The notes under the pieces were generated by a model. That model saw only the letters and a list, made by a program, of their open reading frames with translations, was not told the DNA's origin and ran no database searches. This document shows, piece by piece, positions 1-64,000 of a stretch of 64,000 bases of DNA. The DNA comes from a candidate division Hyd24-12 bacterium UBA5074 (GTDB lineage Bacteria > Fermentibacterota > Fermentibacteria > Fermentibacterales > Fermentibacteraceae), in contig DIAQ01000095.1 in NCBI GenBank assembly GCA_002414865.1, positions 21,430 through 85,429 of the forward strand. Reading direction: 5' to 3'. Each line of letters starts with the position of its first letter. The first letter of the stretch is position 1. The position numbers and the translations under genes were made by a program.

Positions 1-1096
1 AGAGCCCTCCCGGGAACTGCCAGCGGACCACGAAGTTCGGCTGCATGCTGAATGCGTGCAGGGTGCGATCCCATCCCGCCGGCCATGCCTCCGACAGCTC
101 CTCTGCATGCTCGACGGTTATCAGGATGCGCCCGGCTGCGCGGCGGAAGGCGGGACCGGAGCTGACCCGCGAGAGCTGCTCGAGGGCTTCCCCGCCGATG
201 GCGTGAACCGCGGCGTCCAGGCCTGCTCCGGCAATGGATTCCAGCGCCTGCAGGAGCTGCCCGTCGGAATAGACGAGGGATCCCACGCGGCCATCTGCGA
301 ACCCGCCCTTCATCGCAGCCGTTCCGGCGCCGATGCCTCCATCCAGGAACAGCTTGATCCCGAACAATCTGCACCATCCGCTGCACACGGGCATCTCAGC
401 CGGCGGACGGCCGTCCTCCGCCCAGACAGCCAGCGAGACGTCCACGCCGGGATCTGGTCTGGAAGCCATTCCGCGGGCGGCACCGGAAGGCTCCATGGCC
501 CGGAGAGCAGTGACGCCCTTGCGCAGGGCTGTTCCGCCTGCGGCAGCCAGAGCCTCGTCCATCTCGCCGGGGGCCGGAGGGAATCGCTCGTCGAACAGGA
601 GCACCGGGCCCTCCTTCACGAGCGGCCCTTCCAGCGCCCCGCAGCCAGGGATCTCCCTCATCCTCGCGATCATCGCCGAGGTGGCGAGCGCCGCATGGCC
701 GCAAACCCTCCGGAGAAACGCGCATCGCCCTCCGGCCGCCTGATCGAGCTCCTCCTGCGACGGGAGCAGGCGCCCGGGCCAGGAGCTCTCGTCCCATTTC
801 TCGCCGCGCAGGATCCCCGCGGCAGGCCTGGCTGCATTCAGCGTGTCGAGGACCTGTCCGGCGCATGACGCGCCGGACAGGTCCAGCCGGGTCTTCTCGT
901 AGCCGAGCCAGAGCATGTGGCAGTGTGCGTCGACGAACGAAGGCATGCCGAACGGGAGACCGCCCCGGACACCTGGCAGGACGGAGATCACCCGCCCTTT
1001 CTCGAAGTGCACCTCCGTGTCGGGCAGGGGAGGGCCGAGGCCCGTCCAGAACGAGTCGAAGCAGAGGGTGCCGGACCTGCCGTCAGGCCTGCGCAT
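1..1096 (-). CDS. Amidohydrolase-3 (YtcJ-like) metal-dependent hydrolase. Partial: the C-terminus runs off the window start.
   Basis: Manual minus-strand translation from ATG at 1096-1094 gives MRRPDGRSGTLCFDSFWTGLGPPLPDTEVHFEKGRVISVLPGVRGGLPFGMPSFVDAHCHMLWLGYEKTRLDLSGASCAGQVLDTL... with no stop down to about position 720. FVDAHCH is the amidohydrolase metal-binding motif. It is not in the ORF track because it has no stop in the window. Confidence 0.6.
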   Translation of the reverse strand, partial: MRRPDGRSGTLCFDSFWTGLGPPLPDTEVHFEKGRVISVLPGVRGGLPFGMPSFVDAHCHMLWLGYEKTRLDLSGASCAGQVLDTLNAARPAAGILRGEKWDESSWPGRLLPSQEELDQAAGGRCAFLRRVCGHAALATSAMIARMREIPGCGALEGPLVKEGPVLLFDERFPPAPGEMDEALAAAGGTALRKGVTALRAMEPSGAARGMASRPDPGVDVSLAVWAEDGRPPAEMPVCSGWCRLFGIKLFLDGGIGAGTAAMKGGFADGRVGSLVYSDGQLLQALESIAGAGLDAAVHAIGGEALEQLSRVSSGPAFRRAAGRILITVEHAEELSEAWPAGWDRTLHAFSMQPNFVVRWQFPGGL

Positions 1097-2045
1097 CGCT
1101 CCCGGCCGTCTTCCTCATCATCACGTCGAGGGTGTCCGGCTTGACCTCTATCGTGAAGAAGGTGTAGTCCTCGCGGCGCTCGACGCTCGTTATCCTGCCC
1201 GGGAACTCGCTGGTGAGGAGCCTCCTGGAGGAGTGCCTGACCTTCGCCGGGTCGGCGTACTCGATGATGCCCATGTCGTCGTTCCTCAGCTGGTGGACGT
1301 CAATCTCCATCACCCCGGTCTCGTCGCTCTGTGCGCGCCAGGCCTTCACGATGATCCGGTTGTTGACGGATACGGACGAGTTGCCGGGGAACCGCGCCTC
1401 GATCGTGGAGGAAAGCTGGTATCTCTCGAGCTGCTTCTCGTACAGGACAGCCCTGTTCCGGCCCGAGTCCTTGGCATGGTACATCGCCCGGTCGGCCATG
1501 GTGATCAGCTCGGACCCGGGCACGTCCTCGGTGCTGCACACGCCAGCAGAGATGGTGACTCCGAGGCTGCCCGGCGCATCCCGGGAGGGCGCCCCGCCGG
1601 GATCGGAGCGCCCGGCGGCAGAGACCGTCGAGTCGTCCGGCGTCATCTCGATCCTGCTGTCGGCCACGATCCTGCACATCCTGTCGGCGGTCGCGATGCC
1701 CTCGCTCCTGCAGGCGTTGGGCAGCAGCACGACGATTTCCTCTCCGCCGTACCTGTAGGCTTCTCCCCTGTAGCGGACCGCGGAACGGACGAGGCCGGCC
1801 ACGTGTCCCAGGACCCTGTCGCCGATCCTGTGTCCCCAGGTGTCGTTGAAGCTCTTGAAATGGTCTATGTCCACGAAGATCGCGCAGAGGGGTAGCCTGT
1901 CGGCCCCCATGCGGGCGAGCAGCGCGGGCAGGTCCTCGTCGAGGATCTTCCGCGGCGGCAGCCGGGTCACTTCGTCCGGCTCGACCTCGCGCGGGAACCT
2001 GAGCGAACCCGCCACTCCCTCACCGCCTGCCTTCTCCTGATGCAT
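1083..2045 (-). CDS. Diguanylate cyclase with a GGDEF domain (active-site variant GGEEI). It has no N-terminal sensor domain and carries an uncharacterised C-terminal extension of about 120 aa.
   Basis: Internal ATG at 2045-2043 (MHQEKAGG...) of ORF 1083..2360. Motifs DIDHFKSFNDTWGH, RYGGEEIVVLLP and MYHAKDSGRNRAV. The longer ORF would overlap the divergent lipoprotein gene and its promoter. Confidence 0.8.
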   Translation of the reverse strand: MHQEKAGGEGVAGSLRFPREVEPDEVTRLPPRKILDEDLPALLARMGADRLPLCAIFVDIDHFKSFNDTWGHRIGDRVLGHVAGLVRSAVRYRGEAYRYGGEEIVVLLPNACRSEGIATADRMCRIVADSRIEMTPDDSTVSAAGRSDPGGAPSRDAPGSLGVTISAGVCSTEDVPGSELITMADRAMYHAKDSGRNRAVLYEKQLERYQLSSTIEARFPGNSSVSVNNRIIVKAWRAQSDETGVMEIDVHQLRNDDMGIIEYADPAKVRHSSRRLLTSEFPGRITSVERREDYTFFTIEVKPDTLDVMMRKTAGSDAQA

Positions 2046-2104
2046 GGGGCCTCCCTGGATGCCAGCCGGAAGATAACAGAGCGGGAGGGCGTGGAGAACC
2101 CGCG

Positions 2105-2133
2105 TTGACAAGAACCCTTCGACTTTATACGCT
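2105..2133 (+). promoter_or_regulatory. Putative sigma70-like promoter for the lipoprotein gene (TTGACA-17-TACGCT).
   Basis: TTGACA at 2105-2110, a 17-nt spacer, then TACGCT at 2128-2133. It lies in the divergent intergenic region between the GGDEF start (2045) and the lipoprotein start (2197). Confidence 0.3.
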
Positions 2134-2196
2134 ACCGCAGGCCGGCTGGCATCCGTCAAGGTGCCGGTTAATTCTGAACGGAGGGTTGCAGTACAG

Positions 2197-3009
2197 ATGA
2201 GACTGCTGGTAATTGGTGCATTGTTCGCTCTCCTGCTCGCGACCGGCTGTGCGTCGCCCGAGCAGAAGGCGGTTAGTGACTCGTACGAAAAGATAGCCAC
2301 CGCCCTCGAGGACGGAGACTTCAGCACTGCGTTCGACAACCTCAGCTCGAACACCCGCACCTTCCTCGACGACCTCGCCGAGGCCCTGACCTTCTACCAG
2401 ATGCCCATGGGCGCAGACGGCCGCGAGCTGTTCGGCGAGATGCTCGCCGAGGCCGACATGACAGACCTCTCCCGCACCATCAAGTCCGTCACGGTCACCG
2501 GCAGCAACGCCACGGTCGTGACCGAGACCGAAGAGGGCGACGAGACCCTGCAGTTCGTCCTCGAGGACGGGAAGTGGTGCCTCGATTTCGAGACCCTCAT
2601 CCGTGACGCCATGAACGAAGGCCTCGACGGATCCGGCTTCACCGTCCAGGACCTCATCGACCGCACGGTCCCCGGCATGGATCCGACCACCGGCGGAGCG
2701 ACCGCCGGCGGTGCGATGAGCGTGACGGCCGGCAGCGGCTCCTGCGCTGTCACCATCGTCAACGGACTCGGCAACTGGACCATCTACTACGCGTACATCA
2801 GCCCCTCCTCCTCCGACGACTGGGGCGACGATGTGCTCGGCTCCGAGACGCTCGCACCGGGCGGGACCCTCACCATGATGACGGACCCCGGCACCTACGA
2901 CATCATGCTCGAGGACGAGGACGGGGACACCTACTCCAGGTACGGCGTCGAGATAACCTCCGCCGGCTATGCCTGGGAGGTCACCCTCGCCGACCTCGAC
3001 GCAGAGTAG
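2197..3009 (+). CDS. Acidic lipoprotein with a C-terminal repeat domain of about 80 aa; paralog of the next gene.
   Basis: ATG at 2197 with GGAGGG Shine-Dalgarno at 2180-2185. Signal peptide MRLLVIGALFALLLATGC contains a lipobox. C-terminal block TIVNGLGNWTIYYAYIS...GTYDIMLEDEDGDTYSRYGVEITSAGYAWEVTLADLD. Confidence 0.7.
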   Translation: MRLLVIGALFALLLATGCASPEQKAVSDSYEKIATALEDGDFSTAFDNLSSNTRTFLDDLAEALTFYQMPMGADGRELFGEMLAEADMTDLSRTIKSVTVTGSNATVVTETEEGDETLQFVLEDGKWCLDFETLIRDAMNEGLDGSGFTVQDLIDRTVPGMDPTTGGATAGGAMSVTAGSGSCAVTIVNGLGNWTIYYAYISPSSSDDWGDDVLGSETLAPGGTLTMMTDPGTYDIMLEDEDGDTYSRYGVEITSAGYAWEVTLADLDAE

Positions 3010-3137
3010 TTCACCGGCTGTTGCCCCGGCGTGCACTGGACGCCGGGGCAATACCTCGATATAGTGTCAACCAAATGTCCGCCATTGTTGTAACGGGCGG
3101 ACAACGCCTGGAAAATCCAGCATTACATGGAGGGTTT

Positions 3138-4022
3138 ATGAACAAGGTGCTGTTCGCGCTTCTCGCAGCGACCCTGGTCATGGTGACCGGCTGCGACAAG
3201 ACCGTCCCCGTCACGGTGACGAACGGTCTCGGTGACTGGGATATCTCCTCCGTCTACATCTATCCCGCCGACCAGGTCAGCAGGGGTGCCGACCTGCTCG
3301 CGACCGACCTGGTTCCCGACTCCAGCTCGGTCTTCCGCATGCTCCCCGGCAACTACAACATCCTCATCCTCGACGAGGACACCGACAGCTACTTCTACGG
3401 CAACGTGACGGTTCCCGCCGAGGGCTACACCCTCGAGGTCAAGCTCGAGGACCTCGACTCCGGCAACATCAACGCCGGCACCGGCGACTACCCGCTGACC
3501 ATCACCAACAACCTCACCGACTACGATCTGTGGTACGTCTACGCCGACAGCGCCGGTGACGAGCTCGTAACCGAGTACATGGGCGCCAACATCCTGTTCC
3601 CGGAAGAGACCATGACCCTCTGGCTCGCTCCGGGCACCTATCAGGTCCAGATCGTCGACGACAGCGACGCCACCTTCACCTATGAGGAAGTCGTCGTCGC
3701 CGAGACCGGCGCCGCCATCACCGTCAAGGAAGAGGACATCGACGCTCCCCGCGCAGCCGGGGCCACGATCACGGTCGTGAACGCCCTCGAGAGCTGGACC
3801 ATCACCGGTCTCCTGATCGATGGCAGCACCGAGGCCTGGGGCGCCAACGGCGAGAGGCTGACCGCTCCCCTGACCCCCGGCCAGAGCATCGACGTCGTGG
3901 TCGAGCCCGGCTCCTGGGACATGCAGGCCACCGACGAGGATGGCGACACCTACACCCAGATGCAGCAGGAAGTCGGCCCCGAGGGTTATGTCTGGACGGT
4001 CACGCTCGACCAGATAGACTGA
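3138..4022 (+). CDS. Acidic lipoprotein containing three tandem copies of the same repeat domain (about 80 aa each).
   Basis: ATG at 3138 with GGAGGG Shine-Dalgarno at 3129-3134. Lipobox MNKVLFALLAATLVMVTGC. Three repeats each begin (V/I)T(V/N)xN.L..W and end E(V/L)xLxDLD or (T/E)xxDID. Confidence 0.75.
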   Translation: MNKVLFALLAATLVMVTGCDKTVPVTVTNGLGDWDISSVYIYPADQVSRGADLLATDLVPDSSSVFRMLPGNYNILILDEDTDSYFYGNVTVPAEGYTLEVKLEDLDSGNINAGTGDYPLTITNNLTDYDLWYVYADSAGDELVTEYMGANILFPEETMTLWLAPGTYQVQIVDDSDATFTYEEVVVAETGAAITVKEEDIDAPRAAGATITVVNALESWTITGLLIDGSTEAWGANGERLTAPLTPGQSIDVVVEPGSWDMQATDEDGDTYTQMQQEVGPEGYVWTVTLDQID

Positions 4023-4046
4023 TCGACGGCCACACTGGGACACCGG

Positions 4047-4077
4047 AGAGCCCCCGCCCCGCGGGGGCTCTTCTCTT
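4047..4077 (+). terminator. Rho-independent terminator.
   Basis: 10-bp stem AGAGCCCCCG (4047-4056) paired with CGGGGGCTCT (4062-4071), a 5-nt loop, then the T-rich tail TCTCTT (4072-4077). It sits directly after the lipoprotein stop at 4022. Confidence 0.55.
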
Positions 4078-4118
4078 GGGCGCGGCGCGCGCACTGCGCC
4101 TCCCGGAGGACCGAACAG

Positions 4119-5303
4119 ATGAACAGACCCGGAGCGGTCTTCGGCATGCCGAGAGACGTCCTGATGCTCCTCTCGGCCGCAGCCCTGATGAGCGCGGCCG
4201 GCAACATCTTCAGCTCCATAATGCCCGATTTCCTCCACAACGTGCTGCATGTCAGCGGGGAGGTCAGGGGCATGCTCGAGATGCCCCGGGAGCTGCCGGG
4301 CTTCCTCCAGGTCCTCTTCCTGTCGCTCCTGGCAGGCATGGCCAGGACACGGGCCACCGCGCTGACGATGGCAGTCTCCGTCGTCAGCTTCCTCGGGCTC
4401 GCCCTCCTCGGGGGCTCGTTCCCCTTCTTCGTGGCTTTCATGATCCTCTGGTCCGCCGGCATGCACACATTCGTCCCCCTGCGCGACGCCCTGGCCATGG
4501 ATCTCGCATCGGGAGACAGGCGCGGAGTGATCCTGGGGAACGTCGGCGCTTCGAGATCCCTCGGCCTGATCATGGGCACCGCGCTCGTGACAATCACCAC
4601 CGAAACCCTCGGGGTCGGCTTCTCCGGCGCGTTCATCGCCGGGGCGATAGTCCTGGCAGCAGGGACGGTCTTCTGCCTTGCCATCCGCCACCCCGCCGGC
4701 AGGAAGCCGGAAGGACCGCCGGTCAGGTTCGTGGTGAAGCGCAAATACAGGCTCTACTACATCCTCGCCGTCCTGTTCGGCGCGAGGAAGCAGATCTTCC
4801 TGACCTTCGCCCCATGGCTTCTCGTGAGTTCCTACGGCCAGACCGCCAGCGGGCTCGCTCTGGCGATGGGGATCTCCGCCGGCCTGGGGCTGTTTTCCAA
4901 ACCATTGTTCGGCAGCCTCATCGACAAATTCGGCGAGAAGAGGGTCCTCACCTGGGAGTCGCTGCTGGTGGCTGCGATGTGCATCGGCTACGCGATCGCC
5001 CCCGGGCTGCTCGGACCCGTGGCCGCCGTCTTCGTGCTGTACGGCCTGTACGTCCTCGACGAGCTGCTGTTCTCCCTTGCCATGGCCCGCACCACCTACC
5101 TCTCCCGCATCGCGGAATGCCGGGAGGACATCGTGCCGACCCTCGGACTGGGAGGCACTTTCGACCATGCGATCTCGATGACTGTTCCGGCTGCCGCGGG
5201 GCTCCTCTGGGCAGGCGCAGGCCCGCCCTCGGTGTTCCTTCTGGCCGCGGTCGTAGCGCTCGTGAACCTGTTCTTCGTGCGGAGGATGGAGCCCGGCTGC
5301 TGA
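4119..5303 (+). CDS. MFS transporter.
   Basis: 394-aa ORF with about 12 predicted TM helices. GGAGGA Shine-Dalgarno 9 nt upstream of the ATG. The composition is typical of a membrane protein. Confidence 0.8.
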   Translation: MNRPGAVFGMPRDVLMLLSAAALMSAAGNIFSSIMPDFLHNVLHVSGEVRGMLEMPRELPGFLQVLFLSLLAGMARTRATALTMAVSVVSFLGLALLGGSFPFFVAFMILWSAGMHTFVPLRDALAMDLASGDRRGVILGNVGASRSLGLIMGTALVTITTETLGVGFSGAFIAGAIVLAAGTVFCLAIRHPAGRKPEGPPVRFVVKRKYRLYYILAVLFGARKQIFLTFAPWLLVSSYGQTASGLALAMGISAGLGLFSKPLFGSLIDKFGEKRVLTWESLLVAAMCIGYAIAPGLLGPVAAVFVLYGLYVLDELLFSLAMARTTYLSRIAECREDIVPTLGLGGTFDHAISMTVPAAAGLLWAGAGPPSVFLLAAVVALVNLFFVRRMEPGC

Positions 5304-5526
5304 GACGGGCGGGGCGGACGGGCGGCTGCCGGCTTATACTAGGAGCCGGCTGGAGATGACCGGCTCGAAAGGCAGGAGCTCGACCTCGCACGTCTCCGCC
5401 TGCGACCGGAGCGGCCCGGTCGGCGAGGGCATCCTCCGCCGTGCCGCCATTTCCGGGAAGGACTTCATGCTCCGGGCGACGGAGCGCTTCCCCGGGTCCC
5501 TGGATGGGCCCGGACTGGAGTGAGCA

Positions 5527-7338
5527 ATGTCTGACGCAATTCCGGCCCGTTCCCAGGTGCCTGTCGAGGATCGCTGGGACCTCGAGAAGATCTACTCATC
5601 GGATTCCGACTGGGAAAGGGACTTCGCCTCGACGGCATCGTTCGCCCAGGCCTTCTCCAGGAGGGCCGGCACCCTGTCCGTCAGCCCGCAGAGCCTCCTC
5701 GAGGCCATCGTGGAGATGCTGGCCCAGGCGCGCGTCATGGAGAAGCTTCTGTCGTACTCCTCGATGAGGAGCGACGAGGACCTTTCCGACTCCCTCCATT
5801 CGGAGATGCACTCGCGTGTGATGAGCCGGGCGGCCGAGGTGTCCGCGGGCCAGTCGTTCTTCGTCCCCGAGATATTGAGGATCGCGGACTCGAAGATGTC
5901 CGGCTGGCTGGCCTCCGACGAGCTCGCGGCGTACCGGTCGTGGCTGGAGGAGATCCTGCGTTTCAGGCCCCACACTCTCGGGGAGGCGGAGGAGAAGCTG
6001 CTGGCCATGTCGCGGGAGGTCACCGAGGGCTTCTACTCGGCGTTCGGCAAGCTCAGCAACGTGGACAGGCCCGGACGGCTCCCGGAGGTCGCCCGACCGG
6101 CCGGAGGAGCGGTCAGGATCACGAACGCCAATTTCACGACGCTCCTGGAGGACAACGACCAGTCCTTCCGCCGCGCGGTCTTCAACGGATACTACGGCGA
6201 GCTCAGGGGCAACACCTCCACGCTGGCAGCTCTTCTCGACAGCCAGGTCAGATCGTCGGTCTTCTACGCCAGGGCGCGCAACCACAGGTCGGCCGTGGAG
6301 GCGTCCCTCTTCCTGGACTCCGTCGACCTGTCGGTCTACGAGTCGCTGATAGGCGCGGTCTCCGACAGCCTGCCGACCATGCACCGCTACTACGGGATGA
6401 AGAAGAAGGCTCTCGGACTCGAGAAGATGCACATCTATGACCTCTACCTCCCCTCCGTGACGATGGATGACCGCAGATACTCGTTCGACGAAGCCGTGGA
6501 GATGACGCTGAAGGCGGTCGAGCCCCTCGGCGGATCCTACCGGGCGGAGCTCGCGGAAGGCTTCCGCAGCCGCTGGGTGGACAGGTACGAGAACAGGGGC
6601 AAGAGGTCCGGCGCCTACTCGGGGGGATGTTATGACACAATGCCATACATCCTTCACAACTTCACCGGCTCGCTCGATTCGGTATTCACGCTCGCCCACG
6701 AGGCCGGCCACTCGATGCACAGCCTCCTGAGCCGGCGCGCACAGCCGTATCACACGTCGGACTACAGGATCCTCCTCGCGGAGGTCGCCTCGACGACGAA
6801 CGAGATGCTTCTCACCGACTCCCTGCTATCCCGCTCGACCGATCGCAGGGAGAGGTCCTACCTGCTCGACCACCTTGTCAACGACTTCCGGGGCACGGTC
6901 TTCCGTCAGACGATGTTCGCCGAGTTCGAGTTGCTGATCCACCGCGAGGTGGAATCGGGAGGGGCGCTCACGCCCGACTACCTCGACAGCACCTACCTGG
7001 GGCTCGTGAAGAAGTATCACGGACCCTCCTTCGATCTCGACGGGGATGACGAGGCCATCGCCTGTGAGTGGGCGAGGATCCCTCATTTCTACTACAACTT
7101 CTATGTCTACAAGTACGCGACCGGACTGTGCTCGGCGGTGGACATCTCGCGCAGGATCATCTCGGGCGCGGACGGCGCGGTGGAGAGCTACATGGGCTTC
7201 CTGTCAGGCGGATGCAGCGTACCGCCCCTCGACCTGCTGGCTTCCGCAGGAGTCGATCTGCGGACTCCTGCACCGGTCGCCTCCGCCCTGGAATATCTCG
7301 ACGAGGCAGTGGGGCAGCTCGCGGCGCCTCAGTCCTGA
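5527..7338 (+). CDS. pepF: Oligoendopeptidase F (M3B family).
   Basis: 603 aa with the HEAGHSMHS zinc motif (HEXXH). The overall length and sequence fit PepF. Confidence 0.9.
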   Translation: MSDAIPARSQVPVEDRWDLEKIYSSDSDWERDFASTASFAQAFSRRAGTLSVSPQSLLEAIVEMLAQARVMEKLLSYSSMRSDEDLSDSLHSEMHSRVMSRAAEVSAGQSFFVPEILRIADSKMSGWLASDELAAYRSWLEEILRFRPHTLGEAEEKLLAMSREVTEGFYSAFGKLSNVDRPGRLPEVARPAGGAVRITNANFTTLLEDNDQSFRRAVFNGYYGELRGNTSTLAALLDSQVRSSVFYARARNHRSAVEASLFLDSVDLSVYESLIGAVSDSLPTMHRYYGMKKKALGLEKMHIYDLYLPSVTMDDRRYSFDEAVEMTLKAVEPLGGSYRAELAEGFRSRWVDRYENRGKRSGAYSGGCYDTMPYILHNFTGSLDSVFTLAHEAGHSMHSLLSRRAQPYHTSDYRILLAEVASTTNEMLLTDSLLSRSTDRRERSYLLDHLVNDFRGTVFRQTMFAEFELLIHREVESGGALTPDYLDSTYLGLVKKYHGPSFDLDGDDEAIACEWARIPHFYYNFYVYKYATGLCSAVDISRRIISGADGAVESYMGFLSGGCSVPPLDLLASAGVDLRTPAPVASALEYLDEAVGQLAAPQS

Positions 7339-7991
7339 GGACCCACCAGAAGCTCTAGCGCCGCTTCTATCTCGGCGGGATCGGCGCATGTGTCGTAACA
7401 CTCCCCGTGGGGCTGGCTGTTGGCCACGCCCCACGCGGGAACGGGCCATGCATCGAGCAGTCCGCTCGCCAGGTCCCTTGCGCAGGCAACGGCTATCACG
7501 AGGTCGGGTGACGACTCCCTCACGGCCTTGCGGGCGGATGTGCCCCCGGTGGCAACCGCCAGGGCCAGCCCCCTCGCATCCGCAAGCGTGGCTATGTCCC
7601 CGATGGTGCAGCCTCCGCATCTCCTGCAGGCCGAAGCGCTCCCCATCAGCCTGATCGGGCACTCGTGCCTCTGCAGGCAGTGCGGCAGCAGCAGCAGGAT
7701 TCGTGCCGGACGCGGTCTCAGAGGCGCTCTCGTCCTGAGGATGCTGTTGCTGACAGCGGCCGTCATCCCGTCGATGCCGCCTCCGGCCAGCAGGCGAAGG
7801 GCCTGCAGCAGCCTGAGGGCTGCGACGCAGGCCCTCAGGTTCATGTATGCGAAGCCCGCAGGGATGATCCGGCACGACACGGAGGCATGGGCCGCGGCGA
7901 CTGCCGTCAGCATCACGGCAAGAGCGCCGGCCGCGGCATGGATGGGGCCGACGGCCGAGAGCGCGACTACCGCCACCGCTGCGGCCGGCAC
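7329..7991 (-). CDS. Cys-rich membrane protein resembling DUF116 (LLLLPHCLQ and CRRCGGC motifs).
   Basis: This is the C-terminal third of ORF 7329..8996. Two N-terminal TM helices are followed by LLLLPHCLQRHECP...CRRCGGCTIGD...VIAVACARD. The start is assigned to GTG at 7991-7989 and is uncertain. It overlaps pepF convergently by 10 nt. Confidence 0.45.
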   Translation of the reverse strand: MPAAAVAVVALSAVGPIHAAAGALAVMLTAVAAAHASVSCRIIPAGFAYMNLRACVAALRLLQALRLLAGGGIDGMTAAVSNSILRTRAPLRPRPARILLLLPHCLQRHECPIRLMGSASACRRCGGCTIGDIATLADARGLALAVATGGTSARKAVRESSPDLVIAVACARDLASGLLDAWPVPAWGVANSQPHGECYDTCADPAEIEAALELLVGPQD

Positions 7992-8038
7992 CGAGACGAT
8001 GGAGATCCCGAGAGCATAGAGGCGGCCGGCCCCGCCGC

Positions 8039-8977
8039 TCAAGGCGCTCCGAGCCTCTCGCCCGGCAGCGGCCTGTAGCCGGCGGCGAAGGCCGCCGCTG
8101 ACATGGCCGGTCTCGATTCCGGCTGCAGGTGTGTCACGACCAGCGAGCCCGAGCCGCAAGCCACCTCGATCCCTTCTGCGGAGACCGATATCACCGCGCC
8201 CGGAGATCCTTCCGATCCTGCGGCGCGGGCCCTCAGCAACTTGACGCTCCTCCCGCGGAAGAGCGTCCTGGCCCCCGGCCTCGGGCTGAAGGCGAGGACC
8301 GTCCTCTCCAGCTCCGTGCAACTCCTGCCCCAGTCCATGTCGAGCATCCTGCGGGGTATCCTCCTGGCCCTGGAGGCCTCGCCCTCCTGGGGGCGGGGCT
8401 CCATCCGGCCCCCGAGATACGCATCCAGGACGGTGACGATCCACCCTGCTGCGAGAGCCGCAAGCCTCTCTTCGAGCTCCCCGGCGGTCTCGCCTTCCGC
8501 GACCTGCGTCCTGGCCGCGAAAATCAGAGGACCCGTGTCCCAGCCTTCGTCGGAGCGCAGGAAGGAAACGCCTGTCTCCCCGTCGCCGTCCAGGATCGTC
8601 CAGGCGACGGGCTCGGCTCCCCGGTGCCTGGGCAGGAGGGACGGGTGGATGTTGACGACTCCTCCCGGCGCCATGGATAGAAGTCCGGGGGGGATCAGGA
8701 GGCCGAAGTCCGCGGTCAGGAGGAGGGCGGGTCTCAGCGACGAGATGCGCCCCGCGATACCGGAATCGAGCCGGTCCGACCTGACCAGCGGCAGCGAGAG
8801 CCTCTCCGCCTCGGAAGCCACAGGCGGGCACCGGGTCCGCAACCCGCGTCCCGCGGCCGCATCCGGCCGTGTGAGGACGAGGGTCACATCGAACCGCCCG
8901 GACGAGGCCAGAGCCGAGAGGGATGGGACCCCGAAGGGGCCGCTGCCGAGGAATACGATGCGGTCTAGGTCCTGCAC
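8039..8977 (-). CDS. fmt: Methionyl-tRNA formyltransferase.
   Basis: IVFLGSGPFGVPSL N-terminus and HPSLLPRHRGAEPV. GTG start at 8977 with GGAGAAG Shine-Dalgarno. It overlaps the def stop by 13 nt. Confidence 0.9.
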   Translation of the reverse strand: MQDLDRIVFLGSGPFGVPSLSALASSGRFDVTLVLTRPDAAAGRGLRTRCPPVASEAERLSLPLVRSDRLDSGIAGRISSLRPALLLTADFGLLIPPGLLSMAPGGVVNIHPSLLPRHRGAEPVAWTILDGDGETGVSFLRSDEGWDTGPLIFAARTQVAEGETAGELEERLAALAAGWIVTVLDAYLGGRMEPRPQEGEASRARRIPRRMLDMDWGRSCTELERTVLAFSPRPGARTLFRGRSVKLLRARAAGSEGSPGAVISVSAEGIEVACGSGSLVVTHLQPESRPAMSAAAFAAGYRPLPGERLGAP

Positions 8978-9480
8978 TCCCGGGCTTCTCCGGCACCGCG
9001 CGAGATCTCGGCGAGCCTCCCCCTGAGGAGCCTCCTCCTGAGCGATCCCAGCCTGTCCACGAAGAGGATGCCGTCCAGGTGGTCGTTCTCGTGCTGGGCC
9101 ACCCTTGCGGCCATACCGTCCAGGGCCATCTCGAAAGGCACGAGGTCCGCGTCGAGCGCGGTGACGAGGAGATGCGAGGGCCTGATCACGTCCTCGAAGA
9201 CGCCAGGCACGCTCAGACAGCCCTCCTCCCGCCGGCAGGGGGGACCCGACGGAGAGAGGACCGGATTCACGAAGATCCTGTGACCGCATAGAACGGGAAG
9301 GCTGGACGATTCCAGGAGGAAGATCCTGAGACCCTCGCCTATCTGTGGCGCGGCCAGGCCAAGGCCCTCCTCCTCTTCCTGGATGCGCTCGAGGTCGGCG
9401 ACCACATCCTTGACGAGCAGCCCCTCGGTGTCGGGGTCCACCGGCCTCGCCACCTGTCTCAGCACAGGCGATCCGAGCAC
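8965..9480 (-). CDS. def: Peptide deformylase.
   Basis: Motifs GLAAPQIG, EGCLSVPG and QHENDHLDG. GTG start at 9480 with AAAGGA Shine-Dalgarno. There is no in-frame ATG upstream of the conserved LRQVARPV. Confidence 0.85.
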   Translation of the reverse strand: MLGSPVLRQVARPVDPDTEGLLVKDVVADLERIQEEEEGLGLAAPQIGEGLRIFLLESSSLPVLCGHRIFVNPVLSPSGPPCRREEGCLSVPGVFEDVIRPSHLLVTALDADLVPFEMALDGMAARVAQHENDHLDGILFVDRLGSLRRRLLRGRLAEISRGAGEARECRT

Positions 9481-9494
9481 ATGGAGGGTCCTTT

Positions 9495-9884
9495 TCAGGA
9501 GGACTCTCCGTCCTGCCTGCGCTCGATTCCGGCGATGGCGCTGCGGTCGAGGTCTATTTTCACTCCGTCGGCGATGCGCAGCGAGACGATGTCGCCCTTC
9601 ACGGCGACCACGGAGCCGTGGATGCCACCCGTGGTGACGATCTTGTCGTCCTTCTTCAGGGAGTCGCGCATGCTGCGGAGATCCTTCTGCTGCTTCTGCT
9701 GGGGACGGATGATGAGGAAGTAGAAGATCGCGATCATCGCCAGTATCGGGATGATCTGCATGTATCCCCCGCCGCCGAGGCATGCGGAGGCAGACTGCGG
9801 AGCGCCCCCGCCGGCCTGGCTGGAGTCCTGGGCCAGGGCAGCGGTGGCGGGGATTGCCGTCAAACAGGCGAGAATCGACCTCAT
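9495..9884 (-). CDS. yajC: Preprotein translocase subunit YajC.
   Basis: IIPILAMIAIFYFLIIRPQQKQQKDLRSMRDSLKKDDKIVTTGGIHGSVVAVKGDIV. ATG at 9884 with AGGAAAGGA Shine-Dalgarno. ATGA overlap with the ftsX stop. Confidence 0.85.
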   Translation of the reverse strand: MRSILACLTAIPATAALAQDSSQAGGGAPQSASACLGGGGYMQIIPILAMIAIFYFLIIRPQQKQQKDLRSMRDSLKKDDKIVTTGGIHGSVVAVKGDIVSLRIADGVKIDLDRSAIAGIERRQDGESS

Positions 9885-10768
9885 GTCTTCCTTTCCTGCC
9901 TCCTCGGCCGCGGTATGGCCGAGCGAAGCCCAATCCAGCTTCCGATGAAGCCGGTGACCGCGCCGAGCAGGAGCACTCCGGACACCCACCGCCCCGGCAG
10001 GAAGTCGTGACCGACCCCCGCCTGCATCAGCGCCGAGGCAACCGCTGTCAGCAGCAGCCCTCCAGCCGAACCCGTGAAGCCGGTCAGGATTCCCTCGAGC
10101 AGGAACGGAGCCCTCAGGAACCAGTCGGATGCGCCGCAGATGCCCAGTATCTCGACCGTGAGCGACCTGCGCGACACCGAGAGCCTCATGGTGTTGGCGA
10201 CCATCAGCGAGATGCTCAGCACGAGCACCGCGCCAGCGAAAATATCGAGTTTCTGCAGGGCTCCTACAACCCTGTTCAGCCCCGGAAGGTAATCCTCTCC
10301 CCAGACCACGTCTCCCACCCCCTCGAGCCGGGACAGGGTCCCTGCGAGGGTCGAAATCCGCTCCTCGCTCTCCCATCCGGGCTGGAGCGACACTTGAAGC
10401 GAGGCGGGCAGCCCGTAGCCGTCTCCGAGAAGATCGAGCAGGTCCGACCTCTCGGGCATCTCGGCCCTGAAGAGCGCCTCGGCCTCGGCGGACGACACGA
10501 AGTACACCGACCGGACTCCGTCCATTCCCGAGACCACGTCCGCGAGCGCCCTCGCCGAGCGCTCGTCCAGGGAGTCGGTCAGGAACATCTCGATCCCTAC
10601 GTTCTCCTGCTCGCTCCTGAGTATCTCCCTGATGTTCCAGGTGATGACGAGGAAGGTATCGAAGACCACGAATGACAGGCTGACCATCAGCAGCGTGGCG
10701 AGGATCGAGGAGTTCCTGCCCCGGAGGTTGAGCAGGGTCTCCCTCAGGAGGGCTCGCAGCTCGTTCAT
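9881..10768 (-). CDS. ftsX: Cell division ABC transporter permease FtsX.
   Basis: Four-TM FtsX architecture with a periplasmic loop. ATG at 10768 overlaps the ftsE TGA stop (ATGA). An alternative ATG exists at 10786. Confidence 0.85.
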   Translation of the reverse strand: MNELRALLRETLLNLRGRNSSILATLLMVSLSFVVFDTFLVITWNIREILRSEQENVGIEMFLTDSLDERSARALADVVSGMDGVRSVYFVSSAEAEALFRAEMPERSDLLDLLGDGYGLPASLQVSLQPGWESEERISTLAGTLSRLEGVGDVVWGEDYLPGLNRVVGALQKLDIFAGAVLVLSISLMVANTMRLSVSRRSLTVEILGICGASDWFLRAPFLLEGILTGFTGSAGGLLLTAVASALMQAGVGHDFLPGRWVSGVLLLGAVTGFIGSWIGLRSAIPRPRRQERKT

Positions 10769-11454
10769 CAGCGGGCCTCCGGCCATTCCGCCGGGTTGAC
10801 CAGCCTGCCCCTCTCGAGGAAGAGGAACCGGGCTGACTCCGGGGGGACCTGCCTCGGATCGTGGGTGGCCATCATCACGGCCGTCCCGCCCCTGACTATG
10901 CCCAGGAGCAGATCGACGACCAGCCTGGAGGACTCGGGGTCGAGGTTGCCGGTGGGCTCGTCGGCAAGGACTATCTCCGGATGGGCCACCAGGGCCCGGG
11001 CCACCGCGACCCGCTGCTGCTCTCCACCGGACAGCTCGTGCGGGAAGGAGGCCCTCCTGTGGCTGAGCTCCATCTCCGCCAGCAGTGAGAACACCCTCTT
11101 GCGGACCTGGGCCGGGGACGACCCCGAGACGATCAGCGGGAGGGCCACATTGTCGAATACCGTCCTGTCGGGCAGGAGTCGGAAGTCCTGGAAGACGATG
11201 CCGATCCTTCGCCTCGTGCCGGCCACGTCCCCGGGCCGCAGACGATCCGAGGAGCAGCCGCAGACCTCCACCCTTCCGGCGGTCGGCAGATCGCCCATCC
11301 AGACCAGGCGGAGGATGGTCGTCTTGCCGGCGCCGCTGGGGCCGGACAGGACCACGAACTCTCCGGACCGAACCTCGAAGTCGATCCCCTCCACGGCAGG
11401 CCAGTCGGAGTAGCTCCTGGCGACCCCGGTGAACTTCACCAGGGCGTCGCTCAT
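10768..11454 (-). CDS. ftsE: Cell division ATP-binding protein FtsE.
   Basis: Walker A GPSGAGKTT, ABC signature LSGGEQQR and Walker B VLADEPTGNLD. Confidence 0.9.
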   Translation of the reverse strand: MSDALVKFTGVARSYSDWPAVEGIDFEVRSGEFVVLSGPSGAGKTTILRLVWMGDLPTAGRVEVCGCSSDRLRPGDVAGTRRRIGIVFQDFRLLPDRTVFDNVALPLIVSGSSPAQVRKRVFSLLAEMELSHRRASFPHELSGGEQQRVAVARALVAHPEIVLADEPTGNLDPESSRLVVDLLLGIVRGGTAVMMATHDPRQVPPESARFLFLERGRLVNPAEWPEAR

Positions 11455-11720
11455 CGTCCCGCAGCCTCTTCGGAGATGACTGAATAGAGCGAGGCGCGCT
11501 CGGACTTCGGCACCGACCTTCCGGCAGGCAGCTCCTTCACGATGATGACCACCGTCCTCCCGTCCGGGAGCATGGCGGAAACCTCGTCACCCGGCTTCAG
11601 GCGGGAGGACGGTTTGGCAGCCCTGCCGTTCAGGGACACGAAGCCGCCCTCGCATGCCTTTTCTGCAATGGAGCGGGTCCTGAGAAGTCCTGCGAGCTTC
11701 AGGAAGAGGTCCACCCTCAC
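11451..11720 (-). CDS. S4-domain RNA-binding protein (Hsp15/YlmH-like).
   Basis: VRVDLFLKLAGLLRTRSIAEKACEGGFVSLNGRAAKPSSRLKPGDEV. GTG start at 11720 overlaps the upstream TGA stop (GTGA). The longer ORF to 11813 would overlap the surA-like gene. Confidence 0.7.
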   Translation of the reverse strand: MRVDLFLKLAGLLRTRSIAEKACEGGFVSLNGRAAKPSSRLKPGDEVSAMLPDGRTVVIIVKELPAGRSVPKSERASLYSVISEEAAGR

Positions 11721-12961
11721 CGGCGGACAACCGGGAAGGAGGTCCTCAGCGAATCGACCAGGGCGTCGACCTGCTTCTCGTACTCGATGCTGGTCACGAG
11801 CTCCTGGAGCCACGCGCCATCGTACCCTCGCCAGTCGATCTCGGCTTCGCCGCCGAGGATGGAGAACAGAGCGACCCCCGTGCCCTCCTGCACCGCCACG
11901 GCCCTCCCCGTCTCGCCGGGGTCCAGCTCCGCGATGGCGGCAGCGGCTTCGGGCATCACACGCCTGACGAGCACCATTCCGAGATCGCCGCCGCGGGAGG
12001 CGGTTCCGGCATCTCTGCTGAAAATGGCTGCTGCATCCGCGAAGTCGTACCTGCCCGAGGAGATGAGATCGGCCACCGAGTCGGCCATGGCCATGGCGAC
12101 GGCGAGGTCGCCGGGAGTCGTGTCCAGCCTCAGCAGGATGTGCGACGCGCTCATCGTGTCACCGGGAGCCCCCGAGTCGAGCCTGGCGAGATGCGCTCCG
12201 TAGGGGGAGAGGAACGGCTGGCTGAGCTGTCCGGGTCTGAGCGTCTGGAGAGCCCATTCGAATGCGGCCGTCATGTCGCCGGGAGCGAAGTAGCCGAGCT
12301 GGCCTCCGGATCCTGCCGAGCCCGGATCGTCGGAGTATTCGCGGGCCAGGTCCTCGAAGCTCTCGCCCGCTGCGATCCTTTCGCGAAGCGAGGCGAGGAG
12401 CGCCAGTGCCTCCGCGGCATCCGGACCGGAGGGGACGACGGGGAGCAGGATCCATCCGAGATGCCTGGGCATGAGCTGGCTCTCGAGGTATTCGCCGTTG
12501 CCCTCGAGGTAGCTCACTGGATCGGCGGGAAGAGACCCGAGGCTGACATGGGACTGCACGAAGTCCTGTGCCGCCCTGCGGTCTCCCAGGACATCCGAGA
12601 GCCTTTCCTGGAGGGCCTGCAGCGTCAACCCGGCCTCCGCCAGGGCCTCGGTGAAGGCCTGTTCGTCCTCGAATCCCGAGCGCATCTCCACGACTCTCGC
12701 ATCCACGAGTTCCGCGATGGTCGTCTCGGCCGGGTAGTATCCCACCTGCCTGGCGGCCTCCACCAGTATCCTCTCGTTTACGAGAGCCTGCAGGCCTTCC
12801 TCGAACAGGGAGCTGTCGGGAGCGTCGCCTGCCTCCAGCATTCCGGACTCCTCCAGATAGGCGGAGACGTCGGATCTGAGGATCGGCGTGTCACCCACGA
12901 TGGCGGCGATGCCGTCGAGGGTTCCGGAAAGTGAAAGGCACAATATCAGCAGGGATGTCAT
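11717..12961 (-). CDS. SurA-like periplasmic chaperone with a parvulin PPIase domain.
   Basis: ATG at 12961 with GGAGG Shine-Dalgarno, preceding the signal peptide MTSLLILCLSLSG. Parvulin block ESFEDLAREYSDDPGSAGSGGQLGYFAPGDMTAAFEWA. Confidence 0.8.
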   Translation of the reverse strand: MTSLLILCLSLSGTLDGIAAIVGDTPILRSDVSAYLEESGMLEAGDAPDSSLFEEGLQALVNERILVEAARQVGYYPAETTIAELVDARVVEMRSGFEDEQAFTEALAEAGLTLQALQERLSDVLGDRRAAQDFVQSHVSLGSLPADPVSYLEGNGEYLESQLMPRHLGWILLPVVPSGPDAAEALALLASLRERIAAGESFEDLAREYSDDPGSAGSGGQLGYFAPGDMTAAFEWALQTLRPGQLSQPFLSPYGAHLARLDSGAPGDTMSASHILLRLDTTPGDLAVAMAMADSVADLISSGRYDFADAAAIFSRDAGTASRGGDLGMVLVRRVMPEAAAAIAELDPGETGRAVAVQEGTGVALFSILGGEAEIDWRGYDGAWLQELVTSIEYEKQVDALVDSLRTSFPVVRR

Positions 12962-13815
12962 CTTTCTCCGCCTCCGACTGCTGCGCCGACCTCGTACCTC
13001 GAGCGGGCCACCTCGAGCAGGCTGTCCACGACCGCGGCGCGGCGGCCGCGCAGGATGACCTCGGAAAGGCTCGCGGCAACCCTGGCGGTGTCGGTGAGGG
13101 CGCGCGTCTCCGTGACGAGGAAGATGCGCCATCCTGTATCGGAGCCCACCACGTCGCTAAGCCCGGTCAGCGTCCCGATCCCGGCCGGGAGTCCCCTTCC
13201 CGTGAGCTCGCCGCCCACGAGGAAGCCCATGTCCCCTCCGATGGCTGACCTCTGGGCCAGGGAGGCGTTCTCGGCGAGCACCTGGAAACTCTGTCCTGCG
13301 GCGACCCTGGCCCTGAGCGATTCGGCCGTCGCGCTGTCCGGGACCAGCATCTCGAAGTAATGCCTTTCGACTGAATAGAGGAGGCTGTCCTGCCTCATCA
13401 GGCTTCTCACCTCACCCATGGTGGGGGCGGCGATCTGCGAGAGCTCCCTGGAGAGGAGCAGGTCCCTCCGCAGGAGCTGCACGGCCCTCCTGGCCACGAA
13501 GCCGCCCAGCACCGGGTCGTCCAGGCCTTCGTCGACGGCCAGCCTCGCAAGGAGCTCGTCTTCGGTCCAGGCGAGGGCGGCCTGCCGGCCGTCACCTCCC
13601 GGATCGGCCAGGGCCAGCTCCTCGGCGGTCAGGACAGCGCCTTCCACCGACGCGGCGGCAGCCACCCCCGGCGCATCTCCGGCCATCGGCCCCTCCGGCT
13701 CCACCCTGGAGCCTGCCAGCAGATAGGCCCCGGCCACGGCAGCCAGCGCCAGCACCGGCACGGCGATGCCCCAAACCGGGAAAGCGCTCTGCTCGTCAGT
13801 TCTGGACGTGCTCAA
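12958..13815 (-). CDS. Membrane-anchored parvulin-type PPIase (PpiD/SurA-like paralog).
   Basis: N-terminal TM anchor AFPVWGIAVPVLALAAVAGAYLLAG. Parvulin block GQSFQVLAENASLAQRSAIGGDMGFLVGGELTG. TTG start at 13815. Confidence 0.75.
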   Translation of the reverse strand: MSTSRTDEQSAFPVWGIAVPVLALAAVAGAYLLAGSRVEPEGPMAGDAPGVAAAASVEGAVLTAEELALADPGGDGRQAALAWTEDELLARLAVDEGLDDPVLGGFVARRAVQLLRRDLLLSRELSQIAAPTMGEVRSLMRQDSLLYSVERHYFEMLVPDSATAESLRARVAAGQSFQVLAENASLAQRSAIGGDMGFLVGGELTGRGLPAGIGTLTGLSDVVGSDTGWRIFLVTETRALTDTARVAASLSEVILRGRRAAVVDSLLEVARSRYEVGAAVGGGER

Positions 13816-14617
13816 GCAGCCTCTCCGGATACATGGTCACCGTATGCCTGGCCTCGAGCGAGTCGAGAAGGCTCATCAGCACCTGTTCCTGCTCGGAGGC
13901 ATAGAGCTCCTGCTCGGCGAGCGCGAGTATGTCCTCGTCGCTGGGAGCGGGGCTGAGAGGCCTGGTCTCGAGCACCTTTATGATGTGATAGCCCATGGAG
14001 GTATGGACAACGCCGCTCATCTGGCCGGGGGCCAGGGAGAAGGCGGCCTCCTCGAACGGGACCACGGCCTGGCCGCGGGAAAGCCAGCCCAGGTCGCCGC
14101 CATCCGGCGCGCTTGGACAGGTCGAGTATTCCATTGCCAGCGTGTCGAAGCTCTCTCCGGAGCGGAGCCGTGCGAGGAGCGACTGGGCGAGGTCTTCGTC
14201 GGGCACGAGAATGTGCCTGGCGTGGATCTCCATCCTGTAGCTGTCCCCCCAGCTGGCCACATAGTTCTCGACGTCCAGGCGCGACACCTCTATGTCCGCG
14301 GTGGCCTTGCTGATGTAGGCCTCGAGGAGTATCTGCCTGATCTGGCTGTCGATCGCAGCAGCCACCTCGGGATCAGAGGCCAGGTTCTCCTCCTCGGCCG
14401 CCTGAACCAGGAGCTCCTCGCGCACCCAGCTCCTGAGGACATCCTCGGCTTCGGCCGAGCTGGTCACTCCCAGGTACTGCCTGTTCTGCTCGCCACCGAC
14501 AAGTGCGACCAGCTGATCCCAGGTGAGGGAAGTCGTGTCGACAGAGGCGAGGACATCGGCATGTGCGGGAATGGCGCACAATGCCGTTGCGATCAGGACC
14601 GCTGCTGGTAACCGCAT
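13796..14617 (-). CDS. Secreted parvulin-type PPIase (PrsA/SurA-like paralog).
   Basis: Signal peptide MRLPAAVLIATALCAIPAHA. HARHILV...ESFDTLAMEYSTCPSAPDGGDLGWLSRGQAVVPFEEAAF...GYHIIKV. ATG at 14617; an alternative ATG exists at 14656. Confidence 0.8.
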   Translation of the reverse strand: MRLPAAVLIATALCAIPAHADVLASVDTTSLTWDQLVALVGGEQNRQYLGVTSSAEAEDVLRSWVREELLVQAAEEENLASDPEVAAAIDSQIRQILLEAYISKATADIEVSRLDVENYVASWGDSYRMEIHARHILVPDEDLAQSLLARLRSGESFDTLAMEYSTCPSAPDGGDLGWLSRGQAVVPFEEAAFSLAPGQMSGVVHTSMGYHIIKVLETRPLSPAPSDEDILALAEQELYASEQEQVLMSLLDSLEARHTVTMYPERLLEHVQN

Positions 14618-14637
14618 CTGGGAACCCCCGTATCTCT

Positions 14638-16248
14638 TTAGTAAGTGCTTCCCCATGGGTCAACGGCCTCGACGGCCGCACTGTCAATCTCTACACCGTA
14701 CTGCAGGCGCAGTTCCGACACGAAGGCGGCGAACCGCGCCTCTACATCCTCCGCGCGGGCGGCCTCGGACAGCAGCCCCCAGATCTCCGACGCCTCCGCG
14801 GTATCGGGCGGGGCAACCTCGACGACCTGGAAATAGGCCACCACGCCCTCGGTACCCGTTTCCACCGGGCCGCCGAACGAGCCTTCGGCCGAGGAGAAGA
14901 TGGCTTCGCCCATCGGACCGAAGGATTCGGGGACCTGCAGGGGGGTCGGGACGGGATCGCCTTCCTCGTCCAGCGGAGACCACGTCTCGACGGCATCGAA
15001 GGACGAGACAGGACCGAGCGAGTCCGATAGCTCCTCGGGCAGGTATGCCAGCAGGACCGAGCGCCTCTCCGGATACAGCAGGGCGCCCCTGTTCCTCTGG
15101 TAGAAGTCGAGCACCACCGCCGAATCGGGGGGCGGGACGCGTGACAGGACGCTCCTGCGCAGCAGCGCTTCGACCGACGCCATGGCCCCCACCGATCCCG
15201 GGTCCTCCTGCAGGCCCGCCGACCGGGCCATCGAGGCCGCCCAGCGCGTAGAGGCGATCGAAGTGGCATAGAACCAGATGTCGACGCCGGCGCCGGCGGG
15301 GCCCGGCCTCGGGGGAGCGAAGGCCTGGAGCTCCTCGGGGACCTCCATGCCGAAGAAGCTGTCCGGCTTCATGGACTCGAGCAGCCACGCGATATCCCCG
15401 GCCGTCACCGCGCCTCCTTCGTAGCGCACCAGCACCGTCGCGCCGTCGACATCCACTCCCGGACGATAGGTGCCGTCGACCACGGCCAGCCCCGCGGCGA
15501 AGCTGTCGATGGCCGAGCTGACTGGCTCGAGGGCGGTCCGGGACTCCATCCATTTGAGGAAGGAGATGGTGCCGATGCCCGAGGGGAGCGTGTCCGACAC
15601 CTGCCCTGTGAGGTCGAACTCGGCGGCTGCCCAGGCGCCGTAGACCGGGAACACGAACGCGCCTTCCCCTGCTCGCGGACCGACGATCTCCGTGATGTCG
15701 GAGGGCAGCGCCAGCAGCGGACCGTCGAGCGTGCGCAGGCTGGATCCTCCCGCGCTCCACGGCGCGAGTGCGGTGGAGTCCGGCTGCACGTTCCCGCCCC
15801 TGCCCCAGGCTGAAGCAATGGCAGCGGCCGAGGAGCTGTCCGGCATCAGGACGATGCGAAGCCTGAAGCGCCTTGTGAGGGAGAGGAGCGAGGCCGTATC
15901 CGTGCCCGCCGCGAAGAAGGATTCGTACTGCTGCCCGCGCCAGTCGTCGGAGAGTCTGGCATCCTCGTACAGGGAGATCCAGCGGTTGTCCCCGCTGTCA
16001 GGCGGAGTTGCCTCCAGCGCGAGCTCGAGGAGGTTCTTCGTGATCAGCCTGTCCATCAGGGCGAGCCTTCCCGTTGGCTCGAGCACGCCTACCTGTTCCT
16101 CCGGCGAGAGCGCTGCGAAGGCCTGCCTGTACTGCTCGACGGTGATCTCCCTCTCGCCCACCCTCGCGAGAATGTCGCTCTTCCTGCCGCAGGAGACGGA
16201 GGCCGCGACAACGAGAAGAGCAGGAACCAGCATCCGCAGCGTTTTCAT
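14638..16248 (-). CDS. Lipoprotein with a SurA N-terminal-like chaperone domain and no PPIase domain.
   Basis: ATG at 16248 with AGGAAGGA Shine-Dalgarno. Lipobox MKTLRMLVPALLVVAASVSCGRK. N-terminal region ILARVGEREITVEQYRQAF is SurA_N-like. It lies immediately downstream of mfd. Confidence 0.65.
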   Translation of the reverse strand: MKTLRMLVPALLVVAASVSCGRKSDILARVGEREITVEQYRQAFAALSPEEQVGVLEPTGRLALMDRLITKNLLELALEATPPDSGDNRWISLYEDARLSDDWRGQQYESFFAAGTDTASLLSLTRRFRLRIVLMPDSSSAAAIASAWGRGGNVQPDSTALAPWSAGGSSLRTLDGPLLALPSDITEIVGPRAGEGAFVFPVYGAWAAAEFDLTGQVSDTLPSGIGTISFLKWMESRTALEPVSSAIDSFAAGLAVVDGTYRPGVDVDGATVLVRYEGGAVTAGDIAWLLESMKPDSFFGMEVPEELQAFAPPRPGPAGAGVDIWFYATSIASTRWAASMARSAGLQEDPGSVGAMASVEALLRRSVLSRVPPPDSAVVLDFYQRNRGALLYPERRSVLLAYLPEELSDSLGPVSSFDAVETWSPLDEEGDPVPTPLQVPESFGPMGEAIFSSAEGSFGGPVETGTEGVVAYFQVVEVAPPDTAEASEIWGLLSEAARAEDVEARFAAFVSELRLQYGVEIDSAAVEAVDPWGSTY

Positions 16249-16290
16249 ATGTCCTTCCTGAATGTTGCAGGGAAGGTTGTTTATACCCAA

Positions 16291-19200
16291 CTAACCGAGG
16301 CGCCGCAATGCGGAAGTCGCGAGGCCCAGTAAACCAACTGCTTCGGCACCTTCATATTCCAGTGCGATGACCAGGCGGCCGGTCTTCTCCCTCACGATGG
16401 CTCTCGTCCCGAATCCCGCGAGCCTCCTCCCGGCCTCCGCCTCCGTGACCGCCCCGGAACGGAGAACGATGCGAAGCGATTTCCCGCCCCCCACGACCTC
16501 CTCGGCGCCGGCGGAGCCCGCAAGCACCCTCAGCCGGGCTCTCTCGGCGCAGTTCGAGACCTGGTCGGGCATCTCTCCGTACCTGTCCCTCACGAACCGT
16601 TTCCAGTCCTCCACATCCTCCTCGCCGGAGGAGCGCCAGACTATCCTGTAGAGCCTCACGCGCTCGAGGATGTCCGGCATGTAATCCTCGGGTATGAAGG
16701 CATCTCCGGGCATCTCTATGCGGATATCCGCCTGTGGCCCCTGGAGCCCGCCACGCAGCCTGGAGGCCTCCTCCGCGATGAGATCCTCGAACAGCGAATA
16801 GCCGATGGACTCGATCTGTCCGTGCTGCCTTGCGCCCAGCAGCTCGCCGGCGCCCCTCGTCTCCAGGTCCCTCATGGCGACATGCCATCCCGATCCCAGC
16901 TCCGTGAACCGGGAGATGGACTCGAGCCTCGTCCGGGCTTCGGGCGACAGGCCCCGCCGCCCGGCGGGATGGAGGAGGTAGCAGTAAGCCCTGTGATAGC
17001 TCCTCCCCACCCTGCCGCGCAGCTGGTACAGGTCGGCCACCCCGAAGGTCTGCGCGTTGTCTATGAAGATCGTGTTGACCCTCGGCAGGTCCAGGCCCGA
17101 TTCGATGATGGCGGTGCACAGCAGGAGGTCGTAACCGCCCTCCATGAAGCTGTGCATGACCTCCTCGAGGGCTTCCGGCCTCATCTGCCCGTGGGCGGTG
17201 CAGATCCTCACGCCGGGGAGGGCTGACTGGAGGTCGGCCAGGACATCTCCTAGGGTGGCGATCCTGTTGTGGACGTAGAAGACCTGGCCCTCGCGCTCCA
17301 GCTCGCGGTTGACAGCCGTGGCGACGATCCGGGGATTGAAGGTCGCGAGCTCGGTATGGACGGGGTACCGGTCCCTGGGCGGAGTGGCTATCAGCGAGAT
17401 GTCCCTGAACCCCGAGAGGGCCATGTGAAGCGTCCTCGGAATAGGCGTGGCGGTCATCGCGAGGGTGTCCACCGAGGTTCTGAGCTCGCGCAGGTACTCC
17501 TTCTGGCGCACTCCGAAGCGATGCTCCTCGTCGATTATGACCAGGCCGAGACGGTTGAACCGCACATCCTTCTGCAGGATGCGGTGTGTCCCGACGATGA
17601 TCGAGACGCTCCCCTCGGCGAGGCCAGCCAGCACCTCGCGCTGCTCAGCGGGTGTCTGGAAGCGGCTGAGGACGCCCACCTTCACCGGGAACTCGGCCAG
17701 TCGATCGCGGAACGTCTGGAAATGCTGCTCGGCCAGAATGGTGGTAGGCACGAGGACGGCCACCTGCAGGCCTGCATCCGCAGCCCTGAATGCGGCCCTG
17801 AGGGCGACTTCAGTCTTCCCGTATCCGACGTCGCCGCATATCAGCCTGTCCATGGGCATCGGCTTCGTGAAGTCCTCCTTCACCCTCTCGATAGTCGTCC
17901 TCTGGTCGGGCGTCTCCTCGAACGGGAAGGTCCTCTCCAGAGCATCCATGAGGTTGGAGGGCGGCGGGATAAGGGGCCGCTCCCTGGCCTTCCTCTCCGC
18001 GTAGAGGACCGCCAGGCGGCCGGCGATCTCCGCGGCCCTCACCCTGGCCCTCGACACGCGGCCGCTCCAGAACGAAGCCCCGATCCTGTCCAGCTGCGGG
18101 TGGGCGTCTCCCGGGGTCCTGTAGAGGTGAACCTGGCCGATCTCGGGAACCGGGACCAGGAGCTTGTCACCGTCCGCATATTCTATCGAGAGGCAGTCGA
18201 TCGTCTCGCCCCCCGTCGACACCCGCTCCAGGCCTCTGAAGATCCCAATGCCGTACTGCCTGTGGACTACGAACTGCCCTGGAGAGAGGTCGTCGTCCAC
18301 AGCCGCGGGCTCCCCGCCCCTGAAGCGCCTCACGGTTCCCGGCCTGCGCCTCCCGGAGAGCAGGCGTCTCTCGGACAGCACGACAAGGCCCTTCTCGGGC
18401 ATCCTGAAGCCCTCGGATATCGAGAGGACCTGGACATCGACCTCCATCCCCTCCGGGATCAGGGCGGCGAACGCCTCCTTCTCGGCGGGCGAATCGCAGG
18501 CAACCGCAATCCTGTAGCCATCTCCGAGCCAATCCGAGAACTGCCTCCTCATCTCCTCGGGATGGCCCACGTAGGTCTCCTGGGGGAGCGTGAGGCAGTA
18601 TTCGTCCACGTCCTCGGACGGAGTGACCTCGAAGCTGACAGTCCGGGGGCATGCCGAGAGCCTCTCCAGCATCTCCTCCGGAGTGGCGAACTGCTGCCCG
18701 GGGGTGAACCCGGCATCGGCGGGGAATCCCTGCGTCTGGGTCTCCCAGGCCGCCTTCAGGCTCTCCTGCAGCCTGCCGGGCTCCACGAGCACCAGAGTCC
18801 CGATGGTGGCGAGGTAGTCGGGCAGGGTCGCCGAGTCGTCCATGAACAGCGGGAGGTGGTGCTCCAGGCCAGGTATATTGTTTGATATCAGCATCTTTTC
18901 AGCTAGGTAATGCCCCTGCGGAAGCCGTTCCATGGCCCTGTCCCAGAGCTCCGGGCGGAGGACAGCCTCCCTGGCGGGCAGCAGGTCGGCGGAGGCGACC
19001 TCGCGGATGCTCCGCTGCGACCTCTGATCGAAGATGCGGAGCGACTCGACCTCGTCACCGAAGAACTCGATGCGGACAGGGTTGTCCATGCCGAAGCCGC
19101 CTGCGTCGATGACGCCTCCCCTGGCGGCCCACCGACCCTGCTCGACCACCGAGTCCTCCCTTTCGTACCCCGCGCTCACCAGCCATGACGAAAGCTCTGC

Positions 19201-19599
19201 GGGGTCTAGGCGCATGCCCCTGTAGACGTGGAAGACCTCGAACAACGATGTCGGAGGCAGCCGCTTGAGCAGCGCCGCGGCCGGCACGACTGCGATGGTG
19301 GAGGGGCCGGGGGCCAGGAGTCCGTGCATGCACTCGATCCGGTCGGAGATCACGCTCTGGTGGGCCGGCTCTCCCTCGTATGGCAGGGTTTCGTAGGGAG
19401 GGAAGTAGAGCACCTGCCCGAGGATCGACCTGAGGTCGTCCCTGATGCTCTCCGCTTCACGCATCGAGGGCACCACCACCATGGTGGGTCCCGCAAGCCG
19501 GTGGAGGGCTGCCACGGCGAAGGAGCAGGAGGCGCCCCCCAGACCGCCGACGCGTGTCAGGGGAGAGGTGCTCACCCTGTCGAGGAGAGAGTCGAACAC
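16291..19599 (-). CDS. mfd: Transcription-repair coupling factor.
   Basis: 1102 aa with RecG-like helicase motifs GDVGYGKTEVALRAAF and DEEHRFGV, plus UvrB-homology and TRG domains. GTG start. Confidence 0.95.
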   Translation of the reverse strand: MFDSLLDRVSTSPLTRVGGLGGASCSFAVAALHRLAGPTMVVVPSMREAESIRDDLRSILGQVLYFPPYETLPYEGEPAHQSVISDRIECMHGLLAPGPSTIAVVPAAALLKRLPPTSLFEVFHVYRGMRLDPAELSSWLVSAGYEREDSVVEQGRWAARGGVIDAGGFGMDNPVRIEFFGDEVESLRIFDQRSQRSIREVASADLLPAREAVLRPELWDRAMERLPQGHYLAEKMLISNNIPGLEHHLPLFMDDSATLPDYLATIGTLVLVEPGRLQESLKAAWETQTQGFPADAGFTPGQQFATPEEMLERLSACPRTVSFEVTPSEDVDEYCLTLPQETYVGHPEEMRRQFSDWLGDGYRIAVACDSPAEKEAFAALIPEGMEVDVQVLSISEGFRMPEKGLVVLSERRLLSGRRRPGTVRRFRGGEPAAVDDDLSPGQFVVHRQYGIGIFRGLERVSTGGETIDCLSIEYADGDKLLVPVPEIGQVHLYRTPGDAHPQLDRIGASFWSGRVSRARVRAAEIAGRLAVLYAERKARERPLIPPPSNLMDALERTFPFEETPDQRTTIERVKEDFTKPMPMDRLICGDVGYGKTEVALRAAFRAADAGLQVAVLVPTTILAEQHFQTFRDRLAEFPVKVGVLSRFQTPAEQREVLAGLAEGSVSIIVGTHRILQKDVRFNRLGLVIIDEEHRFGVRQKEYLRELRTSVDTLAMTATPIPRTLHMALSGFRDISLIATPPRDRYPVHTELATFNPRIVATAVNRELEREGQVFYVHNRIATLGDVLADLQSALPGVRICTAHGQMRPEALEEVMHSFMEGGYDLLLCTAIIESGLDLPRVNTIFIDNAQTFGVADLYQLRGRVGRSYHRAYCYLLHPAGRRGLSPEARTRLESISRFTELGSGWHVAMRDLETRGAGELLGARQHGQIESIGYSLFEDLIAEEASRLRGGLQGPQADIRIEMPGDAFIPEDYMPDILERVRLYRIVWRSSGEEDVEDWKRFVRDRYGEMPDQVSNCAERARLRVLAGSAGAEEVVGGGKSLRIVLRSGAVTEAEAGRRLAGFGTRAIVREKTGRLVIALEYEGAEAVGLLGLATSALRRLG

Positions 19600-19664
19600 G
19601 CCGTCCCAGGTGAACTCGTCGACGAGCCACCCGGCGTGATGCTGCCGTCCCGGAGCGCTGGCGG

Positions 19665-21029
19665 TCAGTCCTGGCCGTCCGCGGAGGTGCGCACCAGGGC
19701 AGGCGGAGGGACAGGGAGGTCCACCCCGGCCATCCGCTCCCAGGCCGATTCGAGAATCGGCAGGAAGCCGAGGAACGCCTGCAGCTCGTCACCCTCGAGG
19801 GGGGAGACCGGCGGCACGATTTCGGTGGCGGGATTCACGAAGGAGCCGTTCCGCTTCATCTCGAAGTGCACGTGCGGGCCGGTCGAGAGGCCCGTGCTGC
19901 CCACGTAGCCGATGATCTCCCCCTGCCTGACATACGAGCCCACCGACTGGCCCTGCGCGAACGACGACATGTGCCCGTAACCCGTCTCGTACCCGTTGGC
20001 ATGCCTTATCTTGACGATGTTGCCATAGCCTCCCGAATACTGTCTCATCGTTATCACGCCGTCGCCGACCGCGTAGATCTCCGTGCCGGCCGGGGCGGCA
20101 TAGTCGATGCCGTTGTGGGCCCTGCTGTATCCCAGGACAGGATGCATCCTGGACGAGCTGAACGAAGAGCTTATGCGCCCGAACGGAACGGGCATCCGGA
20201 GGAACATCGTCTTGAGGGATGCCCCGTCGCGGTGGTAGAAGTCGAGAACGACCGCGTCGGCCACCGTGTGGTAGAACGGGAAGGCCTCGGCCACGCCGCC
20301 CGAGGAGAACTCGTACTTCGCGGCGAGGATCCGCCTGAACCCCGTTTCGGATGTGCCCGGATACCTCACCTCCTCCAGGAGGATGTAGACCCGGTCGCCT
20401 ATGCGGACGTCATGGTAGAAGTCGATGTCGTAGGCGAAAAGCCTGTCCGTGAGCTCGTGCTGCAGCTCGGAGATGTAGGCGCTCGCCCTCGAGGAGTCGC
20501 GCTCCGTTACGATCTCCCCCGATGGGCTGAGATCGGGGGGCAGGGCGTAGTCCCACAGGCTCTGCCAGACCGTCGAACGCACGTCGCAGGTGACGGCCCT
20601 GAGCCTCGTCCATTGAGTCTCGGGGACGAAGGTGCACTCGCTGACGAGACCGTCTCCGCCCAGTTTCACGCAGTAGAAGCCCCTGACGCTCCTTGGGAAC
20701 GCCCTCAACTCCGAGAGCCTGCCCCTGACGAAGACCGCCTCTATGGTGTCGCCCTCGTGCTGCACGCGCCACTGGAGGCTGTCATGGAGGGCCGTGCAGC
20801 AGCGGACGTAGTTGTCACCGTCGACCCCGGCCTCGCGGAGCGCCCCCCCCAGGAACCCCTCCCCTATCACGGACGTCCTCACCTCCAGAGTGTCGGCGAG
20901 GATTCCTCCCAGAGAATCGAGGGTATGGGCGAGCAATTCGTTCTGGGCTGTATAGGGCCAGGGAGGGCCGGATCTCCTGATGGGCGGCTTCATGAACAGG
21001 ACCGTGGCCGCCATCCCGGCGGCCACCAT
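19665..21029 (-). CDS. M23 family metallopeptidase (peptidoglycan DD-endopeptidase-like).
   Basis: HNGIDYAAPAGTEIYAVGDGVI...GYGHMSSF...GSTGLSTGPHVHFE, with an N-terminal TM anchor. Confidence 0.85.
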   Translation of the reverse strand: MVAAGMAATVLFMKPPIRRSGPPWPYTAQNELLAHTLDSLGGILADTLEVRTSVIGEGFLGGALREAGVDGDNYVRCCTALHDSLQWRVQHEGDTIEAVFVRGRLSELRAFPRSVRGFYCVKLGGDGLVSECTFVPETQWTRLRAVTCDVRSTVWQSLWDYALPPDLSPSGEIVTERDSSRASAYISELQHELTDRLFAYDIDFYHDVRIGDRVYILLEEVRYPGTSETGFRRILAAKYEFSSGGVAEAFPFYHTVADAVVLDFYHRDGASLKTMFLRMPVPFGRISSSFSSSRMHPVLGYSRAHNGIDYAAPAGTEIYAVGDGVITMRQYSGGYGNIVKIRHANGYETGYGHMSSFAQGQSVGSYVRQGEIIGYVGSTGLSTGPHVHFEMKRNGSFVNPATEIVPPVSPLEGDELQAFLGFLPILESAWERMAGVDLPVPPPALVRTSADGQD

Positions 21030-21072
21030 GTAGGCTATACTCCTGCGGGTCAGGCGCAGCGGGATCCCCCCT

Positions 21073-21717
21073 TCAGGGCTCCGGGGCGGCCGGACCGCGG
21101 CCGGTCTCCGAGTAGAGCCTGTCGCCGCAGTCGCCCAGCCCGGGCCGTATGAACCAGCGCGAGTCCAGGTCCCGGTCGACGGCGGCAGTCACCACTATCA
21201 GCCTCTCGTGTCTCGAGAGCTTCGCAATGCCTTCAGGTGCGCTGACCATGGATGCCAGCACCACAGCGGCGGCACCCTTCGAGAAGAGAAAGTCGACGAC
21301 GCCCCTGGAGGTTCCTCCGGTTGCGAGCATCGGGTCGAGGATGATGGCCTGCCTCCCCGTGGCATCGGGCACCGAGTCGTAGAACCAGATGGGCTTCGAC
21401 GTCTGCTCGTCCCTCCGGACGGCTACGAAGCCGACCGGGGCCAGCGGCAGCACGGCCTGGAAGGGTCCGAGCATGCCCAGCCCGGCCCTCAGTATCGCCA
21501 CGATTACGGGCTGCCTCGCAAGGAGCTCGCCGAGGGTGGATTCCATCGGCGTCTCCACCTCGACAGGCGCGGTCTGGAGATGGCGGGACGCCTCGAACGC
21601 CAGGAGTGTCGAGAGACCAGCCGCACAGACCCGGAAGCCTGCTGGAGGAGTCCTCCTGTCCCTCATGCGTGTGAGGAGGTCCCGCGCCACGGGATGATCG
21701 AGCTCCACCAGCTTCAA
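21073..21717 (-). CDS. upp: Uracil phosphoribosyltransferase.
   Basis: MKLVELDHPVARDLLTRMRD N-terminus and the PRPP site ILDPMLATGGT. TTG start with GGAGG Shine-Dalgarno. Confidence 0.9.
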   Translation of the reverse strand: MKLVELDHPVARDLLTRMRDRRTPPAGFRVCAAGLSTLLAFEASRHLQTAPVEVETPMESTLGELLARQPVIVAILRAGLGMLGPFQAVLPLAPVGFVAVRRDEQTSKPIWFYDSVPDATGRQAIILDPMLATGGTSRGVVDFLFSKGAAAVVLASMVSAPEGIAKLSRHERLIVVTAAVDRDLDSRWFIRPGLGDCGDRLYSETGRGPAAPEP

Positions 21718-21739
21718 GAGCGCCTCCGGAGAAAATTTG

Positions 21740-21768
21740 TTGACAACATACTCCGGCCGTCATACACT
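21740..21768 (+). promoter_or_regulatory. Putative sigma70 promoter for tyrS (TTGACA-17-TACACT).
   Basis: TTGACA at 21740-21745, a 17-nt spacer, then TACACT at 21763-21768. The ATG is at 21786, so the leader is short and there is no room for a T-box. Confidence 0.35.
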
Positions 21769-21785
21769 CGCCAATTGGGCAACGA

Positions 21786-23030
21786 ATGGGAGGAACTCGC
21801 TTGGACGCGCTCAGGACGCTCACGGACAGAGGGCTGGTCTACCAGGTCACCGACGAGGAGAATCTGTCGGAGATCCTGTCAGCCGGCAGGGTGACTTTCT
21901 ATGTCGGATTCGACGCCACGGCCTCCAGCCTCCACCTCGGTCACCTGGTCCCTCTCATGGCGGCGAGCTGGCTGCAGAAGGCGGGGCACCGTCCCCTGAT
22001 CGTCGTAGGCGGGGCCACAGCACTCGTAGGCGACCCCTCCGGGAGGAGTTCGGAGAGGACGCTCGAGGCGCGCGAGACAGTCGAGGACTGGGCGGGGAGC
22101 ATCGCGGCGCAGCTTCGGCGCTTCCTCGACTTCGGCCCCGATGCGGCGCAGCTCCTCGACAACTCCGCCTGGCTCCTGGGGCTCGACTACATCGGCTTCC
22201 TCCGCGACATCGGCAGACATTTCAGCGTCAACCGCATGCTCACCGCCGACTCGGTGAAGAGCAGGCTCGAGAAGGGGCTCTCCTTCCTCGAGTTCAACTA
22301 CATGCTACTGCAGTCCTATGATTTCCTCTGGCTGAACCGGAGCTGCGGCTGCACACTCCAGATCGGCGGCGCCGACCAGTGGGGCAACATAGTCGCGGGC
22401 ATCGACCTCATCAGGCGCGTGGAGGGCGGCGAGGCCTTCGGGCTCACCTGCCCCCTCGTAACGGCATCCACGGGTCAGAAGATGAGCAAGTCGATGCCGG
22501 GCGGAGCGATCTGGCTGGATCCCTGCATGACCTCGCCATATGACTACTACCAGTTCTGGATAAACGTGGACGACCGCGACGCGATCTACTTCATGAAGCT
22601 CTACACATTCATGGAGATCGCGGAGATCGAGCGCTACTCGGCCTTGCGCGGCGAGGACACCAGGGAGGTCAAGCAGCGGCTGGCGTGGGAGGCCACGGCG
22701 ATCGTCCACGGAGCGCCCGAGGCCGACAAGGCGAGAGACGCCTCCTCGGCCCTCTTCGGGGGAACCGGGGACGGGGCTTCCGTGCCATCCCTGGAGATGC
22801 CTGCCTCGAAGCTCGCCGAAGGCATCTCCTACACCGACCTGTTCGTCGAGACCGGCCTCTGTTCGAGCAGGAGCGAGGTCCGGCGGCTCTGCAGCCAGAA
22901 CGGCCTGCATGCAGGCAGCCGCAGCATCTCGAACCCCGACGGATGCCTCGCGCCGGAGGATCTGACCTCGGGCTCGATACTCCTCAGAGCCGGCAAGAAA
23001 CGCTACTTCAGGGTCGTCTTCTCGGAGTAG
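21786..23030 (+). CDS. tyrS: Tyrosine--tRNA ligase.
   Basis: HIGH-type motif SSLHLGHL, KMSKS motif and a C-terminal S4 domain. Confidence 0.95.
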   Translation: MGGTRLDALRTLTDRGLVYQVTDEENLSEILSAGRVTFYVGFDATASSLHLGHLVPLMAASWLQKAGHRPLIVVGGATALVGDPSGRSSERTLEARETVEDWAGSIAAQLRRFLDFGPDAAQLLDNSAWLLGLDYIGFLRDIGRHFSVNRMLTADSVKSRLEKGLSFLEFNYMLLQSYDFLWLNRSCGCTLQIGGADQWGNIVAGIDLIRRVEGGEAFGLTCPLVTASTGQKMSKSMPGGAIWLDPCMTSPYDYYQFWINVDDRDAIYFMKLYTFMEIAEIERYSALRGEDTREVKQRLAWEATAIVHGAPEADKARDASSALFGGTGDGASVPSLEMPASKLAEGISYTDLFVETGLCSSRSEVRRLCSQNGLHAGSRSISNPDGCLAPEDLTSGSILLRAGKKRYFRVVFSE

Positions 23031-24033
23031 CCGGGCCGGGGCCGGACGTCCCTATGAGTATCGCGTCGTAGGCGGCGTCGGCCTGGTGCACCTGCCTGCC
23101 CTGCAGGTCGCGCACATCGTCCTCGACCACCAGGCTCCTCCCGTATCTGGGCACGGTGCCCTCCAGGAACAGAGCGTAGTCGGAAGGGAAGACCCCGAGC
23201 CCGTCGAGTCTCGACCCTGTCTCGTTCACGACGGCTGTGGCCGCCTTTTCGAACATGCCGAGATCCTTGAGGTAGGTCCGGACCTCCTCCATGCCTTCGC
23301 CCGAGCTGTCCCTGGCTATGACGATCCGTTCGAGATCGACGGCTCCGCCCCCGCCGCCCACCCGGTACAGGCCCTCCTCCGGAGAGCCCCCGACCGGCAC
23401 CGCCGAGCCTGAGCGCGCCACCGGCAGCCGATCGGACCCGCCCGCCACGAGCAGGCACATCTCCCCTTCGTCCCCCCCTCCGCCACCGGAGTCGAAGAAC
23501 GCGAAGCATGCCATCGCAGCGAGGGCAAGGACTCCGGCGACAGGCAGGAGCCGCGCGGAGACCCGTCTCCGGGGGCGGCCGGGGGCCGGCACGGCATGGG
23601 ATGCAGGCTGGATGACCAGCACGGGCGACCTGCCGTCGTCCTCCAGCATACCCAGCGCTTCGCCGGGTTCGGAGGGAGGCTGGTCCGAGGCCGGCTGACG
23701 AGGCATCCCGCCCGCCCATGCCATGATCATGGCACCCTCGGCGAGAGGTGTGCGCGAGGAGGATGCCGATTCCCTGGCAGGCTCCTCCCATGCCGAGGCC
23801 CCCTCGGGGCCCAAAGCCGAGGCTCCCGCGGAACCGGCTCGGAAATACCACATCATGCCGTCGCGGATCACCCCGAAGACCAGCCCCTCAAGCCTCTCCC
23901 TCGGAGGGAGCGCCCCGGCCAGGGACTGCAGGGCGGAGCAGAGATCCTCACCCGGAGGCAGAGTCCTCAGGCCGTCAAGCAGGCCGGCGCAGTAAGAGTA
24001 GGGATTCGAGCCTCCCCCTCCCAGCGCCGCCAC
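23008..24033 (-). CDS. Hypothetical bitopic membrane protein: a cytoplasmic N-domain of about 175 aa, one TM helix and an extracytoplasmic C-domain of about 140 aa.
   Basis: The 341-aa ORF has protein-like composition (W/Y/F/K/D present), unlike the R/G-rich alternative ORFs in the region. TM segment LLPVAGVLALAAMACFAFF. Its 3' end overlaps tyrS convergently by 23 nt. No recognisable motif. Confidence 0.4.
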   Translation of the reverse strand: MAALGGGGSNPYSYCAGLLDGLRTLPPGEDLCSALQSLAGALPPRERLEGLVFGVIRDGMMWYFRAGSAGASALGPEGASAWEEPARESASSSRTPLAEGAMIMAWAGGMPRQPASDQPPSEPGEALGMLEDDGRSPVLVIQPASHAVPAPGRPRRRVSARLLPVAGVLALAAMACFAFFDSGGGGGDEGEMCLLVAGGSDRLPVARSGSAVPVGGSPEEGLYRVGGGGGAVDLERIVIARDSSGEGMEEVRTYLKDLGMFEKAATAVVNETGSRLDGLGVFPSDYALFLEGTVPRYGRSLVVEDDVRDLQGRQVHQADAAYDAILIGTSGPGPATPRRRP

Positions 24034-24137
24034 GAAAAGGGCGCCGGAAGGATGGGAGGCCCAGGCCGCGCAGCCTGATCCCGTCCTCGTCGAGCCACGG
24101 GTCTGCCGGGAGGCGTCTGCCGGGAGCCCTCGAGTCT

Positions 24138-24692
24138 CTACCTCGAGCTCCCGGAACCGCTCGAGGACCCGCCCGTGGAGCCTCCCCTGGAGCTGCCGCC
24201 GGTGGAGCCACCCCTCGATGAGCCGCCGCTGGATCCGCTGCGCGAGGAGCCTGAGGAAAGGCCGCTGACCGTCGACTGCAGCGATGCCACCTGGTCCTCG
24301 AGGCCGTCGATCCTGTCCCTGAGGCTGTCCAGCGTGGGTCCCACCTCGGAGATGCCTGCGGACATGATTGCGAGCGACTCCTGTGCCGCGGAAACCATCC
24401 CGCCCATCTCCACGAGCCCTGCGGAGAGCGAGTCGATGGAGGCCAGGGTCTCCTCGAGACGGGCCGAGGCGTCGGGGGAGACATCGAGACCCTGGGCTGC
24501 GAGGGTTTCCTCGATGGTGCCGAGGCGCCTCTCGAGATCGGGCAGATTCACCTCCGGGGAGCTCTGGGCGAGCTCCTCGATGTCGTCCATCCTGCTTGAG
24601 ACGTCGTCTATCTTTGTATTGAGCTGGTCAATTCCCGGAACGCTGCATCCGAGTGCCAGGACCAGAGGCAGCAGAATGACGAGAATGCGCAT
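24138..24692 (-). CDS. Coiled-coil lipoprotein with a Gly/Ser-rich C-terminal tail.
   Basis: Lipobox MRILVILLPLVLALGCS. Heptad-like IDDVSSRMDDIEELAQ...LEDQVASLQSTVSGL. Tail SGSSRSGSSGGSSRGGSTGGSSRGGSTGGSSSGSGSSR. Confidence 0.65.
   Translation of the reverse strand: MRILVILLPLVLALGCSVPGIDQLNTKIDDVSSRMDDIEELAQSSPEVNLPDLERRLGTIEETLAAQGLDVSPDASARLEETLASIDSLSAGLVEMGGMVSAAQESLAIMSAGISEVGPTLDSLRDRIDGLEDQVASLQSTVSGLSSGSSRSGSSGGSSRGGSTGGSSRGGSTGGSSSGSGSSR
24141..24260 (-). repeat. Imperfect tandem repeat of about 24 nt coding for a GGSSRGGST low-complexity tail.
   Basis: Repeated units gccgccggtggagccacccctcga / gcccgtggagcctcccctggagct on the plus strand, inside the 3' end of the lipoprotein CDS. 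Confidence 0.45.
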
Positions 24693-24721
24693 GCAGGACC
24701 CTCCGTTTCGTCGACCGGCGT

Positions 24722-25273
24722 TCAGGGCCGGTCTTCAGAGAAGACTTCGGCGGTATAGGTGAACAACTCGACTCCCTCGGATTTCCAGGCTGCGGGAGGG
24801 AGGCCCGCCTTCAGACAGACATGGCCGAGCAGCTGGTCCCTGTCCCAGCCTTCCTCGCGCGCGACCTGCGGCAGCAGCGTGCCGGATCTGGCGCCCCTGC
24901 GGATGTAGACTCCGTGATCACCTGGAACCACATCGGACGGCCTCGCAGGCTTCATCGGGCTCAGGACCGAGATCTCGACGAACAGACTCCCGATCTCCGA
25001 CGGGCGGACGGGCGGGAATCTCGGATCCTCGACCGCGGCAGCGGCGGCCATCCTGACAACCGTCTGGCCCAGAGTGCCCATCGGGGTGAAGCAGCCGATG
25101 CATCCCCTCAGCTCGGAACCCTGTTTCGTCCGGAGAGTCACGAAAGCCCCGAGATGTGCACCAAGCGCCCCCTCGGACGGAGCGGCCGGCAGGGCGGAGC
25201 CCCGCGAAGCAGCCTCCACCGAGCTCCGGGCAGCCGCCAGGAGCGTGATCCGCTCGGAAGGGCAGAGGCTCAC
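24722..25273 (-). CDS. AMMECR1 domain protein (AmmeMemoRadiSam system protein A-like).
   Basis: AFVTLRTKQGSELRGCIGCFTP...GVYIRRGARSGTLLPQVAREEGWDRDQLLGHVCLKAG. GTG start at 25273 overlaps the Memo TGA stop (GTGA). The upstream R-rich part of ORF 24722..25864 is rejected. Confidence 0.85.
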   Translation of the reverse strand: MSLCPSERITLLAAARSSVEAASRGSALPAAPSEGALGAHLGAFVTLRTKQGSELRGCIGCFTPMGTLGQTVVRMAAAAAVEDPRFPPVRPSEIGSLFVEISVLSPMKPARPSDVVPGDHGVYIRRGARSGTLLPQVAREEGWDRDQLLGHVCLKAGLPPAAWKSEGVELFTYTAEVFSEDRP

Positions 25274-26088
25274 GAAGCCAGCCTCCGGGTGCAGCCCGCC
25301 ATGTACCCTACCACCGCGGATTCGTCCCCCGAGGCTGCGGCCGACGTGTCGTATGCCGTTATGCCGGCCTCGAAGGGCCCGCTCTCGGCGGCCCAGGCCA
25401 GGAGGGTCATCACGGGTCCGGCTCCGCAGGCTTCGGCCCGCCCCCGGGTGAGCAGGCCCTCGATCGCGGAGGGATCGCCGGTGGCGAAGGCCTCGCCGAA
25501 CCTTCCGTCGAGCTGCTTCGCCGTTTCGATCGGATGGTAGTGCGAGAGATCGCTGGATGCGACGAACAGCATCCTTCCCTGTCCCTCGCAGGCGGTGACG
25601 AGCGACGAGGCGAGGGATCGGGAGAACGATGCGGAGACCGATCCCTGGAGGATGGGCACGATCATGGCGAAGGGCCATCTGACCTGGACGAAGGGGATCT
25701 GGACCTCCTCGGCATGCTCCATGGAATGGGCTCTGGGTTCGTATCCGAAGCCGAGCTCGGCGAGGCGGGCGACGATCGTCCTGTTGACCCTCGCCGCGCC
25801 CAGAGGAGTTCTGTATGCCTCTCCCCCGTACACGGAAGCTCCAGCCACGGGAAACCGGTGGCATGGCGCGACCACCAGGACCGTCTGTATGTCCGCGGGG
25901 GCGCTTGCGAATGCAGCGCCGGCGATCCTCCCCGAGTAGACATATCCAGCATGCGGACTGACGATGCCTGTAACCCCCTCGTCGGAGACCGGGCCGGCAG
26001 CCGAGAGGTAGGACTCCACCTCCCTGCGGAGGCGTCCGGGATCGGCGGTGTAGAACATCCCCGCCACAGCGGGCCTCCGCTCAGCCAC
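25270..26088 (-). CDS. MEMO1-family protein (AmmeMemoRadiSam system protein B-like).
   Basis: AGMFYTADPGRL...GIVSPHAGYVYSG...SSDLSHYH. Confidence 0.85.
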   Translation of the reverse strand: MAERRPAVAGMFYTADPGRLRREVESYLSAAGPVSDEGVTGIVSPHAGYVYSGRIAGAAFASAPADIQTVLVVAPCHRFPVAGASVYGGEAYRTPLGAARVNRTIVARLAELGFGYEPRAHSMEHAEEVQIPFVQVRWPFAMIVPILQGSVSASFSRSLASSLVTACEGQGRMLFVASSDLSHYHPIETAKQLDGRFGEAFATGDPSAIEGLLTRGRAEACGAGPVMTLLAWAAESGPFEAGITAYDTSAAASGDESAVVGYMAGCTRRLAS

Positions 26089-26818
26089 CCCGGCCCTCCA
26101 TCATGTCCTCCATGCCGTACAGACCTGGCGGTCTCTCCATGACGAACGCCGCCGCCTCCAGGGCTCCGAGTACGAACAGGCGCCGTCCGGATGCCCTGTG
26201 GCCGAGGAGCATCCTCTCCCCTTCGAGAAGGATGTGGACCTCGTGGTCGCCCGCCACGTCTCCTCCCCTCACGGAGTGGACGCCCACCTCGTCACGCTCG
26301 CGAGGGCCCCGCCGTCCGCTTCGCCCCATGACGGGGACCGCCTGACGTCCGGTCCCACCCGACCAGCTCTCGAGGAGCTTCTGGGCGGTTCCGCTGGGAC
26401 TGTCGACCTTGCCACGATGGTGGACCTCGACGATCTCGAGGTCCGCCCTGTCCCCGAGGAGCCTCGCTGCCTCGAATACCAGCCTCCCGAGCACATGGAT
26501 CCCGAGGCTCATGTTCGGGGAGTGGAAGACAGGGCGGTCGACCGCCCATGCTGCGAGCAGGGCTCTCTCGGCCGGTCCCAGCCCCGTCGTCCCGCTCACG
26601 AGAGCGGCCCCTGATCCCACCAGGAGCGCCCCGAGCGACTCGAATGCCGAAGGCGTCGAGAAATCGAAAACCACCTCGACTGCGGAGGGCAATGTGCCGG
26701 CGGGCTCGGCCAGGGATATGTCGTAGCATGCCGTGATGTCGAAGCCTCGCTCGGGGGCTTCCTGCCTGAGAAGCCGGCCCATGCGCCCCTCGGAACCGAA
26801 GACGGCCGCCTTCGTCAA
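26081..26818 (-). CDS. dapB: 4-hydroxy-tetrahydrodipicolinate reductase.
   Basis: Signature EIVEVHHRGKVDSPSGTA and N-terminal KAAVFGSEGRMGR. TTG start at 26818 overlaps the dapA TGA stop (TTGA). The R-rich N-terminal part of ORF 26081..27556 is rejected. Confidence 0.85.
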   Translation of the reverse strand: MTKAAVFGSEGRMGRLLRQEAPERGFDITACYDISLAEPAGTLPSAVEVVFDFSTPSAFESLGALLVGSGAALVSGTTGLGPAERALLAAWAVDRPVFHSPNMSLGIHVLGRLVFEAARLLGDRADLEIVEVHHRGKVDSPSGTAQKLLESWSGGTGRQAVPVMGRSGRRGPRERDEVGVHSVRGGDVAGDHEVHILLEGERMLLGHRASGRRLFVLGALEAAAFVMERPPGLYGMEDMMEGRGG

Positions 26819-27693
26819 GCGATCCCCGCCTGTTCCATCGCGAGCCTCAGGGCTCCCGTCAGATCCTGCCTCATCGGCGTGAGGGGCAGTCGGAGCTCGT
26901 TCCTGATGCGGCTCGTAATCGCCAGCGCCTGCTTGACCGGTATGGGGTTGCTCTCGAGGAAAAGGGCGTTCATCAGGGGGAACAGCCTCTCGTGGATGGC
27001 CCTGGCCCTGACGAAGTCCCCTTCGAGGGCGAGTCCGGCCATCCTCGCGGTGTCGGCCGGCGCCAGGTTGGACAGCACGGAGACGACCCCCTCTGCGCCC
27101 AGGGCCATGGCCGCCAGGGCCAGATGGTCGTCTCCGCTCAGGATCGACATGCCGCAGAGGGATCGGATCGCCGTCACCCGTTCGACGGCTCCGGCGGCAT
27201 CCTTCACGGCGACGATGCGGGGATGCTCGGCGAGGAGCGCCAGCGTCCCGGGCGTCATGTTGGTGCCTGTCCGGCCCGGGACGTTGTAGACCATCACCGG
27301 GCATTCGACGGCGTCGGCCACCGCTCTGTAGTGCTCCACCTGACCCTCTGCCGTGGGCTTGTTGTAGTAGGGTGTTATGACGAGGATGCCGTCCACCCCC
27401 AGCGAGGAGGCGGCGCGAGAGAGCTCCACGGTGGCAGCGGTGTCGTTCTTCCCCGTCCCCGCGATCACCGGGACGCGCCCCGCGGCGACGCGCAGCACCG
27501 TGCGGACCACCTCCAGATGCTCGTCCCGCCCCAGGGTGGCGGCCTCGCCGGTGCATCCACAGGCGACGAGGCCGTCTATGCCCTCAGCGACCTGCCAGTC
27601 GACGAGCCGTTCCAGGGAGGGCAGGTCGAGCCTGCCGTCCGCGAAGGGGGTGACGAGTGCGGTCCAGGCTCCCCGCGGCCGGGAAAGGGTCAT
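26815..27693 (-). CDS. dapA: 4-hydroxy-tetrahydrodipicolinate synthase.
   Basis: TALVTPF...[17 protein letters not shown]...PYYNKP, typical of DapA. Confidence 0.9.
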
Positions 27694-28439
27694 TTCTTGG
27701 CCGATTCGAAGAACGGCTTCAGGAATTCTATCGGCACCGGGAAGATCGTGGTCGAGTTGTTCTCCACAGCTATCTCCGACAGCGTGTGGAGGTAGCGGAG
27801 CTGGAGGGCTATCGGATGCTGAGCAATGATGTCGGCGGCGTCTGCAAGCTTCTGGGAGGCCTGGAACTCGGCCTCGGCGTGGATGATCTTGGCCCTGCGG
27901 TCACGCTCGGCCTCGGCCTGGCGGGCCATGACGCGGCGCATCTCCTCGGGCAGGTCGACATGCTTGACTTCGACCATGGTGACCTTGATGCCCCACGGAT
28001 CGGTGAGCCTGTCGAGTATCTCCTGCAGCTTGGCGTTTATCTGCTCCCTGTTCGAGAGCAGCTCGTCGAGAGAGGTCTCGCCCAGGACGCTCCTGAGGGT
28101 GGTCTGCCCGAGCTGGCTGGTCGCGTAGAGGTAGTTCTCGACCTCGATGATGGCCTTCACCGAGTCCATCACCCTGAAGTAGACCACGGCGTTCACCTTC
28201 ACGGAGACGTTGTCCCTGGTGATGACGTCCTGGGGCGGGACATCCATGGTCACCACGCGGAGGTCGACCCGGCGCATCTGGTCGATGATCGGCCAGATGA
28301 CGACGAGGCCCGGACCCTTCACGCCGATCACCTTGCCCAGCCTGAACACGACGCCCCTCTGGTACTCGCGGAGGACCCTGAGGGACGTCAGGAGAATGAA
28401 CGCGAAGATGATGACGAGTATCGTAACGGGGCCCATCAT
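27690..28439 (-). CDS. SPFH/band-7 (stomatin-like) membrane protein.
   Basis: ATG at 28439 with GGGAGG Shine-Dalgarno. N-terminal TM helix, then an SPFH core [14 protein letters not shown]...[15 protein letters not shown] and a coiled-coil C-terminus. Confidence 0.9.
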
Positions 28440-28801
28440 TGACCTCCCTGGTTCCTGTTGTTCTGACTGACGCCGTCGGCCGAGGCGCAGGAATCGTCGC
28501 CGACAGGGATCACATCCAGCACGAATTCGCTGAGTCCCCTGATCTTGACGGTCATGCCGTCCTGGAGCCGGGAGCTGCTCCTGCACCACCAGAGCTCGCC
28601 CCTGACCTCGACCACCCAGCGGTTGCGGAACCCGGGGCGACGGCTGATGACTCCGGTCAGCCCTATCATGCCCTCGTTCCCCGTCTGCACGGGGAGGTGC
28701 TGCGCCTTGAAGCCCAGCCATGCCAGGAACAGGGCGAAGGCTCCGCCGGCGATGCCTGCCGGGAGCCAGAAGCCCTCCGGAAGCGTGTACATGATGATCA
28801 C
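28436..28801 (-). CDS. NfeD-like membrane protein (short form), the operon partner of the SPFH protein.
   Basis: Two N-terminal TM helices plus a C-terminal OB-like domain [39 protein letters not shown] overlap with the SPFH start. Confidence 0.75.
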
Positions 28802-29901
28802 ATCCTCCAGTCGGATGGTGTCTCCACCCCCTTCAGCTTGAGCTGAAGAGCGGTGGGATTGGAAGACGCCGCGAGGGCGGTCTCCTCTGTGATGCTGCCG
28901 TCCGCGAGGAGCCTCAGCAGGGCCATATCGAAGCTCTGCATGCCGTATTGCGGCCCGCTCGTCTCGATCGAGTCCCTTATCATGTAGGTCTTCTGGGGGT
29001 CGATGATGCAGGTCTGGATGAGCGCAGTGTGCACCATCACCTCGGCGGCGAGCACAAGCCCGGCGCCGCTCCTGTGAGGCAGCAGCCTCTGGCTGATCAC
29101 GGCCTTGATCAGTCCCCCGAGCTGCGTGCGAACCTGCTTCTGCTGGTGGGACGGGAACATGTCGATGATCCTGTTGATGGTTTCGGGGGCGTCCGAGGTG
29201 TGGAGTGTGCTGAGGACCAGGTGTCCGGTCTCGGCCCCCGTGAGAGCCACGGCCGCGCTCATCGAGTCGCGCATCTCGCCGATCAGGATCACGTCGGGAT
29301 CCTGCCGGAACACTGCGCGGAGGGCGCTGGCCCAGCTCTCGGTGTCGATGCCGACCTCCCGCTGGCTGATGCTGGAATTGCGGTCGTGGTGGAGGAACTC
29401 GATGGGATCCTCGATGCTGACGATGTGGCAGCGGCGGTTCTCGTTGATGTAGTCGATCATGGAGGCGAGCGTCGTGGACTTCCCGCTGCCGGTGGCCCCG
29501 GTCACGAGGACGAGGCCCCTCTGCTCCAGGGCGATGCGCTTCACGATCTGGGGCAGGCCGAGGCTGTCGATTTCAGGGATCTCGAATGGGATGCGCCGCA
29601 TTACGATGGCGGGATTGCCACGGGCGCGGAAGATGTTGACTCTGAACCTGGCCTTGCCGGCCAGGGAATGCGCTATGTCCAACTCCTGGCCTGCGTCGAA
29701 GGCGGCCTTCTGGGCGGGGGTCGTGAGCTCCTCGACCAGCTTGCCGACGTGCTCGGCGAGAAGAGGACCCAGACCCTCGGCGGGGATCATGGATCCGGAC
29801 TGGCGCAGGAGCGGCGGGCTCCCGGCCTTGAAATGGATGTCGCTCACGTCGTCGGCCAGGAGGATCGAAAGGAGCTTGTCCACCCCCCTGACGTCAGACA
29901 T
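28798..29901 (-). CDS. pilT: Type IV pilus retraction ATPase PilT.
   Basis: ATG at 29901 ([24 protein letters not shown]). Walker [10 protein letters not shown], an AIRH-like [20 protein letters not shown], and the His box. Confidence 0.9.
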
Positions 29902-30457
29902 AGAGCCCCTCCCTGATCGCGTAATCGCACACGGAGCCGGGAGTAAGATAGCGCGCCCCCCTGCCCCGGGCAAACCGTCTCCGCAGCTCGCTCGACGAGA
30001 TGTCCACCCCCGGGATCTCGAAGACCTCGACCCTGGCGAGCAGTTCCGGATCGACCTCCACGGAGCTCCAGCCGGGCCTGGTGGCGGCGGCGAAAGCGGC
30101 TTCGTCGAGGAGCTCCGGGTAGCGCATCCATGTCGTGAGCTCGCAAAGGCTGTCCATGCCCATGAGGAACAGGACGCCGCCGAGCTTCTCCCTGGCTGTT
30201 CGGAGGAGCCTCCATGTGTACGACGGCTCGCCGGGGGTCTCCATGTCGCGGACCTCGAACCGGGGATCCGCTTCGACGGCGAGGACGGTCATCGCCATCC
30301 TGTGCTCGAACGGGCTCATGCCTCCGTTCTTGTGCGGAGGCACCCGGGCCGGCACGAAGACGACCTTCTCCAGATCGAAGCGGCTCATGGCCTCGTCGGC
30401 CAGGATCAGGTGCCCGTAGTGCGGAGGATCGAACGTCCCTCCGAGAAGGCCTGTCAT
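29894..30457 (-). CDS. nadD: Nicotinate-nucleotide adenylyltransferase.
   Basis: GGTFDPPHYGHL (H/T-x-G-H) motif. 187 aa. Confidence 0.9.
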   Translation of the reverse strand: MTGLLGGTFDPPHYGHLILADEAMSRFDLEKVVFVPARVPPHKNGGMSPFEHRMAMTVLAVEADPRFEVRDMETPGEPSYTWRLLRTAREKLGGVLFLMGMDSLCELTTWMRYPELLDEAAFAAATRPGWSSVEVDPELLARVEVFEIPGVDISSSELRRRFARGRGARYLTPGSVCDYAIREGLYV

Positions 30458-31218
30458 GTGGAGGAGATCTGCTCCAGGAGATCGAGGATCCTCTCGCGGT
30501 CCTCGCCGCTCAGATCGTCCTCGTCGAGGGCTCTCTGGAGGTTCGTCCTCGCGGAGTAGGTATTCCCCGTGGCGCTGTAGAGCTCACCCATGGCGTAGAG
30601 GATGCGCCCGCGGCATCCGAAGCCGGAGTAGTCCTCCAGAGCCTCCCTGTAGTAGAGGAGCGCGGCGTCGGTAAGACCTCTCCGGGCGTAGAAGCGGCCG
30701 ATGAACAGGGAGCGCATGGCGAGCTGGGCGTCGCAGCTGTCTGAGAGGGCTGTCACCTGGGACATCAGATCGGAGCCCGGGAAGGACTCCTGGAACTTCG
30801 CCAGCTCCTCCCTGGCCGCGAACACCTGCGTCAGGTCCCTGCGGTAGTCTCTCTTCTGCAGCCAGAAGACCCTTGCCAGACCGAACTGGGAGTCGTCGGC
30901 GAGGCCGCTTCGCGGGTACTCGGCGAGCACCCGGCGGAAGTTGAACTCGGCTTCGGGCCACAGCCTCTGCTTCGCCTCGGCGACAGCCAGCCTGTAGAGG
31001 TAGAGGTCCGTGTCGGTGGCTCCGGGATAATCGAAGAGGATCTCGGTGTAGAGAACCTCTGCGTCGTGCCAGGTACCGGCCTGGAAACACCTGTCGGCCT
31101 GCGCTCCAAGCTCTTCGAGCGGGAGCCCGGACCGGATTCCGGCGCTGCCGCAGCCCGCAGCCAGCAACGCGAGGAGAACTGCGATTCGCTTGGTCATGCT
31201 GAACGCCGCGCCCTTCAT
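30454..31218 (-). CDS. BamD/ComL-like TPR outer-membrane lipoprotein.
   Basis: Lipobox AVLLALLAAGCGS. TPR-like helices with FGLARVFWLQKRDYRRD. The ATG at 31218 overlaps the upstream TGA stop (ATGA); an alternative ATG exists at 31197. Confidence 0.7.
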   Translation of the reverse strand: MKGAAFSMTKRIAVLLALLAAGCGSAGIRSGLPLEELGAQADRCFQAGTWHDAEVLYTEILFDYPGATDTDLYLYRLAVAEAKQRLWPEAEFNFRRVLAEYPRSGLADDSQFGLARVFWLQKRDYRRDLTQVFAAREELAKFQESFPGSDLMSQVTALSDSCDAQLAMRSLFIGRFYARRGLTDAALLYYREALEDYSGFGCRGRILYAMGELYSATGNTYSARTNLQRALDEDDLSGEDRERILDLLEQISST

Positions 31219-32192
31219 GGCAGTAGGTACATCAGGGAGTCGCGCCTGGCCTCGGCGATCGCCGCCGCCGGGCTCGAGAGGCCGGGAGCCGCAGTGCAGG
31301 CCGAACGGTACCAGTCGAGCGCTCCGGCAGGATCGCCGGCGGCTTCCGCCATCCCGCCGAGCTGGACGGCAGCTTCCACGCGATCGCCCGCGAAGTCGGA
31401 GGACCAGACTTCGAGCAGCTTCTCCCTGGCCAGCGAGATCCTCCCCTGCTGCAGGTCCTCCCCGGCAAGGGAGAGGAGCAGGCGCATGCGGCGCTCCCGC
31501 AGCTCGGGAGCCATGCCGCCCGCCCGGTCGAGCTCGGTCAGCACCTCGAGCTCATCGGATGCCCGGTCGGTGAGAGGGAACAGCCGGGCCTCGGCTCCGA
31601 GGACCAGTCCGCGCAGATCGGTCCTCCTCAGGGGGATCCTGCCCAGCTCCACCAGGAACTCCCCGGCGGCCGCCCGCAACATGCTGTCGCCTTCCCCGGC
31701 CAGCGCGACGGAGTCGGGGACAGATGCCACGAGAGCGAGGTGCCCGGAGGCGAACACCCCTCTGAAAAGCCATTCGTCCTCGAAGAGGCCTCCGGCGCCC
31801 GAGCATGCCAGGGTGCTCTCGAAAGCCGCGAAGGCCTGGAGCGAATCCCTGTCCCTGGCCATCTCCCAGCCCAGCCGCCTCCATAGCTCCCCAAGCCTCT
31901 CGCGGTCGGTGAACGTGGAGTCGGCCTGGAGGATGGAAAGAGCCTCCATGGTCTTCTGTCTGAAGATCCGGCTCCTCTCCGCTCCGCTTGCGAGCAGGGC
32001 CGTCTCGGCGTATTCGGCCACCAGCCCGGCGTCGGGGGTGTCGGTGGCTTCCAGGGCCTCCTCGTAGAGGGCCACGGCCTCCGCGAAGTGCCCGGACTGC
32101 CTGAGGATGCGGGCCTCCTCCAGGGCCGAGGAGCCATCCGGTCCGCCGCACGCGGTCAGCAGCAGCAGGGCTGCCGCAGGGAGCTTCCTCAT
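31215..32192 (-). CDS. Hypothetical TPR-like lipoprotein.
   Basis: ATG at 32192 overlaps the upstream TGA stop (ATGA). Lipobox MRKLPAAALLLLTACGG. Helical repeats AEAVALYEEALEA. The upstream R-rich part of ORF 31215..32432 is rejected. Confidence 0.55.
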   Translation of the reverse strand: MRKLPAAALLLLTACGGPDGSSALEEARILRQSGHFAEAVALYEEALEATDTPDAGLVAEYAETALLASGAERSRIFRQKTMEALSILQADSTFTDRERLGELWRRLGWEMARDRDSLQAFAAFESTLACSGAGGLFEDEWLFRGVFASGHLALVASVPDSVALAGEGDSMLRAAAGEFLVELGRIPLRRTDLRGLVLGAEARLFPLTDRASDELEVLTELDRAGGMAPELRERRMRLLLSLAGEDLQQGRISLAREKLLEVWSSDFAGDRVEAAVQLGGMAEAAGDPAGALDWYRSACTAAPGLSSPAAAIAEARRDSLMYLLP

Positions 32193-32788
32193 TCGGCCCT
32201 GCTGGAGTAGAAGAGGTAGATGAGGCTCGCGACCACTCCCGTCACGACGAGGGGCTCGAGTATCCCTCCGCCGGCCTCCTGCGGCTCTCCTCCGGTGAGC
32301 CACTCCTGGCCGGAGGATCCCTGCAGCTCTGCGAGATCGGAGGCGGGGATCCGGTCCTGGTCCGATCCGCCGCAGCGCCATGACCTCCGGACCGATGCGG
32401 AGCCGTCGAGGAGTTCCGCGGAGATCTCGCACCTGACGGCCCTGTCGATGCGGCTGCCGCCCAGGAACCAGGATCTGCCGGCATCGTCGAGGCTCACGGA
32501 GAGCTCCATGACGCGGAGCCTGAGCACGGTTCCGGGATCGCCCTCGGCCGCCCGCTCTCCCAGGACCGGCACGCCGGACTCCACCAGGAGGTTCGTGGCC
32601 ACCTGCTGGACGAGCCAGTTCCCCTGGAAGTCGCCCGCCAGCTCGAGCCTGGCCGATTGGACGCCCGCATCCGAGAGGGAATCGGTCAGACCGGCAAGAG
32701 ACTCCATAACAACCTGTTCAGCCATCTCGAGATTCGTGGGATGCCCGGATACACCGGTGAGCGCGATAGTCAGGAGTAACGCCAGCAT
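32189..32788 (-). CDS. Hypothetical secreted/membrane protein.
   Basis: Signal peptide MLALLLTIALTGVSG and a C-terminal hydrophobic segment LVVTGVVASLIYLF. No recognisable motif. Confidence 0.45.
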   Translation of the reverse strand: MLALLLTIALTGVSGHPTNLEMAEQVVMESLAGLTDSLSDAGVQSARLELAGDFQGNWLVQQVATNLLVESGVPVLGERAAEGDPGTVLRLRVMELSVSLDDAGRSWFLGGSRIDRAVRCEISAELLDGSASVRRSWRCGGSDQDRIPASDLAELQGSSGQEWLTGGEPQEAGGGILEPLVVTGVVASLIYLFYSSRAE

Positions 32789-32791
32789 TTC

Positions 32792-34111
32792 CTATCCATC
32801 CTCTTTCGAGCGGGTTTGGCAAGAAGCATCGGAAGGCCGGGGCGCCCTGTCAATTCCTCGCGGTGCGGGGGTGACCGTCATATCGAGCCCTGTGAACTCG
32901 TCCACGCGGCAGGAGTAGACCTTCCCCGGCGTCACCCTCCTGCTGAATGTGCAGCGGCCGTCCACGGCCGGAGCGTCGAATCTCCCATGGCCGGTCCTGG
33001 ATGTCTCTGCGAGCACCTCCAGGGGTCCCAGGCCCAGCCTCGCGGCCCAGGCAGCCGCCGCGGCATCCCCGATCGAGCCGAGAACGGAGAGTCGATAGGC
33101 GGTTACATCCCCGGGAATCCTCGAAGCGGCCCTCGAGTGCTCGAGAGTGCCTTCCTCGTCGTAATACGGAAAGGCCACGAGGCTCCTGAGAGCCCTCGCG
33201 CCCGAGAGGAATTCACACAGGTCGTCGAAGTCGGCATCCCCCTCGCCGGGGTACCCCGCGATCACGGTGGCCCTGAGGGCGATGTCGAGGCCTGCCGAGT
33301 CCACCAGATCCAGGATCCGCTCGAGTTTCTCCCTGCCGTAGGGCCTCCCCATCCTGCGGAGCAGGTCCCCGCTGGAGTGCTGGACAGGCAGGTCGAGCCA
33401 GGGCATGACGTTGTGCCTGCGGGCGAACAGCCCGGGGAGCTCCTCCGGGAAGTGCGCGGGATGGATGTAGTAGAGCCTCCACCAGACGGATTCCCACGTT
33501 CCTGCCAGCTCGTCGGCGAGCTGCACGAGACCGGTCCCCCCGTCGCGCCACATCGAGGAATCCTGAGCCACGAGCCCTATCTCCGACGCCCCCGACTCCA
33601 CCATCTCACCGGCCCGTGCGAGGATCGTCTCCCTCCGCTCGGGGCGGAAAGGTCCCCTGATGGAAGGTATCGTGCAGTAGGCGCAGCGGTTGTCGCATCC
33701 GTCAGCGATCCTCAGGTAGCGGAGGATCCGGCCTTCCAGCGGCAGCTGGCCACAGGGCCCGCCTTGGGTGCCGAGGTAGCCTGACAACCTGGAGAACTCT
33801 CCCGGCAGGAGGAGGAGGTCGACGGATTCCAGCCCGCCGCTCCCGTCGTCCCGGAACCTTCCGGGAAGGCACCCGGCCAGGACGAGACGCCGCCCGACGC
33901 GCCGGTTCCTCCATTCCTCGGCCTGGTAGAACGCCTCTAGGGACTCCTCCACCGCGGGGGCGATGAAGGCACAGGTGTTGAGGAGCAGCAGGTCCGAGGA
34001 CTCGGGATCGTCGGAGACGGCCCAGCCCGCGCGGGAGAAGATCCCCGCGAACAGCTCCGACTCGACGGAGTTCTTGGGGCACCCGAGCGTCCTTATGCAG
34101 GCCGTGGGCAA
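32792..34111 (-). CDS. rimO: Ribosomal protein S12 methylthiotransferase RimO (MiaB-family MTTase).
   Basis: MTTase N-domain IRTLGCPKN...LLLNTCAF, radical SAM motif CDNRCAYCTIP and a C-terminal TRAM-like domain. Confidence 0.85.
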   Translation of the reverse strand: MPTACIRTLGCPKNSVESELFAGIFSRAGWAVSDDPESSDLLLLNTCAFIAPAVEESLEAFYQAEEWRNRRVGRRLVLAGCLPGRFRDDGSGGLESVDLLLLPGEFSRLSGYLGTQGGPCGQLPLEGRILRYLRIADGCDNRCAYCTIPSIRGPFRPERRETILARAGEMVESGASEIGLVAQDSSMWRDGGTGLVQLADELAGTWESVWWRLYYIHPAHFPEELPGLFARRHNVMPWLDLPVQHSSGDLLRRMGRPYGREKLERILDLVDSAGLDIALRATVIAGYPGEGDADFDDLCEFLSGARALRSLVAFPYYDEEGTLEHSRAASRIPGDVTAYRLSVLGSIGDAAAAAWAARLGLGPLEVLAETSRTGHGRFDAPAVDGRCTFSRRVTPGKVYSCRVDEFTGLDMTVTPAPRGIDRAPRPSDASCQTRSKEDG

Positions 34112-34113
34112 CT

Positions 34114-34695
34114 TCAGACGTCCCCGGGCCTGACCACGGAAAACCCCTCCGGCACGCTCAGGGCGAACCGGCCCCCGGGGACGGTCCTCCGCGTCGTCGG
34201 GGAGCCCAGGACCCAGGTGGTGCGGTTGCCGTTGGAGTCGGTCGTGCAGAGGCTGCGGGGCAGGCTGTCGGAGGAGGTGAACTCCACGGTCATCCCGGTG
34301 ATGCCATCTCCCAGATCTCCGGCGAGGACCACGGTGACAGTGTCGCCGCTCTCCGACACGGATTCCACCAGCGACGGGTCGGAGTCGAGATCGAGGAAGG
34401 CGAGCAGGCTGGAACCCTCCCCGCCCGAGAGCAGGACCTCCCGGGAGGCGGGCTCGACCGTGTACACCGTCTCGCCGTCGCAGCCTACGATGCGGCCCGC
34501 CGGGTCTTCATAGTCGAGTCTGAAGAGGTCGGGCGAAGCCAGGCTGATATGCCCGGAGCTGATCTCCTCGTCCCGTGTGAGAGCCCAGTAGTCGGTCTGC
34601 ACGAAGTCGGCCTCCAGGAAGGCGGAGGCCGACAGCCTGGCCGACAGCGGATCGAGAGGAGAGGCCGTCGCCAGGATCAGGATGGCGATATGCAT
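34114..34695 (-). CDS. LolA-like outer-membrane lipoprotein carrier protein.
   Basis: Signal peptide MHIAILILATASP. FLEADFVQTDYWALTRDEEISSGHISLASPDLFRLDYEDPAGRIV fits the LolA fold signature. Confidence 0.65.
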   Translation of the reverse strand: MHIAILILATASPLDPLSARLSASAFLEADFVQTDYWALTRDEEISSGHISLASPDLFRLDYEDPAGRIVGCDGETVYTVEPASREVLLSGGEGSSLLAFLDLDSDPSLVESVSESGDTVTVVLAGDLGDGITGMTVEFTSSDSLPRSLCTTDSNGNRTTWVLGSPTTRRTVPGGRFALSVPEGFSVVRPGDV

Positions 34696-34713
34696 GTATC
34701 GAGCCTTTCCGGA

Positions 34714-35340
34714 TCAGTTCTGACCGGGCATGGGCGCCGAGCTGCCCACCACCGCGTCGCTTCCCACGACGACCACGAGGCCGGAATGGCCAGGCAGGAT
34801 GGCTGATGTGATCTGCCCGCCGGGCTGGACCGGTATCGTCACGGGCTGCGTGAGCCAGTTCGCCAGTGTGTCGGCGAGGACGAGAGCCTCGTCCCTCAGC
34901 CCGTCAGGATAGAGAACCAGCGTCATGTCCGGGGATCCGTCGTCCTCCACCACCGTGGCGTCGTAGCCCGCGGCGGAAAGGGCCGCTGCTATCCGCGTCA
35001 TGCGGGGGGAGCTGGCCGCCAGCCCCACGACCGCAACCGAGGGCCCGGGCAGCGGAGGCGTGCCCGAGGAATCGGCGGACGGGCCTCCGAGGTCGGAGTC
35101 GATCCTCCTTATGGCCAGCCGGGCCTCGCCCACGAGAGGCGAGTCAGGAAACCCGTAGACGACGGAGTTGAATTCCTCGCGTGAACGCGAGAGGCTGCCG
35201 CGGAAATAGAGCTGGCTCGCCCTCGCGAATGTGGCCATCTCGTCGCGGCCCTGCACCAGTCCGCCTTCGTCGGTCCCCGGTCCTCCGGAGCCGCAGCTGC
35301 ACAGCAGCGCTGCAAGAGCGAGGGCCTGCAATCGCGACAT
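34714..35340 (-). CDS. Lipoprotein with a LytR_C-like C-terminal domain.
   Basis: Lipobox MSRLQALALAALLCSCGSG. C-terminal PSVAVVGLAASSPRMTRIAAALSAAGYDATVVED...TLVLYPDG...ALVLADTL. Confidence 0.6.
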   Translation of the reverse strand: MSRLQALALAALLCSCGSGGPGTDEGGLVQGRDEMATFARASQLYFRGSLSRSREEFNSVVYGFPDSPLVGEARLAIRRIDSDLGGPSADSSGTPPLPGPSVAVVGLAASSPRMTRIAAALSAAGYDATVVEDDGSPDMTLVLYPDGLRDEALVLADTLANWLTQPVTIPVQPGGQITSAILPGHSGLVVVVGSDAVVGSSAPMPGQN

Positions 35341-37613
35341 CAGCCTTCCTCCGTCCCGCGGGGCGTTTCGTCCCTCTTCCCGTAGACTTCGCGGCGCTTG
35401 CCGCCCTGGAAGGGCCCTATCACGCCCTCCTCCTGGAGCAGCTCGATCAGCCTGGCGGCCCTCGGGTAGCCCAGCCCGAGCTTCTTCTGGAGGAAGGTCA
35501 CCGAGGCCGTCTTCGAGTTGATGACGAGATCCCTCGCCGTGTCGAGCAGCTCATCCGCTTTTACATCGCCGGCCTGCGGAGTGTTCCCCGGATCCCCCTC
35601 CCGGATGGAGAACCCGTGCTCCGTCTTCAGCGCCTGATCCTTCCAGAATTCGACGATGCTCCTGGCCTCGGAGGTGGACACGTTGGAGCCGTGGATCCTT
35701 ATCGGCTCGGATGAAGTGGCCTGGAGGAACAGCATGTCACCTCTCCCGAGCAGCTTCTCCGCTCCGTTGGCATCGAGGATGGTCCTGGAGTCCGTCTTCG
35801 ACATGACGTTGAAGGCTATCCTGGAAGGGAAGTTGGCCTTTATCACGCCCGTGATGACATCGACGGAGGGCCTCTGGGTGGCGACGACGAGATGGATGCC
35901 AACGGCCCTGGCCTTCTGGGCAAGCCTGCAGATCGGCAGCTCCACCTCGTTGCCGGAGGTCTGCATCAGGTCGTACAGCTCGTCGATGAACAGGACGATG
36001 TACGGCATGGGAACCGCATCGGGCGGCGGGGCGGTGTTGAACTCGTCGATGGTCCTCGCCCTCGCCTTCTCCAGAGTCCTGTAGCGGTTGTCCATCTCTA
36101 CGACGAGGGATTCCAGGAGCTGCCTGGCCTTCTTCGGATCGACGATGACGGGGGCCCAGAGGTGGGGCACGTCCTCGTAGATTGCCAGCTCGACCCTCTT
36201 CGGATCGACCAGGGCCAGCCTCACCTGCTCGGGCTTCCTCGTCATCAGGAGAGTGCAGATCATGCTGTGGATGCTGACGCTCTTGCCCGAGCCGGTGGCC
36301 CCGGCCACGAGCAGGTGCGGAGCCTCGGTGAGGTCGGTCACGAACGGCTCGCCTTCGAGCTTCTTGCCGAGGGCCAGGGGAAGCTTCACGCCCGGTGGCA
36401 CGGCCTGGAGGATCTCACTGAGGAAGACGGGCTCGGGGTTGGAATTGGGCACCTCCACCCCCACCGCATCCCTGCCCGGGATGGGCGCCAGGATGCGTAT
36501 CCTCTTGGCCTTGAGCGCAAGGGCGAGGTCGTCCGAGAGGCCGAGGATGCTGTTCACGCGGACGCCCTGGCCCGGCTTCAGCTCGAACCGGGTCAGCACG
36601 GGGCCGGCCCTGTGTCCGGTCACCCTGCACGAGACGCCGAAGTCGGCGAGCTTCTTCTCCAGAAGGGCTGCCTTCTCGAGCAGCTCGGACTCGGGCACGC
36701 CCCTGGGAGCACCCCTCGAGGGCGCCTCGAGCATGTCGAGCTTCGGCAGGGTCGCCCTGGAGGTGAACGCCTGTACCGCAGGCAGGCCCGCAGACAGAGC
36801 GCCCTCCGGGGACCCGGGGGCACGCACAGGCTCCTCTGCGCGCTCCTTCAGGGGCTCCCTCGCCGGCGCCGCCGACCTGGCTGGAAACCTGTCCGCGGAG
36901 TCCGCCGGGGGCAGAACAGGAGCGCTCCCCGCAATCTCCGGGAGAAGGTCCCTGTCGCTGTCGGCGAGACCCTGGATGATGATGGGCGGGGTATCCTGGC
37001 GCTCAGGCCTGTCCCAGGCATGGCGCTCCATGAAAGGCGGCGGCGCAGGAGGGGCCGGGGTCTCCCCGTCCCTCCCGGGCCTGGCCCTGGGCTTCGGAGC
37101 GGCGCTCTTCGCCGCCCTTCCCAGGAGGAGCAGATCATCCGCCAGGTCCCAGCCTGTGAAGATGACGAGCGCCGTTATGAGGCATGCGAGCAGGATGAGA
37201 TAAGCCACCAGGGATCCGGCGGACTTCTCGAGGAGCTCGACCGTGCTGTGCGCGAGCAGGCCGCCCGGTCTGCCGGCGATGGCGGGGTTGAAGCGGCTGC
37301 CGACCATGTCCGTGAGGGCGGCCAGGAAGTAGCCGGTCACGCCTGTCCCGAGGATGGTCGTGAAGCCTCCCCGGAGCGCTGACGCGCTGAGGGTCCTCAC
37401 GGCGCACATCAGAAGCAGTGCCGGGAGGAGGAAGGACAGGAATCCGGCGCTTCCATAGAGGGCCTGCCTCACCTGGGCCCCCACCCTGCCCCAGGGGGGC
37501 ACGACGAGGAGGACGAGCAGGGAGATCCCTGTGAAGATGCAGGCGACCACGACTATGCTGCGCAGGCTGCTGCGTCGGCGCCTGGCCCTGGACCTGCTCC
37601 GCGCGCGTGCCAT
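35340..37613 (-). CDS. ftsK: DNA translocase FtsK/SpoIIIE.
   Basis: N-terminal TM helices, a Pro/Ala-rich linker, the motor domain [19 protein letters not shown] and a C-terminal gamma (winged-helix) domain. ATG at 37613 overlaps the HU-gene TGA stop (ATGA). Confidence 0.9.
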   Translation of the reverse strand: MARARSRSRARRRRSSLRSIVVVACIFTGISLLVLLVVPPWGRVGAQVRQALYGSAGFLSFLLPALLLMCAVRTLSASALRGGFTTILGTGVTGYFLAALTDMVGSRFNPAIAGRPGGLLAHSTVELLEKSAGSLVAYLILLACLITALVIFTGWDLADDLLLLGRAAKSAAPKPRARPGRDGETPAPPAPPPFMERHAWDRPERQDTPPIIIQGLADSDRDLLPEIAGSAPVLPPADSADRFPARSAAPAREPLKERAEEPVRAPGSPEGALSAGLPAVQAFTSRATLPKLDMLEAPSRGAPRGVPESELLEKAALLEKKLADFGVSCRVTGHRAGPVLTRFELKPGQGVRVNSILGLSDDLALALKAKRIRILAPIPGRDAVGVEVPNSNPEPVFLSEILQAVPPGVKLPLALGKKLEGEPFVTDLTEAPHLLVAGATGSGKSVSIHSMICTLLMTRKPEQVRLALVDPKRVELAIYEDVPHLWAPVIVDPKKARQLLESLVVEMDNRYRTLEKARARTIDEFNTAPPPDAVPMPYIVLFIDELYDLMQTSGNEVELPICRLAQKARAVGIHLVVATQRPSVDVITGVIKANFPSRIAFNVMSKTDSRTILDANGAEKLLGRGDMLFLQATSSEPIRIHGSNVSTSEARSIVEFWKDQALKTEHGFSIREGDPGNTPQAGDVKADELLDTARDLVINSKTASVTFLQKKLGLGYPRAARLIELLQEEGVIGPFQGGKRREVYGKRDETPRGTEEG

Positions 37614-38143
37614 CAGACGGTCCTCACGGAATCCCCGCGGCCGTCGGAGGGGGTCCGCGGATCGCAGAGGAGCGCGCCGTCCACCCAGAACCTGTAGGAC
37701 ACTATGGCTCCGGCCGGGAGGGGCACCTCGGCAACCCAGCTGCCGTCCGGGAGTCGCTGCATGGGATTGGCGGAGGAGTCCCAGCCGTTGAAGCTGCCGA
37801 CGACCGATACTGCCGACGCTCCGGGAGCGCCTGCGTAGACGAACGGCACGCGTGTCATCCGGGACAGGGCCGAGCTCACGGATTCCCTCAGCCTGTCATA
37901 TGGCCTGAAGGAGGGGCGGACCTTCGGGGGGATCTCGATGATGCCGTCGCCCCTGGGATCGCGGGCCCGCCGGGAGCCCGCAGACCGGGCCTCGAAGCAG
38001 CCGAAGCCCCGGAGGTAGACCGATCCTCCCGAGCAGAGGACCTCGGAGATCACCGCGAGGGCGCTCTCCACGACAGCCTGCGCCTCTCTCCTCGTCACTC
38101 CGGTCCTGATGGCGACCTCGCGCGCCAGCTCATCCCTGGTCAG
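37613..38143 (-). CDS. HU/IHF-family DNA-binding domain fused to a C-terminal CBM48/AMPK-beta glycogen-binding-like domain. A CTG start is proposed.
   Basis: ORF track starts at GTG 38098 (VTRREAQAVVESALAVISEVLCSGGSVYLRGFGCFEARSAGSRRARDPRGDGIIEIPPKVRPSF = HU body). In-frame upstream codons encode DLTRDELAREVAIRTG (HU helix 1) preceded by TAG, with CTG at 38143-38141 and GGAGGT 6 nt upstream. C-terminal VPFVYAGAPGASAVSVVGSFNGWD...WVAEVPLPAGAIVSYRFWVDGALLCDP matches the CBM48 pattern. Confidence 0.65.
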   Translation of the reverse strand: MTRDELAREVAIRTGVTRREAQAVVESALAVISEVLCSGGSVYLRGFGCFEARSAGSRRARDPRGDGIIEIPPKVRPSFRPYDRLRESVSSALSRMTRVPFVYAGAPGASAVSVVGSFNGWDSSANPMQRLPDGSWVAEVPLPAGAIVSYRFWVDGALLCDPRTPSDGRGDSVRTV

Positions 38144-38209
38144 GTCGGCACCTCCAGTCTATCTCCCCATGCGAACGGTCATTGACGCTATGCTGCCCGT
38201 CTCCGCCTG

Positions 38210-39706
38210 TCAACTGCCGGCGACAGCCGCGGCTATGATGCCCAGGGCGCTGTCCCCCGGGCTCGATCCGGTCGTGTCCACGCGGCCGGGCAACCCTTCG
38301 TAATGTTCGCGCCGCTCCGCCAGAAGATCCAGGAGCGCACGGCGGTCGGAGGCGAGGGGTCTGCCTGCGGAAAGCCTCTCCAGCAGAGTGTCAGTCGATG
38401 CGGTGAGGGTCACCACGACAGCCTTCGAGAGCGCCAGCCCGAGGCTGTCCCCGTCCAGGAGGGTGCCGCCGCCCAGCGCCATCACTAGAGGGCCTCCCGC
38501 TTCCAGCGCCTCCGTGAGGCACTCCTTCTCCAGGGCTCTGAAGGCCGGCTCGCCCAGCTTCTCGAAGACTGAGGGGATCGGCATCCCCGCGCGCCGCTCG
38601 ACGGCCTCGTCCAGGTCGACGAAGGGCATCCCGAGTATCCTCGCGGCTTCAGCGCCCGCCGTCGTCTTCCCGCTGAACGGGGGGCCTGCGACGAGAATGG
38701 GCTTCGAGGAGGCCCTCTCCGAGAACTCCACGAGGCCTGCCGAGCGGATGACGGATCTGGCGTGCTCGAGGCTGACGAAGAACCTCCTGCTGTACAGCTC
38801 GTAGCTCTCGCGGACCGGCGGAGGGGTCATGTTGACCGTGATCACGTTGGCCCCTGCTTCGAAGCAGCCGAGCTGGCCTCCGGGTCTGAGTCTCTCGAAT
38901 GTGCTCGTGGCCGGGATGAGGGTGTTCCCGAGGAGGAGTCTCATGGCCGCCACGAAGCGGAGTCCGAGGTCCACGCTGCCGGGTGGCAGCGCCTCGAAAG
39001 GCGTGCCCCTCGCGGGCAGGAACACCGACACGCTGGTCATCTCCGCCCCCAGCTCCTCGAGGAGGCGCAGGTCCGCGACGAGGGTGGAGGGCGTCTGGCC
39101 CGGCAGCCCCAGCAGAGGGCCGGAACCGATCTCGTAGCCGTGCTCCCTCAGAGTCTTCAGCTCGGATATCCTGTCTTCGAGGCTCAGCCCGGGCTTCACC
39201 CTCGCGAAGAGCTCCGGATCGGCGCTCTCGTGCTTGAGGATGAATTTCGACGCTCCGGCATCCCTCCAGAGGTCGAGGTCCGAGGGATCGTGCACCCCGA
39301 CGCAGAGGAGGACGGCCATGTCCATCGAGGAGATCTCCCGCACGAGATCCGCCAGCCACGCCGCCGGGTAGTCCGGCGTCTCCGCCGACTGCAGGAAGAA
39401 GGTTCTTATGCCGTTGCCGCGGGCTGTGCGGGCTGCGGCGAGAATCTGCTCCCCCGTGAGCAGGAACCTCTCGACCTGCCGATTGTCCTTCCTCATGCCG
39501 CAGTAGTGGCAGTTGCACCGGCAGTTGTTGGAGAACTCGATCACGGCCCTGAGGTAGGCCCTCCGTCCGAACGACCCGGCCCGGACGCGGCGGGCGGCCT
39601 CGAAGACGCTCACGGTTTCCTCGTCGCTGCATTCGAGGATCGCGAGCAGGTCCCCGTCCGAGAAACCAGCTCCCAGCCTTTCATCGAGCCACTTCGCGTC
39701 TATCAT
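38210..39706 (-). CDS. Fusion protein: a HydE/BioB-like radical SAM domain joined to a C-terminal shikimate kinase (AroK) domain.
   Basis: N-terminal IEFSNNCRCNCHYCGMRKDN (CxxxCxxC, HydE/BioB-like) followed by a TIM-barrel radical SAM body. C-terminal ILVAGPPFSGKTTAGAEAARILGMPFVDLDEAVERRAGMPIPSVFEKLGEPAFRALE...ALGGGTLLD is shikimate kinase. ATGA overlap with the aroE stop. Confidence 0.8.
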   Translation of the reverse strand: MIDAKWLDERLGAGFSDGDLLAILECSDEETVSVFEAARRVRAGSFGRRAYLRAVIEFSNNCRCNCHYCGMRKDNRQVERFLLTGEQILAAARTARGNGIRTFFLQSAETPDYPAAWLADLVREISSMDMAVLLCVGVHDPSDLDLWRDAGASKFILKHESADPELFARVKPGLSLEDRISELKTLREHGYEIGSGPLLGLPGQTPSTLVADLRLLEELGAEMTSVSVFLPARGTPFEALPPGSVDLGLRFVAAMRLLLGNTLIPATSTFERLRPGGQLGCFEAGANVITVNMTPPPVRESYELYSRRFFVSLEHARSVIRSAGLVEFSERASSKPILVAGPPFSGKTTAGAEAARILGMPFVDLDEAVERRAGMPIPSVFEKLGEPAFRALEKECLTEALEAGGPLVMALGGGTLLDGDSLGLALSKAVVVTLTASTDTLLERLSAGRPLASDRRALLDLLAERREHYEGLPGRVDTTGSSPGDSALGIIAAAVAGS

Positions 39707-40491
39707 CTCCGCTCCCCTGCGCCGTCCAGCGCTGTGCGAAGGGCAGAATGCGGATCGGGCGGGAAGCCCGTCCAGATCCTGAAGGAGGCGGCTGCCTGGC
39801 CGGCCAGCATCAGCTCTCCCGTGTACACTCTGCAGCCGGATCGCCCGATGGCGTTCCTCCAGCTCCAGCCCGGATTGTAGTTGAGGTCCAGGAACGACTC
39901 GACGCCGGGCAGCCCGGCGGGGACCGGAAAGACATCGTCATCCGACCAGCCGAGCGTCGTGGCGTTGACCACGAGATCGAGGGAACCGGATTCCAGCCTC
40001 TCTCCGAGCGCGGAGAGCGGCGTTTCCCCCGGCGCGGGAGTCCGTGCGAACACCTCGCAGGGAATCCCGGCCTCACAGGCCGCAAGCCTCACCGCCCGCG
40101 CCGCTCCGCCGTTGCCGACTATCGCAGCCCCCCGGGGGCGCGGCATCGATGCCAGGGCGAGAGCGGCCCCCTCCACGTCCGTGTTGGAGCCGGCCCATCC
40201 CTGACCGGTTCTCGTCAGGGTGTTGACCGCCCCGAGCGCCAGGGACCTGTCGTCGAGCGACTCGCACACAACCGCGGCCCTGCTCTTGAGGGGGGCTGTC
40301 ACGTTCAGGCCTGCATACCCGTACCTGTGCAGGACCCACAGCGCGAGCACGAGGCTGCCCGGCTCGACTGGCAGGAGCTCGTAGCTCCCGCCGGAGCCCA
40401 TCTGTTCGAGGAACGCCCTGTGCAGGGCGGGCGAGAGCGAGGAACGCAGGGGCCAGCCGACGAGTCCCAGCTTCCACGGGTCATTCCCCAT
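39703..40491 (-). CDS. aroE: Shikimate dehydrogenase.
   Basis: LGLVGWPLRSSLSPALHRAF, GLNVTAPLK, VNTL and NTDVEGA motifs. Confidence 0.85.
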   Translation of the reverse strand: MGNDPWKLGLVGWPLRSSLSPALHRAFLEQMGSGGSYELLPVEPGSLVLALWVLHRYGYAGLNVTAPLKSRAAVVCESLDDRSLALGAVNTLTRTGQGWAGSNTDVEGAALALASMPRPRGAAIVGNGGAARAVRLAACEAGIPCEVFARTPAPGETPLSALGERLESGSLDLVVNATTLGWSDDDVFPVPAGLPGVESFLDLNYNPGWSWRNAIGRSGCRVYTGELMLAGQAAASFRIWTGFPPDPHSALRTALDGAGERR

Positions 40492-41716
40492 GGCGCCGGT
40501 CCCTCGCGGCCAGGAAGGCCCTGTGCAGCCACCTGGCCGCGCCGCGGGGCTCGAGGAAGACCGGGGCGAGGAAATCGGCTCCCGCGGGAGCGCGGCCGTC
40601 GCGCACCATGTCCTCGGCGATTCCGGAATGTGCGTAGACCCTTATCGTGCCTATGCTCACGAATGTGCTCCCCCATCCCAGGAGGAGCCTCGCCCTCAGC
40701 ATGAACAGGAGCTTGCCGACAAGGGCGGCGAAGCCCTCGCCCGGGTTGCCGCTGAAGAAGTTCACTCCCACGGCCAGCCCCGCCCGCCTCGCGGCGGCCA
40801 CCGAGGGATAGAGGTCGGAAGGTCTGCCGTTCTTGCCCAGCATCCTCAAACCCCTCGCGGTTATGGCGTCGGGCGACAGGTCCACCTTCACCGCCCCTGC
40901 AGCCTTCATCGCCGCCAGGTCGGCAGCCTCCACTCCCGTATCCAGCCAGGCGCCCCACTCCATGTGCGCCTCGAGCCGTGCGACGGCCCTGACCAGGGAC
41001 CTGAAATAGTCCCTGGGAGCGTCGAAGACCGAGTCCACGAACTGGAACCTTTCTACGCCCAGCCTGGCCAGGTTCTCCACATCCGCCGCGACGGCCTCCA
41101 CGGGGCGGCAGCGGAATGACCGGCCTCCCAGGAAGGAGTAGGTGCAGTACCGGCAGGAGAACGAGCACCCTCTCCTGCTCTGGACTCCCACGCCGAAGCC
41201 CCTCGCATAAGGCGCCAGGTCGAAGAGGGAGTAGGCGGGCGGGCGGATGGCCGTGAGATCCGGTCTCGGCGGAATGGTCAGCCGGGGCGGAGTGGAACCC
41301 GATCCCAGCGTCTCCAGGATGAACGGCAGCGCCTCCTCTCCCTCGCCGGCCACGCCGTAGTCTATCCTGGGGAAGGCCTTCATCAGCGTTTCCGGATAGA
41401 TCGAGAACCCGGGGCCTCCGACGACGACCGCTCCCCTGTAGCCGGAGAGGGCGGAGAGCGCCTCCCCGAAGGGGGCGAGATACGAATGGGTCCTCGGCCA
41501 CGAACTGTCGTCGATGTTCCTGAGGGAGATCGCGGTGACCTCGGGGGCGAACGATCCGACAGCGTCGGCGAGCTCCCTCCGCGGGTCGTCGCAGATACCC
41601 AGGTCGAGCACCCTGATCTCGTGCCCCTGCAGCTGCCCTGCGAGGCAGGCGAGCCCCAGGGGGAAGATGGGTTCCTCCCGCCTCCCGGTGGGTGATTGAA
41701 CGAGCAGCAGTTTCAT
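40481..41716 (-). CDS. B12-binding-domain radical SAM protein.
   Basis: N-terminal Rossmann-like B12-binding region (MKLLLVQSP...LGLACLAG) followed by radical SAM motif GCSFSCRYCTYS. The overlapping ORF 40305..41750 in another frame is R-rich and rejected. Confidence 0.8.
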   Translation of the reverse strand: MKLLLVQSPTGRREEPIFPLGLACLAGQLQGHEIRVLDLGICDDPRRELADAVGSFAPEVTAISLRNIDDSSWPRTHSYLAPFGEALSALSGYRGAVVVGGPGFSIYPETLMKAFPRIDYGVAGEGEEALPFILETLGSGSTPPRLTIPPRPDLTAIRPPAYSLFDLAPYARGFGVGVQSRRGCSFSCRYCTYSFLGGRSFRCRPVEAVAADVENLARLGVERFQFVDSVFDAPRDYFRSLVRAVARLEAHMEWGAWLDTGVEAADLAAMKAAGAVKVDLSPDAITARGLRMLGKNGRPSDLYPSVAAARRAGLAVGVNFFSGNPGEGFAALVGKLLFMLRARLLLGWGSTFVSIGTIRVYAHSGIAEDMVRDGRAPAGADFLAPVFLEPRGAARWLHRAFLAARDRRHGE

Positions 41717-41725
41717 CAGGACTCC

Positions 41726-41760
41726 GCAGTCTTAGCGTTTCTCCGATCATTGACTATAAT
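41726..41760 (+). promoter_or_regulatory. Putative promoter with a perfect TATAAT -10 for the CAP-domain lipoprotein gene (near-leaderless).
   Basis: TATAAT at 41755-41760, only 6 nt before the ATG at 41767. It sits in the divergent region shared with the B12 radical SAM gene start (41716). No good -35 element. Confidence 0.3.
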
Positions 41761-41766
41761 GATTTC

Positions 41767-42756
41767 ATGCTGTTTCCGCTGATCGTCGCGCTCTGCTCGC
41801 TGGCTGCCGGGGGCTGCGGGGGCGGCTCCCGGCTCCTGCCGTGGAGACAGCCATCCCTCGACGGCCTGGCCGCAGGGATATTGTCGGCGCGGACGATCCC
41901 CGAGTCGCCAGGGCTCCTCGTGATGGCCGCTTCGTGCGGATGGCCCGGCTCCATCGAGCTCGTCTCAACCGGCTCCCTGGAGGAACTCGAGGCACAGCTC
42001 GAAGCCTCTCCCGAGGGAACCTGCTGGGGCTCCTCCGGCGACGACTCCCTGGTCGTCCTGGTCACAGCCCCCTTCCCGGATGTGGTGCCCGAGGGGCTCG
42101 ACCTGGTGATCCCCCGCCACGGGTCGGCATCCTTCTCCCTCCTCCCTGCCGGTGGCTGCGACAGGGTTCTGGCCTCGTACCCTTCCGGCGAGGTGGTGGA
42201 ACTCGTCCCGGACTCTGCGGGCGTCCTCCACTTCCAGGCGAGGGAGCAGGGCCTCTCCTGGATCGAGGCGGTCAGAGACGGGCCCGAAGGCCCGGAGGTC
42301 GTCCTGCTGCTCCCGGTCTGCGCCGGGATCAGCGCATCCAGGGCTCTGGAGACAGGGCTCGCCCCCGGGATGGACACGCTCGAGGACATCCTCTCGGACA
42401 TCGGCGAGAGAAGGGGCCGAAGGCATCTGCAGCCTCTCGTGCGCACGGACCCGCTGGACAGTCTGGCCCTTGCAAGGGCCCGTGAGGTGGCCGAGTCCGG
42501 AGTGGTCAGCCATGCCGGTCTGCTGAGGCGGGAGGCTCCCGTCGACGGCCTCACGAGGGCGGAGAACATCGCCCGTGGAGGGAGCCTTGCCGAGGCCCAC
42601 GCGATGATCATGGCAAGCCCCATCCACCTGGCGGCATGCCTCGATCCTGAATACGGACAGGTGGGCATCGGCTCGGCCGTCCAGATAGGGCGTTACGGCT
42701 GGCAGATAGTCGTCGTGGAAATCTTCCTGGGAGCGGCGCATGATCGGTGTCCGTAG
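41767..42756 (+). CDS. Lipoprotein with a C-terminal CAP/SCP (PR-1/YkwD-like) domain.
   Basis: Lipobox MLFPLIVALCSLAAGGCGGGS (the ORF track starts at GTG 41692). C-terminal GLTRAENIARGGSLAEAHAMIMASPIHLAACLDPEYGQVGIGSAVQIGRYGWQIVVVEIF resembles the CAP domain. Confidence 0.65.
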   Translation: MLFPLIVALCSLAAGGCGGGSRLLPWRQPSLDGLAAGILSARTIPESPGLLVMAASCGWPGSIELVSTGSLEELEAQLEASPEGTCWGSSGDDSLVVLVTAPFPDVVPEGLDLVIPRHGSASFSLLPAGGCDRVLASYPSGEVVELVPDSAGVLHFQAREQGLSWIEAVRDGPEGPEVVLLLPVCAGISASRALETGLAPGMDTLEDILSDIGERRGRRHLQPLVRTDPLDSLALARAREVAESGVVSHAGLLRREAPVDGLTRAENIARGGSLAEAHAMIMASPIHLAACLDPEYGQVGIGSAVQIGRYGWQIVVVEIFLGAAHDRCP

Positions 42757-44371
42757 CGTGGCCCACGCCTCCGCGGCCGCTCTCCTGACGGTGGCGGGCG
42801 TCCTGCTGGTGGCTTCCTGCAAGAGCCCGGGCGCCGCCGCCGTCCTCTGCGCGTCGGCGCTGCTGGCCGGGGAGCTCCCCCTCAGGAATGACAGGGCCGT
42901 GCGGCTGACCCTCGCACCGGTGCCACTCGCGGCACTCGCCGGCGTCGCAGGGCCCCTGGAGGGCATGGCCGCAGGCATGCTCTTCCTGTCGGCTGGAGTT
43001 CTGCTCAGGGGCTTTCCAGGGAACACCGGATCCGGCTCTGCCAGAGCCGTCCTGTCCGTGATCGTGCCCTGCCTCCTCGCGGCTTCCCAGTCGGCGATGC
43101 ATCTCGGGGCCGGGCCCGGTCTCTCGGCTGCGGTCGCGTTCGTCCTCCTGGTGGCCGGATCTGGGATGCTGGACGCCATCCGGGGCGGGCGCCGCGCATG
43201 GGCCGGGTCGCTCCTGTGGATCCCGGCGGGGGTGCTGATGGCTCCTCTGCTCTACCTGACATGGCTGGGCGTCTCGCAGGCCGGCACGACAGGGGCCGCG
43301 CTGCTCTCCCTGCCGCTGTTCGCCTTCGCGGGCCTGTCCTCGTGGAGGCGGCGCAGCCTCGACCTCTACGAGAGGAAGACCTCCGAGCTCGCGGCCCAGA
43401 ACGCTCTCTCGGCAGAGCTCGCCTCCTCGAAATCCACGACCGAGTTCCTGGACACGGCAGGCAGGTACCTCTCGCCCGGCTCCAGATCGTTCGTGGTTCT
43501 CCTCACGAGACAGGCGGGGGGCGGGAGCGGCTGGGTGGGCTGGTCCAGTGCGGAGCAGAGGGCCTCGAACGCCTTCCCCGCCCAGGGCGGACCGCCGGGC
43601 TGGAACGAGATCAGGACCGGAGTCAGGCTCCAGGGGAGGTCCGGAGCGCTGATCGGACTTTCCCCGTCCAGGGACATGGCCCTGTTCGTGGACGGAGGCG
43701 CAGCCACCCGGCTGGAGGCCATGGAGCCCGACATAAGGGGTAACTTCGTCTCGCTCGTGAACCACGCATGGCAGGCGGTGGGACACTCCCTCACCATAGA
43801 CAGCGCCTTCATCGCGGCCGCGATGATACTCGCCCGGCTGGCCGATTCCAAGGACGACTACACGCATGGCCACTCGATCCGGGTCGCACGCCTCAGCTAC
43901 ATGCTGGGCGCTCGGATAGGCCTGTCCGTCCAGAAGCTCAAGACCCTCCGGGTGGGCGCGCTCCTGCACGACCTCGGGAAGGTCGCGGTCCCGGCGGAGA
44001 TACTGACCAAGCGCGGCCTTCTGACCAGGGAGGAGAGGACCGTCATCGAACGGCACCCCGTCGAGGGCGCCGAGATACTCGGCTCGCTCAGGGGGTATGA
44101 CGAGGTGAGGGAGATCGTCGGCAGCCACCACGAGAGGCTCGATGGCAAGGGATATCCGTCGGGGCTCTCCGGAAGGGGCATCCCGTTCCTGGCTCGGGTG
44201 GTCGCCGTTGCAGACACCTTCGATGCGATCACCTCCAGCAGGTCCTATCGCGCCGACGCAGACAGGCAGACGGCTCTGGAGGCGATCCGCGCAGGCAGCG
44301 GCACTCAGTTCGACTCGCGGGTCGTGGCCGCTCTCGAGAAGATGCTGGAGGACGGCGATGAAACCATCTGA
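42740..44371 (+). CDS. Membrane-bound HD-GYP domain protein (putative c-di-GMP phosphodiesterase).
   Basis: About 6 N-terminal TM helices. HD-GYP motifs HGHSIRVA, LHDLGKV, HHERLDGKGYPSGL. Confidence 0.85.
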   Translation: MIGVRSVAHASAAALLTVAGVLLVASCKSPGAAAVLCASALLAGELPLRNDRAVRLTLAPVPLAALAGVAGPLEGMAAGMLFLSAGVLLRGFPGNTGSGSARAVLSVIVPCLLAASQSAMHLGAGPGLSAAVAFVLLVAGSGMLDAIRGGRRAWAGSLLWIPAGVLMAPLLYLTWLGVSQAGTTGAALLSLPLFAFAGLSSWRRRSLDLYERKTSELAAQNALSAELASSKSTTEFLDTAGRYLSPGSRSFVVLLTRQAGGGSGWVGWSSAEQRASNAFPAQGGPPGWNEIRTGVRLQGRSGALIGLSPSRDMALFVDGGAATRLEAMEPDIRGNFVSLVNHAWQAVGHSLTIDSAFIAAAMILARLADSKDDYTHGHSIRVARLSYMLGARIGLSVQKLKTLRVGALLHDLGKVAVPAEILTKRGLLTREERTVIERHPVEGAEILGSLRGYDEVREIVGSHHERLDGKGYPSGLSGRGIPFLARVVAVADTFDAITSSRSYRADADRQTALEAIRAGSGTQFDSRVVAALEKMLEDGDETI

Positions 44372-45929
44372 ACCCGCCCGCACAGGCCCCGCGGCCTTCC
44401 AGCTCCTCGTCTGGATCCTCGCGGCGGTCTCCGTGCCGGACTCCCCGGCCCCCTCCTCCTCCATCGAGTCCCTGACACTGATGATCGCCACCTGGGTCGG
44501 CGTCCTGGGGGCCACCGCCTTCAGCTACCTCTCCTCCAGCGGCATCTCTGTGTCCCTCGTCACCTGCTTCCAGTGCCTGCTGGTGATGACGGGCTTCGAC
44601 AGGGCTTCCGAGGCCGCGTTCCTGATCGCCTGCTTCCTCGGGACGATGTCGTTCTCGGGGAGGATAGGGCTGGGGGCGCGTGACGGCGCCGGCCTCTCCC
44701 TGAGAGCGGCGCTCACCCAGTGGGCTGCTCTGAGGATCGCAGGATTCGTCTATGCGGTAACGATTCCGGCAGGCCTCTCCGGCACGCTTCCCGGAGCTGC
44801 AGCCTGCTCTGTCTTCGCAATCGTGCTGCTCCAGGCTTCAGCGCTGGTCCTTCGCTCGATCGGAGGGCGCGGGAGGCTGCTGAGGACGGAGTTCAGCTTC
44901 GCGAGGCTGATGCACGGAGTCGCTCTGCCGGTCTTCTTCATGCCTTTCCTTCTGCCGGCGGTGACCGGGGCGGTCGGACCGGGCGCGGCGCGCGGAGACG
45001 TCTCCCTCCTGCTCCCTGCCGGCGTGGCGTCGATGATCACCGTGCAGGTCGCCATGGCGCTCAGCCTGGAGAGGTCCAAATGGTCTCAGGGCAGGGCGCT
45101 CTCGCTGGAGAAGGCCATGGCCGCGCTCTCCCGCAGGCTGGTCTCCTCGAAGAACCCTGCGGCGGCGCTCCAGAGCCTGGCCGTGGAGCTGCAGGAGGCC
45201 ATCAGGTCGAGGGCCATCAGGGTCACCTGGGGCAACCTCTCGATGGCCCTGCCGTCGGGCTCCCCCCTGCCGCGGGGCAAGCCCCTGCGCCGGACGGGAA
45301 GGGCGGGCCTGCAGGCGGAGATATGGGCCGACCCGGCCACAGTGCTCGATCCTGCGCGGCTCGACGCCTTCGTCCTCCAGACGGAGGCCGCCCTTCAGAG
45401 CATCGAGCTGGGGAGCAGCATCAGCAGGGAGGCGTGGAACTGCATGGAGGCGATGGTGCAGTCCCTCGACCGCTCCGACCACCGGCTCGCAGGCCACAGC
45501 AAGCGCGTGGCCAGGCTGGCGACCGAGCTGGGCCGCCGGCTGAACCTCCAGCCGGGACTGCTGGACAGCCTCCGCATGTCCTCGCTCCTGCACCACGTGG
45601 CGCAGTTCGTCCTCACCTCACGCCCCTACGAGGACCTGCCGGATGCGGACAGCTCGCTCTCGCGCTTCGCGCTTCCCGGAGAGGCCATCGAGGGTCTCAC
45701 GAGGATGAGGGAGAACTTCGACGGTACCGGGCTGCCGGATGGCCTGGCGGGCAACATCATCCCGATTCAGGCCAGGATACTCTCGGTGTCCGACGAGTTC
45801 ATCACGGGCGTGGAGAGGATGGGCGGGGATGCGGCGATGACCGCCGTCTCGCAGCGTTCGGGCAGCCTGTACGACCCCGCCATAGTCCAGGTCCTCTCCG
45901 CCACCCTGGAGGACGGCTTCGAGGCCTGA
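44358..45929 (+). CDS. Membrane-bound HD-GYP-like protein with degenerate catalytic motifs (possibly non-catalytic).
   Basis: ATG at 44358 overlaps the 3' end of the upstream gene. About 8 TM helices. AGHSKRVARLATELG is retained, but HD becomes LHHVAQF and HHExxDGxGYP becomes RENFDGTGLPDG. Confidence 0.7.
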   Translation: MKPSEPARTGPAAFQLLVWILAAVSVPDSPAPSSSIESLTLMIATWVGVLGATAFSYLSSSGISVSLVTCFQCLLVMTGFDRASEAAFLIACFLGTMSFSGRIGLGARDGAGLSLRAALTQWAALRIAGFVYAVTIPAGLSGTLPGAAACSVFAIVLLQASALVLRSIGGRGRLLRTEFSFARLMHGVALPVFFMPFLLPAVTGAVGPGAARGDVSLLLPAGVASMITVQVAMALSLERSKWSQGRALSLEKAMAALSRRLVSSKNPAAALQSLAVELQEAIRSRAIRVTWGNLSMALPSGSPLPRGKPLRRTGRAGLQAEIWADPATVLDPARLDAFVLQTEAALQSIELGSSISREAWNCMEAMVQSLDRSDHRLAGHSKRVARLATELGRRLNLQPGLLDSLRMSSLLHHVAQFVLTSRPYEDLPDADSSLSRFALPGEAIEGLTRMRENFDGTGLPDGLAGNIIPIQARILSVSDEFITGVERMGGDAAMTAVSQRSGSLYDPAIVQVLSATLEDGFEA

Positions 45930-45949
45930 TCCCCTTTCCGCCGCACCCG

Positions 45950-46534
45950 TCAGCGCAGGCCCAGATTGGGCGGTGAGACGCTCCCCTCCAGGCTGAAGCT
46001 GGCTTCTCCGGCCTCCGCCGTGATCGAGTAGCGTATCGTCCGGATCCTGTCCCTCCCGGCCTCGTCCGCCAGCACGACGCCATCCAGCGCGCGGCCGGAA
46101 TCGTCCAGGTACTCGAAGGAGATCGAAGTCGAGGCAGGCGCCTCGAACAGGACGGTCCCCGCTGCATCCTCCACGGTGATTCCGCCGCCGGGCGGGCTCG
46201 AGATCGAGATCCGGTCCTCCGGCCCGGAGTGACCCGGTTCCTCCGTGTCGTCGAGGAAGGAGACCTGCGAGGGGCCCGCGCAGGCGAATGGATGCCTCCC
46301 GGCTCCCGGGCGCGACGCGGCGTAGCCGGCGCGGCCCAGGGCTGCGGAGATCCTCTCCGCGGCCAGGCCCGCCTCGGCCGAGGCCCTCCCCGCGTCAGCA
46401 GCCCTCCGGGCCGCCTCCCTGCCGTTGAGATAGACGGCATAGAGGGCGCCCAGCAGGACGACGAGGACTGCGATCACCACGACAAGCTCGACGAGTGTGA
46501 ACCCCTGCCGGCGCGGCGGGATGCCGTCCGGCAT
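45950..46534 (-). CDS. Type IV pilin-like protein (pseudopilin); last gene of the operon.
   Basis: Class III signal MPDGIPPRRQG|FTLVELVVVIAVLVVLLGALYAV, with Phe at +1 and Glu at +5. Confidence 0.8.
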   Translation of the reverse strand: MPDGIPPRRQGFTLVELVVVIAVLVVLLGALYAVYLNGREAARRAADAGRASAEAGLAAERISAALGRAGYAASRPGAGRHPFACAGPSQVSFLDDTEEPGHSGPEDRISISSPPGGGITVEDAAGTVLFEAPASTSISFEYLDDSGRALDGVVLADEAGRDRIRTIRYSITAEAGEASFSLEGSVSPPNLGLR

Positions 46535-46553
46535 GCACCGGGGTGCGCGGGCG

Positions 46554-47978
46554 CTAGAAGATGTTGTCGTCTATCCTGCCGTCCCCGAAGTCGGGATCGA
46601 GCTGCCAGGAGATCATCTTCCAGGCTTCCAGGGTGGGGAATCCGGGAGGGTGGACGGAGGCGTATCCCTCGTCCCAGGCTATGGTCAGCTCGTAGCCGGA
46701 GAATCCCGTCTCGAGCGAGCCGAACCTCTCTTCCAGGAGCCCTCCGAGGACATTCAGGGAGAACCTCCCCCCTCCGGCCGAGGGATCTTCGGCCTCGAGG
46801 GAGCCGGACGGACAGGCGAGGTAGGCGCCTATCGAGAGGTGCCTGTCGGTCGTGATGTCCCAGGGGCGGGGCCAGTCGGGCGCGCCGGAAGCGTCCGGGT
46901 CGGCAGCCACGATGATGTCGCCGAGCGACACCAGCGCGAGCGGCGAGCCGGAGTAGGCGGATTGCGAGCTGATGGGCCCCATGACGACCAGGGGGCCGCC
47001 GACCACGATGGTCAGGGGCTGATCGACCGCGCCGAGCGACTTCATGTAGACGGGGGCGAACCCGCTCTGGATGTACACGATGCTCCTGCCGCCCAGCCCC
47101 AGCGTGTCCACCTGCATCCCGGGACCGGCGGAGTAGAGGAGGCGGCGCCCGTCCAGGAGGACCCTCCTGGCCCCCCGTATCAGCGACCCCTGCCGTGAGG
47201 CCTCCGCGGAGAGGGTCTCGAAGCAGGCGGTCAGCCTGGAGAAGCTTACGCTGTCGGCGGCTCCGTCCCAGTACGGCCTCCCCTGGAGCATCTGCGGATA
47301 GGGGCGGACCCAGGTTCTGCTGCCGGGGGGGTGGGGCAGGTCGCTCCTCCCGAAGTCATCGAAGAGGAAGCCGCCGCGGGCGGTTGTCGAGACCGATGCC
47401 ACCCACGGGTCGTCTGCGGAGTCCGGCGACTCGCTGGAGAAGCTGACAGGGCCGTTGGAGTGCACCGGGCCGGCCATGATGCAGCCGTCGTCCAGGAAGC
47501 CCGCAGGCACGCCTGCGTCGACCAGCAGCGAGTACCTGGAAGGATAGTCCGGCAACGCCCTCACCGAGACATCCCTCATGAGCCCGTTCGAGAGCCCCCT
47601 CGCCCTGATCTCCACCGAGCCGATCCGGCAAGGGAGGTAGTTCTGGTCCGAGGGATCGATCAGGACCCAGACGCTCTCTCCGGACGGGAGGGATATCCAC
47701 TGGGCGCTGTCTCCCGGGAGGGCGAAGGGCTCCCTGCCCCCCGGGACCGAGTCGGCCAGCGACAATGTGTGGAGGGCGAGGCTCACTCCGGCCTCGGCTG
47801 CGAACTGCGCCCTGGTCCTGTCGAGCTTGAATGCGAAGCTGGCCACGTTGCTCTGGAAGATCACGTAGACGGCGCCCGCCAGGATGAAGAGCACGAGCCC
47901 GAAGATCGCGGCCAGGGCGAGCACGGCGCCTGTCGCGCCGCGCCGCCCTGCCTCAAGGGGTCTAGAACCAGTGCTCAT
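46554..47978 (-). CDS. PilX/GspK-like large minor pilin (paralog 1).
   Basis: N-terminal RRG|ATGAVLALAAIFGLVLFILAGAVY, then QFAAEAGVSLAL (PilX_N-like). 474 aa. C-terminus DPDFGDGRIDDNIF is similar to the paralog. Confidence 0.7.
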   Translation of the reverse strand: MSTGSRPLEAGRRGATGAVLALAAIFGLVLFILAGAVYVIFQSNVASFAFKLDRTRAQFAAEAGVSLALHTLSLADSVPGGREPFALPGDSAQWISLPSGESVWVLIDPSDQNYLPCRIGSVEIRARGLSNGLMRDVSVRALPDYPSRYSLLVDAGVPAGFLDDGCIMAGPVHSNGPVSFSSESPDSADDPWVASVSTTARGGFLFDDFGRSDLPHPPGSRTWVRPYPQMLQGRPYWDGAADSVSFSRLTACFETLSAEASRQGSLIRGARRVLLDGRRLLYSAGPGMQVDTLGLGGRSIVYIQSGFAPVYMKSLGAVDQPLTIVVGGPLVVMGPISSQSAYSGSPLALVSLGDIIVAADPDASGAPDWPRPWDITTDRHLSIGAYLACPSGSLEAEDPSAGGGRFSLNVLGGLLEERFGSLETGFSGYELTIAWDEGYASVHPPGFPTLEAWKMISWQLDPDFGDGRIDDNIF

Positions 47979-49470
47979 CCACCGAGTCGAGGTCGAGGTC
48001 GGGCTTCTCCGCCCAGTACACCACGTCCCACCGGCCCGTCTGCGGGAAGAACGGCGGGTGCATGGAGAGCAGCCTGGGGTCGTAGTAGATCACGGTGTCG
48101 TAACCGGAGCTCGGGGTGGTGGTGTACCCCTCCGTGTTCACGATGTAACCGCCCATGACCATGAAGTCCACGGGGCCGGGCGGGACGTTCCAGTTCTCGG
48201 CGTTGAACGCGCCGTTGAGGTCCATCACCACCATGTCGTACTCGATGTCCGCATTCGTGACGATGCGCCAGACCGGGTCGGTCCAGTCGGTTCCCCCCAC
48301 GCTCTCCGGATCCACCGCGATGGTGAAGTTCCCGTAGACGATGATTATCCCCAGCATGGTGAAGTTGCCGGCGTCCTGCAGGTCGCGGTTCTGGTACTGC
48401 AGGGTGCCCGACACGAAGAGGCTCCCGTTGACTCCTATCGTCAGCGGCATGCTGAGTCCGTCCTGGCACCAGGGCGCGGTGCCGGTGACGTACGGCGGCA
48501 TGCTCTTCAGATAGACCCTCTGGGCGGCGCCGTTGTCGATCCAGACCACGGGATTTACCAGGTCGCCCAGATAGAAGCGCTGGACCGCGGCCGCGTTGCT
48601 CTCCTTCACGAGCAGCGTGTCGTTCCTCAGTATCATCCTGGTGCGGTCGTCGAGAGTGCCAGGACCGAAGTAGAGCCCTCCGGAGATGGCCGCGTTGCGG
48701 GCATCCCCCCAGTCGACCTCGCCGGGGCCGTATGCGATCGGGTCCACGTTCAGCTCGAAGTAGGGCGCACCCATGGACATCCTCTCCGGGGGCTGGATGG
48801 AGAGGTTGCCGTAGACCGGAGAGGTGCGGTACGGGGGAGCGGTGCCTCCGAAGCCGGTGCTGTACCAGTAGCCCGGTGACGCCAGGCTGAAGCGGTAGAA
48901 CCAGATGTCATTGGTGGTCGAAGCGTCGCTGCTGAAGAGGCAGACTCCTCCGTTCGCGAAGAAGGGTCCGTCGAACCTGTAGCCGTCGCCGTAGTAGCCG
49001 TTGGTGGGCGGCACGTTGAGGAAGGTGGCGAACCTGGCGAAGTTCTCGGGGACGACCACCGTCTCCATTCCGTAGTCGAAGGTTCCCTGCTGGGACTCCA
49101 CCCTTCCGAGGGCCCTCAGGCCGTAGGCGTCGCCCGCCCAGACCTCCGGGTTGTTGTTGCTGGGATCGACCCAGACCGTCACTTCGCCCAGGTCGTCCCC
49201 GGGCAGGTCCTCCCACCCTGTCGCGGGAGGCTCGGGCAGGAACTGCACCGGGAGCGTGTCGTAGGGTACCGAGGCGCCGCCCATGATCATGTCCACGGCC
49301 AGGTTGGCCCCGGCCTCGGCCGTGTACCTGGCCTGTATCCTGTCACGGTCCCAGGTGTAGCTCTTCATGTTGGCGTCGAACAGGGTGTACACGGCGGCCG
49401 CGAGGATGGAGAGGACGAGGGTGGCTATCACCACCATCGCGAGAGCCGCTCCTCTTCTGTCTGGCTTCAT
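47962..49470 (-). CDS. PilX/GspK-like large minor pilin (paralog 2).
   Basis: ATG at 49470 with GGAGGGGGA Shine-Dalgarno. N-terminal RRG|AALAMVVIATLVLSILAAAVY plus RYTAEAGANLAV. 502 aa. Confidence 0.7.
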   Translation of the reverse strand: MKPDRRGAALAMVVIATLVLSILAAAVYTLFDANMKSYTWDRDRIQARYTAEAGANLAVDMIMGGASVPYDTLPVQFLPEPPATGWEDLPGDDLGEVTVWVDPSNNNPEVWAGDAYGLRALGRVESQQGTFDYGMETVVVPENFARFATFLNVPPTNGYYGDGYRFDGPFFANGGVCLFSSDASTTNDIWFYRFSLASPGYWYSTGFGGTAPPYRTSPVYGNLSIQPPERMSMGAPYFELNVDPIAYGPGEVDWGDARNAAISGGLYFGPGTLDDRTRMILRNDTLLVKESNAAAVQRFYLGDLVNPVVWIDNGAAQRVYLKSMPPYVTGTAPWCQDGLSMPLTIGVNGSLFVSGTLQYQNRDLQDAGNFTMLGIIIVYGNFTIAVDPESVGGTDWTDPVWRIVTNADIEYDMVVMDLNGAFNAENWNVPPGPVDFMVMGGYIVNTEGYTTTPSSGYDTVIYYDPRLLSMHPPFFPQTGRWDVVYWAEKPDLDLDSVDEHWF

Positions 49471-49482
49471 CTTCTCCCCCTC

Positions 49483-52400
49483 CTAGTTGGGCACGGCGAA
49501 GAACTGGATGTTGTCGAGGTTCCAGCCGCCGCGCTCCATGAACGGGCCTGAGTACTGCAGGAACCTGATGAAGTAATAGGAGTAGCCTGCTCCCCAGGCC
49601 GCCGTGAACTCCGGCGTGAGATCGATCCACTCGTCATCCCAGTCGAGCTGGTTCTCGCCGCTGTACTGCCTCACCAGCTTCCAGGCGCTCGATACGGAAT
49701 CGGGGGGGGTGGTCGAGTTCGAGAACCCTATCGAGATGTAGGCGTCGTCGGTGGCCGAGAGCCTGACGCAGCGGTAGTACTCCACCGATACACTGTCGTA
49801 GAGGCTCTGGCTTGGCATCGTGTAGGCGGGCGAGACCAGCCATGCCCACTGGTTGGAGGGGTAGTACCCATCGACAGTCAGGTCGGTGCCCGCGACCGTC
49901 AGGCCGTTCTCGGGAGTGAGAGCCGGATCGACGCTGAGGACCAGAGGCGCCGCTATCTCCCAGTCGTCATCTCTGCCCCCGTGGGTCCACCAGCCGCCGG
50001 ACCCCGACGTGCCCAGCTCTGAGGCCAGATAGATCACCTCGAAGTCGTTGTAGAGATTGTAGTTGTTGAGAGGCACCGAGTCGTCGGGGGTGGTCCCGCT
50101 TATCTCGCCGAGGGCCCCTGTCGTGGACTGCACCCTGATGGCCGGCCTCCTGGCGTGGAGGGCCAGCACGGTCGGATCGGCGGTATCGCTGCCGGCCTGG
50201 CGGCACCTGACTGCGGAAGGCGCATCCTCGGTCATCCACGAGGTGTTGGCCGAAGTCCAGCCGGCGTCGTGCTGCTCCACCTTGATGCAGAGGTTCATCC
50301 CCGGCGGCAGCAGGAAGGTGTCGTCGAGGTTGAGGGTCTTCCAGCCCGTGGAGTTTACACCCAGGGTGCCCTCGTCCACGACCTGGGTCATCGTCGCCTT
50401 GTCGATCTCGCCGGCGCCCGCAAAGGTCGAGTCGGCGATCGCAGCCATGTAGACGTCATAGGTGAAGTTCCAGGGCGAAGGCACCGATGCCGCCTCGAAG
50501 TCGAGCGCGCTGATCTCGTAGCCGGTGGCCTGGCCGAACACGCGGAAGTTGTCGATGTGCCAGCCCACGTCCGCGGTGGTGGTGTTCGAGCCGAACACGA
50601 AGCGGAACCTGACGGTGTGCCCGGCGTACGAGTCGAGGTTCACGGTGTCCGTCCGCCAGGTCTGCAACCCGCAGAAGATGCGCATGCCCGCTCCGCCCGG
50701 GAAGCCCGCGAGGGAGTTGGCGCTGTAGACCAGGCCGGAGGCGTCGGTCAGCGTGACCCAGCCCCCTCCATCCACCGAGAGCTGGACGAATCCGCCGTCG
50801 TACTGGTTCTGCGTGTCCACATAGTGCGTGAACTGCATCTTGGGCGAGACCACCCAGGCGGGGATGGAGACGGTCGGCGTGGTCAGATAGCAGTAGGTGT
50901 TGTTCGCGTACTGCGTGCCGGAGGCCTGCTGCACCGTCCACGAGTATCCGTAGAGGGCGTCCACCTCCTTGGTGTTCCAGGTGTCGAGGTGCCCGGCGCT
51001 CATCGGCCCGTGGGACCAGCCCGAGAGGCCGAGGCCCGGCGTGAGCCTGCTTATCCTGAGGTCGTCCCACTGCATGCCGCCCGATGGGATCGGATTCCCG
51101 CCGAACTGGCTCAGGGACACGCGGTAGTTGGAGCCGAACGGGTAGGACGAGGCGAAGGCCGCATCATCGAGGTCGACGAAGACGGTCTCCCATCCGGCCG
51201 GGCCTGCGCCGGCGCCTATTCGCGTGTAGGTCGTGTCGGCCGTGACTACGATGTTGTCCAAGGAGATGCCGTCGTTGTTGTCCAGCGAGACGGCGGTGTT
51301 GTTGTTGTTCGAGCCGAACAGCACGTAGAGGTTCGCGGGCATGGTGACCGGGGTGAACCGGTAGCTGCGGTTGAACCAGCTGCTGTTGTTGTAGGAGGAA
51401 GGCGTGAGGTTCACGGGATCGGTCGGCGCGGCGGCGATGCCCACGCTGCTCCAGCCCACGAAGTCGCCCGTCGCTCCCGTGTTGTCGCCGTCGTTGTGGT
51501 CGTGGAACCTGTAGCTGACGGTCAGGGGCGTGTTGTTGGGAAGCCCGCCCGTGCTGAAGTAGACGGCCATCCGGTTGGCGACCCCCGCGCCGTTGGAGAC
51601 CCTGTCCAGGGTGATGAAATTGCCGTCGCCGAGCCATCCCGCGGGCGAATGCACTCTCCACTGGCCGTTGACAGGGATCTGCGTGGTGATGCCCGGAGGC
51701 AGGACCCCGGCCGTGGGGAACCCGGTGTGGAACAGAGTGTCGATGTCGGTGAAGAAAACGCCGTCCATCGCGTCCGGGGCTCCCTCGTAGCTGCGGCACT
51801 TCACGGAGAGGAGCAGCTCGTCGGTCATGTAGCTGAAGGGGCTCAGGTCGACCGTGACGGTGGCGATGTTCCTCGTGCCCGTCCCCGCCGTCGGGCGGTG
51901 CATCTGCAGGACGTCATCGGTCGTGTTGATGCCGCAGGACCCCATACCCAGGGCCGCGAAGGACCAGCTCAGGAGCGGGGCGTCGGTGAACGGCTCCCAG
52001 AACAGCACGGTGGTGTCAGTCACCGCCGTCGGGTTCACGTTCTCCTCCCACAGGTTGATCTCCTGCGAGCTGACCCCGGGGCCCTCGAAGTCCTCGAGCG
52101 TAGTCAGCTCGTCCCCGTGGTCGCCGGCCGTGGTGCCGCAGCTCCAGGCGATCGCATTGTAGAACAGGGGCCAGCCGCCCGACTCCGTGTACTCGCTTGC
52201 GTCGTAGGGGCTGAAGTGGATCCTGCGGAGCGCCTCGTCGTCCTCGTCGCGCACGATGATGGCGCAGTTGGCCACCGCCGTGCCTCCGATGCCGAGGTAC
52301 TCGGGGTTGGAGAGGGCGGGATCGGTGCCAAGGAGCATCGACTGCCTGCCGCTGGAGATCGGCGAATATGCGTAGATGGTGTCCGGCGTGATGTTCTTGA

Positions 52401-53367
52401 AGACGGGGTGGTCTATCGCATAGGCAGTCACGACAGGCTCCTGCGAGTCGTGCTCGCCGGTGCCCATCCCGAAGCACTCGTATGCGTCCTGCGCATCCAG
52501 CGTGACGATCGGGACTCCGGCGCCCTCCAGGAACGAGGCCATGCCGGAGTGGGAGCCGCTGTCCATGTGCCTGAGGACGATCACCATCACGTCGGTGTAG
52601 TCGTACGTGATCAGCTGGTCGTCGGTGAGCACGGTCACGGTGTAGCCCCAGAGCTGGAGCCTGTTGATCATCAGCTGCTGGTCTTCCGTGGGCTCGGGGA
52701 TCGCGCCGATGCCATCGACGTTGAAGACGATGATCCCGTCGAGGGGCGCGGGCGGGAAGAAGGCGGGATTGATGTTGTGGTTCACGCCCAGGTTCCGGGG
52801 CGAGACCGTGGTGTGGAGCACTGTCTGGTAGACGTCGCCCGCATAGGTGGCCGTGAGCTCGATGGTGATCTGGACGTGCCTGATGAGGTCGCGCCCGGCT
52901 TCGTCCAGCGGCATCACGAGCTCGTCGCCGTCCTCGTCGAAATAGAGGAAGCTCAGGTCGGTGACGTTCTCGCCGAACTGCTGAGTCTTCCCGGCGTTGT
53001 CCGTCACCGTTATCCGGTTGTTGAGCAGCATCACGTGGCGGTAGTCGGCATCGTCCAGAGTCCGGAAGGGCCGGAAGTCGGCGTAGAAGCCCAGGGAGTC
53101 GTTGTCGGCCTGCGTGACAGGGTGCCAGTCGTCGTTGTCCCAGCCGCCGTATGGCATGTAGCCGACCCAGATCACCTCGTTCGTGAGCCTGTCCAGGGCG
53201 AGCCTCCCCGCCACGTCCAGCTCGTTCTGGCGGCGGGCGAAGTTGAAGTGCTCGGTCCCCGACACGAACATCATGAACACCGCGGCCATGATCACGCCGA
53301 GAATGACGACGACGATCGTCACCTCGACGAGGCTCATGCCGCGCCTGCCCGAATCGCTGCTTCGCAT
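49483..53367 (-). CDS. Giant type IV prepilin-like protein (about 1295 aa) with a very large extracellular region containing lectin/jelly-roll-like segments.
   Basis: ATG at 53367 gives leader MRSSDSGRRG | MSLVEVTIVVVILGVIMAAVFMMF (Met at +1, Glu at +5). The rest is rich in W/Y/N/T/D, with motifs such as GWHIDNFRVF and WNLDNIQFF. The antisense 1080-aa ORF is rejected. Confidence 0.8.
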   Translation of the reverse strand: MRSSDSGRRGMSLVEVTIVVVILGVIMAAVFMMFVSGTEHFNFARRQNELDVAGRLALDRLTNEVIWVGYMPYGGWDNDDWHPVTQADNDSLGFYADFRPFRTLDDADYRHVMLLNNRITVTDNAGKTQQFGENVTDLSFLYFDEDGDELVMPLDEAGRDLIRHVQITIELTATYAGDVYQTVLHTTVSPRNLGVNHNINPAFFPPAPLDGIIVFNVDGIGAIPEPTEDQQLMINRLQLWGYTVTVLTDDQLITYDYTDVMVIVLRHMDSGSHSGMASFLEGAGVPIVTLDAQDAYECFGMGTGEHDSQEPVVTAYAIDHPVFKNITPDTIYAYSPISSGRQSMLLGTDPALSNPEYLGIGGTAVANCAIIVRDEDDEALRRIHFSPYDASEYTESGGWPLFYNAIAWSCGTTAGDHGDELTTLEDFEGPGVSSQEINLWEENVNPTAVTDTTVLFWEPFTDAPLLSWSFAALGMGSCGINTTDDVLQMHRPTAGTGTRNIATVTVDLSPFSYMTDELLLSVKCRSYEGAPDAMDGVFFTDIDTLFHTGFPTAGVLPPGITTQIPVNGQWRVHSPAGWLGDGNFITLDRVSNGAGVANRMAVYFSTGGLPNNTPLTVSYRFHDHNDGDNTGATGDFVGWSSVGIAAAPTDPVNLTPSSYNNSSWFNRSYRFTPVTMPANLYVLFGSNNNNTAVSLDNNDGISLDNIVVTADTTYTRIGAGAGPAGWETVFVDLDDAAFASSYPFGSNYRVSLSQFGGNPIPSGGMQWDDLRISRLTPGLGLSGWSHGPMSAGHLDTWNTKEVDALYGYSWTVQQASGTQYANNTYCYLTTPTVSIPAWVVSPKMQFTHYVDTQNQYDGGFVQLSVDGGGWVTLTDASGLVYSANSLAGFPGGAGMRIFCGLQTWRTDTVNLDSYAGHTVRFRFVFGSNTTTADVGWHIDNFRVFGQATGYEISALDFEAASVPSPWNFTYDVYMAAIADSTFAGAGEIDKATMTQVVDEGTLGVNSTGWKTLNLDDTFLLPPGMNLCIKVEQHDAGWTSANTSWMTEDAPSAVRCRQAGSDTADPTVLALHARRPAIRVQSTTGALGEISGTTPDDSVPLNNYNLYNDFEVIYLASELGTSGSGGWWTHGGRDDDWEIAAPLVLSVDPALTPENGLTVAGTDLTVDGYYPSNQWAWLVSPAYTMPSQSLYDSVSVEYYRCVRLSATDDAYISIGFSNSTTPPDSVSSAWKLVRQYSGENQLDWDDEWIDLTPEFTAAWGAGYSYYFIRFLQYSGPFMERGGWNLDNIQFFAVPN

Positions 53368-53380
53368 GTCCACCACCCGC

Positions 53381-53758
53381 CTAGAGAATCGTGCTGAGCG
53401 TCAGGGTGTCCGGACCCTGGGCGCCATCCCAGACAACCATGCTCTGCACGAGCCGGGCCTCGGACAGAGTCGAATACGGAGTGCTGATAAGCATGTACCT
53501 GGAGAACTTCTCGAATGTGACCGGGCCCGTGGTGCCGTCGGGCATGGTGGAGATGTCGAGGGTCCTGATCTCCTCGAGGCCCTGCCGGCTCAGCTCGAGC
53601 GCCCTGGTGCGATCGTCCATCACATCGGACTGCTTGATGATGTACCCGAAGAAGAAGCCTATCCCGATGATCAGGATCGCCAGCAGCACGCTTGCCAGAA
53701 GGACCTCCACGAGGGTGAACCCGCCGTTCCTGGTGCGCCTTCCCCCCACTGCGATCAC
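53381..53758 (-). CDS. Small pseudopilin (GspI/PilV-like).
   Basis: Leader RTRNGG|FTLVEVLLASVLLAILIIGIGFF (Phe at +1, Glu at +5). 125 aa. GTG start at 53758. Confidence 0.75.
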   Translation of the reverse strand: MIAVGGRRTRNGGFTLVEVLLASVLLAILIIGIGFFFGYIIKQSDVMDDRTRALELSRQGLEEIRTLDISTMPDGTTGPVTFEKFSRYMLISTPYSTLSEARLVQSMVVWDGAQGPDTLTLSTIL

Positions 53759-53768
53759 ATCCCTTCTC

Positions 53769-54119
53769 CTATTGGTAGAACTTGCGCTCGAGATCCACGA
53801 GTCCCCCCGGGGGAGACGATACCGACACTTCGAGAACGATCACCCCGCCGGGCTCCTCGCGCGCCTCGGTGCGCACGGAGTAGCTTCCTCCCGCCGCGCG
53901 GACCACGGTGTTCCTGGCGCCGAAGGGCCGGGGAGGCGGGCCTGCACCCCAGGAGGCCATCTCGTCGGAAGCCAGCGCGAGCGCTGTGCGCCGCGAGGCA
54001 ACGAGCCTCTGGCCTCTCAGGAACGTGCCCGTCGCCAGGCACAGGGCCGCAAGGACGACGAGGGTGATGCCCGAGGCCATGAAGGTCTCCGCGAGCGAAT
54101 AGCCGCGCCTGGGAATCAT
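53769..54119 (-). CDS. Small pseudopilin (GspH/FimT-like).
   Basis: ATG at 54119 overlaps the upstream TGA stop (ATGA). Leader MIPRRG|YSLAETFMASGITLVVLAALCLATG, with Glu at +5. Confidence 0.75.
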   Translation of the reverse strand: MIPRRGYSLAETFMASGITLVVLAALCLATGTFLRGQRLVASRRTALALASDEMASWGAGPPPRPFGARNTVVRAAGGSYSVRTEAREEPGGVIVLEVSVSSPPGGLVDLERKFYQ

Positions 54120-55546
54120 CCCTCGATCCACTCCATCTCCTCGGGTCTCAGGGCTCCGTCGGCTCCCCGGCGCATGGCGACCTCCAGGCGGCGTGAGAGA
54201 ACGACGCGCCCGTCTCTGGTGCTGACCGCGCTCCAGACCTGTGTCAGGTCCGGGCCGGCGGCGGGATTCAGCGAGAGGGAGAGGCCTTCCTCCTCTGCGA
54301 CGAGGGCGTCATCGCCCCCTCCGTCGATGTCGGTCCAGGAGATCACCTGTCCGCCGATGTCCGTGACCGAGCCTGTAAGGGGATCGAGCAGGGCCAGGCT
54401 TCCGCCGAGCATCCCGGCCAGGCCGCCTGCGCCGGAGACGATCCTGCCGCTCCAGTTCCGCAGGAGGGGGCCGAACGACAGACAATCCTGGAACCCGCCC
54501 CATGCGAGCCGCCTCCATGCGGAGGAGCCATCCGGGGCATCCCACCTCACGCCGAGGCCGCCGGTCTGCGGCAGCACTCCCCAGGCGCCCGGGGAGCGCC
54601 CGGGCAGCCTGTCGGAGAACAGGATCCCGGTGGAGGAAAAGAGTGCGGCGGCCGAGGAGTCCGATATCCAGACCATGTCCTCCCGGCCGTCGGAATCGAT
54701 ATCGACCCTCAGGACGTCGACGATCTCGCCATGGCGCAGCGCCGGGTCCTCCACGAAGTCGCCGCCGGGCCATACCCCCCCTGCGAGCACCGCCGGGCAG
54801 GACCCAGGAGGCGAGGGCACGAGCGTCACCGATCCCTCCTCGAGGTCGACCAGCGCCCCGCGGCCTTCCGAGGCGAGAAGGACGCATGCATGTCCGCCGA
54901 CACTGTCGAGGGAGGCCAGCGTGCCCGGGACCAGAGGGAACGGAACCCCTCCGACGGAGATCGCTCGATCGGGCGGCTCCATGCCATAGACGCTGCAGCC
55001 GAGCCTGTCGCCCACGGCAACGGCGAAGAGCGGGCCACCTTCGGCCGGCTGCCCCCGCCATCCCGCGAGGAGGAAAGTCCCCTGACCGCAGGGTATGCGG
55101 AATGACCCGGTCGAAGGCGGGGAAGGCATTCCGGCGAGCGGAAGGACTCTCACGAAGAGCGTGTCCGAGGATCTCTCCGCGACCGAGACACCCGGGAACG
55201 CCGGAGCTGCGGCCCCGTCGGCTGCAATGCCGAGCCTCACGAGCCCGGGAGGCGACTGGACCTCCGACAGCTGCTCGAGCGAGGTCACCACCCCTCCGAC
55301 CTCCACCTCGACGGGCCCTTCCGAGACGCCCGTGCCGGCCAGGAGGCGCTCCAGCCTGTCAGCCGCGCTCTCCTGCGAGAGACGCGCCTGCGCCAGGAGC
55401 TCCAGTTCCTGCTGATCGTCCAGCATGGAGCGGAGATATCCGAAGAGAAGGGCGGCGGAAAGCAGGACCACCGAGGAGGCCGTCAGCGCGATCACCAGGG
55501 CGGCGCCCCTCTGTCTTCCTGTGAGCAACCTGGAATTCATGGTCAT
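54116..55546 (-). CDS. PilX/GspK-like large minor pilin with FG-GAP/VCBS-like repeats; first gene of the operon.
   Basis: Leader MTMNSRLLTGRQRG|AALVIALTASSVVLLSAALLFGYL. Repeats VDIDSDGREDMVWISD and WTDIDGGGDDALV (DxDxDG). Confidence 0.7.
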   Translation of the reverse strand: MTMNSRLLTGRQRGAALVIALTASSVVLLSAALLFGYLRSMLDDQQELELLAQARLSQESAADRLERLLAGTGVSEGPVEVEVGGVVTSLEQLSEVQSPPGLVRLGIAADGAAAPAFPGVSVAERSSDTLFVRVLPLAGMPSPPSTGSFRIPCGQGTFLLAGWRGQPAEGGPLFAVAVGDRLGCSVYGMEPPDRAISVGGVPFPLVPGTLASLDSVGGHACVLLASEGRGALVDLEEGSVTLVPSPPGSCPAVLAGGVWPGGDFVEDPALRHGEIVDVLRVDIDSDGREDMVWISDSSAAALFSSTGILFSDRLPGRSPGAWGVLPQTGGLGVRWDAPDGSSAWRRLAWGGFQDCLSFGPLLRNWSGRIVSGAGGLAGMLGGSLALLDPLTGSVTDIGGQVISWTDIDGGGDDALVAEEEGLSLSLNPAAGPDLTQVWSAVSTRDGRVVLSRRLEVAMRRGADGALRPEEMEWIEG

Positions 55547-55706
55547 GCAGAAACAGAAAGCAAGAAACTTGCCGCAATATTAGACCATACTATCACGCAA
55601 ATTAGATGTTAAATTATTCTAATTGTGCATGTCCCTGCACAGAGCATGAACGGCCGCTGCATACAGGGGAGATTCCGGGGCATCCCTAGGGATCGGATGA
55701 CGCACC
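55547..55706 (-). promoter_or_regulatory. AT-rich intergenic control region upstream of the pseudopilin operon. It contains two palindromes and a putative extended -10.
   Basis: About 35-40% GC over 55560-55630, against about 68% for the window. Perfect 12-bp palindrome ATCCCTAGGGAT at 55682-55693. Inverted repeat TGTGCA-N6-TGCACA at 55624-55641. On the minus strand, TGATAGTAT precedes the operon start at 55546. Confidence 0.4.
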
Positions 55707-56780
55707 TTAGGCGCCCGGCTTCAGCCTGAACATCCTCCCGGGGAGCTGCTCGACCACTCCCGCCATCTCGAGCTCGAGGAGCCGCGCGAGCAGCTCGGGG
55801 GCAGGGCGCGACAGCCCCCTCACGAGCTCGTCGAGATGGACTGGGCCTTCGCAGAGGGAGGTGGCGATCTCCTTCAGGATGCCCTCCAGCCGGGCGGCGG
55901 GCGCCTCCCGGGACGAACTCCTCCTCTGCAGTCCGATCGCGTCGAGCACGTCCGAGGCCGATGTGACGACGCCCGCACCCTCCTTCAGGAGGCGGTTCGT
56001 GCCCCGCGAGCCCCCTCTCAGTATCTCGCCCGGCACCGCGAGGACGTCCCTGCCCTGCGCAAGGGCTGCGTCGACCGTGATCATCGTCCCGCTCCTGTCG
56101 CCGGCCTCGACCACGACCACCGCGCTGGAGAAGCCGCTGATGAGCCTGTTCCTCCTGGGGAAGTTCCAGGCGTCGGGCTCCGTGCCCGGGGGGAACTCGC
56201 TGACGAGGCAGCCGCGAGCCTGGATTTCCGCGGCCAGCCGCACATGCTCCCGGGGGTAGATGATGTCTATGCCAGAGCCCAGCACCGCGAGAGTGGATCC
56301 CCCCGCCTCGAGGCAGCCTCTGTGGGCTTCTGCATCGATGCCCCTCGCGAGTCCGCTCACGACGCCCACCCCTTCGGCGGCGAGCTCCCTCGACAGCATC
56401 CGGGCCACTCCGAGCCCGTAGGGGGATGCCCTGCGGCTTCCGATGACCGCCACGGCCGGCCGCTCGAGGAAGCCGGTCATGTCTCCCAGCCAGAACAGGG
56501 CTGCGGGCGGATCGGGGATGTCGCGGAGGACCGCCGGGTAGCCCGGCGAGGACAACCAGGTGCCGCCAGCTCCGGATGACTGCAGGTAATCGATCGCATA
56601 TCCGAGTTTTTCGGGATCGGGCGCTCCCGATGGATGCGAGACCCTGAGCCTCTCCACCGCTTCAGGGGGATCGCAGGCCAGCAGGAGGGATCTCAGGAAG
56701 GCGGCGCCGGCTCCGCTCCAGCTGCAGGCTTCGACGAGGCTTCCGAGGCCGCCGTGCGCGCCTGCTTCACTCTTTCCCAC
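55707..56780 (-). CDS. dprA: DNA-processing protein DprA (Smf).
   Basis: Rossmann-like core RPAVAVIGSRRASPYG...VVSGLARGIDAEAHRG...RNRLISGFSSAVVVVEAGDRSGTMITVDAAL. The start is uncertain: the ORF begins with GTG at 56780 and overlaps obg by 88 nt, and an alternative GTG exists at 56657. Confidence 0.8.
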   Translation of the reverse strand: MGKSEAGAHGGLGSLVEACSWSGAGAAFLRSLLLACDPPEAVERLRVSHPSGAPDPEKLGYAIDYLQSSGAGGTWLSSPGYPAVLRDIPDPPAALFWLGDMTGFLERPAVAVIGSRRASPYGLGVARMLSRELAAEGVGVVSGLARGIDAEAHRGCLEAGGSTLAVLGSGIDIIYPREHVRLAAEIQARGCLVSEFPPGTEPDAWNFPRRNRLISGFSSAVVVVEAGDRSGTMITVDAALAQGRDVLAVPGEILRGGSRGTNRLLKEGAGVVTSASDVLDAIGLQRRSSSREAPAARLEGILKEIATSLCEGPVHLDELVRGLSRPAPELLARLLELEMAGVVEQLPGRMFRLKPGA

Positions 56781-57715
56781 AGAACGGACAGTAATCGATC
56801 CACCCCCTCGCCGGTTGCCGCGCTCAGCGAGACCGCGCCTCCGGGGAGGGACGACAGCATGCCGTCCACCTCGCCGGGCGGGATCGTGTCGGACTTCGAC
56901 AGTACGATCATCCCCTCGGCCTCCGCCAGGGTCGGCGAGTACTTCGCGAGCTCCATCCTGAGTGTGACGAGCTGCTCGGACGGGGAGGCTTCGAGGTCCG
57001 GAGCCAGGAGGAATACGAGCAGAGAGGTCCGCTCCACATGGCGGAGGAACCTCAGGCCGAGGCCCGCTCCCTCTGATGCCCCCTCGATGAGACCTGGCAG
57101 ATCGGCGACCACGAAGCTGCTGCCCAGTCCCATGCGCACGACGCCCAGGCAGGGGTGCAGGGTGGTGAACGGGAAGTTGCCGATCTTGGGGCGCGCGGCG
57201 CTGATCACCGAGAGGAGGGTGGACTTGCCCGCGTTGGGGAATCCCACGAGGCCTATATCAGCCATAATCTTGAGGTCCATGGCGATACGTCGCTGTTCAC
57301 CCGGCCTGCCCGGTGTGGAGAACCTGGGGGCCTGTCTGCGCGAGGTCGCGAACCTGGCATTCCCGTGGCCGGCGGATCCTCCTCTTGCGACGATCATCGT
57401 CTGACCTTCGTCCGTCATGTCCGCCAGCACCTCGCCCGTCCCGAGGTCGGAGATGATCGTGCCGGGCGGGATCGAGAGCACGAGGTCCCTTCCGCTCCGA
57501 CCGGTCTTCTTCGAGCCCGAGCCCGGCTTTCCGTTCTCGGCCCTGAACGAGGTTCCGGAGATGAAATCGGTAAGAGTGACGAGCTTCACGTCGACCAGGA
57601 GGATCACGTCCCCCCCGCGGCCTCCGTCTCCACCGCTCGGTCCGCCACGGGGGACGAAGGCCTCCCTGCGGAAGGCCACGGCCCCGTCTCCGCCGCGCCC
57701 TCCGGCAACGTCCAC
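56693..57715 (-). CDS. obg: GTPase Obg/CgtA.
   Basis: Glycine-rich Obg fold GGRGGDGAVAFRRE...GGPSGGDGGRGG. G-domain GLVGFPNAGKSTLL, DLPGLIEGA, SKSD. GTG start at 57715. The conserved Obg N-terminal strand RFVDRVVV is encoded in-frame immediately upstream with no canonical start (see findings). Confidence 0.85.
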   Translation of the reverse strand: MDVAGGRGGDGAVAFRREAFVPRGGPSGGDGGRGGDVILLVDVKLVTLTDFISGTSFRAENGKPGSGSKKTGRSGRDLVLSIPPGTIISDLGTGEVLADMTDEGQTMIVARGGSAGHGNARFATSRRQAPRFSTPGRPGEQRRIAMDLKIMADIGLVGFPNAGKSTLLSVISAARPKIGNFPFTTLHPCLGVVRMGLGSSFVVADLPGLIEGASEGAGLGLRFLRHVERTSLLVFLLAPDLEASPSEQLVTLRMELAKYSPTLAEAEGMIVLSKSDTIPPGEVDGMLSSLPGGAVSLSAATGEGVDRLLSVLWERVKQARTAASEASSKPAAGAEPAPPS

Positions 57716-57760
57716 GACAACCCTGTCAACGAATCTCGATTCCGTCGCACACCCCCGGGG

Positions 57761-57796
57761 AAAACGGGCCCGCCTCAGACTTGCTGGGGCGGGCCC
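57761..57796 (-). terminator. Putative rho-independent terminator on the minus strand, between the TPR lipoprotein gene and obg.
   Basis: 9-bp GC stem GGGCCCGCC (57766-57774) paired with GGCGGGCCC (57788-57796), a 13-nt loop, followed on the minus strand by GUUUUCC (57765-57759). Confidence 0.4.
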
Positions 57797-57817
57797 TGGG
57801 CAATCCTGTCCGGACCT

Positions 57818-59428
57818 CTATTCGCTGTAGCGGCGTACTCTGTCGATCTTCTCCTCGCAGAGCGCGATGGCGTTGGTGGCGGCGGTCACCATCTCCTGGG
57901 CCTGGCCCGAGCGGTAGCCCGAGACCTGGCTCAGGTAGCTGACGGCGGACTGGAGGTTCTGGATGGCTTCCTCCCAGATGGGGATGTTGGCCACGACCAG
58001 CTCTGAAACCTGCGCCCCCCTGGAACCCGCCTGGTAGTAGAAGGCGCCGACCATGTAGTTGGCAACCGGATCGTTGGGATAGGCGCTTCGGAGCCTGGAG
58101 AAGACCTGCTGCATCGTCCCGTACTGCCCGCTGTCGCGGTAGACGGTTGCGAGAAGCATGTAGGCCTGCCTGTCCCCCGTGGAGGAGATGACGGACTCGA
58201 GACGGTTCACGGCGTCCGTGGTGCGACCGGCACGGGCCTCGAGCTGGGCCGTGTAGATGGCCAGCTGAGTGTTGTCCGGCTGCTCGGCCAGGACGATTAT
58301 CGCGTTGTCGGCGGCATCGGCATGGCGGCCCACCTCGGAATATGCGGACACCAGCTTGAGCCTCAGATTGGTGAACGACGGGTTGCTCGCGAGGACGGAT
58401 TCGATGTTCGGGATCGCCGCCTCGTTGTCGCCGAGCTGCATGTAGAGAAGCCCCAGGGCATACCTCGCCTGGAGGTTCTGGGGGTTCTGGGCGACTGCGC
58501 TCTCGAAGCTGGCGACGGCCTCGTCGACCATGCCCATCGAGGTGTATGCGGTCGCCAGTCCGACATATGCCGATGCGTTGTCGGGATTCGCGGCGATGGC
58601 CCTGTCGAAGTAGTCCTTGGCCTCGGGGGCGTTGTCCCGGGCCAGAAGAACCTGGCCTATGCCGGCGAGAGCATCGGAATTGTTTGCATCGGAGGCGAGG
58701 ATCTCCTCGTATATGACTTGCGCCCTGTCCAGGGAGTCGATGTCGGAGCGCATGTAGATACCCGCCAGATCGAGCCTGGCCTGGACGAGGCCGGGGTCGA
58801 CCTGGAGCGCCTGCTTCAGTGAGGCGATGGCCATGGGCCAGTTCTCGACGCTCATGTGGTACTCGGCCATGCTGAGCGCGTTCTGAGCCCTCTGGCCCAC
58901 CTGCTCCTGGATCGACCGGACCATCGCATCGGCGAGGGCCGAGACCTGGGCGTTGTCCCTGATCACGGTGGAGGGTTGGGGCGTGACCGTGCTGCCCGAG
59001 GCCACGACGCCGATGTTCCAGCTGACCTGATAGGGACCCTCGCCCGATGGCGAGACGAAACCGTACACGACAAGGTCGGCCTGGACCGCTCCGGCCGCGG
59101 AGCACGCTATGTCCGGCGGCACTCCGTACTGGAAGTCGGACGGGTTGAATCCGAGATCGGAGAAGGCGTCCTCGAGGTCCCCACGGTCGACGAAGGCGTA
59201 GTCGGCCGATTCGTTGAGTTCTGATTCGATTGCGTCATAAAGCTTTCCGCTGATCCATCTCGAATCGGAATCGCCGTATCCGAAAGGCACGACGGCCACG
59301 TTGACCGGGCCATCCGTGCCGCCGGGAGAAGCGACCGCCTGGCCGCAGGCCAGGGCCGACAGACAGAAGCCGAACAGGCCCAACCTGGTCAAGATATCCT
59401 CCTTGATGAACCGGTAAACTTCATTCAT
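57818..59428 (-). CDS. TPR-repeat lipoprotein.
   Basis: ATG at 59428. Signal/lipobox LGLFGFCLSALACGQ. At least 8 TPR-like repeats (AIASLKQALQVDPGLVQARLDLAGIYM...). Confidence 0.75.
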   Translation of the reverse strand: MNEVYRFIKEDILTRLGLFGFCLSALACGQAVASPGGTDGPVNVAVVPFGYGDSDSRWISGKLYDAIESELNESADYAFVDRGDLEDAFSDLGFNPSDFQYGVPPDIACSAAGAVQADLVVYGFVSPSGEGPYQVSWNIGVVASGSTVTPQPSTVIRDNAQVSALADAMVRSIQEQVGQRAQNALSMAEYHMSVENWPMAIASLKQALQVDPGLVQARLDLAGIYMRSDIDSLDRAQVIYEEILASDANNSDALAGIGQVLLARDNAPEAKDYFDRAIAANPDNASAYVGLATAYTSMGMVDEAVASFESAVAQNPQNLQARYALGLLYMQLGDNEAAIPNIESVLASNPSFTNLRLKLVSAYSEVGRHADAADNAIIVLAEQPDNTQLAIYTAQLEARAGRTTDAVNRLESVISSTGDRQAYMLLATVYRDSGQYGTMQQVFSRLRSAYPNDPVANYMVGAFYYQAGSRGAQVSELVVANIPIWEEAIQNLQSAVSYLSQVSGYRSGQAQEMVTAATNAIALCEEKIDRVRRYSE

Positions 59429-59490
59429 TGGTCTTCAAGTCCCTTGAATATGCCCTTGCAGGCCCGGCCGAACAACCGGTCCTCCCTGTT

Positions 59491-60102
59491 CTACCCCTGT
59501 ATCCATACAAGGTTGCGCCCTGCCGATCCGGTTCGCCTCCATGAGTGCAGCCCTCCCGAGCAGCAGGTGCACTCCGGCGAGACCAGCACAGGGCAGCCCA
59601 GGCCACGGGCGGCTGCCTGGGCGATCGCGGCCGACCTGAGGTCGAGCCGTCCCGATCCGGATGCCGCTCCGGGGCAGGCGGAGAGGACCGCCTCCCTGAC
59701 AGCCTCCCCCACGGAGTAGCAGAGGCCGCATATGCAGGGTCCGATGACGGCTGCGAACGGCTCCCCGGGGAAATCCTCCACGAGCTTGCCGATCACTCCG
59801 GCCGCCAGGCCCCTCCAGCCGGCATGAGCAGCTCCGAGCCACTCCGCCCCGAGCAGGAAGAAGGGCACGCAGTCGGCAGCCTTGAGGCCGGGGTGCCGCG
59901 GGCCGCGCCTGACGATCATGCCGTCGGCCTCCTCGCCTCCGCGAGGCTCGCGGAGGATCGTGGAGCCGTGCACCTGGTGGAGGAAGACGACGTTGTCGTT
60001 CTCCCCCGGCTCCTGACCCCCGAGGCCGCGGATCCTGAGCGAGCATCCCCCCGGTAGCGCCGCTCCGTCACCGGGGCGGAGATCCGACAGCTCCATCTTC
60101 AT
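59491..60102 (-). CDS. pgeF: Peptidoglycan editing factor PgeF (YfiH/DUF152 laccase-domain family).
   Basis: ATG at 60102 with AGGAGA Shine-Dalgarno. LHQVHGSTI...AADCVPFFL...AAHAGWRGLAAGV...IGPCICGLCYSVG. The upstream 500 aa of ORF 59491..61617 are a different frame of dinG and rejected. Confidence 0.8.
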   Translation of the reverse strand: MKMELSDLRPGDGAALPGGCSLRIRGLGGQEPGENDNVVFLHQVHGSTILREPRGGEEADGMIVRRGPRHPGLKAADCVPFFLLGAEWLGAAHAGWRGLAAGVIGKLVEDFPGEPFAAVIGPCICGLCYSVGEAVREAVLSACPGAASGSGRLDLRSAAIAQAAARGLGCPVLVSPECTCCSGGLHSWRRTGSAGRNLVWIQG

Positions 60103-61955
60103 ACTTCTCTCCTGCAACCGCATGCAAAGGCCAGCGCGTCCTCCTCGCAGACCTGCCGGAAGGCCGGGAGGGAACCCAGGATCAGGCGTCCGTAGGCGGC
60201 GGTTCGCGCCCTGCGGTCGAGGATGGCGACCACACCCCTGTCCGTCTCGGATCTCAGGAGTCTCCCCACGCCCTGTCTGAGCCTGATGACTGCGCTCGGG
60301 AGTGTCAGCTCCATGAACGGGTTGCCTCCCACCCCTTCTATCCGCTCGAGGCGGGCCGCAGTGAGCGGATGCCCGGGGGAGGGAAACGGGAGCCTGTCGA
60401 TTATCACCGCCTGGAGAAGCTGGCCGGGCAGGTCGACACCCTCCCAGAACGTCGCGGTGCCGAGGATGATCCCCCCGGGATCGGCTCTGAACCTCTCCAG
60501 GATCGCGCTCTTGGACTGCATCCCCTGGACGTGCAGCCCGAGGCCGGGGATCGGCCGGCGGAGAGCCTCCGCAGCGGTGAGGTTGAGGTTGCGCAGGCTG
60601 GTGAAGAGGACCATGGTCCTGCCGCCGAGAATGCCGGCGAACCTTCCAGCCCAGTCCCAGGCGCATCTCGCGAGAGCTTCGTGCTCGTCGGGCCCGGGGA
60701 GGTCCCCGGGAACCAGGAGGACTGCCTGGTTGCCGAAGTCGAAGGGGCTCCCGAAATCCTCCGCAGCTGATGCGTCGGGAGCTCCGAGCCTCTTTGCCGA
60801 GTAGGAAAAGCTCCCGGCGACCGTGAGAGTCGCCGAGGTGAGCACGACCGAATCGAAGTGCGAGTAGACCTGCGCGGCCAGCTCCCTGCCCGGCTCGAGC
60901 GGCGCCGCTCTGAGCCTGCAGCTCCTGCCGGGACCCTCCAGGAACAGGCAGTTCTCCTCCCTGTCGGCCCCCAGGATCCCCTCCGCGCTCGAAGCGATGG
61001 CCTCGACCGCCCTCCGGGCCGGCTCGAGCCTCTCGCCCGGCATCGCGCCCGCCAGCCCCCTGGCCTCGCGGGCCACGCCATCGAGCTTCTCCCGGTTCTC
61101 CTCGAGGTCCCACCGGACCGCTTCGGGCACTCCGGGCAGCAGCAGCTCGAGGCATCCCAGAAGCGCCCTCGCCCTGTCCAGCAGAGGGATCACCTCGTCG
61201 GGGTCCGCTCCGCTGCAGGCTATTCCGTCGAACACGGGGAGCATGGCGCCCTGTGTGAGGGACCAGCCCAGGCACTCCGAGGCGGCATCCTCGAGCCTGT
61301 GGCCCTCGTCGGCCACGAGGATACCGGCCTCCGGAAGCATCTCGTCGGACAGGAGCGCGGTCACGAGGAGATGGTGGTTCAGGACGAGGAGGTGCGCCCG
61401 GCGGGCTTCCGCCCTGGCTTTCATGAAGAAGCACTGGGAGCGGCGGGGGCACTTCTGGGCCAGGCAGTCCGCCGAGTCCGATGTGATGCGTGAGAGCGCC
61501 TCCTGCCCGAGCTCCGAAGGCAGCTCCGACACGTCGCCCGTCGTCGTCCCGTCGGCCCAGACAGCCAGGGCGTCCTCCACGAGCCCCCCTGGTTGCACGC
61601 CGAGTTTGCGCAGACACAGATAATTCCTGCGCCCCTTCAGGATCGCGGCCCCGGGCTCGATTCCGAGAGCGCGGCCCAGGTCGGGGATGTCCCGTTCGAA
61701 AAGCTGGTCCTGCAGTGTTTTCGTGGCCGTGGACAGGAAGACGCGCGAGGCGCCCTGGAGCATGGCGGGGACGAGGTAGGCGAGGCTCTTGCCCGTCCCG
61801 GTGCCGGCTTCGAAGAGGTGGATGCCCCCCTCCTCGATCGCGGAGGCAACGGAGAGGGCCATGGAGACCTGCCGTTCCCTCACGCGGTAACCCTCGATTG
61901 TCTCCAGGGGTCCGTCGAGGAAGGCCGCGGCGGTCGCCTCCCGCAGGGAGCTCAT
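60099..61955 (-). CDS. dinG: DinG/Rad3-like ATP-dependent DNA helicase.
   Basis: ATG at 61955 overlaps the recJ TGA stop (ATGA). Walker A EAGTGTGKSLAYLVPA, DEGH box LVADEGHRLED and C-terminal helicase motifs. The upstream R-rich 360 aa of ORF 60099..63044 are rejected. Confidence 0.85.
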   Translation of the reverse strand: MSSLREATAAAFLDGPLETIEGYRVRERQVSMALSVASAIEEGGIHLFEAGTGTGKSLAYLVPAMLQGASRVFLSTATKTLQDQLFERDIPDLGRALGIEPGAAILKGRRNYLCLRKLGVQPGGLVEDALAVWADGTTTGDVSELPSELGQEALSRITSDSADCLAQKCPRRSQCFFMKARAEARRAHLLVLNHHLLVTALLSDEMLPEAGILVADEGHRLEDAASECLGWSLTQGAMLPVFDGIACSGADPDEVIPLLDRARALLGCLELLLPGVPEAVRWDLEENREKLDGVAREARGLAGAMPGERLEPARRAVEAIASSAEGILGADREENCLFLEGPGRSCRLRAAPLEPGRELAAQVYSHFDSVVLTSATLTVAGSFSYSAKRLGAPDASAAEDFGSPFDFGNQAVLLVPGDLPGPDEHEALARCAWDWAGRFAGILGGRTMVLFTSLRNLNLTAAEALRRPIPGLGLHVQGMQSKSAILERFRADPGGIILGTATFWEGVDLPGQLLQAVIIDRLPFPSPGHPLTAARLERIEGVGGNPFMELTLPSAVIRLRQGVGRLLRSETDRGVVAILDRRARTAAYGRLILGSLPAFRQVCEEDALAFACGCRREV

Positions 61956-63631
61956 TGGCGCACCGGACGCATATCCTTGATATGGATCACTATATCCTCG
62001 CCACCACGGTACGTGTCGAGGCGCAGCGAGTAGGCCAGCTCGTAATCGATTTCGGCATCGGGCAGAACTGCACCCATCCCGAAGGCCACCGCCCTCACGC
62101 TCCTGTCGCCCGTCCGGGCCTGGCAGGAGAAGTGCTTCCCGTCGCCCATCCGCCTGGGCTGCAGCATCCTGATCCCGCTGGTGATCCAGACGGGCTCCTC
62201 GTTCGCCTCTCCGAATGGCTCCAGGAGCCTGATGGACCTGGCCAGACCCGGCGTGAGATCCTCTCCGGCGAGCCTTCCGTCCAGATAGACGACAGGCCCC
62301 GTGAAGCTCTCCGAGAAGCCCGCCGCGGCCTTGTCGAACCTGGCCGCCAGCTCGTCGATAACGTCCATCCTGAAAGTGAGCCCGGCTGCCTGCCTGTGTC
62401 CTCCGCCCGAGACGAGCAGGTCCGAGAGCGACTGCAGTATCGTGTTGAGGGGAACCCCGGGGATGCTGCGCGCAGAACCCCTTGCGAGGCCATCCCCGCC
62501 GATGGAGGCGAGCACGACGGGAATCCCCAGCTCGGAGGACAGCCGGGAGGCGGCGATGCCGACCACGCCAGGGTGCCAGCCCCTGTCCGCCAGGAAGATG
62601 CTGGAGCGCCCCTTCTGCCTGGACGCCTGCTCGAAGGCTTCCTCGCACACCTTCCTGTCCAGCGTCCTCCGGAGGCTGTTGATCTTCTCCACCTTCGCCG
62701 CGAGGGAGGCGAGGGCGGCTCCGTCCTCGCACAGGAGGAGCTCGAGCGCGTCGGCGGCGCTGCCCACCCTCCCGCAGGCGTTCAGCCTGGGGCCGATGCG
62801 GTAGGCGACATCCTCTCCCCTCAAGGGGCCCGGGGCTATGCCCGACGATCTGGCCAGGGCGGTGAGGCCGGGCACCGCGCCCGACGATATGGCCCCCAGT
62901 CCGCAGGAGGCGATTGTCCGGCCGTCTCCCCTGAGGGGGACGACATCGCAGATGGTGCCCACGCAGGCCAGGGCCAGCGCCTTGTCCATATCCCCATCGC
63001 CGGATCCGGAAAGGACCCGGAGACCTCTGCAGGCGTGGAAGCACAGGCCTGCCGCGGACAGCTCGCCGGCTGATCCGGCATCTCCTCCGAGCCTCGGATT
63101 CGCGATGAGCCCTTTCGCGAGAGCCGTCCCCTCGGATTCGTGATGATCGATCACCACCGTGTCGATCCCGGCTTCCGCGAGCTCGGCGGTCTCCGTGGCG
63201 GAGCTGGTCCCGCAGTCCACCGCGAGCAGCAGCGAGGGCTTCCGTGCGAGGCAGAGATCCACCGCTGTGCGGCCGAGGCCGTAGCCATCGGGCGCCCTCT
63301 CGGGAACCCTTGCCTCCACGCAGGCACCCGCAGAGCTAAGGGCGCGGGTCATCATCGCGGCCGAGGTGAGGCCGTCGGCGTCGTAGTCACCCCACACGAC
63401 GATCCCGGAATGAGCGAGGCAGGCTCCGGCGAGGCGCTCGACCACCTCCCCCATCCCGGGCACGGAATCCCACCCGGAGAGGTCCTCCATCGAAGGGCGG
63501 ATGAAGCTGCCCGGAATCCGGATGCCCCGCCTGGCCAGCAGATCTGCGAGCGGCCGTGGCAGGTCCGGATCGGATGCGGCGATACCGCTCGCCCCGGGGG
63601 GCGAGGGACGGGCGATCCATCTCTTCCTCAT
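61952..63631 (-). CDS. recJ: Single-stranded-DNA-specific exonuclease RecJ.
   Basis: DHH motifs VVWGDYDADGLTSAA and TVVIDHHE, a DHHA1 domain and a C-terminal OB fold. Confidence 0.9.
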   Translation of the reverse strand: MRKRWIARPSPPGASGIAASDPDLPRPLADLLARRGIRIPGSFIRPSMEDLSGWDSVPGMGEVVERLAGACLAHSGIVVWGDYDADGLTSAAMMTRALSSAGACVEARVPERAPDGYGLGRTAVDLCLARKPSLLLAVDCGTSSATETAELAEAGIDTVVIDHHESEGTALAKGLIANPRLGGDAGSAGELSAAGLCFHACRGLRVLSGSGDGDMDKALALACVGTICDVVPLRGDGRTIASCGLGAISSGAVPGLTALARSSGIAPGPLRGEDVAYRIGPRLNACGRVGSAADALELLLCEDGAALASLAAKVEKINSLRRTLDRKVCEEAFEQASRQKGRSSIFLADRGWHPGVVGIAASRLSSELGIPVVLASIGGDGLARGSARSIPGVPLNTILQSLSDLLVSGGGHRQAAGLTFRMDVIDELAARFDKAAAGFSESFTGPVVYLDGRLAGEDLTPGLARSIRLLEPFGEANEEPVWITSGIRMLQPRRMGDGKHFSCQARTGDRSVRAVAFGMGAVLPDAEIDYELAYSLRLDTYRGGEDIVIHIKDMRPVRQ

Positions 63632-63642
63632 CTTGCTCAGGG

Positions 63643-64000
63643 GGCGCAGGGTCGGACTGTAAGCCGGGTTCTGTATCGCCTCGCGGCGACGGCGGCCATT
63701 CGTCTGGGATCCCGGTCGCCCGGGACCTCTAGCGGCCTACCCGGAGGTGGTTGGGGGAGCGGGCAGCTCCCCGTCCGGCCGGAGCCGGACTCCCTCCCTA
63801 TTGGGCCTTGCACCGGGCGAGGTTTGCCGTGCGGATCCGGTTGCCCGGATCCCGGTGGGCTCTTGCCCCACCTTTTCACCCTTGCCCGCACTGGGCGGGC
63901 GGTTTCTTTTCTGTGGCACTTTCCTGCCGTTGCCGGCACCGGGTGTTGCCCGGCGCCCTGCCCTGCGGTGCCCGGACTTTCCTCCCGCCTGCGGCGGGCG
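63643..64000 (-). ncRNA. rnpB: RNase P RNA (bacterial type A), 5' end truncated by the window edge.
   Basis: The minus strand carries GGGAGGAAAGTCCGGGC (P4 5' strand) at 63975-63991, GGGTGAAAAGGTGGGGCAAGAGCCCACC, GGCAAACCTCGCCCGGTGCAAGGCCCAATAGGGAGGG, and 3' ACAGAACCCGGCTTACAG. The 3' end lies about 12 nt from the recJ start. Confidence 0.85.

Follow-up and report, generated by a model that had tools for sequence, protein, structure and literature searches.

The locus raises a simple question: where the Memo-family and AMMECR1-family genes of a three-gene system directly follow dapA and dapB, with each start overlapping the preceding stop, and where the radical SAM gene of the same system (AmrS) is missing from their side, does the arrangement tie the system to lysine/DAP biosynthesis? 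To our knowledge, the Memo–AMMECR1–AmrS system has no known function and no activity is known for the bacterial Memo or AMMECR1 protein, and a firm metabolic link would be valuable. The answer to which the gene identities, the overlaps, the conserved synteny and the frequency of AmrS-unlinked pairs all lead is an ordinary one. The four genes very likely belong to a vertically inherited Fermentibacterota housekeeping string in which Memo–AMMECR1 sits as an intact module behind dapAB, and not to a functional partnership with lysine/DAP synthesis.

In the window (the whole 64-kb stretch of DNA analysed), the chain consists of four genes, read in the order dapA, dapB, Memo, AMMECR1:

26815–27693, minus strand: dapA, 4-hydroxy-tetrahydrodipicolinate synthase, 292 aa, ATG start (TIGR00674 330 bits, cut-off 206; PF00701)
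26081–26818, minus strand: dapB, 4-hydroxy-tetrahydrodipicolinate reductase, 245 aa, TTG start (TIGR00036 182 bits, cut-off 122; PF01113 and PF05173)
25270–26088, minus strand: Memo-family gene (AmmeMemoRadiSam system protein B), 272 aa, GTG start (TIGR04336 224 bits, cut-off 26; PF01875 158 bits)
24722–25273, minus strand: AMMECR1-family gene (AmmeMemoRadiSam system protein A), 183 aa, GTG start (TIGR04335 159 bits, cut-off 99; PF01871 175 bits)

Each gene scores above its own NCBIfam cut-off in a profile search, which bears out the identities proposed in an earlier note made from the sequence. The look-alike aldolase profiles HpaI, NanA and KdgD all fall far below their own cut-offs on dapA, whose 'YNVPGRTG' and 'VAVKDAAG' stretches we take to be the DHDPS catalytic Tyr/Arg and Lys motifs. 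DapB carries both its N-terminal PF01113 and its C-terminal PF05173 domain. A GGAGG precedes both GTG starts, lying 8–12 nt upstream in the case of Memo. In AMMECR1, the 'LRGCIG' motif is recognisable, with L-GCIG invariant in 7/7 aligned sequences, six of which have R at the second position and one K. The metal ligands of human MEMO1 are H49, H81 and C244 (PMC11081632); H46 and H77 of the window's Memo align with the two histidines, and its C221 lies within 'EACGAGP' and is invariant across 16 homologues. As the His-His-Cys metal site and the LRGCIG motif are both kept, Memo and AMMECR1 are probably both active.

Read directly from the sequence, the dapA/dapB junction is TTGA, with the TTG at 26818 and the TGA ending at 26815; the dapB/Memo junction is GTGGCTGA, an 8-nt overlap with the GTG start at 26088; and the Memo/AMMECR1 junction, which places the A and B genes side by side, is a 4-nt GTGA. 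Upstream, the chain is extended by a Band7/SPFH gene whose stop overlaps the dapA start by ATGA. Consecutive same-strand genes are thus joined by ATGA, TTGA, GTGGCTGA and GTGA, the kind of stop/start overlap by which translational coupling is recognised. Of the chain as originally described, the overlaps at all junctions stand, as do TTGA and GTGA; the ATG given for the dapB/Memo junction has to be replaced by GTG. Automatic callers on contigs of the same sequence differ over two of the starts, giving 233 or 245 aa for DapB and 265 or 272 aa for Memo. A later dapB start (ATG 26782) would drop the conserved N-terminal motif, a nucleotide-binding 'VFGSxGRMG' of GxxGxxG type that is present in 5/5 aligned Fermentibacterota DapB sequences, the window's N-terminus aligning with the four others; the TTG alone retains it. 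A later Memo start (GTG 26067) loses the near-invariant R4 and P6, which only GTG 26088 retains. Because only the overlapping dapB and Memo starts keep these conserved N-terminal residues, they are, judged by alignment, the correct ones.

Three sets of loci put the chain into context. Firstly, GTDB genomes were scanned with a Memo alignment, the matches listed including one Fermentibacterota genome (L008). Secondly, JGI metagenomes were searched with the window's Memo as query, giving an independent sample of 80 loci; the peptide HAGYVYSG is universal and, among the matches listed, the best identity is 41%, with no close relative. Thirdly, six Fermentibacterota lineages were compared: the window, L002, L008, L091/L092, L173 (Ca. 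Aegiribacteria sp.) and L174 (Ca. Fermentibacter sp.).

The missing AmrS can be considered first. A six-frame CxxxCxxC scan of the window returned three plausible radical SAM open reading frames:

32792–34111, minus strand: RimO/MiaB-type radical SAM methylthiotransferase with CDNRCAYC (TIGR01125 228 bits, TIGR00089 223 bits; no TIGR04337 match)
38210–39706, minus strand: HydE/PylB-like radical SAM protein fused to shikimate kinase, 498 aa (TIGR03956 238 bits over residues 20–318; PF01202 over residues 345–484)
40481–41716, minus strand: B12-binding radical SAM protein (PF02310 and PF04055; best NCBIfam match TIGR04072, 207 bits, below cut-off)

The fused HydE-like–shikimate kinase frame is a single gene call on 17 contigs. 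As stand-ins for AmrS these genes were rejected, being of the RimO, HydE/PylB-like and B12-binding subfamilies and none of them matched by TIGR04337. The earlier note was right that the window's radical SAM genes belong to subfamilies other than AmrS, but it counted two and missed the RimO-like gene at 32792–34111. Its statement that no AmrS gene adjoins the pair is confirmed: the scan and the profile search together found no TIGR04337-type gene in the 64-kb window, and the same gene order recurs in at least five independent assemblies.

Could Fermentibacterota have lost AmrS, or never have had it, with Memo–AMMECR1 working without a radical SAM partner as in eukaryotes? This is unlikely, though of the alternatives considered here it fares best. 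In its favour, no AmrS was found in the window or in the 12–21 kb around the pair in the five other Fermentibacterota lineages. A wider search took the AmrS of the closest non-Fermentibacterota locus (L010; TIGR04337, 387 bits) into a collection of 5.8 billion proteins, where the named matches among the best 120 and their cluster members came from Eisenbacteria, WOR-3, Omnitrophica, Thermodesulfobacteriota, Syntrophaceae, Deltaproteobacteria and Planctomycetaceae, and no Fermentibacteria-named AmrS appeared in the best 120 of more than 8000 candidates. However, those best 120 are all at least 61% identical to the query. Between phyla, AmrS sequences share about 60% identity, and a typical cross-phylum copy, a Fermentibacterota one included, would therefore fall outside the list. 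The regions examined around the pair, moreover, amount to about 1–3% of a genome. Fermentibacterota are strict anaerobes, and there is no oxygen-related reason for them to lose a radical SAM enzyme.

The surveys of other phyla also speak against a loss. Among the matches listed whose flanks measure at least 5 kb on both sides of the locus, AMMECR1 adjoins Memo in 35/42 GTDB and 20/25 JGI loci, and for these pairs AmrS was sought within 5–10 kb using probe sequences confirmed as TIGR04337 (294–632 bits). It was absent nearby from 25/35 GTDB and 14/20 JGI pairs among the matches listed, or about 70%. The partners can also be joined more closely, with Memo and AMMECR1 fused in L005 and L010, and a single open reading frame spanning AmrS, Memo and AMMECR1 in L048. 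A pair without an adjacent AmrS is therefore the majority bacterial layout, and the missing neighbour in the window is no anomaly. Most likely, Memo and AMMECR1 have an AmrS partner whose gene lies at some other place in the genome, apparently the situation in most pair-bearing bacteria. As a by-product, this rough figure (about 70% of adjacent pairs without AmrS within 5–10 kb, in each of two independent samples) means that future scans should not treat the lack of an adjacent AmrS as anomalous.

The position behind dapAB has to be read against the genes that surround it. Gene calls were taken from L088, a contig of the same sequence (window coordinate = 37694 minus L088 coordinate), and combined with Pfam families:

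23008–38098, minus strand: co-directional string of 18 genes
28436–28792, minus strand: NfeD-like gene, preceding the Band7 gene
27690–28436, minus strand: Band7/SPFH (stomatin-like) gene (PF01145 135 bits)
24138–24692, minus strand: gene for a lipoprotein-like coiled-coil protein, 184 aa, with an N-terminal 'LALGC' lipobox-like signal and a Ser/Gly-rich tail

The string runs HU-like, FtsK, hypothetical, LolA, RimO-like, hypothetical, TPR, BamD/YfiO, NadD, PilT, NfeD-like, Band7, DapA, DapB, Memo, AMMECR1, lipoprotein-like, hypothetical. Its genes overlap by 1–8 nt at 11/17 same-strand junctions (38098 to 23008), with remaining gaps of no more than 29 nt except for the last, and in L002 and L091 the share of overlapping junctions at the equivalent places is about half. 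A Rfam scan found no riboswitch splitting the string. Nor was any terminator-like or sigma-70-like site found from 22.8 to 38.2 kb on the minus strand, the sigma-70 consensus being one that may not be the phylum's own. A run of at least 18 genes would probably give rise to one or a few long transcripts, on which 1–8 nt overlaps could let terminating ribosomes reinitiate on the next gene. With overlaps usual along the whole string, those within the chain are no mark of special coupling; they probably reflect general genome compaction and not a coupling of the pair in particular to lysine/DAP synthesis. Some junctions elsewhere in the block are open in relatives, however, while the dapA/dapB/Memo/AMMECR1 junctions overlap in 5/5 lineages with gene calls, which leaves room for a tighter sub-operon.

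The earlier note had reckoned that its reading would fail if the dapAB–Memo linkage were unique to this genome. It is not: the linkage is present in 6/6 Fermentibacterota lineages examined, all with the order Band7-DapA-DapB-Memo-AMMECR1-small protein, and with Memo identity down to 49%. Conservation does not stop there, however. The order of the string as in the window is also found in L002, L008, L091, L173 and L174; lineages with enough flank continue the run from the FtsK or TPR gene to TyrS, Upp, M23 peptidase and Mfd; and the whole FtsK-to-Mfd block, at least 20 kb, is present in all three relatives taken with 10 kb flanks. Since the linkage is conserved together with at least 20 kb of unrelated housekeeping genes, its conservation carries no specific information on a relationship between dapAB and Memo.

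The proposal that the pair acts in or near DAP/lysine or peptidoglycan chemistry, and hence forms one translationally coupled unit with dapAB, is improbable. It draws on two observations. The four genes stay adjacent, with overlapping dapA/dapB/Memo/AMMECR1 junctions in 5/5 lineages with gene calls (in L002, L091, L173 and L174 as in the window); and the wider block has envelope-related members in LolA, BamD, the lipoprotein-like gene and the M23 peptidase. Yet the block also carries NadD, PilT, FtsK, RimO, TyrS, Upp and Mfd, which argues that conservation is not specific to these junctions, and no further DAP-pathway gene was found among the window's open reading frames scanned. Outside Fermentibacterota, neither dapA nor dapB lies near Memo in any of 159 loci among the matches listed, and the neighbours that Memo does have elsewhere (coaBC; frr with a ferredoxin gene; dtd) vary and are mutually unrelated. 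The description of the dapAB context as unusual is thus fair as to its rarity overall, but the significance that it implied is unsupported.

More doubtful still is a combination of the two alternatives. The pair would then do without AmrS and would be kept coupled to dapAB and to a lipoprotein-like gene specific to the phylum, and the reason for the coupling would be a substrate related to DAP, lysine or peptidoglycan. If true, a pair that is uncharacterised and universally distributed would gain its first metabolic context. The lipoprotein-like gene, with a GGAGGG of its own, follows AMMECR1 after a gap of 29 nt. Its product gives weak coiled-coil and Lpp-like profile matches, and homologues of 26–40% identity occupy the same position in the Fermentibacterota loci L002, L008, L173 and L174, with none found in the other 160+ Memo loci among the matches listed.

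That an adjacent amrS was lost by misassembly, or that the overlaps stem from wrong start codons, has next to no probability: callers do differ over where dapB and Memo start, but conserved N-terminal residues demand the overlapping ones, and beyond five divergent relatives with the same gene order, the identical sequence is also present in independently made assemblies (Logan SRR5247040 and SRR5325147; JGI 3300000030 and 3300003432; NCBI GCA_002430795.1).

The preferred reading thus remains that of an intact Memo–AMMECR1 module carried along in an inherited housekeeping string. The locus provides no metabolic link for the system. Its adjacency to dapAB is limited to a single phylum and belongs to a much larger conserved block of unrelated genes. 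In the literature searched, 'AmmeMemoRadiSam' is mentioned only in passing, and the supplements of two Fermentibacteria genome papers contained nothing relevant. The AmmeMemoRadiSam system is what Burroughs et al. 2019, as cited in PMC7159879, call 'Memo-Ammecr1 systems'.

Set beside the AmmeMemoRadiSam system (TIGR04335 for A, TIGR04336 for B and TIGR04337 for the radical SAM protein), the window's pair is alike in having A and B above their cut-offs, the common order of Memo then AMMECR1, and intact signature residues. It is unlike the full system in lacking a TIGR04337 gene within 64 kb, but this is still the family norm, about 70% of pairs among the matches listed being likewise. With human MEMO1 (PDB 3BCZ and 7KQ8), an iron/copper-binding protein of LigB-type dioxygenase fold, the window's Memo shares homology over residues 5–188 (E = 2.5e-16) and the conserved His/His/Cys metal ligands; it differs in being bacterial and in sharing a probable operon with an AMMECR1 gene. 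MEMO1 itself had no dioxygenase activity on any substrate tried (PMC11081632).

As for the surroundings, both bacterial dapA–dapB pairs and long housekeeping strings ('uber-operons') are known arrangements. The locus resembles the former in having dapA and dapB next to each other and overlapping by 4 nt, and the latter in its co-directional run of unrelated essential genes conserved within a phylum. What sets it apart from both is the Memo–AMMECR1 module placed directly after dapB, seen only in Fermentibacterota among the surveyed loci.

The genes dapA, dapB, Memo and AMMECR1 are, on the strength of their NCBIfam and Pfam matches, what the earlier note had claimed, and these identities can be considered beyond doubt (G+C content is 64-70% throughout the window):

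27693-26815, minus strand: dapA (TIGR00674, 330 bits, cut-off 206)
26818-26081, minus strand: dapB (TIGR00036, 182 bits, cut-off 122; both Pfam domains)
26088-25270, minus strand: Memo-family gene (TIGR04336, 'AmmeMemoRadiSam system protein B', 224 bits; PF01875)
25273-24722, minus strand: AMMECR1-family gene (TIGR04335, 'protein A', 159 bits, cut-off 99; PF01871)

Nothing in the sequences of Memo and AMMECR1 suggests decay; the LRGCIG motif is kept in AMMECR1, with L-GCIG invariant across seven aligned sequences. Public Fermentibacterota genomes already list both genes under the name AmmeMemoRadiSam A/B. The closest 91 Memo homologues share 49-66% identity, and among them are proteins to which NCBI gives the names Candidatus Fermentibacteria, Fermentibacter, Aegiribacteria and Fermentibacterales; beyond these, in other phyla, identity is no higher than 44%. 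One contig of NCBI assembly GCA_002430795.1 encodes a protein identical to one from the window. Misassembly was rejected because at least five independent assemblies carry the same sequence.

Read from the sequence, dapA and dapB overlap by TTGA and Memo and AMMECR1 by GTGA, as first described, but the dapB/Memo junction, previously read as 'ATG', is an 8-nt overlap (GTGGCTGA) with a GTG start for Memo. The starts of Memo and AMMECR1 are each preceded by GGAGG, 8-12 nt upstream. The chain reaches further up than dapA, since the stop of the upstream Band7/SPFH gene overlaps the dapA start (ATGA). Published gene predictions on identical sequence (loci L001, L088 and L089) conflict, with dapB of 233 versus 245 aa and Memo of 265 versus 272 aa, the shorter calls using alternative starts:

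26782, minus strand: internal ATG of dapB
26067, minus strand: alternative start of Memo

Both shorter calls were rejected, the first because it loses the nucleotide-binding motif and the second because it loses R4 and P6. TTG 26818 is the only dapB start that keeps the N-terminal 'VFGSxGRMG' common to all five aligned Fermentibacterota DapB proteins, and the Shine-Dalgarno-like GAGGGG ahead of that ATG belongs to conserved Gly-rich coding sequence; likewise, of the Memo starts only GTG 26088 retains R4 and P6, both nearly invariant. As only the overlapping starts keep the conserved N-terminal residues of DapB and Memo, the overlaps are real.

Real as they are, these overlaps are not special within the string to which they belong. 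Mapping the L088 gene calls onto the window defined a minus-strand run (38098-23008) of 18 genes and 17 junctions, 11 of which overlap by 1-8 nt, the gaps being 2-29 nt with a last one of 104 nt; overlap is therefore no mark of a special coupling. The true start lies further upstream, taking in a B12 radical SAM gene, aroE and a radical SAM-shikimate kinase fusion, again with overlapping junctions, and in the divergent relatives L002 and L091 about half of the corresponding junctions overlap. Between 22.8 and 38.2 kb the minus strand showed no terminator-like or sigma-70-like site, and no riboswitch or other Rfam element was found near dapA. Two further members of the run were noted:

37613-38098, minus strand: small protein with an HU-type DNA-binding domain (PF00216) and a glycogen-binding AMPK1_CBM/CBM48-type domain, directly upstream of FtsK (1-nt overlap)
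24138-24692, minus strand: lipoprotein-like protein with a 'LALGC' lipobox-like N-terminus, a coiled coil and a Ser/Gly-rich tail

Homologues of the latter always come next after AMMECR1 in Fermentibacterota (26-40% identity in L002, L008, L173 and L174) and were found in no other Memo locus; its N-terminus weakly matches Lpp/OprI alanine-zipper lipoproteins (E = 2e-4).

The linkage of dapAB to Memo and AMMECR1 is not unique to one genome: the order Band7-DapA-DapB-Memo-AMMECR1-small protein recurs in the relatives L002 (on a contig of 2.52 Mb; Memo identity 50%), L008 (53%), L091/L092 (49%), L173 (Ca. Aegiribacteria sp.) and L174 (Ca. Fermentibacter sp.). The shared order far exceeds four genes, extending to the fetched limits of each locus, with FtsK, LolA, RimO, a TPR protein, BamD, NadD, PilT, an NfeD-like protein and Band7 upstream, and, downstream, TyrS (on the other strand) followed by Upp, an M23 peptidase and Mfd. 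As this block of at least 20 kb consists of functionally unrelated housekeeping genes, its conservation is uninformative on dapAB and Memo specifically. For wider comparison, GTDB species genomes and JGI metagenomes each supplied 80 Memo loci, among the matches listed, in which Memo, AMMECR1, DapA, DapB and AmrS (the TIGR04337-type radical SAM enzyme) were placed by tblastn; outside Fermentibacterota, none of 159 loci had dapAB linked to Memo. The dapAB context, earlier regarded as unusual, is lineage-specific synteny within a larger conserved block.

A six-frame CxxxCxxC scan of the whole 64 kb returned three plausible radical SAM ORFs, none of which matches TIGR04337, so that the reported lack of an adjacent AmrS extends to the entire window:

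32792-34111: RimO/MiaB-type methylthiotransferase
38210-39706, minus strand: HydE/PylB-like domain fused to shikimate kinase
40481-41716, minus strand: B12-binding radical SAM protein

The earlier note had assigned its two radical SAM genes correctly to other subfamilies but overlooked the first of these. The fusion, odd within its aro gene context, is a single 498-aa ORF (TIGR03956, 238 bits, just below the 254.6 cut-off, residues 20-318; PF01202, residues 345-484) that overlaps aroE (39703-40491) by 4 nt, and 17 contigs carry the identical protein as a single gene call. Elsewhere in the window, tRNA genes are absent from the 64 kb, and the following were seen:

42740-45929, plus strand: two HD-GYP-type (HD_5) proteins, upstream of the prepilin-type gene
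45950-46534, minus strand: protein with a prepilin-type N-terminal methylation motif, followed by ORFs of 474, 502 and 1297 aa with no Pfam match (region 45950-53376, a possible pilus or pseudopilus cluster)
63644-64000, minus strand: bacterial class A RNase P RNA (228 bits), running off the window end

Absence of an AmrS neighbour, pointed out in the earlier note, is the norm for Memo-AMMECR1 pairs. The AmrS probe, together with four further AmrS sequences, was confirmed beforehand (TIGR04337, 294-632 bits), and a locus was counted if it had 5 kb or more on each side of Memo. AmrS was missing from the flanks of 25 of 35 adjacent pairs in GTDB genomes (71%) and 14 of 20 in JGI metagenomes (70%), with the same pattern in three loci viewed singly (a spirochaete, a deltaproteobacterium and a Memo-AMMECR1 fusion protein); where linked, AmrS usually lies just upstream of Memo or divergent from it. 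One 881-aa stop-to-stop ORF covers the AmrS, Memo and AMMECR1 matches in L048 (8800-11442, a Bryobacteraceae MAG), a Memo-AMMECR1 fusion is followed directly by AmrS in L010 (9872-11464, an unclassified 'bacterium' MAG, probably Eisenbacteria), and L005 (2681-4087) has a further Memo-AMMECR1 fusion; such fused forms support AmrS, Memo and AMMECR1 being physical partners. That the Fermentibacterota pair works without AmrS is improbable, and keeps what standing it has because the best 120 AmrS matches listed (down to 61% identity, with cross-phylum AmrS at about 60%) did not reach Fermentibacterota; that it does so and also has a real link to DAP chemistry is less probable still.

We consider instead that dapA, dapB, Memo and AMMECR1 form part of a long, compact housekeeping string, probably polycistronic and vertically inherited within Fermentibacterota, whose overlapping stops and starts would permit termination-reinitiation coupling along much of its length. 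Memo and AMMECR1 would be the usual two-gene module, most likely partnered by an AmrS whose gene lies elsewhere in the genome, as seems to hold for most bacteria with the pair. The original observation was essentially correct, its second overlap, radical SAM count and point of origin at dapA aside; the reading of it as out of the ordinary is not supported. The iron/copper ligands of human MEMO1 are H49, H81 and C244 (PMC11081632); in alignment, the positions of H49 and H81 are matched by H46 and H77 of the window Memo, whose C221 is invariant among 16 homologues.

Follow-up and report, generated by a model that had tools for sequence, protein, structure and literature searches.

A conserved HU-CBM48 fusion heads the ftsK operon in Fermentibacterota, with a probable CTG start codon in one species

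Introduction

What would a bacterial nucleoid protein do with a carbohydrate-binding module, and where does the gene for such a protein begin? No other bacterial chromatin protein is known to be as widespread as HU, which nearly always consists of a bare domain of 90 residues. The question is raised by a locus in the candidate division Hyd24-12 bacterium UBA5074 (assembly GCA_002414865.1), of which we analysed a stretch of 64,000 nucleotides of contig DIAQ01000095.1 (the window). A preliminary description, made from the letters of the window, had proposed that a minus-strand gene encodes an HU domain fused to a CBM48-like module, that the fusion is unusual, and that translation initiates at CTG. 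Here we examine these proposals using translation, Pfam profiles, orthologs and independent assemblies, and we weigh what the protein may do. Coordinates are collected in Table 1.

Table 1. Features of the HU-CBM48 locus in the window
Feature	Position	Strand	Remarks
HU-CBM48 coding sequence	37613..38143	-	176 aa + TGA stop, counted from CTG; basis: translation, Pfam, orthologs
HU/IHF DNA-binding domain	37865..38143	-	residues 1-93: helices 3-14 and 18-37; beta-arm 42-81; helix 83-93
CBM48 beta-sandwich	37616..37858	-	residues 96-176; only 2-3 residues from HU helix 3
ftsK	35340..37613	-	757 aa; ATG overlaps HU-CBM48 TGA by 1 nt (TGATG)
Inferred non-canonical CTG start codon	38141..38143	-	aligns with ATG/TTG/GTG starts of 62/62 orthologs; in 11 independent assemblies
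Shine-Dalgarno GGAGGTG	38149..38155	-	7 nt, perfect; 5-nt spacer before CTG
Internal GTG (Val16)	38096..38098	-	start used by Prodigal-type callers (161-aa model P0001/P0060); would delete HU helix 1
Conserved leader motif ATGGGGAGATAG	38159..38170	-	reads as mini-ORF M-G-R-stop; its TAG ends the frame 5 codons upstream of CTG

Results

The gene product joins a complete HU domain to a CBM48 module

The gene product was found to be a two-domain protein, consisting of a complete classical HU/IHF-type domain and, after next to no linker, a CBM48 domain. Both domains scored above their Pfam cut-offs on the 176-residue product, bearing out the proposed fusion, and orthologs of 176-178 residues covered 100% of the window sequence.

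The N-terminal half matched Bac_DNA_binding (PF00216) over residues 1-89, corresponding to positions 1-89 of the 90-position profile (E=3e-19; 69.4 bits against a cut-off of 22.4), and contained the two N-terminal helices, the beta-sheet with extended arm and the C-terminal helix of the HU/IHF fold. It was 31-38% identical to solved HUs. With classical members of PF00216 (Anabaena HU, 1P71; B. anthracis HU, 3RHI; E. coli IHF, 1IHF) it shared the alpha1-alpha2 body, the beta-ribbon arm, alpha3 and the arm motif R-R-A-R-D-P-x-G with its intercalating-type proline, which is invariant in the family. Across 56 sequences, R58, R59, R61, P63 and the GFGCF motif were invariant, with D or N at position 62. 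This pattern of invariant arm residues, proline and GFGCF speaks for competence to bind DNA. The protein differs from classical HU/IHF by its 80-residue C-terminal CBM48, by a cysteine pair (C37 and C49, invariant or near-invariant in the family) and by its fixed place at the head of an ftsK operon. It also reached none of the NCBIfam equivalog cut-offs for HU-alpha, HU-beta, IHF-alpha or IHF-beta; the best score was to IHF-alpha (NF001401; 51.8 against 111 bits), and HU-alpha gave 31.3 against 162.

The proposal of a CBM48 module also held by both sequence and fold: the C-terminal 80 residues matched AMPK1_CBM (PF16561; residues 108-166; 32.0 bits against a cut-off of 26.8) and CBM_48 (PF02922; residues 106-153; 31.4 against 22.4), and formed a beta-sandwich superposable on solved CBM48s. 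In sequence the module was closest to the CBM48s of glucan enzymes (GlgB 9u77, E=5e-7), with PMQRL...G.W in common. CBM48-like modules also occur in some esterases and not only in alpha-glucan enzymes. The very short linker implies that the CBM48 sits against the HU body, and the relative geometry of the two domains was not confident in the AF2 monomer model (pTM 0.52).

The fusion is the standard form of the gene across Fermentibacterota

A single ortholog per genome was present in ~60 species (two-domain loci), and all named carriers were Fermentibacterota MAGs, assigned to Fermentibacter, Aegiribacteria, Sabulitectum or Hyd24-12. In a profile search with the full-length alignment, in which scores above ~92 bits were examined and which leaves a very divergent fusion elsewhere possible, the only other two-domain matches among the best 150 of 1.84 billion representatives belonged to the same family. 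The remaining output consisted largely of tandem-HU proteins and of proteins in which CBM48 is repeated 4-18 times in tandem. With a mean column identity of 58%, the HU-CBM48 fusion is the standard, conserved form of this gene across the candidate phylum.

The architecture is thus unusual only in part. We found no published description of it, and a literature search for CBM48 combined with HU or nucleoid returned no paper containing CBM48; within Fermentibacterota, however, it is the rule, and a distant analogue in which HU carries an Ig-like domain is already known. This is the HU-HIG clade of Bacteroidetes (PF18291; PDB 4FMR), which likewise places an immunoglobulin-like beta-sandwich C-terminal to HU and whose members are lineage-specifically expanded, fast-evolving and without conserved operons (PMC5499826, Burroughs et al. 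2017). HU-CBM48 falls outside that clade: it scored 24.6 bits against the PF18291 cut-off of 26.2 (69.4 bits for PF00216), occurs as one conserved locus per genome, shares an operon with ftsK and possesses a classical arm. Its beta-sandwich is specifically a CBM48. In HU-HIG proteins the Ig domain blocks the DNA cleft.

HU-CBM48 is wired to ftsK

Directly downstream of HU-CBM48 lay the gene for the DNA translocase FtsK in 56 of 58 loci; a contig end cuts the remaining pair. Between HU-CBM48 stop and ftsK start the distance was -4 to +2 nt (55 loci examined). In the window the two genes overlap by a single nucleotide, TGATG, and they are therefore read as translationally coupled, an arrangement that the junctions indicate firmly for every complete locus.

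Upstream, a leader motif, [AT]GGNNAGATA, preceded the start in ~54 of 59 loci; no enrichment of it was found elsewhere in the window. In the window it reads as ATG GGG AGA TAG, and readthrough of this TAG from an ATG start was considered and rejected: close relatives carry the motif out of frame, and in other loci it is often AAGG or lacks the stop. For the same reasons we regard it as a leader motif acting at the nucleotide level rather than as an N-terminal extension. A scan of 37500-38400 for promoters and terminators found none. A TTGACA (38213-38208) followed by a 17-nt spacer and TAGCGT resembles the TTGACG-17-TATTCA of orthologs, and because it fails the scanner's criteria we consider it only a possible promoter.

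A CTG codon is the probable start in the window species

The minus-strand frame runs from a TAG (38161-38159) through five codons to the CTG (38143-38141), continues as LTRDELAREVAIRTG to GTG (38098-38096) and closes with TGA (37615-37613), in line with the preliminary description of the frame. A frame scan found no ATG, GTG or TTG between the in-frame TAG and GTG 38098. At the CTG-homologous codon, orthologs start with ATG (49), TTG (12) or GTG (1; 62 loci at the DNA level), and their N-terminus reads M/L/V-T-R/K-D/E-E-L exactly there, retaining helix 1. They begin at the CTG position and not at the GTG, which agrees with the earlier argument that a GTG start would delete helix 1 and that CTG is the start. 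The predicted N-terminal peptide is (M)TRDELAREVAIR.

The CTG is confined to the window species (0/62 DNA-level orthologs), and, given that close relatives use either ATG or TTG, a TTG-to-CTG transition is its simplest origin. CTG is one base from TTG or ATG, so an error of sequencing or assembly could in principle mask either. However, CTG was present in 11 of 11 independent metagenome assemblies. Six of these were Logan assemblies built from 6 SRA runs and five were JGI metagenomes, and among them were strains with 5-6 differences over 3486 positions. The region from -90 to +12 around GTG 38098 was identical in all 11 assemblies, even where contigs differed from the window elsewhere. It is therefore not a sequencing error: the hidden ATG that the preliminary description had named as a possible outcome does not exist, and only a systematic error common to all platforms would remain, which we regard as vanishingly improbable.

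The Shine-Dalgarno sequence proposed before the CTG was confirmed as strong but proved longer than described, being GGAGGTG with a 5-nt spacer rather than GGAGGT at 6 nt. Its predicted duplex with the canonical anti-Shine-Dalgarno (-13.0 kcal/mol) ranked 10th among 63 loci, compared with -7.2 kcal/mol for the region before GTG 38098. Among orthologs, predicted pairing was stronger at non-ATG starts (median -13.8 versus -9.8 kcal/mol; Mann-Whitney p=1.5e-5), a pattern to which the CTG and strong Shine-Dalgarno of the window conform. Codons 2-16 differed from the four closest relatives by 5-11 synonymous and only 1-3 non-synonymous codons, and 13 of 14 residues at positions 2-15 were identical to those of orthologs only 70% identical overall. 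The window thus presents the sequence features of a CTG-initiated gene: no canonical alternative, alignment with ortholog starts, suitable Shine-Dalgarno spacing and a real base.

Near-cognate starts (CUG, AUU, AUC, AUA) are allowed in translation table 11, and the window resembles such cases in that its near-cognate codon follows a strong Shine-Dalgarno. It is distinct in being a change within a single species, with CTG use inferred and all 62 examined orthologs using ATG, TTG or GTG. Annotations of model genomes contain an occasional CTG start. In E. coli, initiation from CUG reaches ~1-2% (0.02-3%) of the AUG level (bioRxiv 10.1101/063800).

Such poor initiation lends some weight to a different reading, that the CTG is damaging and the gene in this species is a hypomorph or early pseudogene, yielding either very little protein or a product from GTG 38098 or later that lacks helix 1. 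Consistent with this, 0 of 62 orthologs use CTG, all gene callers chose downstream GTGs, and GTG 38098 is preceded at 5 nt by an AGGA. The sampled strains were all at least 99.8% identical, and the mutation could therefore be recent. Yet neither an indel nor a stop interrupts the frame that begins at the CTG; the perfect 7-nt Shine-Dalgarno is kept at ideal spacing, with its advantage in predicted pairing over the GTG; the near-identity of residues 2-15 is retained; and the CTG allele is fixed across 11 samples that come from separate studies and include slightly diverged strains. Helix 1 is half of the HU dimerisation body, and its loss would remove that half. We therefore consider a damaged gene very unlikely.

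Together, ortholog alignment, independent assemblies, the Shine-Dalgarno, the in-frame TAG and synonymous change make CTG initiation well supported but unproven. We judge it quite likely that the start has mutated to CTG and that the 176-residue protein is still made, helped by the 7-nt Shine-Dalgarno at optimal spacing, with output probably much lower than from ATG, and that the 161-residue and 152-residue (P0061, later-starting NCBI model) predictions are mis-started.

The sugar-binding platform is partly conserved

We take the sugar platform of AMPK/SEX4-type modules to be Trp100, Lys126 and Trp133 in AMPK beta1 numbering, and we mapped these positions by alignment. The equivalent of W100, the key Trp of FN.W, is W121 and was Trp in 53 of 56 sequences (95%). 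The K126 equivalent, position 151, was variable (Q19, R14, M9, K9 of 56; R in the window), and the W133 equivalent, position 158, was mostly Leu (38/56; L in the window) and Trp in only 7/56. One of three AMPK-type sugar-binding residues is thus conserved. The most strictly invariant segment of the module was L131-P-D-G-S-W136, which matches no known sugar-contact motif; R174 was also invariant. Compared with the CBM48s of GlgB, AMPK beta, SIP2 and SEX4, the module therefore differs in its second platform Trp, in its Lys and in its invariant LPDGSW loop, and it sits on a DNA-binding protein rather than on a glucan enzyme, kinase scaffold or phosphatase.

Discussion

Our preferred model, which we hold tentatively and a little short of an even chance, is that HU-CBM48 tethers glycogen to the nucleoid. 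An HU dimer would bind and bend chromosomal DNA non-specifically, and its two CBM48 modules would bind intracellular alpha-glucan. With CBM48 on glucan and HU on DNA, glycogen particles would be tied to the nucleoid, so that reserves would be placed along with the chromosomes and shared out with them at division, as PhaF does for PHA granules; co-translation with FtsK would link HU-CBM48 supply to chromosome segregation. In Hyd24-12 genomes the pathways for making and degrading glycogen are complete, and no other storage polymer is encoded (PMC5030696); in E. coli, untethered glycogen displaces nucleoids and skews division (PMC11042326). PhaF of Pseudomonas sets a precedent for bridging storage granules and nucleoid (PMC7590123), and a further study has as its stated subject AlgP, a protein like histone H1, and the spacing of polyphosphate granules (PMC9239181). 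The proposed likeness to PhaF is that one part engages a storage polymer and another engages DNA non-specifically, with granules riding the nucleoid at division. It is a functional analogy only: PhaF has no homology to HU-CBM48, combines a phasin domain with an AKP-rich histone H1-like tail, and handles PHA rather than glycogen.

Several considerations weigh against a tether. The low efficiency of CUG would mean a large drop in a nucleoid protein, the modelled arrangement of the two domains is not confident, and CBM48-like modules are not confined to alpha-glucan enzymes. Moreover, the conservation of only one of three AMPK-type sugar residues, together with an invariant LPDGSW that is not a known sugar contact, makes a protein-interaction role a serious rival. 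Here the CBM48-like module would be an Ig-like interaction or regulatory domain rather than a sugar binder, docking FtsK or other segregation or division proteins, or gating the HU saddle as in 4FMR, where the fused Ig domain fills the DNA cleft (PMC5499826). The non-conserved W133 and K126 equivalents, the invariant LPDGSW and R174, the phylum-wide translational coupling to ftsK and a linker so short that the CBM48 lies against the HU body would all suit such a role. Against it, the module is closest in sequence to true glucan-enzyme CBM48s, 95% of sequences retain the FN.W Trp, the HU arm is of the full classical type, in contrast to fast-evolving HU-HIG, and operon adjacency by itself is no proof of physical contact. 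We find this role somewhat doubtful.

Another possibility is that the protein senses carbon status, with glycogen on the CBM48 altering HU DNA binding or oligomerisation, so that compaction and global transcription would track reserve size. The CBM of AMPK beta serves in a comparable manner. Both domains look functional, glycogen is the sole reported reserve, and the near-absent linker could pass ligand binding to the HU body; however, the sugar-site residues are incompletely conserved, and sequence by itself does not separate a sensor from a tether. A sensor therefore seems quite unlikely to us.

Returning to the tether, a broader form of it, which we offer as speculation with less than a one-in-two prospect and well below it, is that HU-CBM48 may be the principal, perhaps only, HU-type nucleoid protein of Fermentibacterota, coupling glycogen to the chromosome in lock-step with FtsK, with its level tuned down via CTG in one species.

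Since gene callers ignore CTG, public databases probably mis-annotate the gene of the window species at 161 aa and 152 aa rather than at 176 aa, and their models would lack the first 15-24 residues. For CTG initiation this locus offers a clean natural test case, and its orthologs show start-codon/Shine-Dalgarno compensation. For the biology of the phylum, an HU protein with a carbohydrate module, wired to ftsK across Fermentibacterota, points to an undescribed connection of carbon storage with the organisation or segregation of the chromosome. A naturally occurring adaptor between glycogen and nucleoid would offer a direct handle on the displacement of nucleoids by glycogen condensates (PMC11042326) and, if the model is true, HU-CBM48 would represent a previously unrecognised way to position, partition or sense a carbohydrate reserve in bacteria.

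Domain architecture and conservation of HU-CBM48

The preliminary description had proposed that HU-CBM48 fuses an HU domain to a CBM48 domain, and this proposal was borne out, as all Pfam matches exceeded the curated cut-offs and placed two domains, with the first position of the HU profile match falling exactly on the CTG codon. The C-terminal 82 aa found their best sequence matches in the CBM48 domains of branching enzymes (top match Vibrio GlgB 9u77, E=5.5e-7, with VS.VG.FN.WD...PMQRL..G.W in common), followed by the AMPK beta1/beta2 CBMs (E=7e-5). A model that AlphaFold2 derived from 56 members of the family (mean pLDDT 86) agreed, forming an HU part (helices 3-14 and 18-37, beta-arm 42-81, helix 83-93) and, only 2-3 residues past the last helix, a beta-sandwich (96-175). 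The latter is a bona fide CBM48 fold rigidly joined to the C-terminal helix of the HU domain, although the model does not settle how the two domains are oriented to each other (pTM 0.52).

Family conservation was high (mean column identity 58%). Arm residues R58, R59, R61 and P63 were invariant (56 sequences), as was the RGFGCF motif, C49 included (56/56), and no sequence hallmark of an HU that binds and bends DNA is missing from the HU domain. Invariant CBM positions were F101, G116, L131-P-D-x-S-W136, G145, Y150, G156, G170 and R174, with G134 of the LPDGSW loop kept in 55/56. The HU body also bears a conserved cysteine pair, C37, at the end of helix 2 (51/56; 91%), and C49, a type of pair that we know of in no classical HU protein and that could be redox-sensitive or metal-binding.

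By profile, fold and arm residues, HU-CBM48 belongs to the HU/IHF superfamily, and by profile and fold its C-terminal domain belongs to CBM48, with sugar binding putative. It is no equivalog of HU-alpha/beta or IHF-alpha/beta (best IHF-alpha, 51.8 bits against a cut-off of 111), and it is no member of the HU-HIG clade, scoring below that cut-off; unlike members of that clade, it is slow-evolving, operonic and was found once per genome.

Features of HU-CBM48 and its surroundings in the window (67% G+C)
Feature	Position	Strand	Remarks
Bac_DNA_binding	residues 1-89		Pfam; profile 1-89 of 90; E=3e-19
CBM_48	residues 106-153		Pfam; 31.4 bits (cut-off 22.4)
AMPK1_CBM	residues 108-166		Pfam; 32.0 bits (cut-off 26.8)
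RimO/MiaB-type methylthiotransferase	32792-34111		after lolA
ftsK-downstream stretch	34114-35340	-	208-aa protein, lolA
ftsK	35340-37613	-	757-aa FtsK; directly 3' of HU-CBM48
TGA stop of HU-CBM48	37615-37613	-	overlaps ATG of next gene by one base
C49 codon	37999-37997	-
C37 codon	38035-38033	-
GTG	38098-38096	-	internal, HU-CBM48 frame
TRDELAREVAIRTG	between CTG and GTG 38098	-	HU-CBM48 frame
CTG	38143-38141	-	candidate start; ORF of 176 aa
Five codons, T G G A D	between TAG and CTG	-
In-frame TAG	38161-38159	-	5' of CTG
Leader motif	38159-38170	-	homologous positions in ortholog loci L001-L059, L074-L079
HydE-like radical SAM + shikimate kinase fusion	38210-39706	-	498 aa
aroE	39703-40491		adjoins 498-aa fusion gene
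B12-binding radical SAM gene	40481-41716
Bacterial RNase P RNA class A	63644-64000	-	RF00010, 228 bits; 5' end cut by window edge

Probable initiation at CTG

Scanning the HU-CBM48 frame from the upstream TAG to GTG 38098 revealed no ATG, GTG or TTG. Initiation at CTG, as previously proposed, gained support from the orthologs, which start at the homologous codon rather than at the GTG (58 genome loci: ATG 47, TTG 10, GTG 1, CTG 0), with a G-rich Shine-Dalgarno (SD) sequence 4-10 nt upstream at every locus. The four closest relatives (~70% identity) use ATG, TTG, ATG and TTG, and a TTG-to-CTG transition would be the simplest origin of the window's codon. Against these relatives, codons 2-16 carried 5-11 synonymous and only 1-3 non-synonymous differences, an excess that indicates purifying selection and supports CTG as the start. 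Structural support comes from HU helix 1, which a start at GTG 38098 would remove, as the preliminary description had held and as both Pfam and AlphaFold2 confirmed. Assuming a canonical anti-SD (the host 16S gene lies outside the window), GGAGGTG pairs perfectly over 7 nt with a 5-nt spacer before CTG, for a predicted duplex of -13.0 kcal/mol (rank 10 of 63 loci) vs -7.2 kcal/mol before the GTG.

A sequencing error hiding an ordinary ATG was ruled out, since the -90..+12 sequence, CTG included, was identical in six Logan assemblies (six SRA runs) and in five contigs from JGI metagenomes; two of these contigs depart from the window at 5-6 sites outside this stretch. The CTG base is real. In E. 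coli, CUG initiates at ~1-2% (range 0.02-3%) of the AUG level (bioRxiv 10.1101/063800), which counts against CTG and means that expression in the window species is probably strongly reduced. The allele might be hypomorphic or decaying, as all sampled strains are at least 99.8% identical. The CTG start is a species-specific curiosity for which the comparative support is good. Its consequence for annotation is clear. Gene callers disagree on this gene, with public models of 161 aa (P0001, P0060) and 152 aa (P0061); these three annotations use two different downstream GTGs, and none contains HU helix 1. At another Fermentibacteria locus (L022, CSMAG_2312), a stop follows 4 codons of HU-CBM48, pointing to a frameshift or an assembly error in this MAG.

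In further support of CTG, weaker start codons are paired with stronger predicted SDs across the family, a pattern that the window fits: median pairing was -13.8 kcal/mol for TTG/GTG starts vs -9.8 for ATG (Mann-Whitney p=1.5e-5, which overstates independence because many TTG loci fall in one clade and phylogeny is uncorrected), and non-ATG starts follow 8 of the 10 strongest SDs (L001-L079 and the window). A leader motif, [AT]GGNNAGATA, lies 17-100 nt 5' of the start at about 54 of 59 loci and, in Sabulitectum-type loci, a constant 41 nt 3' of a promoter-like TTGAC(G)-17-TATTCA pair. In 28 loci, the window's among them, it forms a 3-codon mini-ORF (ATG-GNN-AGA-TAR); others read AAGG or lack the stop, so that conservation lies in the motif at nucleotide level, which could be an operator or RNA element. 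Elsewhere in the window the motif showed no enrichment (3 matches, 1.4 expected).

Distribution across Fermentibacterota

Among 5.8 billion proteins, a word-indexed search identified 59 relatives; almost all had 176-178 aa and 100% query coverage, and the named sources were Candidatus Fermentibacteria, Fermentibacteraceae or Aegiribacteria. Scanning one genome per GTDB species, we found the two-domain gene at 60 loci, one per genome; all named records were Fermentibacter, Aegiribacteria, Sabulitectum or Hyd24-12, the remainder being 'uncultured bacterium' MAGs, and beyond these the scan hit only genes with HU alone, in two Bacteroidales genomes. The fusion had been called unusual: among the best 150 entries of an exhaustive HMMER profile search of 1.84 billion representative proteins, HU+CBM48 indeed occurred in this family only (P0027, P0063 and two broken fragments), yet it is phylum-wide rather than peculiar to this genome. 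Other entries had tandem HU domains or 4-18 tandem CBM48 repeats. These repeat proteins, many of ~480 aa with four AMPK1_CBM/CBM48 repeats (within P0062-P0209; maximum 18, in the 1812-aa P0062), outscore single-domain CBM48s against the family profile.

HU-CBM48 is apparently an undescribed, conserved HU-type protein of the entire candidate phylum. It is already in databases, though unremarked, under names such as 'HU family DNA-binding protein', 'DNA-binding protein HU-beta', 'nucleoid DNA-binding protein' or 'hypothetical protein'. Full-text literature searches located no paper joining CBM48 with HU or the nucleoid, and HU-HIG was the only published HU + beta-sandwich fusion located; like HU-HIG, HU-CBM48 is an HU that bears an added C-terminal domain.

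Genomic neighbourhood

ftsK lies immediately 3' of HU-CBM48 in 56/58 loci, a contig end cutting the other two. In the 55 loci examined, the HU-CBM48 stop and ftsK start are -4 to +2 nt apart (ATGA, TAATG, TGATG or TAGnTTG), from which we infer that translational coupling is conserved across the phylum; in three loci an earlier in-frame ftsK start is called first, with the same +1 TTG still there. Next, in conserved order at most loci phylum-wide, comes a 208-aa protein that matches nothing in Pfam or NCBIfam and has a Cys motif of lipoprotein type at its N-terminus, followed by lolA at least in the window species and its closest relatives. In E. coli, too, ftsK and lolA are adjacent.

Upstream genes differ between loci. 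About 35 loci carry genes for a HydE-like radical SAM protein, shikimate kinase, AroE and a B12-radical SAM protein. The first two are fused in the window, L001 and L056 (radical SAM part, TIGR03956, 238 bits, slightly below the cut-off of 254.6; shikimate kinase at residues 345-484); in most other Fermentibacterota they are separate overlapping genes (e.g. L075) or on opposite strands. No tRNA genes were found in the whole 64 kb window.

A possible link between glycogen and the nucleoid

HU is a dimer, so two CBM48 modules would flank the DNA-binding saddle. Genomes of the Fermentibacterota (Hyd24-12) contain full pathways for making and degrading glycogen and none for any other storage polymer (PMC5030696), making an intracellular alpha-glucan ligand available. 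In our preferred model, HU-CBM48 would bridge glycogen to the nucleoid, analogous to PhaF, which attaches PHA granules to the nucleoid by a histone-like DNA-binding domain and secures their segregation (PMC7590123); histone H1-like AlgP and polyphosphate granule spacing are the topic of another paper (PMC9239181). Untethered glycogen in E. coli accumulates at the old pole, displacing nucleoids and making division asymmetric (PMC11042326). The fixed ftsK coupling would fit a role at chromosome segregation.

Glycogen binding by AMPK requires a Trp, a Lys and a second Trp. Only the first Trp is conserved in HU-CBM48 (53/56); the Lys position is Q/R/M/K and the second Trp position is Leu in 38/56 and Trp in 7/56, and this incomplete set is the main weakness of the bridge model. 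The most invariant CBM loop, LPDGSW, is not known to contact sugars either. A serious rival is therefore that the beta-sandwich mediates protein interactions or gates DNA, the kind of role put forward for the Ig domain in HU-HIG of Bacteroidetes (4FMR; PMC5499826). Alternatively, HU-CBM48 may sense glycogen, a variant that sequence alone does not separate from a tether. Phylum-wide conservation gives the fusion more biological meaning than a singleton would have.

Follow-up and report, generated by a model that had tools for sequence, protein, structure and literature searches.

[FeFe] hydrogenases need a HydE. The HydE of Thermotoga maritima (PDB 3CIW/7O1O) consists of a radical SAM TIM barrel and a BATS domain and carries a CxxxCxxC motif, a fold that is common to the protein described here. 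Two of its methionines, M224 and M291, handle the Fe(CO)2CN species, and M291 is conserved and functional (PMC10114646). Neighbouring genes have merged into one polypeptide in HydE-HydG fusions (P0252, P0284, and P0310), as in the case reported here. Algal HydEF is another fusion of neighbouring genes in the family of HydE. Likewise, shikimate kinase tolerates N-terminal and C-terminal partners, as seen in AroK-AroB bifunctional enzymes (NCBIfam NF010556/NF010627) and in the AROM polypeptide. All of these fusions unite enzymes of one pathway and occur in many species, whereas the protein analyzed here joins a radical SAM enzyme to AroK and is found in a single lineage.

A radical SAM-shikimate kinase fusion within a string of genes

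The window, which is the whole stretch of 64,000 nt that was analyzed, comes from an uncultured, fermenting member of the Fermentibacteria (Hyd24-12). It contains only a mixture of housekeeping genes, and the fused gene lies within a long co-directional string of them (Table 1). The gap of ~50 nt between the CAP-like gene and the start of the gene for a B12-binding radical SAM enzyme (B12-rSAM) is the probable beginning of this string. Upon an ORF check of the window, the ORFs, coordinates and overlaps were as given in the original prediction. The stop codon of aroE overlaps the start codon of the fused gene by 4 nt (ATGA at 39703-39706) and the B12-rSAM gene overlaps aroE by 11 nt, as translational coupling of the three genes would predict.

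Table 1 Features of the fused gene and its neighbours. Positions refer to the first nucleotide of the window.
Feature	Position	Strand	Basis
HU-like DNA-binding domain fused to CBM48 module, next downstream gene	37613..38098	-	domain search; context only
fused ORF, HydE-like radical SAM domain and shikimate kinase, 498 aa	38210..39706	-	ORF, Pfam, family profiles
AroK domain, residues 336-498 and stop	38210..38701	-	Pfam SKI
P-loop GPPFSGKTT, residues 341-349	38660..38686	-	sequence
fusion junction/linker VEFSERASSK, residues 326-335	38702..38731	-	comparison with relatives
HydE-like radical SAM/BATS domain, residues 1-325	38732..39706	-	TIGR03956, T. maritima HydE alignment
CxxxCxxC [4Fe-4S]/SAM cluster motif, C62/C66/C69	39500..39523	-	sequence
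aroE, shikimate dehydrogenase, 262 aa	39703-40491	-	Pfam Shikimate_dh_N and SDH_C
B12-binding radical SAM enzyme, BzaD-like/"lipid biosynthesis B12-rSAM"-like, 411 aa	40481-41716	-	Pfam B12-binding and Radical_SAM
CAP-like gene, divergently transcribed	41767..42756	+	L007/L082 gene calls mapped; weak CAP match

Three Pfam domains were matched on the fusion protein, in accordance with the domain assignment that had been made from the sequence: Radical_SAM (residues 56-216, 58.7 bits), BATS (residues 225-293) and SKI (residues 345-484, 99.2 bits with a cutoff of 22.1, profile positions 3-148 of 159). The CxxxCxxC motif and the P-loop that had been quoted are both present, the radical SAM motif IEFSNNCRCNCHYCGMRKDN representing residues 56-75. 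A C-terminal auxiliary-cluster cysteine triad was not found in the radical SAM half. The 10-residue linker occupies the site where relatives have their stop/start overlap. The only in-frame alternative starts for AroK are the GTG codon 326 and the ATT codon 337, and no clear Shine-Dalgarno sequence was found at either of them.

The fusion occurs in one lineage and has its origin in adjacent genes

Relatives have a junction which is one small indel or point mutation short of a fusion, and thus the fusion might be a sequencing or assembly artefact, with a frameshift or a lost stop codon in an organism that really has two genes. We consider this extremely improbable. The identical 498-aa protein (P0121) or variants with a single exchanged residue (P0001, P0123) are encoded on 20 or more contigs, which stem from at least 11 samples, with different assemblers and different sources (NCBI, JGI, Logan) and with NCBI MAG GCA_002430795.1 among the carriers. 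The ORF is continuous throughout, it occurs in three haplotypes, and its junction differs from that of the relatives by a multi-nucleotide replacement rather than a homopolymer slip. With the unbroken ORF recurring in so many samples, a frameshift hiding two genes was rejected, and the single 498-aa polypeptide of the original prediction is real.

Over its 1497 nt, the fused gene differs at 3 positions between copies, and the 21 kb around it are 99.99% identical. They thus represent one near-clonal population and not independent lineages. The fusion is absent from all 65 species-level loci of other Fermentibacteria. Among the relatives listed, the combination of Radical_SAM and SKI is limited to the P0001/P0121/P0123 cluster, while the other 119 (of 273 matches) have ~335 aa and lack the SKI domain. 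This agrees with the earlier remark that a described fusion of this type was not known, as the matches listed contain no second protein of this type.

In close relatives, the HydE-like gene and a separate aroK occur in matching gene order. They are in different frames with an 8-nt overlap of the ATGnnTGA type in four loci (L001, L004, L017, L040), while in two others (L054, L068) they share one frame and are separated by a single in-frame stop codon. Comparison of these sequences shows how the fusion arose from neighbouring genes. In the ancestor, the end of the HydE-like gene reached 8 nt into the start of aroK, or a single in-frame stop stood between the two. A small net deletion or replacement of ~22 nt at the junction then removed both the stop and the start, so that the two frames were joined via the 10-residue linker. 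Given that the two genes had already shared 8 nt or had been one stop codon apart, the covalent link to the kinase, on which the original prediction had relied, is not supported as evidence for a coupling at the biochemical level.

When the position of aroK beside the HydE-like gene was compared between species, it was on the same strand in 6 loci, inverted in 29 and not in the flank in 23, and is thus inverted or absent in 52 of the 58 informative species. With a fusion in none of the 65 species and a same-strand pair in only 6 loci, the recurrence in several independent lineages that would be expected for a "Rosetta stone" protein was not found. As the fusion occurs in one lineage and aroK is mostly inverted or non-adjacent, the covalent link to AroK is recent and probably incidental. 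We consider it fairly probable that the protein represents a recent in-frame merger of adjacent genes in one near-clonal lineage, with halves that are independent and a radical SAM half that is non-canonical. The two halves would most likely act independently, and the covalent link would add equal stoichiometry at most. However, gene fusions often unite functionally related proteins, and this weakens the claim of an incidental fusion, as do an aroE-HydE-like pair in another context and a predicted auxotrophy of Fermentibacter daniensis, which are both described below. Taken alone, the fusion is of little weight: it shows that overlapping stop/start junctions in compact operons can give rise to fusion proteins, and its occurrence in a single lineage is a warning against inferring function from it.

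The radical SAM half resembles a second group of HydE-like proteins

The radical SAM half had been assigned to the HydE/PylB/BioB subgroup, and this was confirmed by the NCBIfam profiles. The highest score is obtained for HydE (TIGR03956, 238.4 bits), where the cutoff of 254.6 is not reached, followed by PylB (150.3, cutoff 348), BioB (82.6, cutoff 225), MqnC (40, cutoff 428) and MqnE (39, cutoff 435). The latter four identities were rejected, all being far below the curated cutoffs. The best solved relative is T. maritima HydE, with a gapless alignment of 287 aa at ~41% identity (226 bits). A HydE-type architecture is evident from the CxxxCxxC motif, from the Radical_SAM and BATS domains, and from the gapless alignment to PDB 7O1O/3CIX. 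The three cysteines C62, C66, and C69 are invariant in a panel of 150 representatives, and the N-terminal half is predicted to be a HydE-family enzyme of the SAM-cleaving [4Fe-4S] type.

There are, however, differences to T. maritima HydE beyond the sub-cutoff score. M224 is kept as M223 (13/13), as are most cavity residues, but M291 is replaced by threonine (T290, 13/13), so that the two methionines do not occur together. At the M291 position, the panel has 72% Met and 21% Thr. In addition, G108 and P228, which are conserved in 99% and 93% of the panel, are replaced by Ala and Val; A108, V228, and T269 are substitutions of the Fermentibacteria clade's own. Six signature residues (C135, K154, F282, T290, V/I291, M293) are common to the radical SAM half and the T290 subgroup.

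TIGR03956 scores are 280-394 for the M290 group, including the three HydE-HydG fusions, and 216-273 for the T290 group. The seven clade members that were tested (the window with 238.4, five others, and locus L121 with 226) score 223-240; all are below the cutoff and at least 40 bits under every representative of the M290 group. The phylogenetic placement that had been called for leads into the HydE family: in a neighbour-joining tree, in which long-branch attraction is possible, T290 members form the sister group of the clade in 96 of 100 bootstraps, and the M290 group does so in none. Subgroup HMMs prefer T290 for the clade by 16-31 bits, compared to differences of 60-100 bits for true members.

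We know of no published characterization of the T290 subgroup. Its members (among them P0244/P0395, P0425 from Gloeomargarita, and the Clostridium beijerinckii paralogue P0408) have similar sub-cutoff HydE scores. They are found in cyanobacteria and also clustered with genes for acyl-CoA ligases, an ACP, and B12-rSAMs, and some carry a fused adenylation or HemN-like domain. Among outside homologues, the one closest to the HydE-like gene (44% identity) is that of locus L088. A B12-rSAM with 33% identity to that of the window lies 2.5 kb away from it, and thus a neighbourhood with a BzaD-like B12-rSAM recurs as in Fermentibacteria. In contrast to the T290 subgroup, the Fermentibacteria clade forms a separate deep branch and has aroE as neighbour instead of an acyl-CoA ligase.

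The HydE family thus shows a clean division between a group that is associated with HydG and a second group without Met291 and without a neighbouring hydG, which is at or below the curated cutoff, occurs in cyanobacteria and biosynthetic clusters, and bears inconsistent names in the databases. With Thr for Met291 and with Cys135, the radical SAM half seems to fall into a non-canonical subgroup of HydE-like proteins. Such a subgroup would perform radical chemistry on a small molecule, and a possible partner of the HydE-like enzyme would be the B12-dependent radical SAM enzyme, whose gene lies two genes upstream.

Hydrogenase context

Among the family profiles, HydE is matched best by a wide margin, and this raises the question whether the radical SAM half is the genuine, if divergent, HydE maturase of the phylum, which was fused by accident, so that four unrelated genes are held together by inherited synteny. 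M224 and most of the family-wide residues are kept, several clade members are named HydE in NCBI records, and Fermentibacteria are H2-producing fermenters. In KEGG-based tables, hndD, which codes for the catalytic subunit of [FeFe] hydrogenase, is found in 14 of 19 Fermentibacterota MAGs, with two copies in the fusion-carrying MAG GCA_002430795.1 (PMC10116835). Furthermore, the synteny takes in genes that are plainly unrelated, among them HD-GYP, CAP-like, HU, and FtsK. We regard this explanation as possible, yet somewhat doubtful. The sub-cutoff scores, the replacement of M291, the shared signature residues and the sister grouping with T290 members argue against it. The HydE-like gene is present in all 65 species, while hndD is missing from 5 of the 19 MAGs. 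No strong hydG match was detected in the flanks (~6-10 kb, contig permitting) of ~90 Fermentibacteria loci, whereas HydG occurs within 3 kb in 4 of 4 loci of the T. maritima HydE type, and hyd genes are absent from the window. From phylogeny, scores and gene contexts, we infer by a modest preponderance that the radical SAM half is not the [FeFe]-hydrogenase maturase.

Shikimate enzymes and the conserved gene trio

The AroK half is complete, as had been claimed. Its best solved relatives are all shikimate kinases. Walker A, the shikimate-binding residues of DxD, FR, and GGG, the LID Arg, and R..HY are all present in the fusion protein, and none of these key residues varies among 48 orthologues. 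The NCBIfam equivalog cutoff is not reached (84 vs 217), which is usual for a divergent phylum. For AroE, the best solved relative is that of Thermus thermophilus. Both domains, the catalytic Lys/Asp, the substrate residues and the Gly-rich NADP loop are present, and the residues SxS, K, N, NTD, Y, and Q do not vary among 78 orthologues, of which L121 is one; the TIGR00507 score of 135 is below the cutoff of 200. As catalytic and substrate-binding residues are fully conserved, the shikimate kinase is predicted to be an ordinary, ATP-dependent enzyme, and the shikimate dehydrogenase an ordinary enzyme of the NADP type.

In one paper, it has been predicted from the F. daniensis/Hyd24-12 genomes that aromatic amino acids are not synthesized, a prediction that stems from the automated annotation of three MAGs. 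In that case, aroE and aroK would be without their usual role.

The order B12-rSAM-aroE-HydE-like is kept in 55 of 55 loci, with overlapping stops and starts, and thus, throughout one phylum, a HydE-like gene of the second group invariably has aroE and a B12-dependent radical SAM gene beside it. Locus L121 has an overlapping aroE-HydE-like pair among otherwise unrelated genes, with another GC content and an adjoining acyl-CoA ligase. In view of the invariant trio, the recurrence of the pair in L121 and the predicted auxotrophy, there may be a functional link between AroE and the HydE-like enzyme. The conservation of the trio may reflect function or only common ancestry. If it reflects function, it would point to a new branch of the shikimate pathway with radical chemistry and provide a handle on a substrate for HydE-like enzymes.

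B12-rSAM has the same domain order as its two best family matches, TIGR04072 ("lipid biosynthesis B12-binding/radical SAM protein", 207.5 bits, cutoff 360) and the B12 lower-ligand methyltransferase BzaD (TIGR04385, 162.4 bits, cutoff 450), neither cutoff being reached. Genes of the bza type or for lipid synthesis were not found near the B12-rSAM gene. Its closest relatives outside this phylum reside in lipid A-type (acyltransferase) clusters or in HydE-like/acyl-CoA-ligase clusters, which speaks against the shikimate context that had been proposed for it.

Of the shikimate coupling in the original prediction, the overlaps were confirmed, while the link to the kinase was not supported, with the fusion in one lineage and aroK mostly inverted or absent. 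A far-reaching interpretation, in line with the original prediction, is a single pathway of B12-rSAM, AroE, AroK and the HydE-like enzyme, in which shikimate or 3-dehydroshikimate would be diverted into another product, with the fusion as its "Rosetta stone". Besides the trio, L121 and the auxotrophy, the existence of the fusion itself would fit, as would a HydE-like subgroup that is typical of small-molecule biosynthetic clusters. We consider such a pathway unlikely. The position of aroK in most species and the near-clonal distribution of the fusion are at odds with it, no residue changes in AroE or AroK hint at a new substrate, and in outside relatives of either the HydE-like or the B12-rSAM gene, no aro genes were found nearby. 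Moreover, overlapping gene pairs resist separation irrespective of function, L121 is a single case which may stem from a relative of the phylum, and the auxotrophy is subject to the annotation mentioned above. Equally unlikely is a dedicated pathway of B12-rSAM, AroE and the HydE-like enzyme, in which shikimate or 3-dehydroshikimate (or its phosphate) would be converted to a non-aromatic product by two radical SAM steps. If true, the HydE-like enzyme would provide the first case in which a substrate class can be identified for a member of a non-hydrogenase HydE subgroup. In such a dedicated pathway, AroK would stand alongside in some lineages and be fused in one.

The HU-like/CBM48 gene is syntenic in Fermentibacter- and Sabulitectum-type genomes.

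Gene arrangement of the fusion locus

The three ORFs of the original prediction, a B12-binding radical SAM (B12-rSAM) gene, aroE and a gene fusing a HydE-like radical SAM (rSAM) half to a shikimate kinase (AroK), match exactly in coordinates and overlaps. The B12-rSAM gene and aroE overlap by 11 nt, and the stop codon of aroE shares the sequence ATGA with the start of the fusion gene. Both quoted motifs, the radical SAM cysteines and the kinase P-loop, are found in the fusion protein, and the proposed domain search with Pfam gave Radical_SAM (residues 56-216), BATS (225-293) and SKI (345-484) in a single ORF.

Features of the fusion locus and other annotated elements of the window
Feature	Position	Strand	Length	Description
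B12-binding radical SAM gene	40481-41716	minus	411 aa	Pfam B12-binding + Radical_SAM
aroE	39703-40491	minus	262 aa	Pfam Shikimate_dh_N + SDH_C
rSAM-SKI fusion	38210-39706	minus	498 aa	Pfam Radical_SAM + BATS + SKI
HU-CBM48 gene	37613-38161	minus		HU/IHF-like DNA-binding domain fused to CBM48/AMPK-type glycogen-binding module
CAP-like and HD-GYP genes	41767-45929	plus		CAP-like secreted-protein gene, then two tandem HD-GYP (HD_5) genes
RNase P RNA	63644-64000	minus		Bacterial class A, 228 bits; 5' end truncated by window edge

The cluster heads a long co-directional string of genes, which begins about 50 nt from the divergent CAP-like gene; promoter, terminator and Rfam scans of the cluster gave nothing informative. 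The window has a GC content of about 67%, and named homologues are exclusively from Candidatus Fermentibacteria (Hyd24-12), i.e. Fermentibacter, Aegiribacteria and Sabulitectum. Its approximately 45 annotated ORFs have assorted housekeeping functions only (GGDEF, MFS, PepF, FtsEX, PpiC, Mfd, M23, Upp, aminoacyl-tRNA synthetase, DapA, Band 7, PilT-like ATPase, BamD, RimO, LolA, FtsK, HU-CBM, HD-GYP, DprA, RecJ), and there are no hydrogenase (hyd) genes or further aro genes among them.

Reality and origin of the fusion

That a frameshift might conceal two separate genes had been raised with the original prediction, but the ORF is continuous in at least 11 samples. The identical 498 aa protein (P0121) or its single-residue variants (P0001, P0123) are encoded on at least 20 contigs, and MAG GCA_002430795.1 and wetland samples are among the carriers. 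As many samples and several assemblers yield one and the same ORF, an assembly artefact is ruled out. Twelve copies of the fusion gene vary at 3 nucleotides only, and 21 kb of flank show 99.99% identity between samples. The carriers are one near-clonal population, and three variable sites are too few to test statistically if selection maintains the fusion. The fusion is real, young and limited to one lineage. For a separate AroK, the candidate in-frame internal starts are limited to a GTG (codon 326) and an ATT (codon 337), both with an unconvincing Shine-Dalgarno sequence.

The other relatives (119 listed among 273 matches) are stand-alone proteins of about 335 aa with 59-74% identity. Two close relatives (L001, L004) have the gene order B12-rSAM, aroE, rSAM, aroK, HU-CBM, FtsK, LolA, RimO; there, aroK is separate and starts 8 nt within the rSAM gene in a different frame. 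At two other loci (L054, L068), the rSAM gene and aroK share the frame, with one stop codon between them. Compared to L001, the window junction carries a short replacement which is net about 22 nt shorter and from which stop and start are gone; the linker consists of 10 residues (VEFSERASSK). Judged from these junction sequences, the fusion is explained by collapse of an overlapping rSAM/aroK junction, which removed stop and start and joined the frames via the linker.

The rSAM half is a member of the HydE family

In NCBIfam, the rSAM half scores 238 bits for HydE, 150 for PylB, 83 for BioB and about 40 for MqnC/E, and it aligns without gaps to Thermotoga maritima HydE (TmHydE, 226 bits). It is thus a member of the HydE family, in line with the predicted HydE/BioB-like character. 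BioB, a placement which had been named as a refutation, is ruled out by scores and solved-structure matches, as are PylB, MqnC/E and HmdB.

When representatives at 50% identity were searched exhaustively, the entire Fermentibacteria clade of HydE-like proteins was reduced to one entry, and its next relatives have 38-44% identity. Two signature groups occur in this panel: the canonical, HydG-associated M290 group and the non-canonical T290 group, which has Thr for Met291 of TmHydE.

Signature residues, TIGR03956 scores (NCBIfam HydE, curated cutoff 254.6 bits) and fusion partners
Group	Residues	Score (bits)	Fusion partners
M290 group	S135, R154, M290, P291 (as TmHydE)	280-394 (n=12)	HydG (3 cases)
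T290 group	C135, T290, V/I291	216-273 (n=12)	adenylation domain, HemN-like rSAM
Fermentibacteria clade	C135, K154, F282, T290, V291, M293	223-240 (n=7, L121 included)	AroK (this lineage only)

The clade keeps M224 of TmHydE, while M291, to which a role in the handling of the iron-carbonyl product has been ascribed (PMC10114646), is replaced by Thr; the clade also has changes of its own at G108 and P228. In a neighbour-joining tree, it is monophyletic in 100 of 100 bootstrap replicates; T290 members are sister to it in 96 of these, M290 members in none. The phylogenetic placement that had been called for gives a T290 sister in this tree, but subgroup HMMs prefer T290 by only 16-31 bits, and for this reason we regard the clade as a deep branch of its own.

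The HydE family fuses readily: HydE is joined to HydG in three proteins of the canonical group, and in the T290 group one protein has an adenylation/acyl-CoA-ligase domain and another a HemN-like radical SAM domain as partner (P0252, P0284, P0310, P0269, P0280). The curated HydE cutoff falls inside the T290 score range (P0244-P0392 panel; P0417, P0425), so that public records call equivalent T290 proteins 'HydE' in some cases and 'radical SAM protein' in others. Most carry the plain latter name; the cyanobacterial proteins are split, with 'HydE' in Pleurocapsa and 'radical SAM' in Gloeomargarita.

A serious alternative is that the rSAM half is the divergent HydE maturase of the phylum. [FeFe] hydrogenases require a HydE. 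The gene for their catalytic subunit, hndD, occurs in 14 of 19 Fermentibacterota MAGs, with two copies in the fusion-carrying MAG, according to a KO table that has no columns for hydE/F/G or aro genes (PMC10116835). Hydrogenases have also been named in Fermentibacteria with their type not given (Kirkegaard 2016, Saad 2017). In our metagenome scan, hydG was found within 3 kb of all four TmHydE-like loci, which served as internal control, and of no Fermentibacteria locus. The T290 group has members in cyanobacteria (Gloeomargarita, Pleurocapsa, Desmonostoc), Clostridium beijerinckii, Methylococcales and others. To our knowledge, [FeFe] hydrogenases are absent from cyanobacteria. On balance, we lean slightly towards placing the rSAM half with this non-canonical, hydrogenase-independent subgroup.

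The conserved unit is B12-rSAM, aroE and the HydE-like gene

The solved structures that best match AroE and AroK belong to bona fide shikimate dehydrogenases and shikimate kinases, respectively. In AroE, SxS, Lys, Asn, NTD, Tyr and Gln are invariant across 78 distinct sequences, as are Walker A, Asp, Phe-Arg, GGG and the LID Arg in AroK across 48; this comparison gave no sign of an altered substrate in either. By its residues, the AroK half would be an ordinary shikimate kinase.

Among 65 species-representative Fermentibacteria loci, aroK is never fused to the rSAM gene. It is on the same strand in 6, on the opposite strand (convergent) in 29, absent from the flank in 23 and indeterminate, due to too little flank, in 7. 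In Sabulitectum-type genomes (L083, 10001-11495, and 28 similar loci), aroK is inverted, and the two convergent genes, aroK and the HydE-like one, share about 50 nt at their 3' ends, which shows repeated rearrangement at this junction. As the AroK half is ordinary and its position is not conserved, we regard the fusion alone as a weak argument for a shared pathway. By contrast, all 55 loci with enough sequence have the B12-rSAM gene and aroE immediately upstream of the rSAM gene. The conserved, unexplained part is this three-gene unit, not the link to AroK. Since the synteny also takes in unrelated flanking genes, inheritance of the gene order may suffice as an explanation for the unit.

It had further been suggested that these three genes and AroK serve an uncharacterised modification or branch of shikimate-derived metabolism. 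The unstable position of aroK speaks against this, and we consider it improbable. Two points are in its favour. The biosynthesis predicted for Hyd24-12 genomes covers no amino acids other than Gly, Ser, Cys, Thr, Asn, Asp, Glu and Gln (Kirkegaard et al. 2016) which, if correct, leaves aroE and aroK without their usual role. In addition, on a 15.9 kb contig (L121; 44-59% GC), a HydE-like gene with 51% identity to that of the window begins within a canonical aroE, and a divergently transcribed acyl-CoA ligase gene adjoins the pair. As its flanks differ (glycosyltransferases, DUF3800, cNMP-binding genes), the pair is retained beyond the Fermentibacteria synteny block. Our literature search found no publications on Fermentibacteria and shikimate.

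Contexts outside the phylum came from separate searches; the genome-collection scan with the clade profile returned only Fermentibacteria because its search patterns are clade-specific. Downstream of the closest outside homologue of the rSAM half (L088, 44% identity) lie genes for an acyl-CoA ligase, two acyltransferases of the 2-oxoacid_dh type and a B12-rSAM with 33% identity to that of the window over the full length. Pairings from the unit thus recur once each, aroE with HydE-like in L121 and HydE-like with B12-rSAM in L088. The ligase/acyltransferase context is found again at L090 and L091. The T290 gene of C. beijerinckii is the last of an uncharacterised cluster (L089, 89-12620) with rSAM, AMP-binding ligase, carrier protein (ACP), SPASM-rSAM and two B12-rSAM genes, which also includes two ABC exporters.

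The window B12-rSAM scores best with the families TIGR04072 ('lipid biosynthesis B12-binding/radical SAM protein'), at 207 bits against a cutoff of 360, and BzaD (162 vs 450). Down to 46% identity, its clade is specific to Fermentibacteria; the relatives that come next, at 32-37%, have genes for lipid A acyltransferases and a heptosyltransferase and more B12-rSAM paralogues around them. At L084 (3395-11103), four tandem B12-rSAM genes have two lipid A acyltransferase-family genes and a GT9 heptosyltransferase gene as flanking genes; this cluster could serve to modify the acyl chains of lipid A by radical chemistry.

Other observations in the window

The CAP-like/HD-GYP arrangement, divergent from the B12-rSAM gene, is syntenic in all three Fermentibacteria groups. 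The HU-CBM48 gene downstream of the fusion is kept across the phylum. Its Pfam HU match begins at profile position 16, and the upstream in-frame codons (...LTRDELAREVAIRTG) encode a typical HU N-terminus, with ATG, GTG and TTG absent back to the stop at 38159-38161. The true start is therefore probably non-canonical, perhaps the CTG at 38141-38143.
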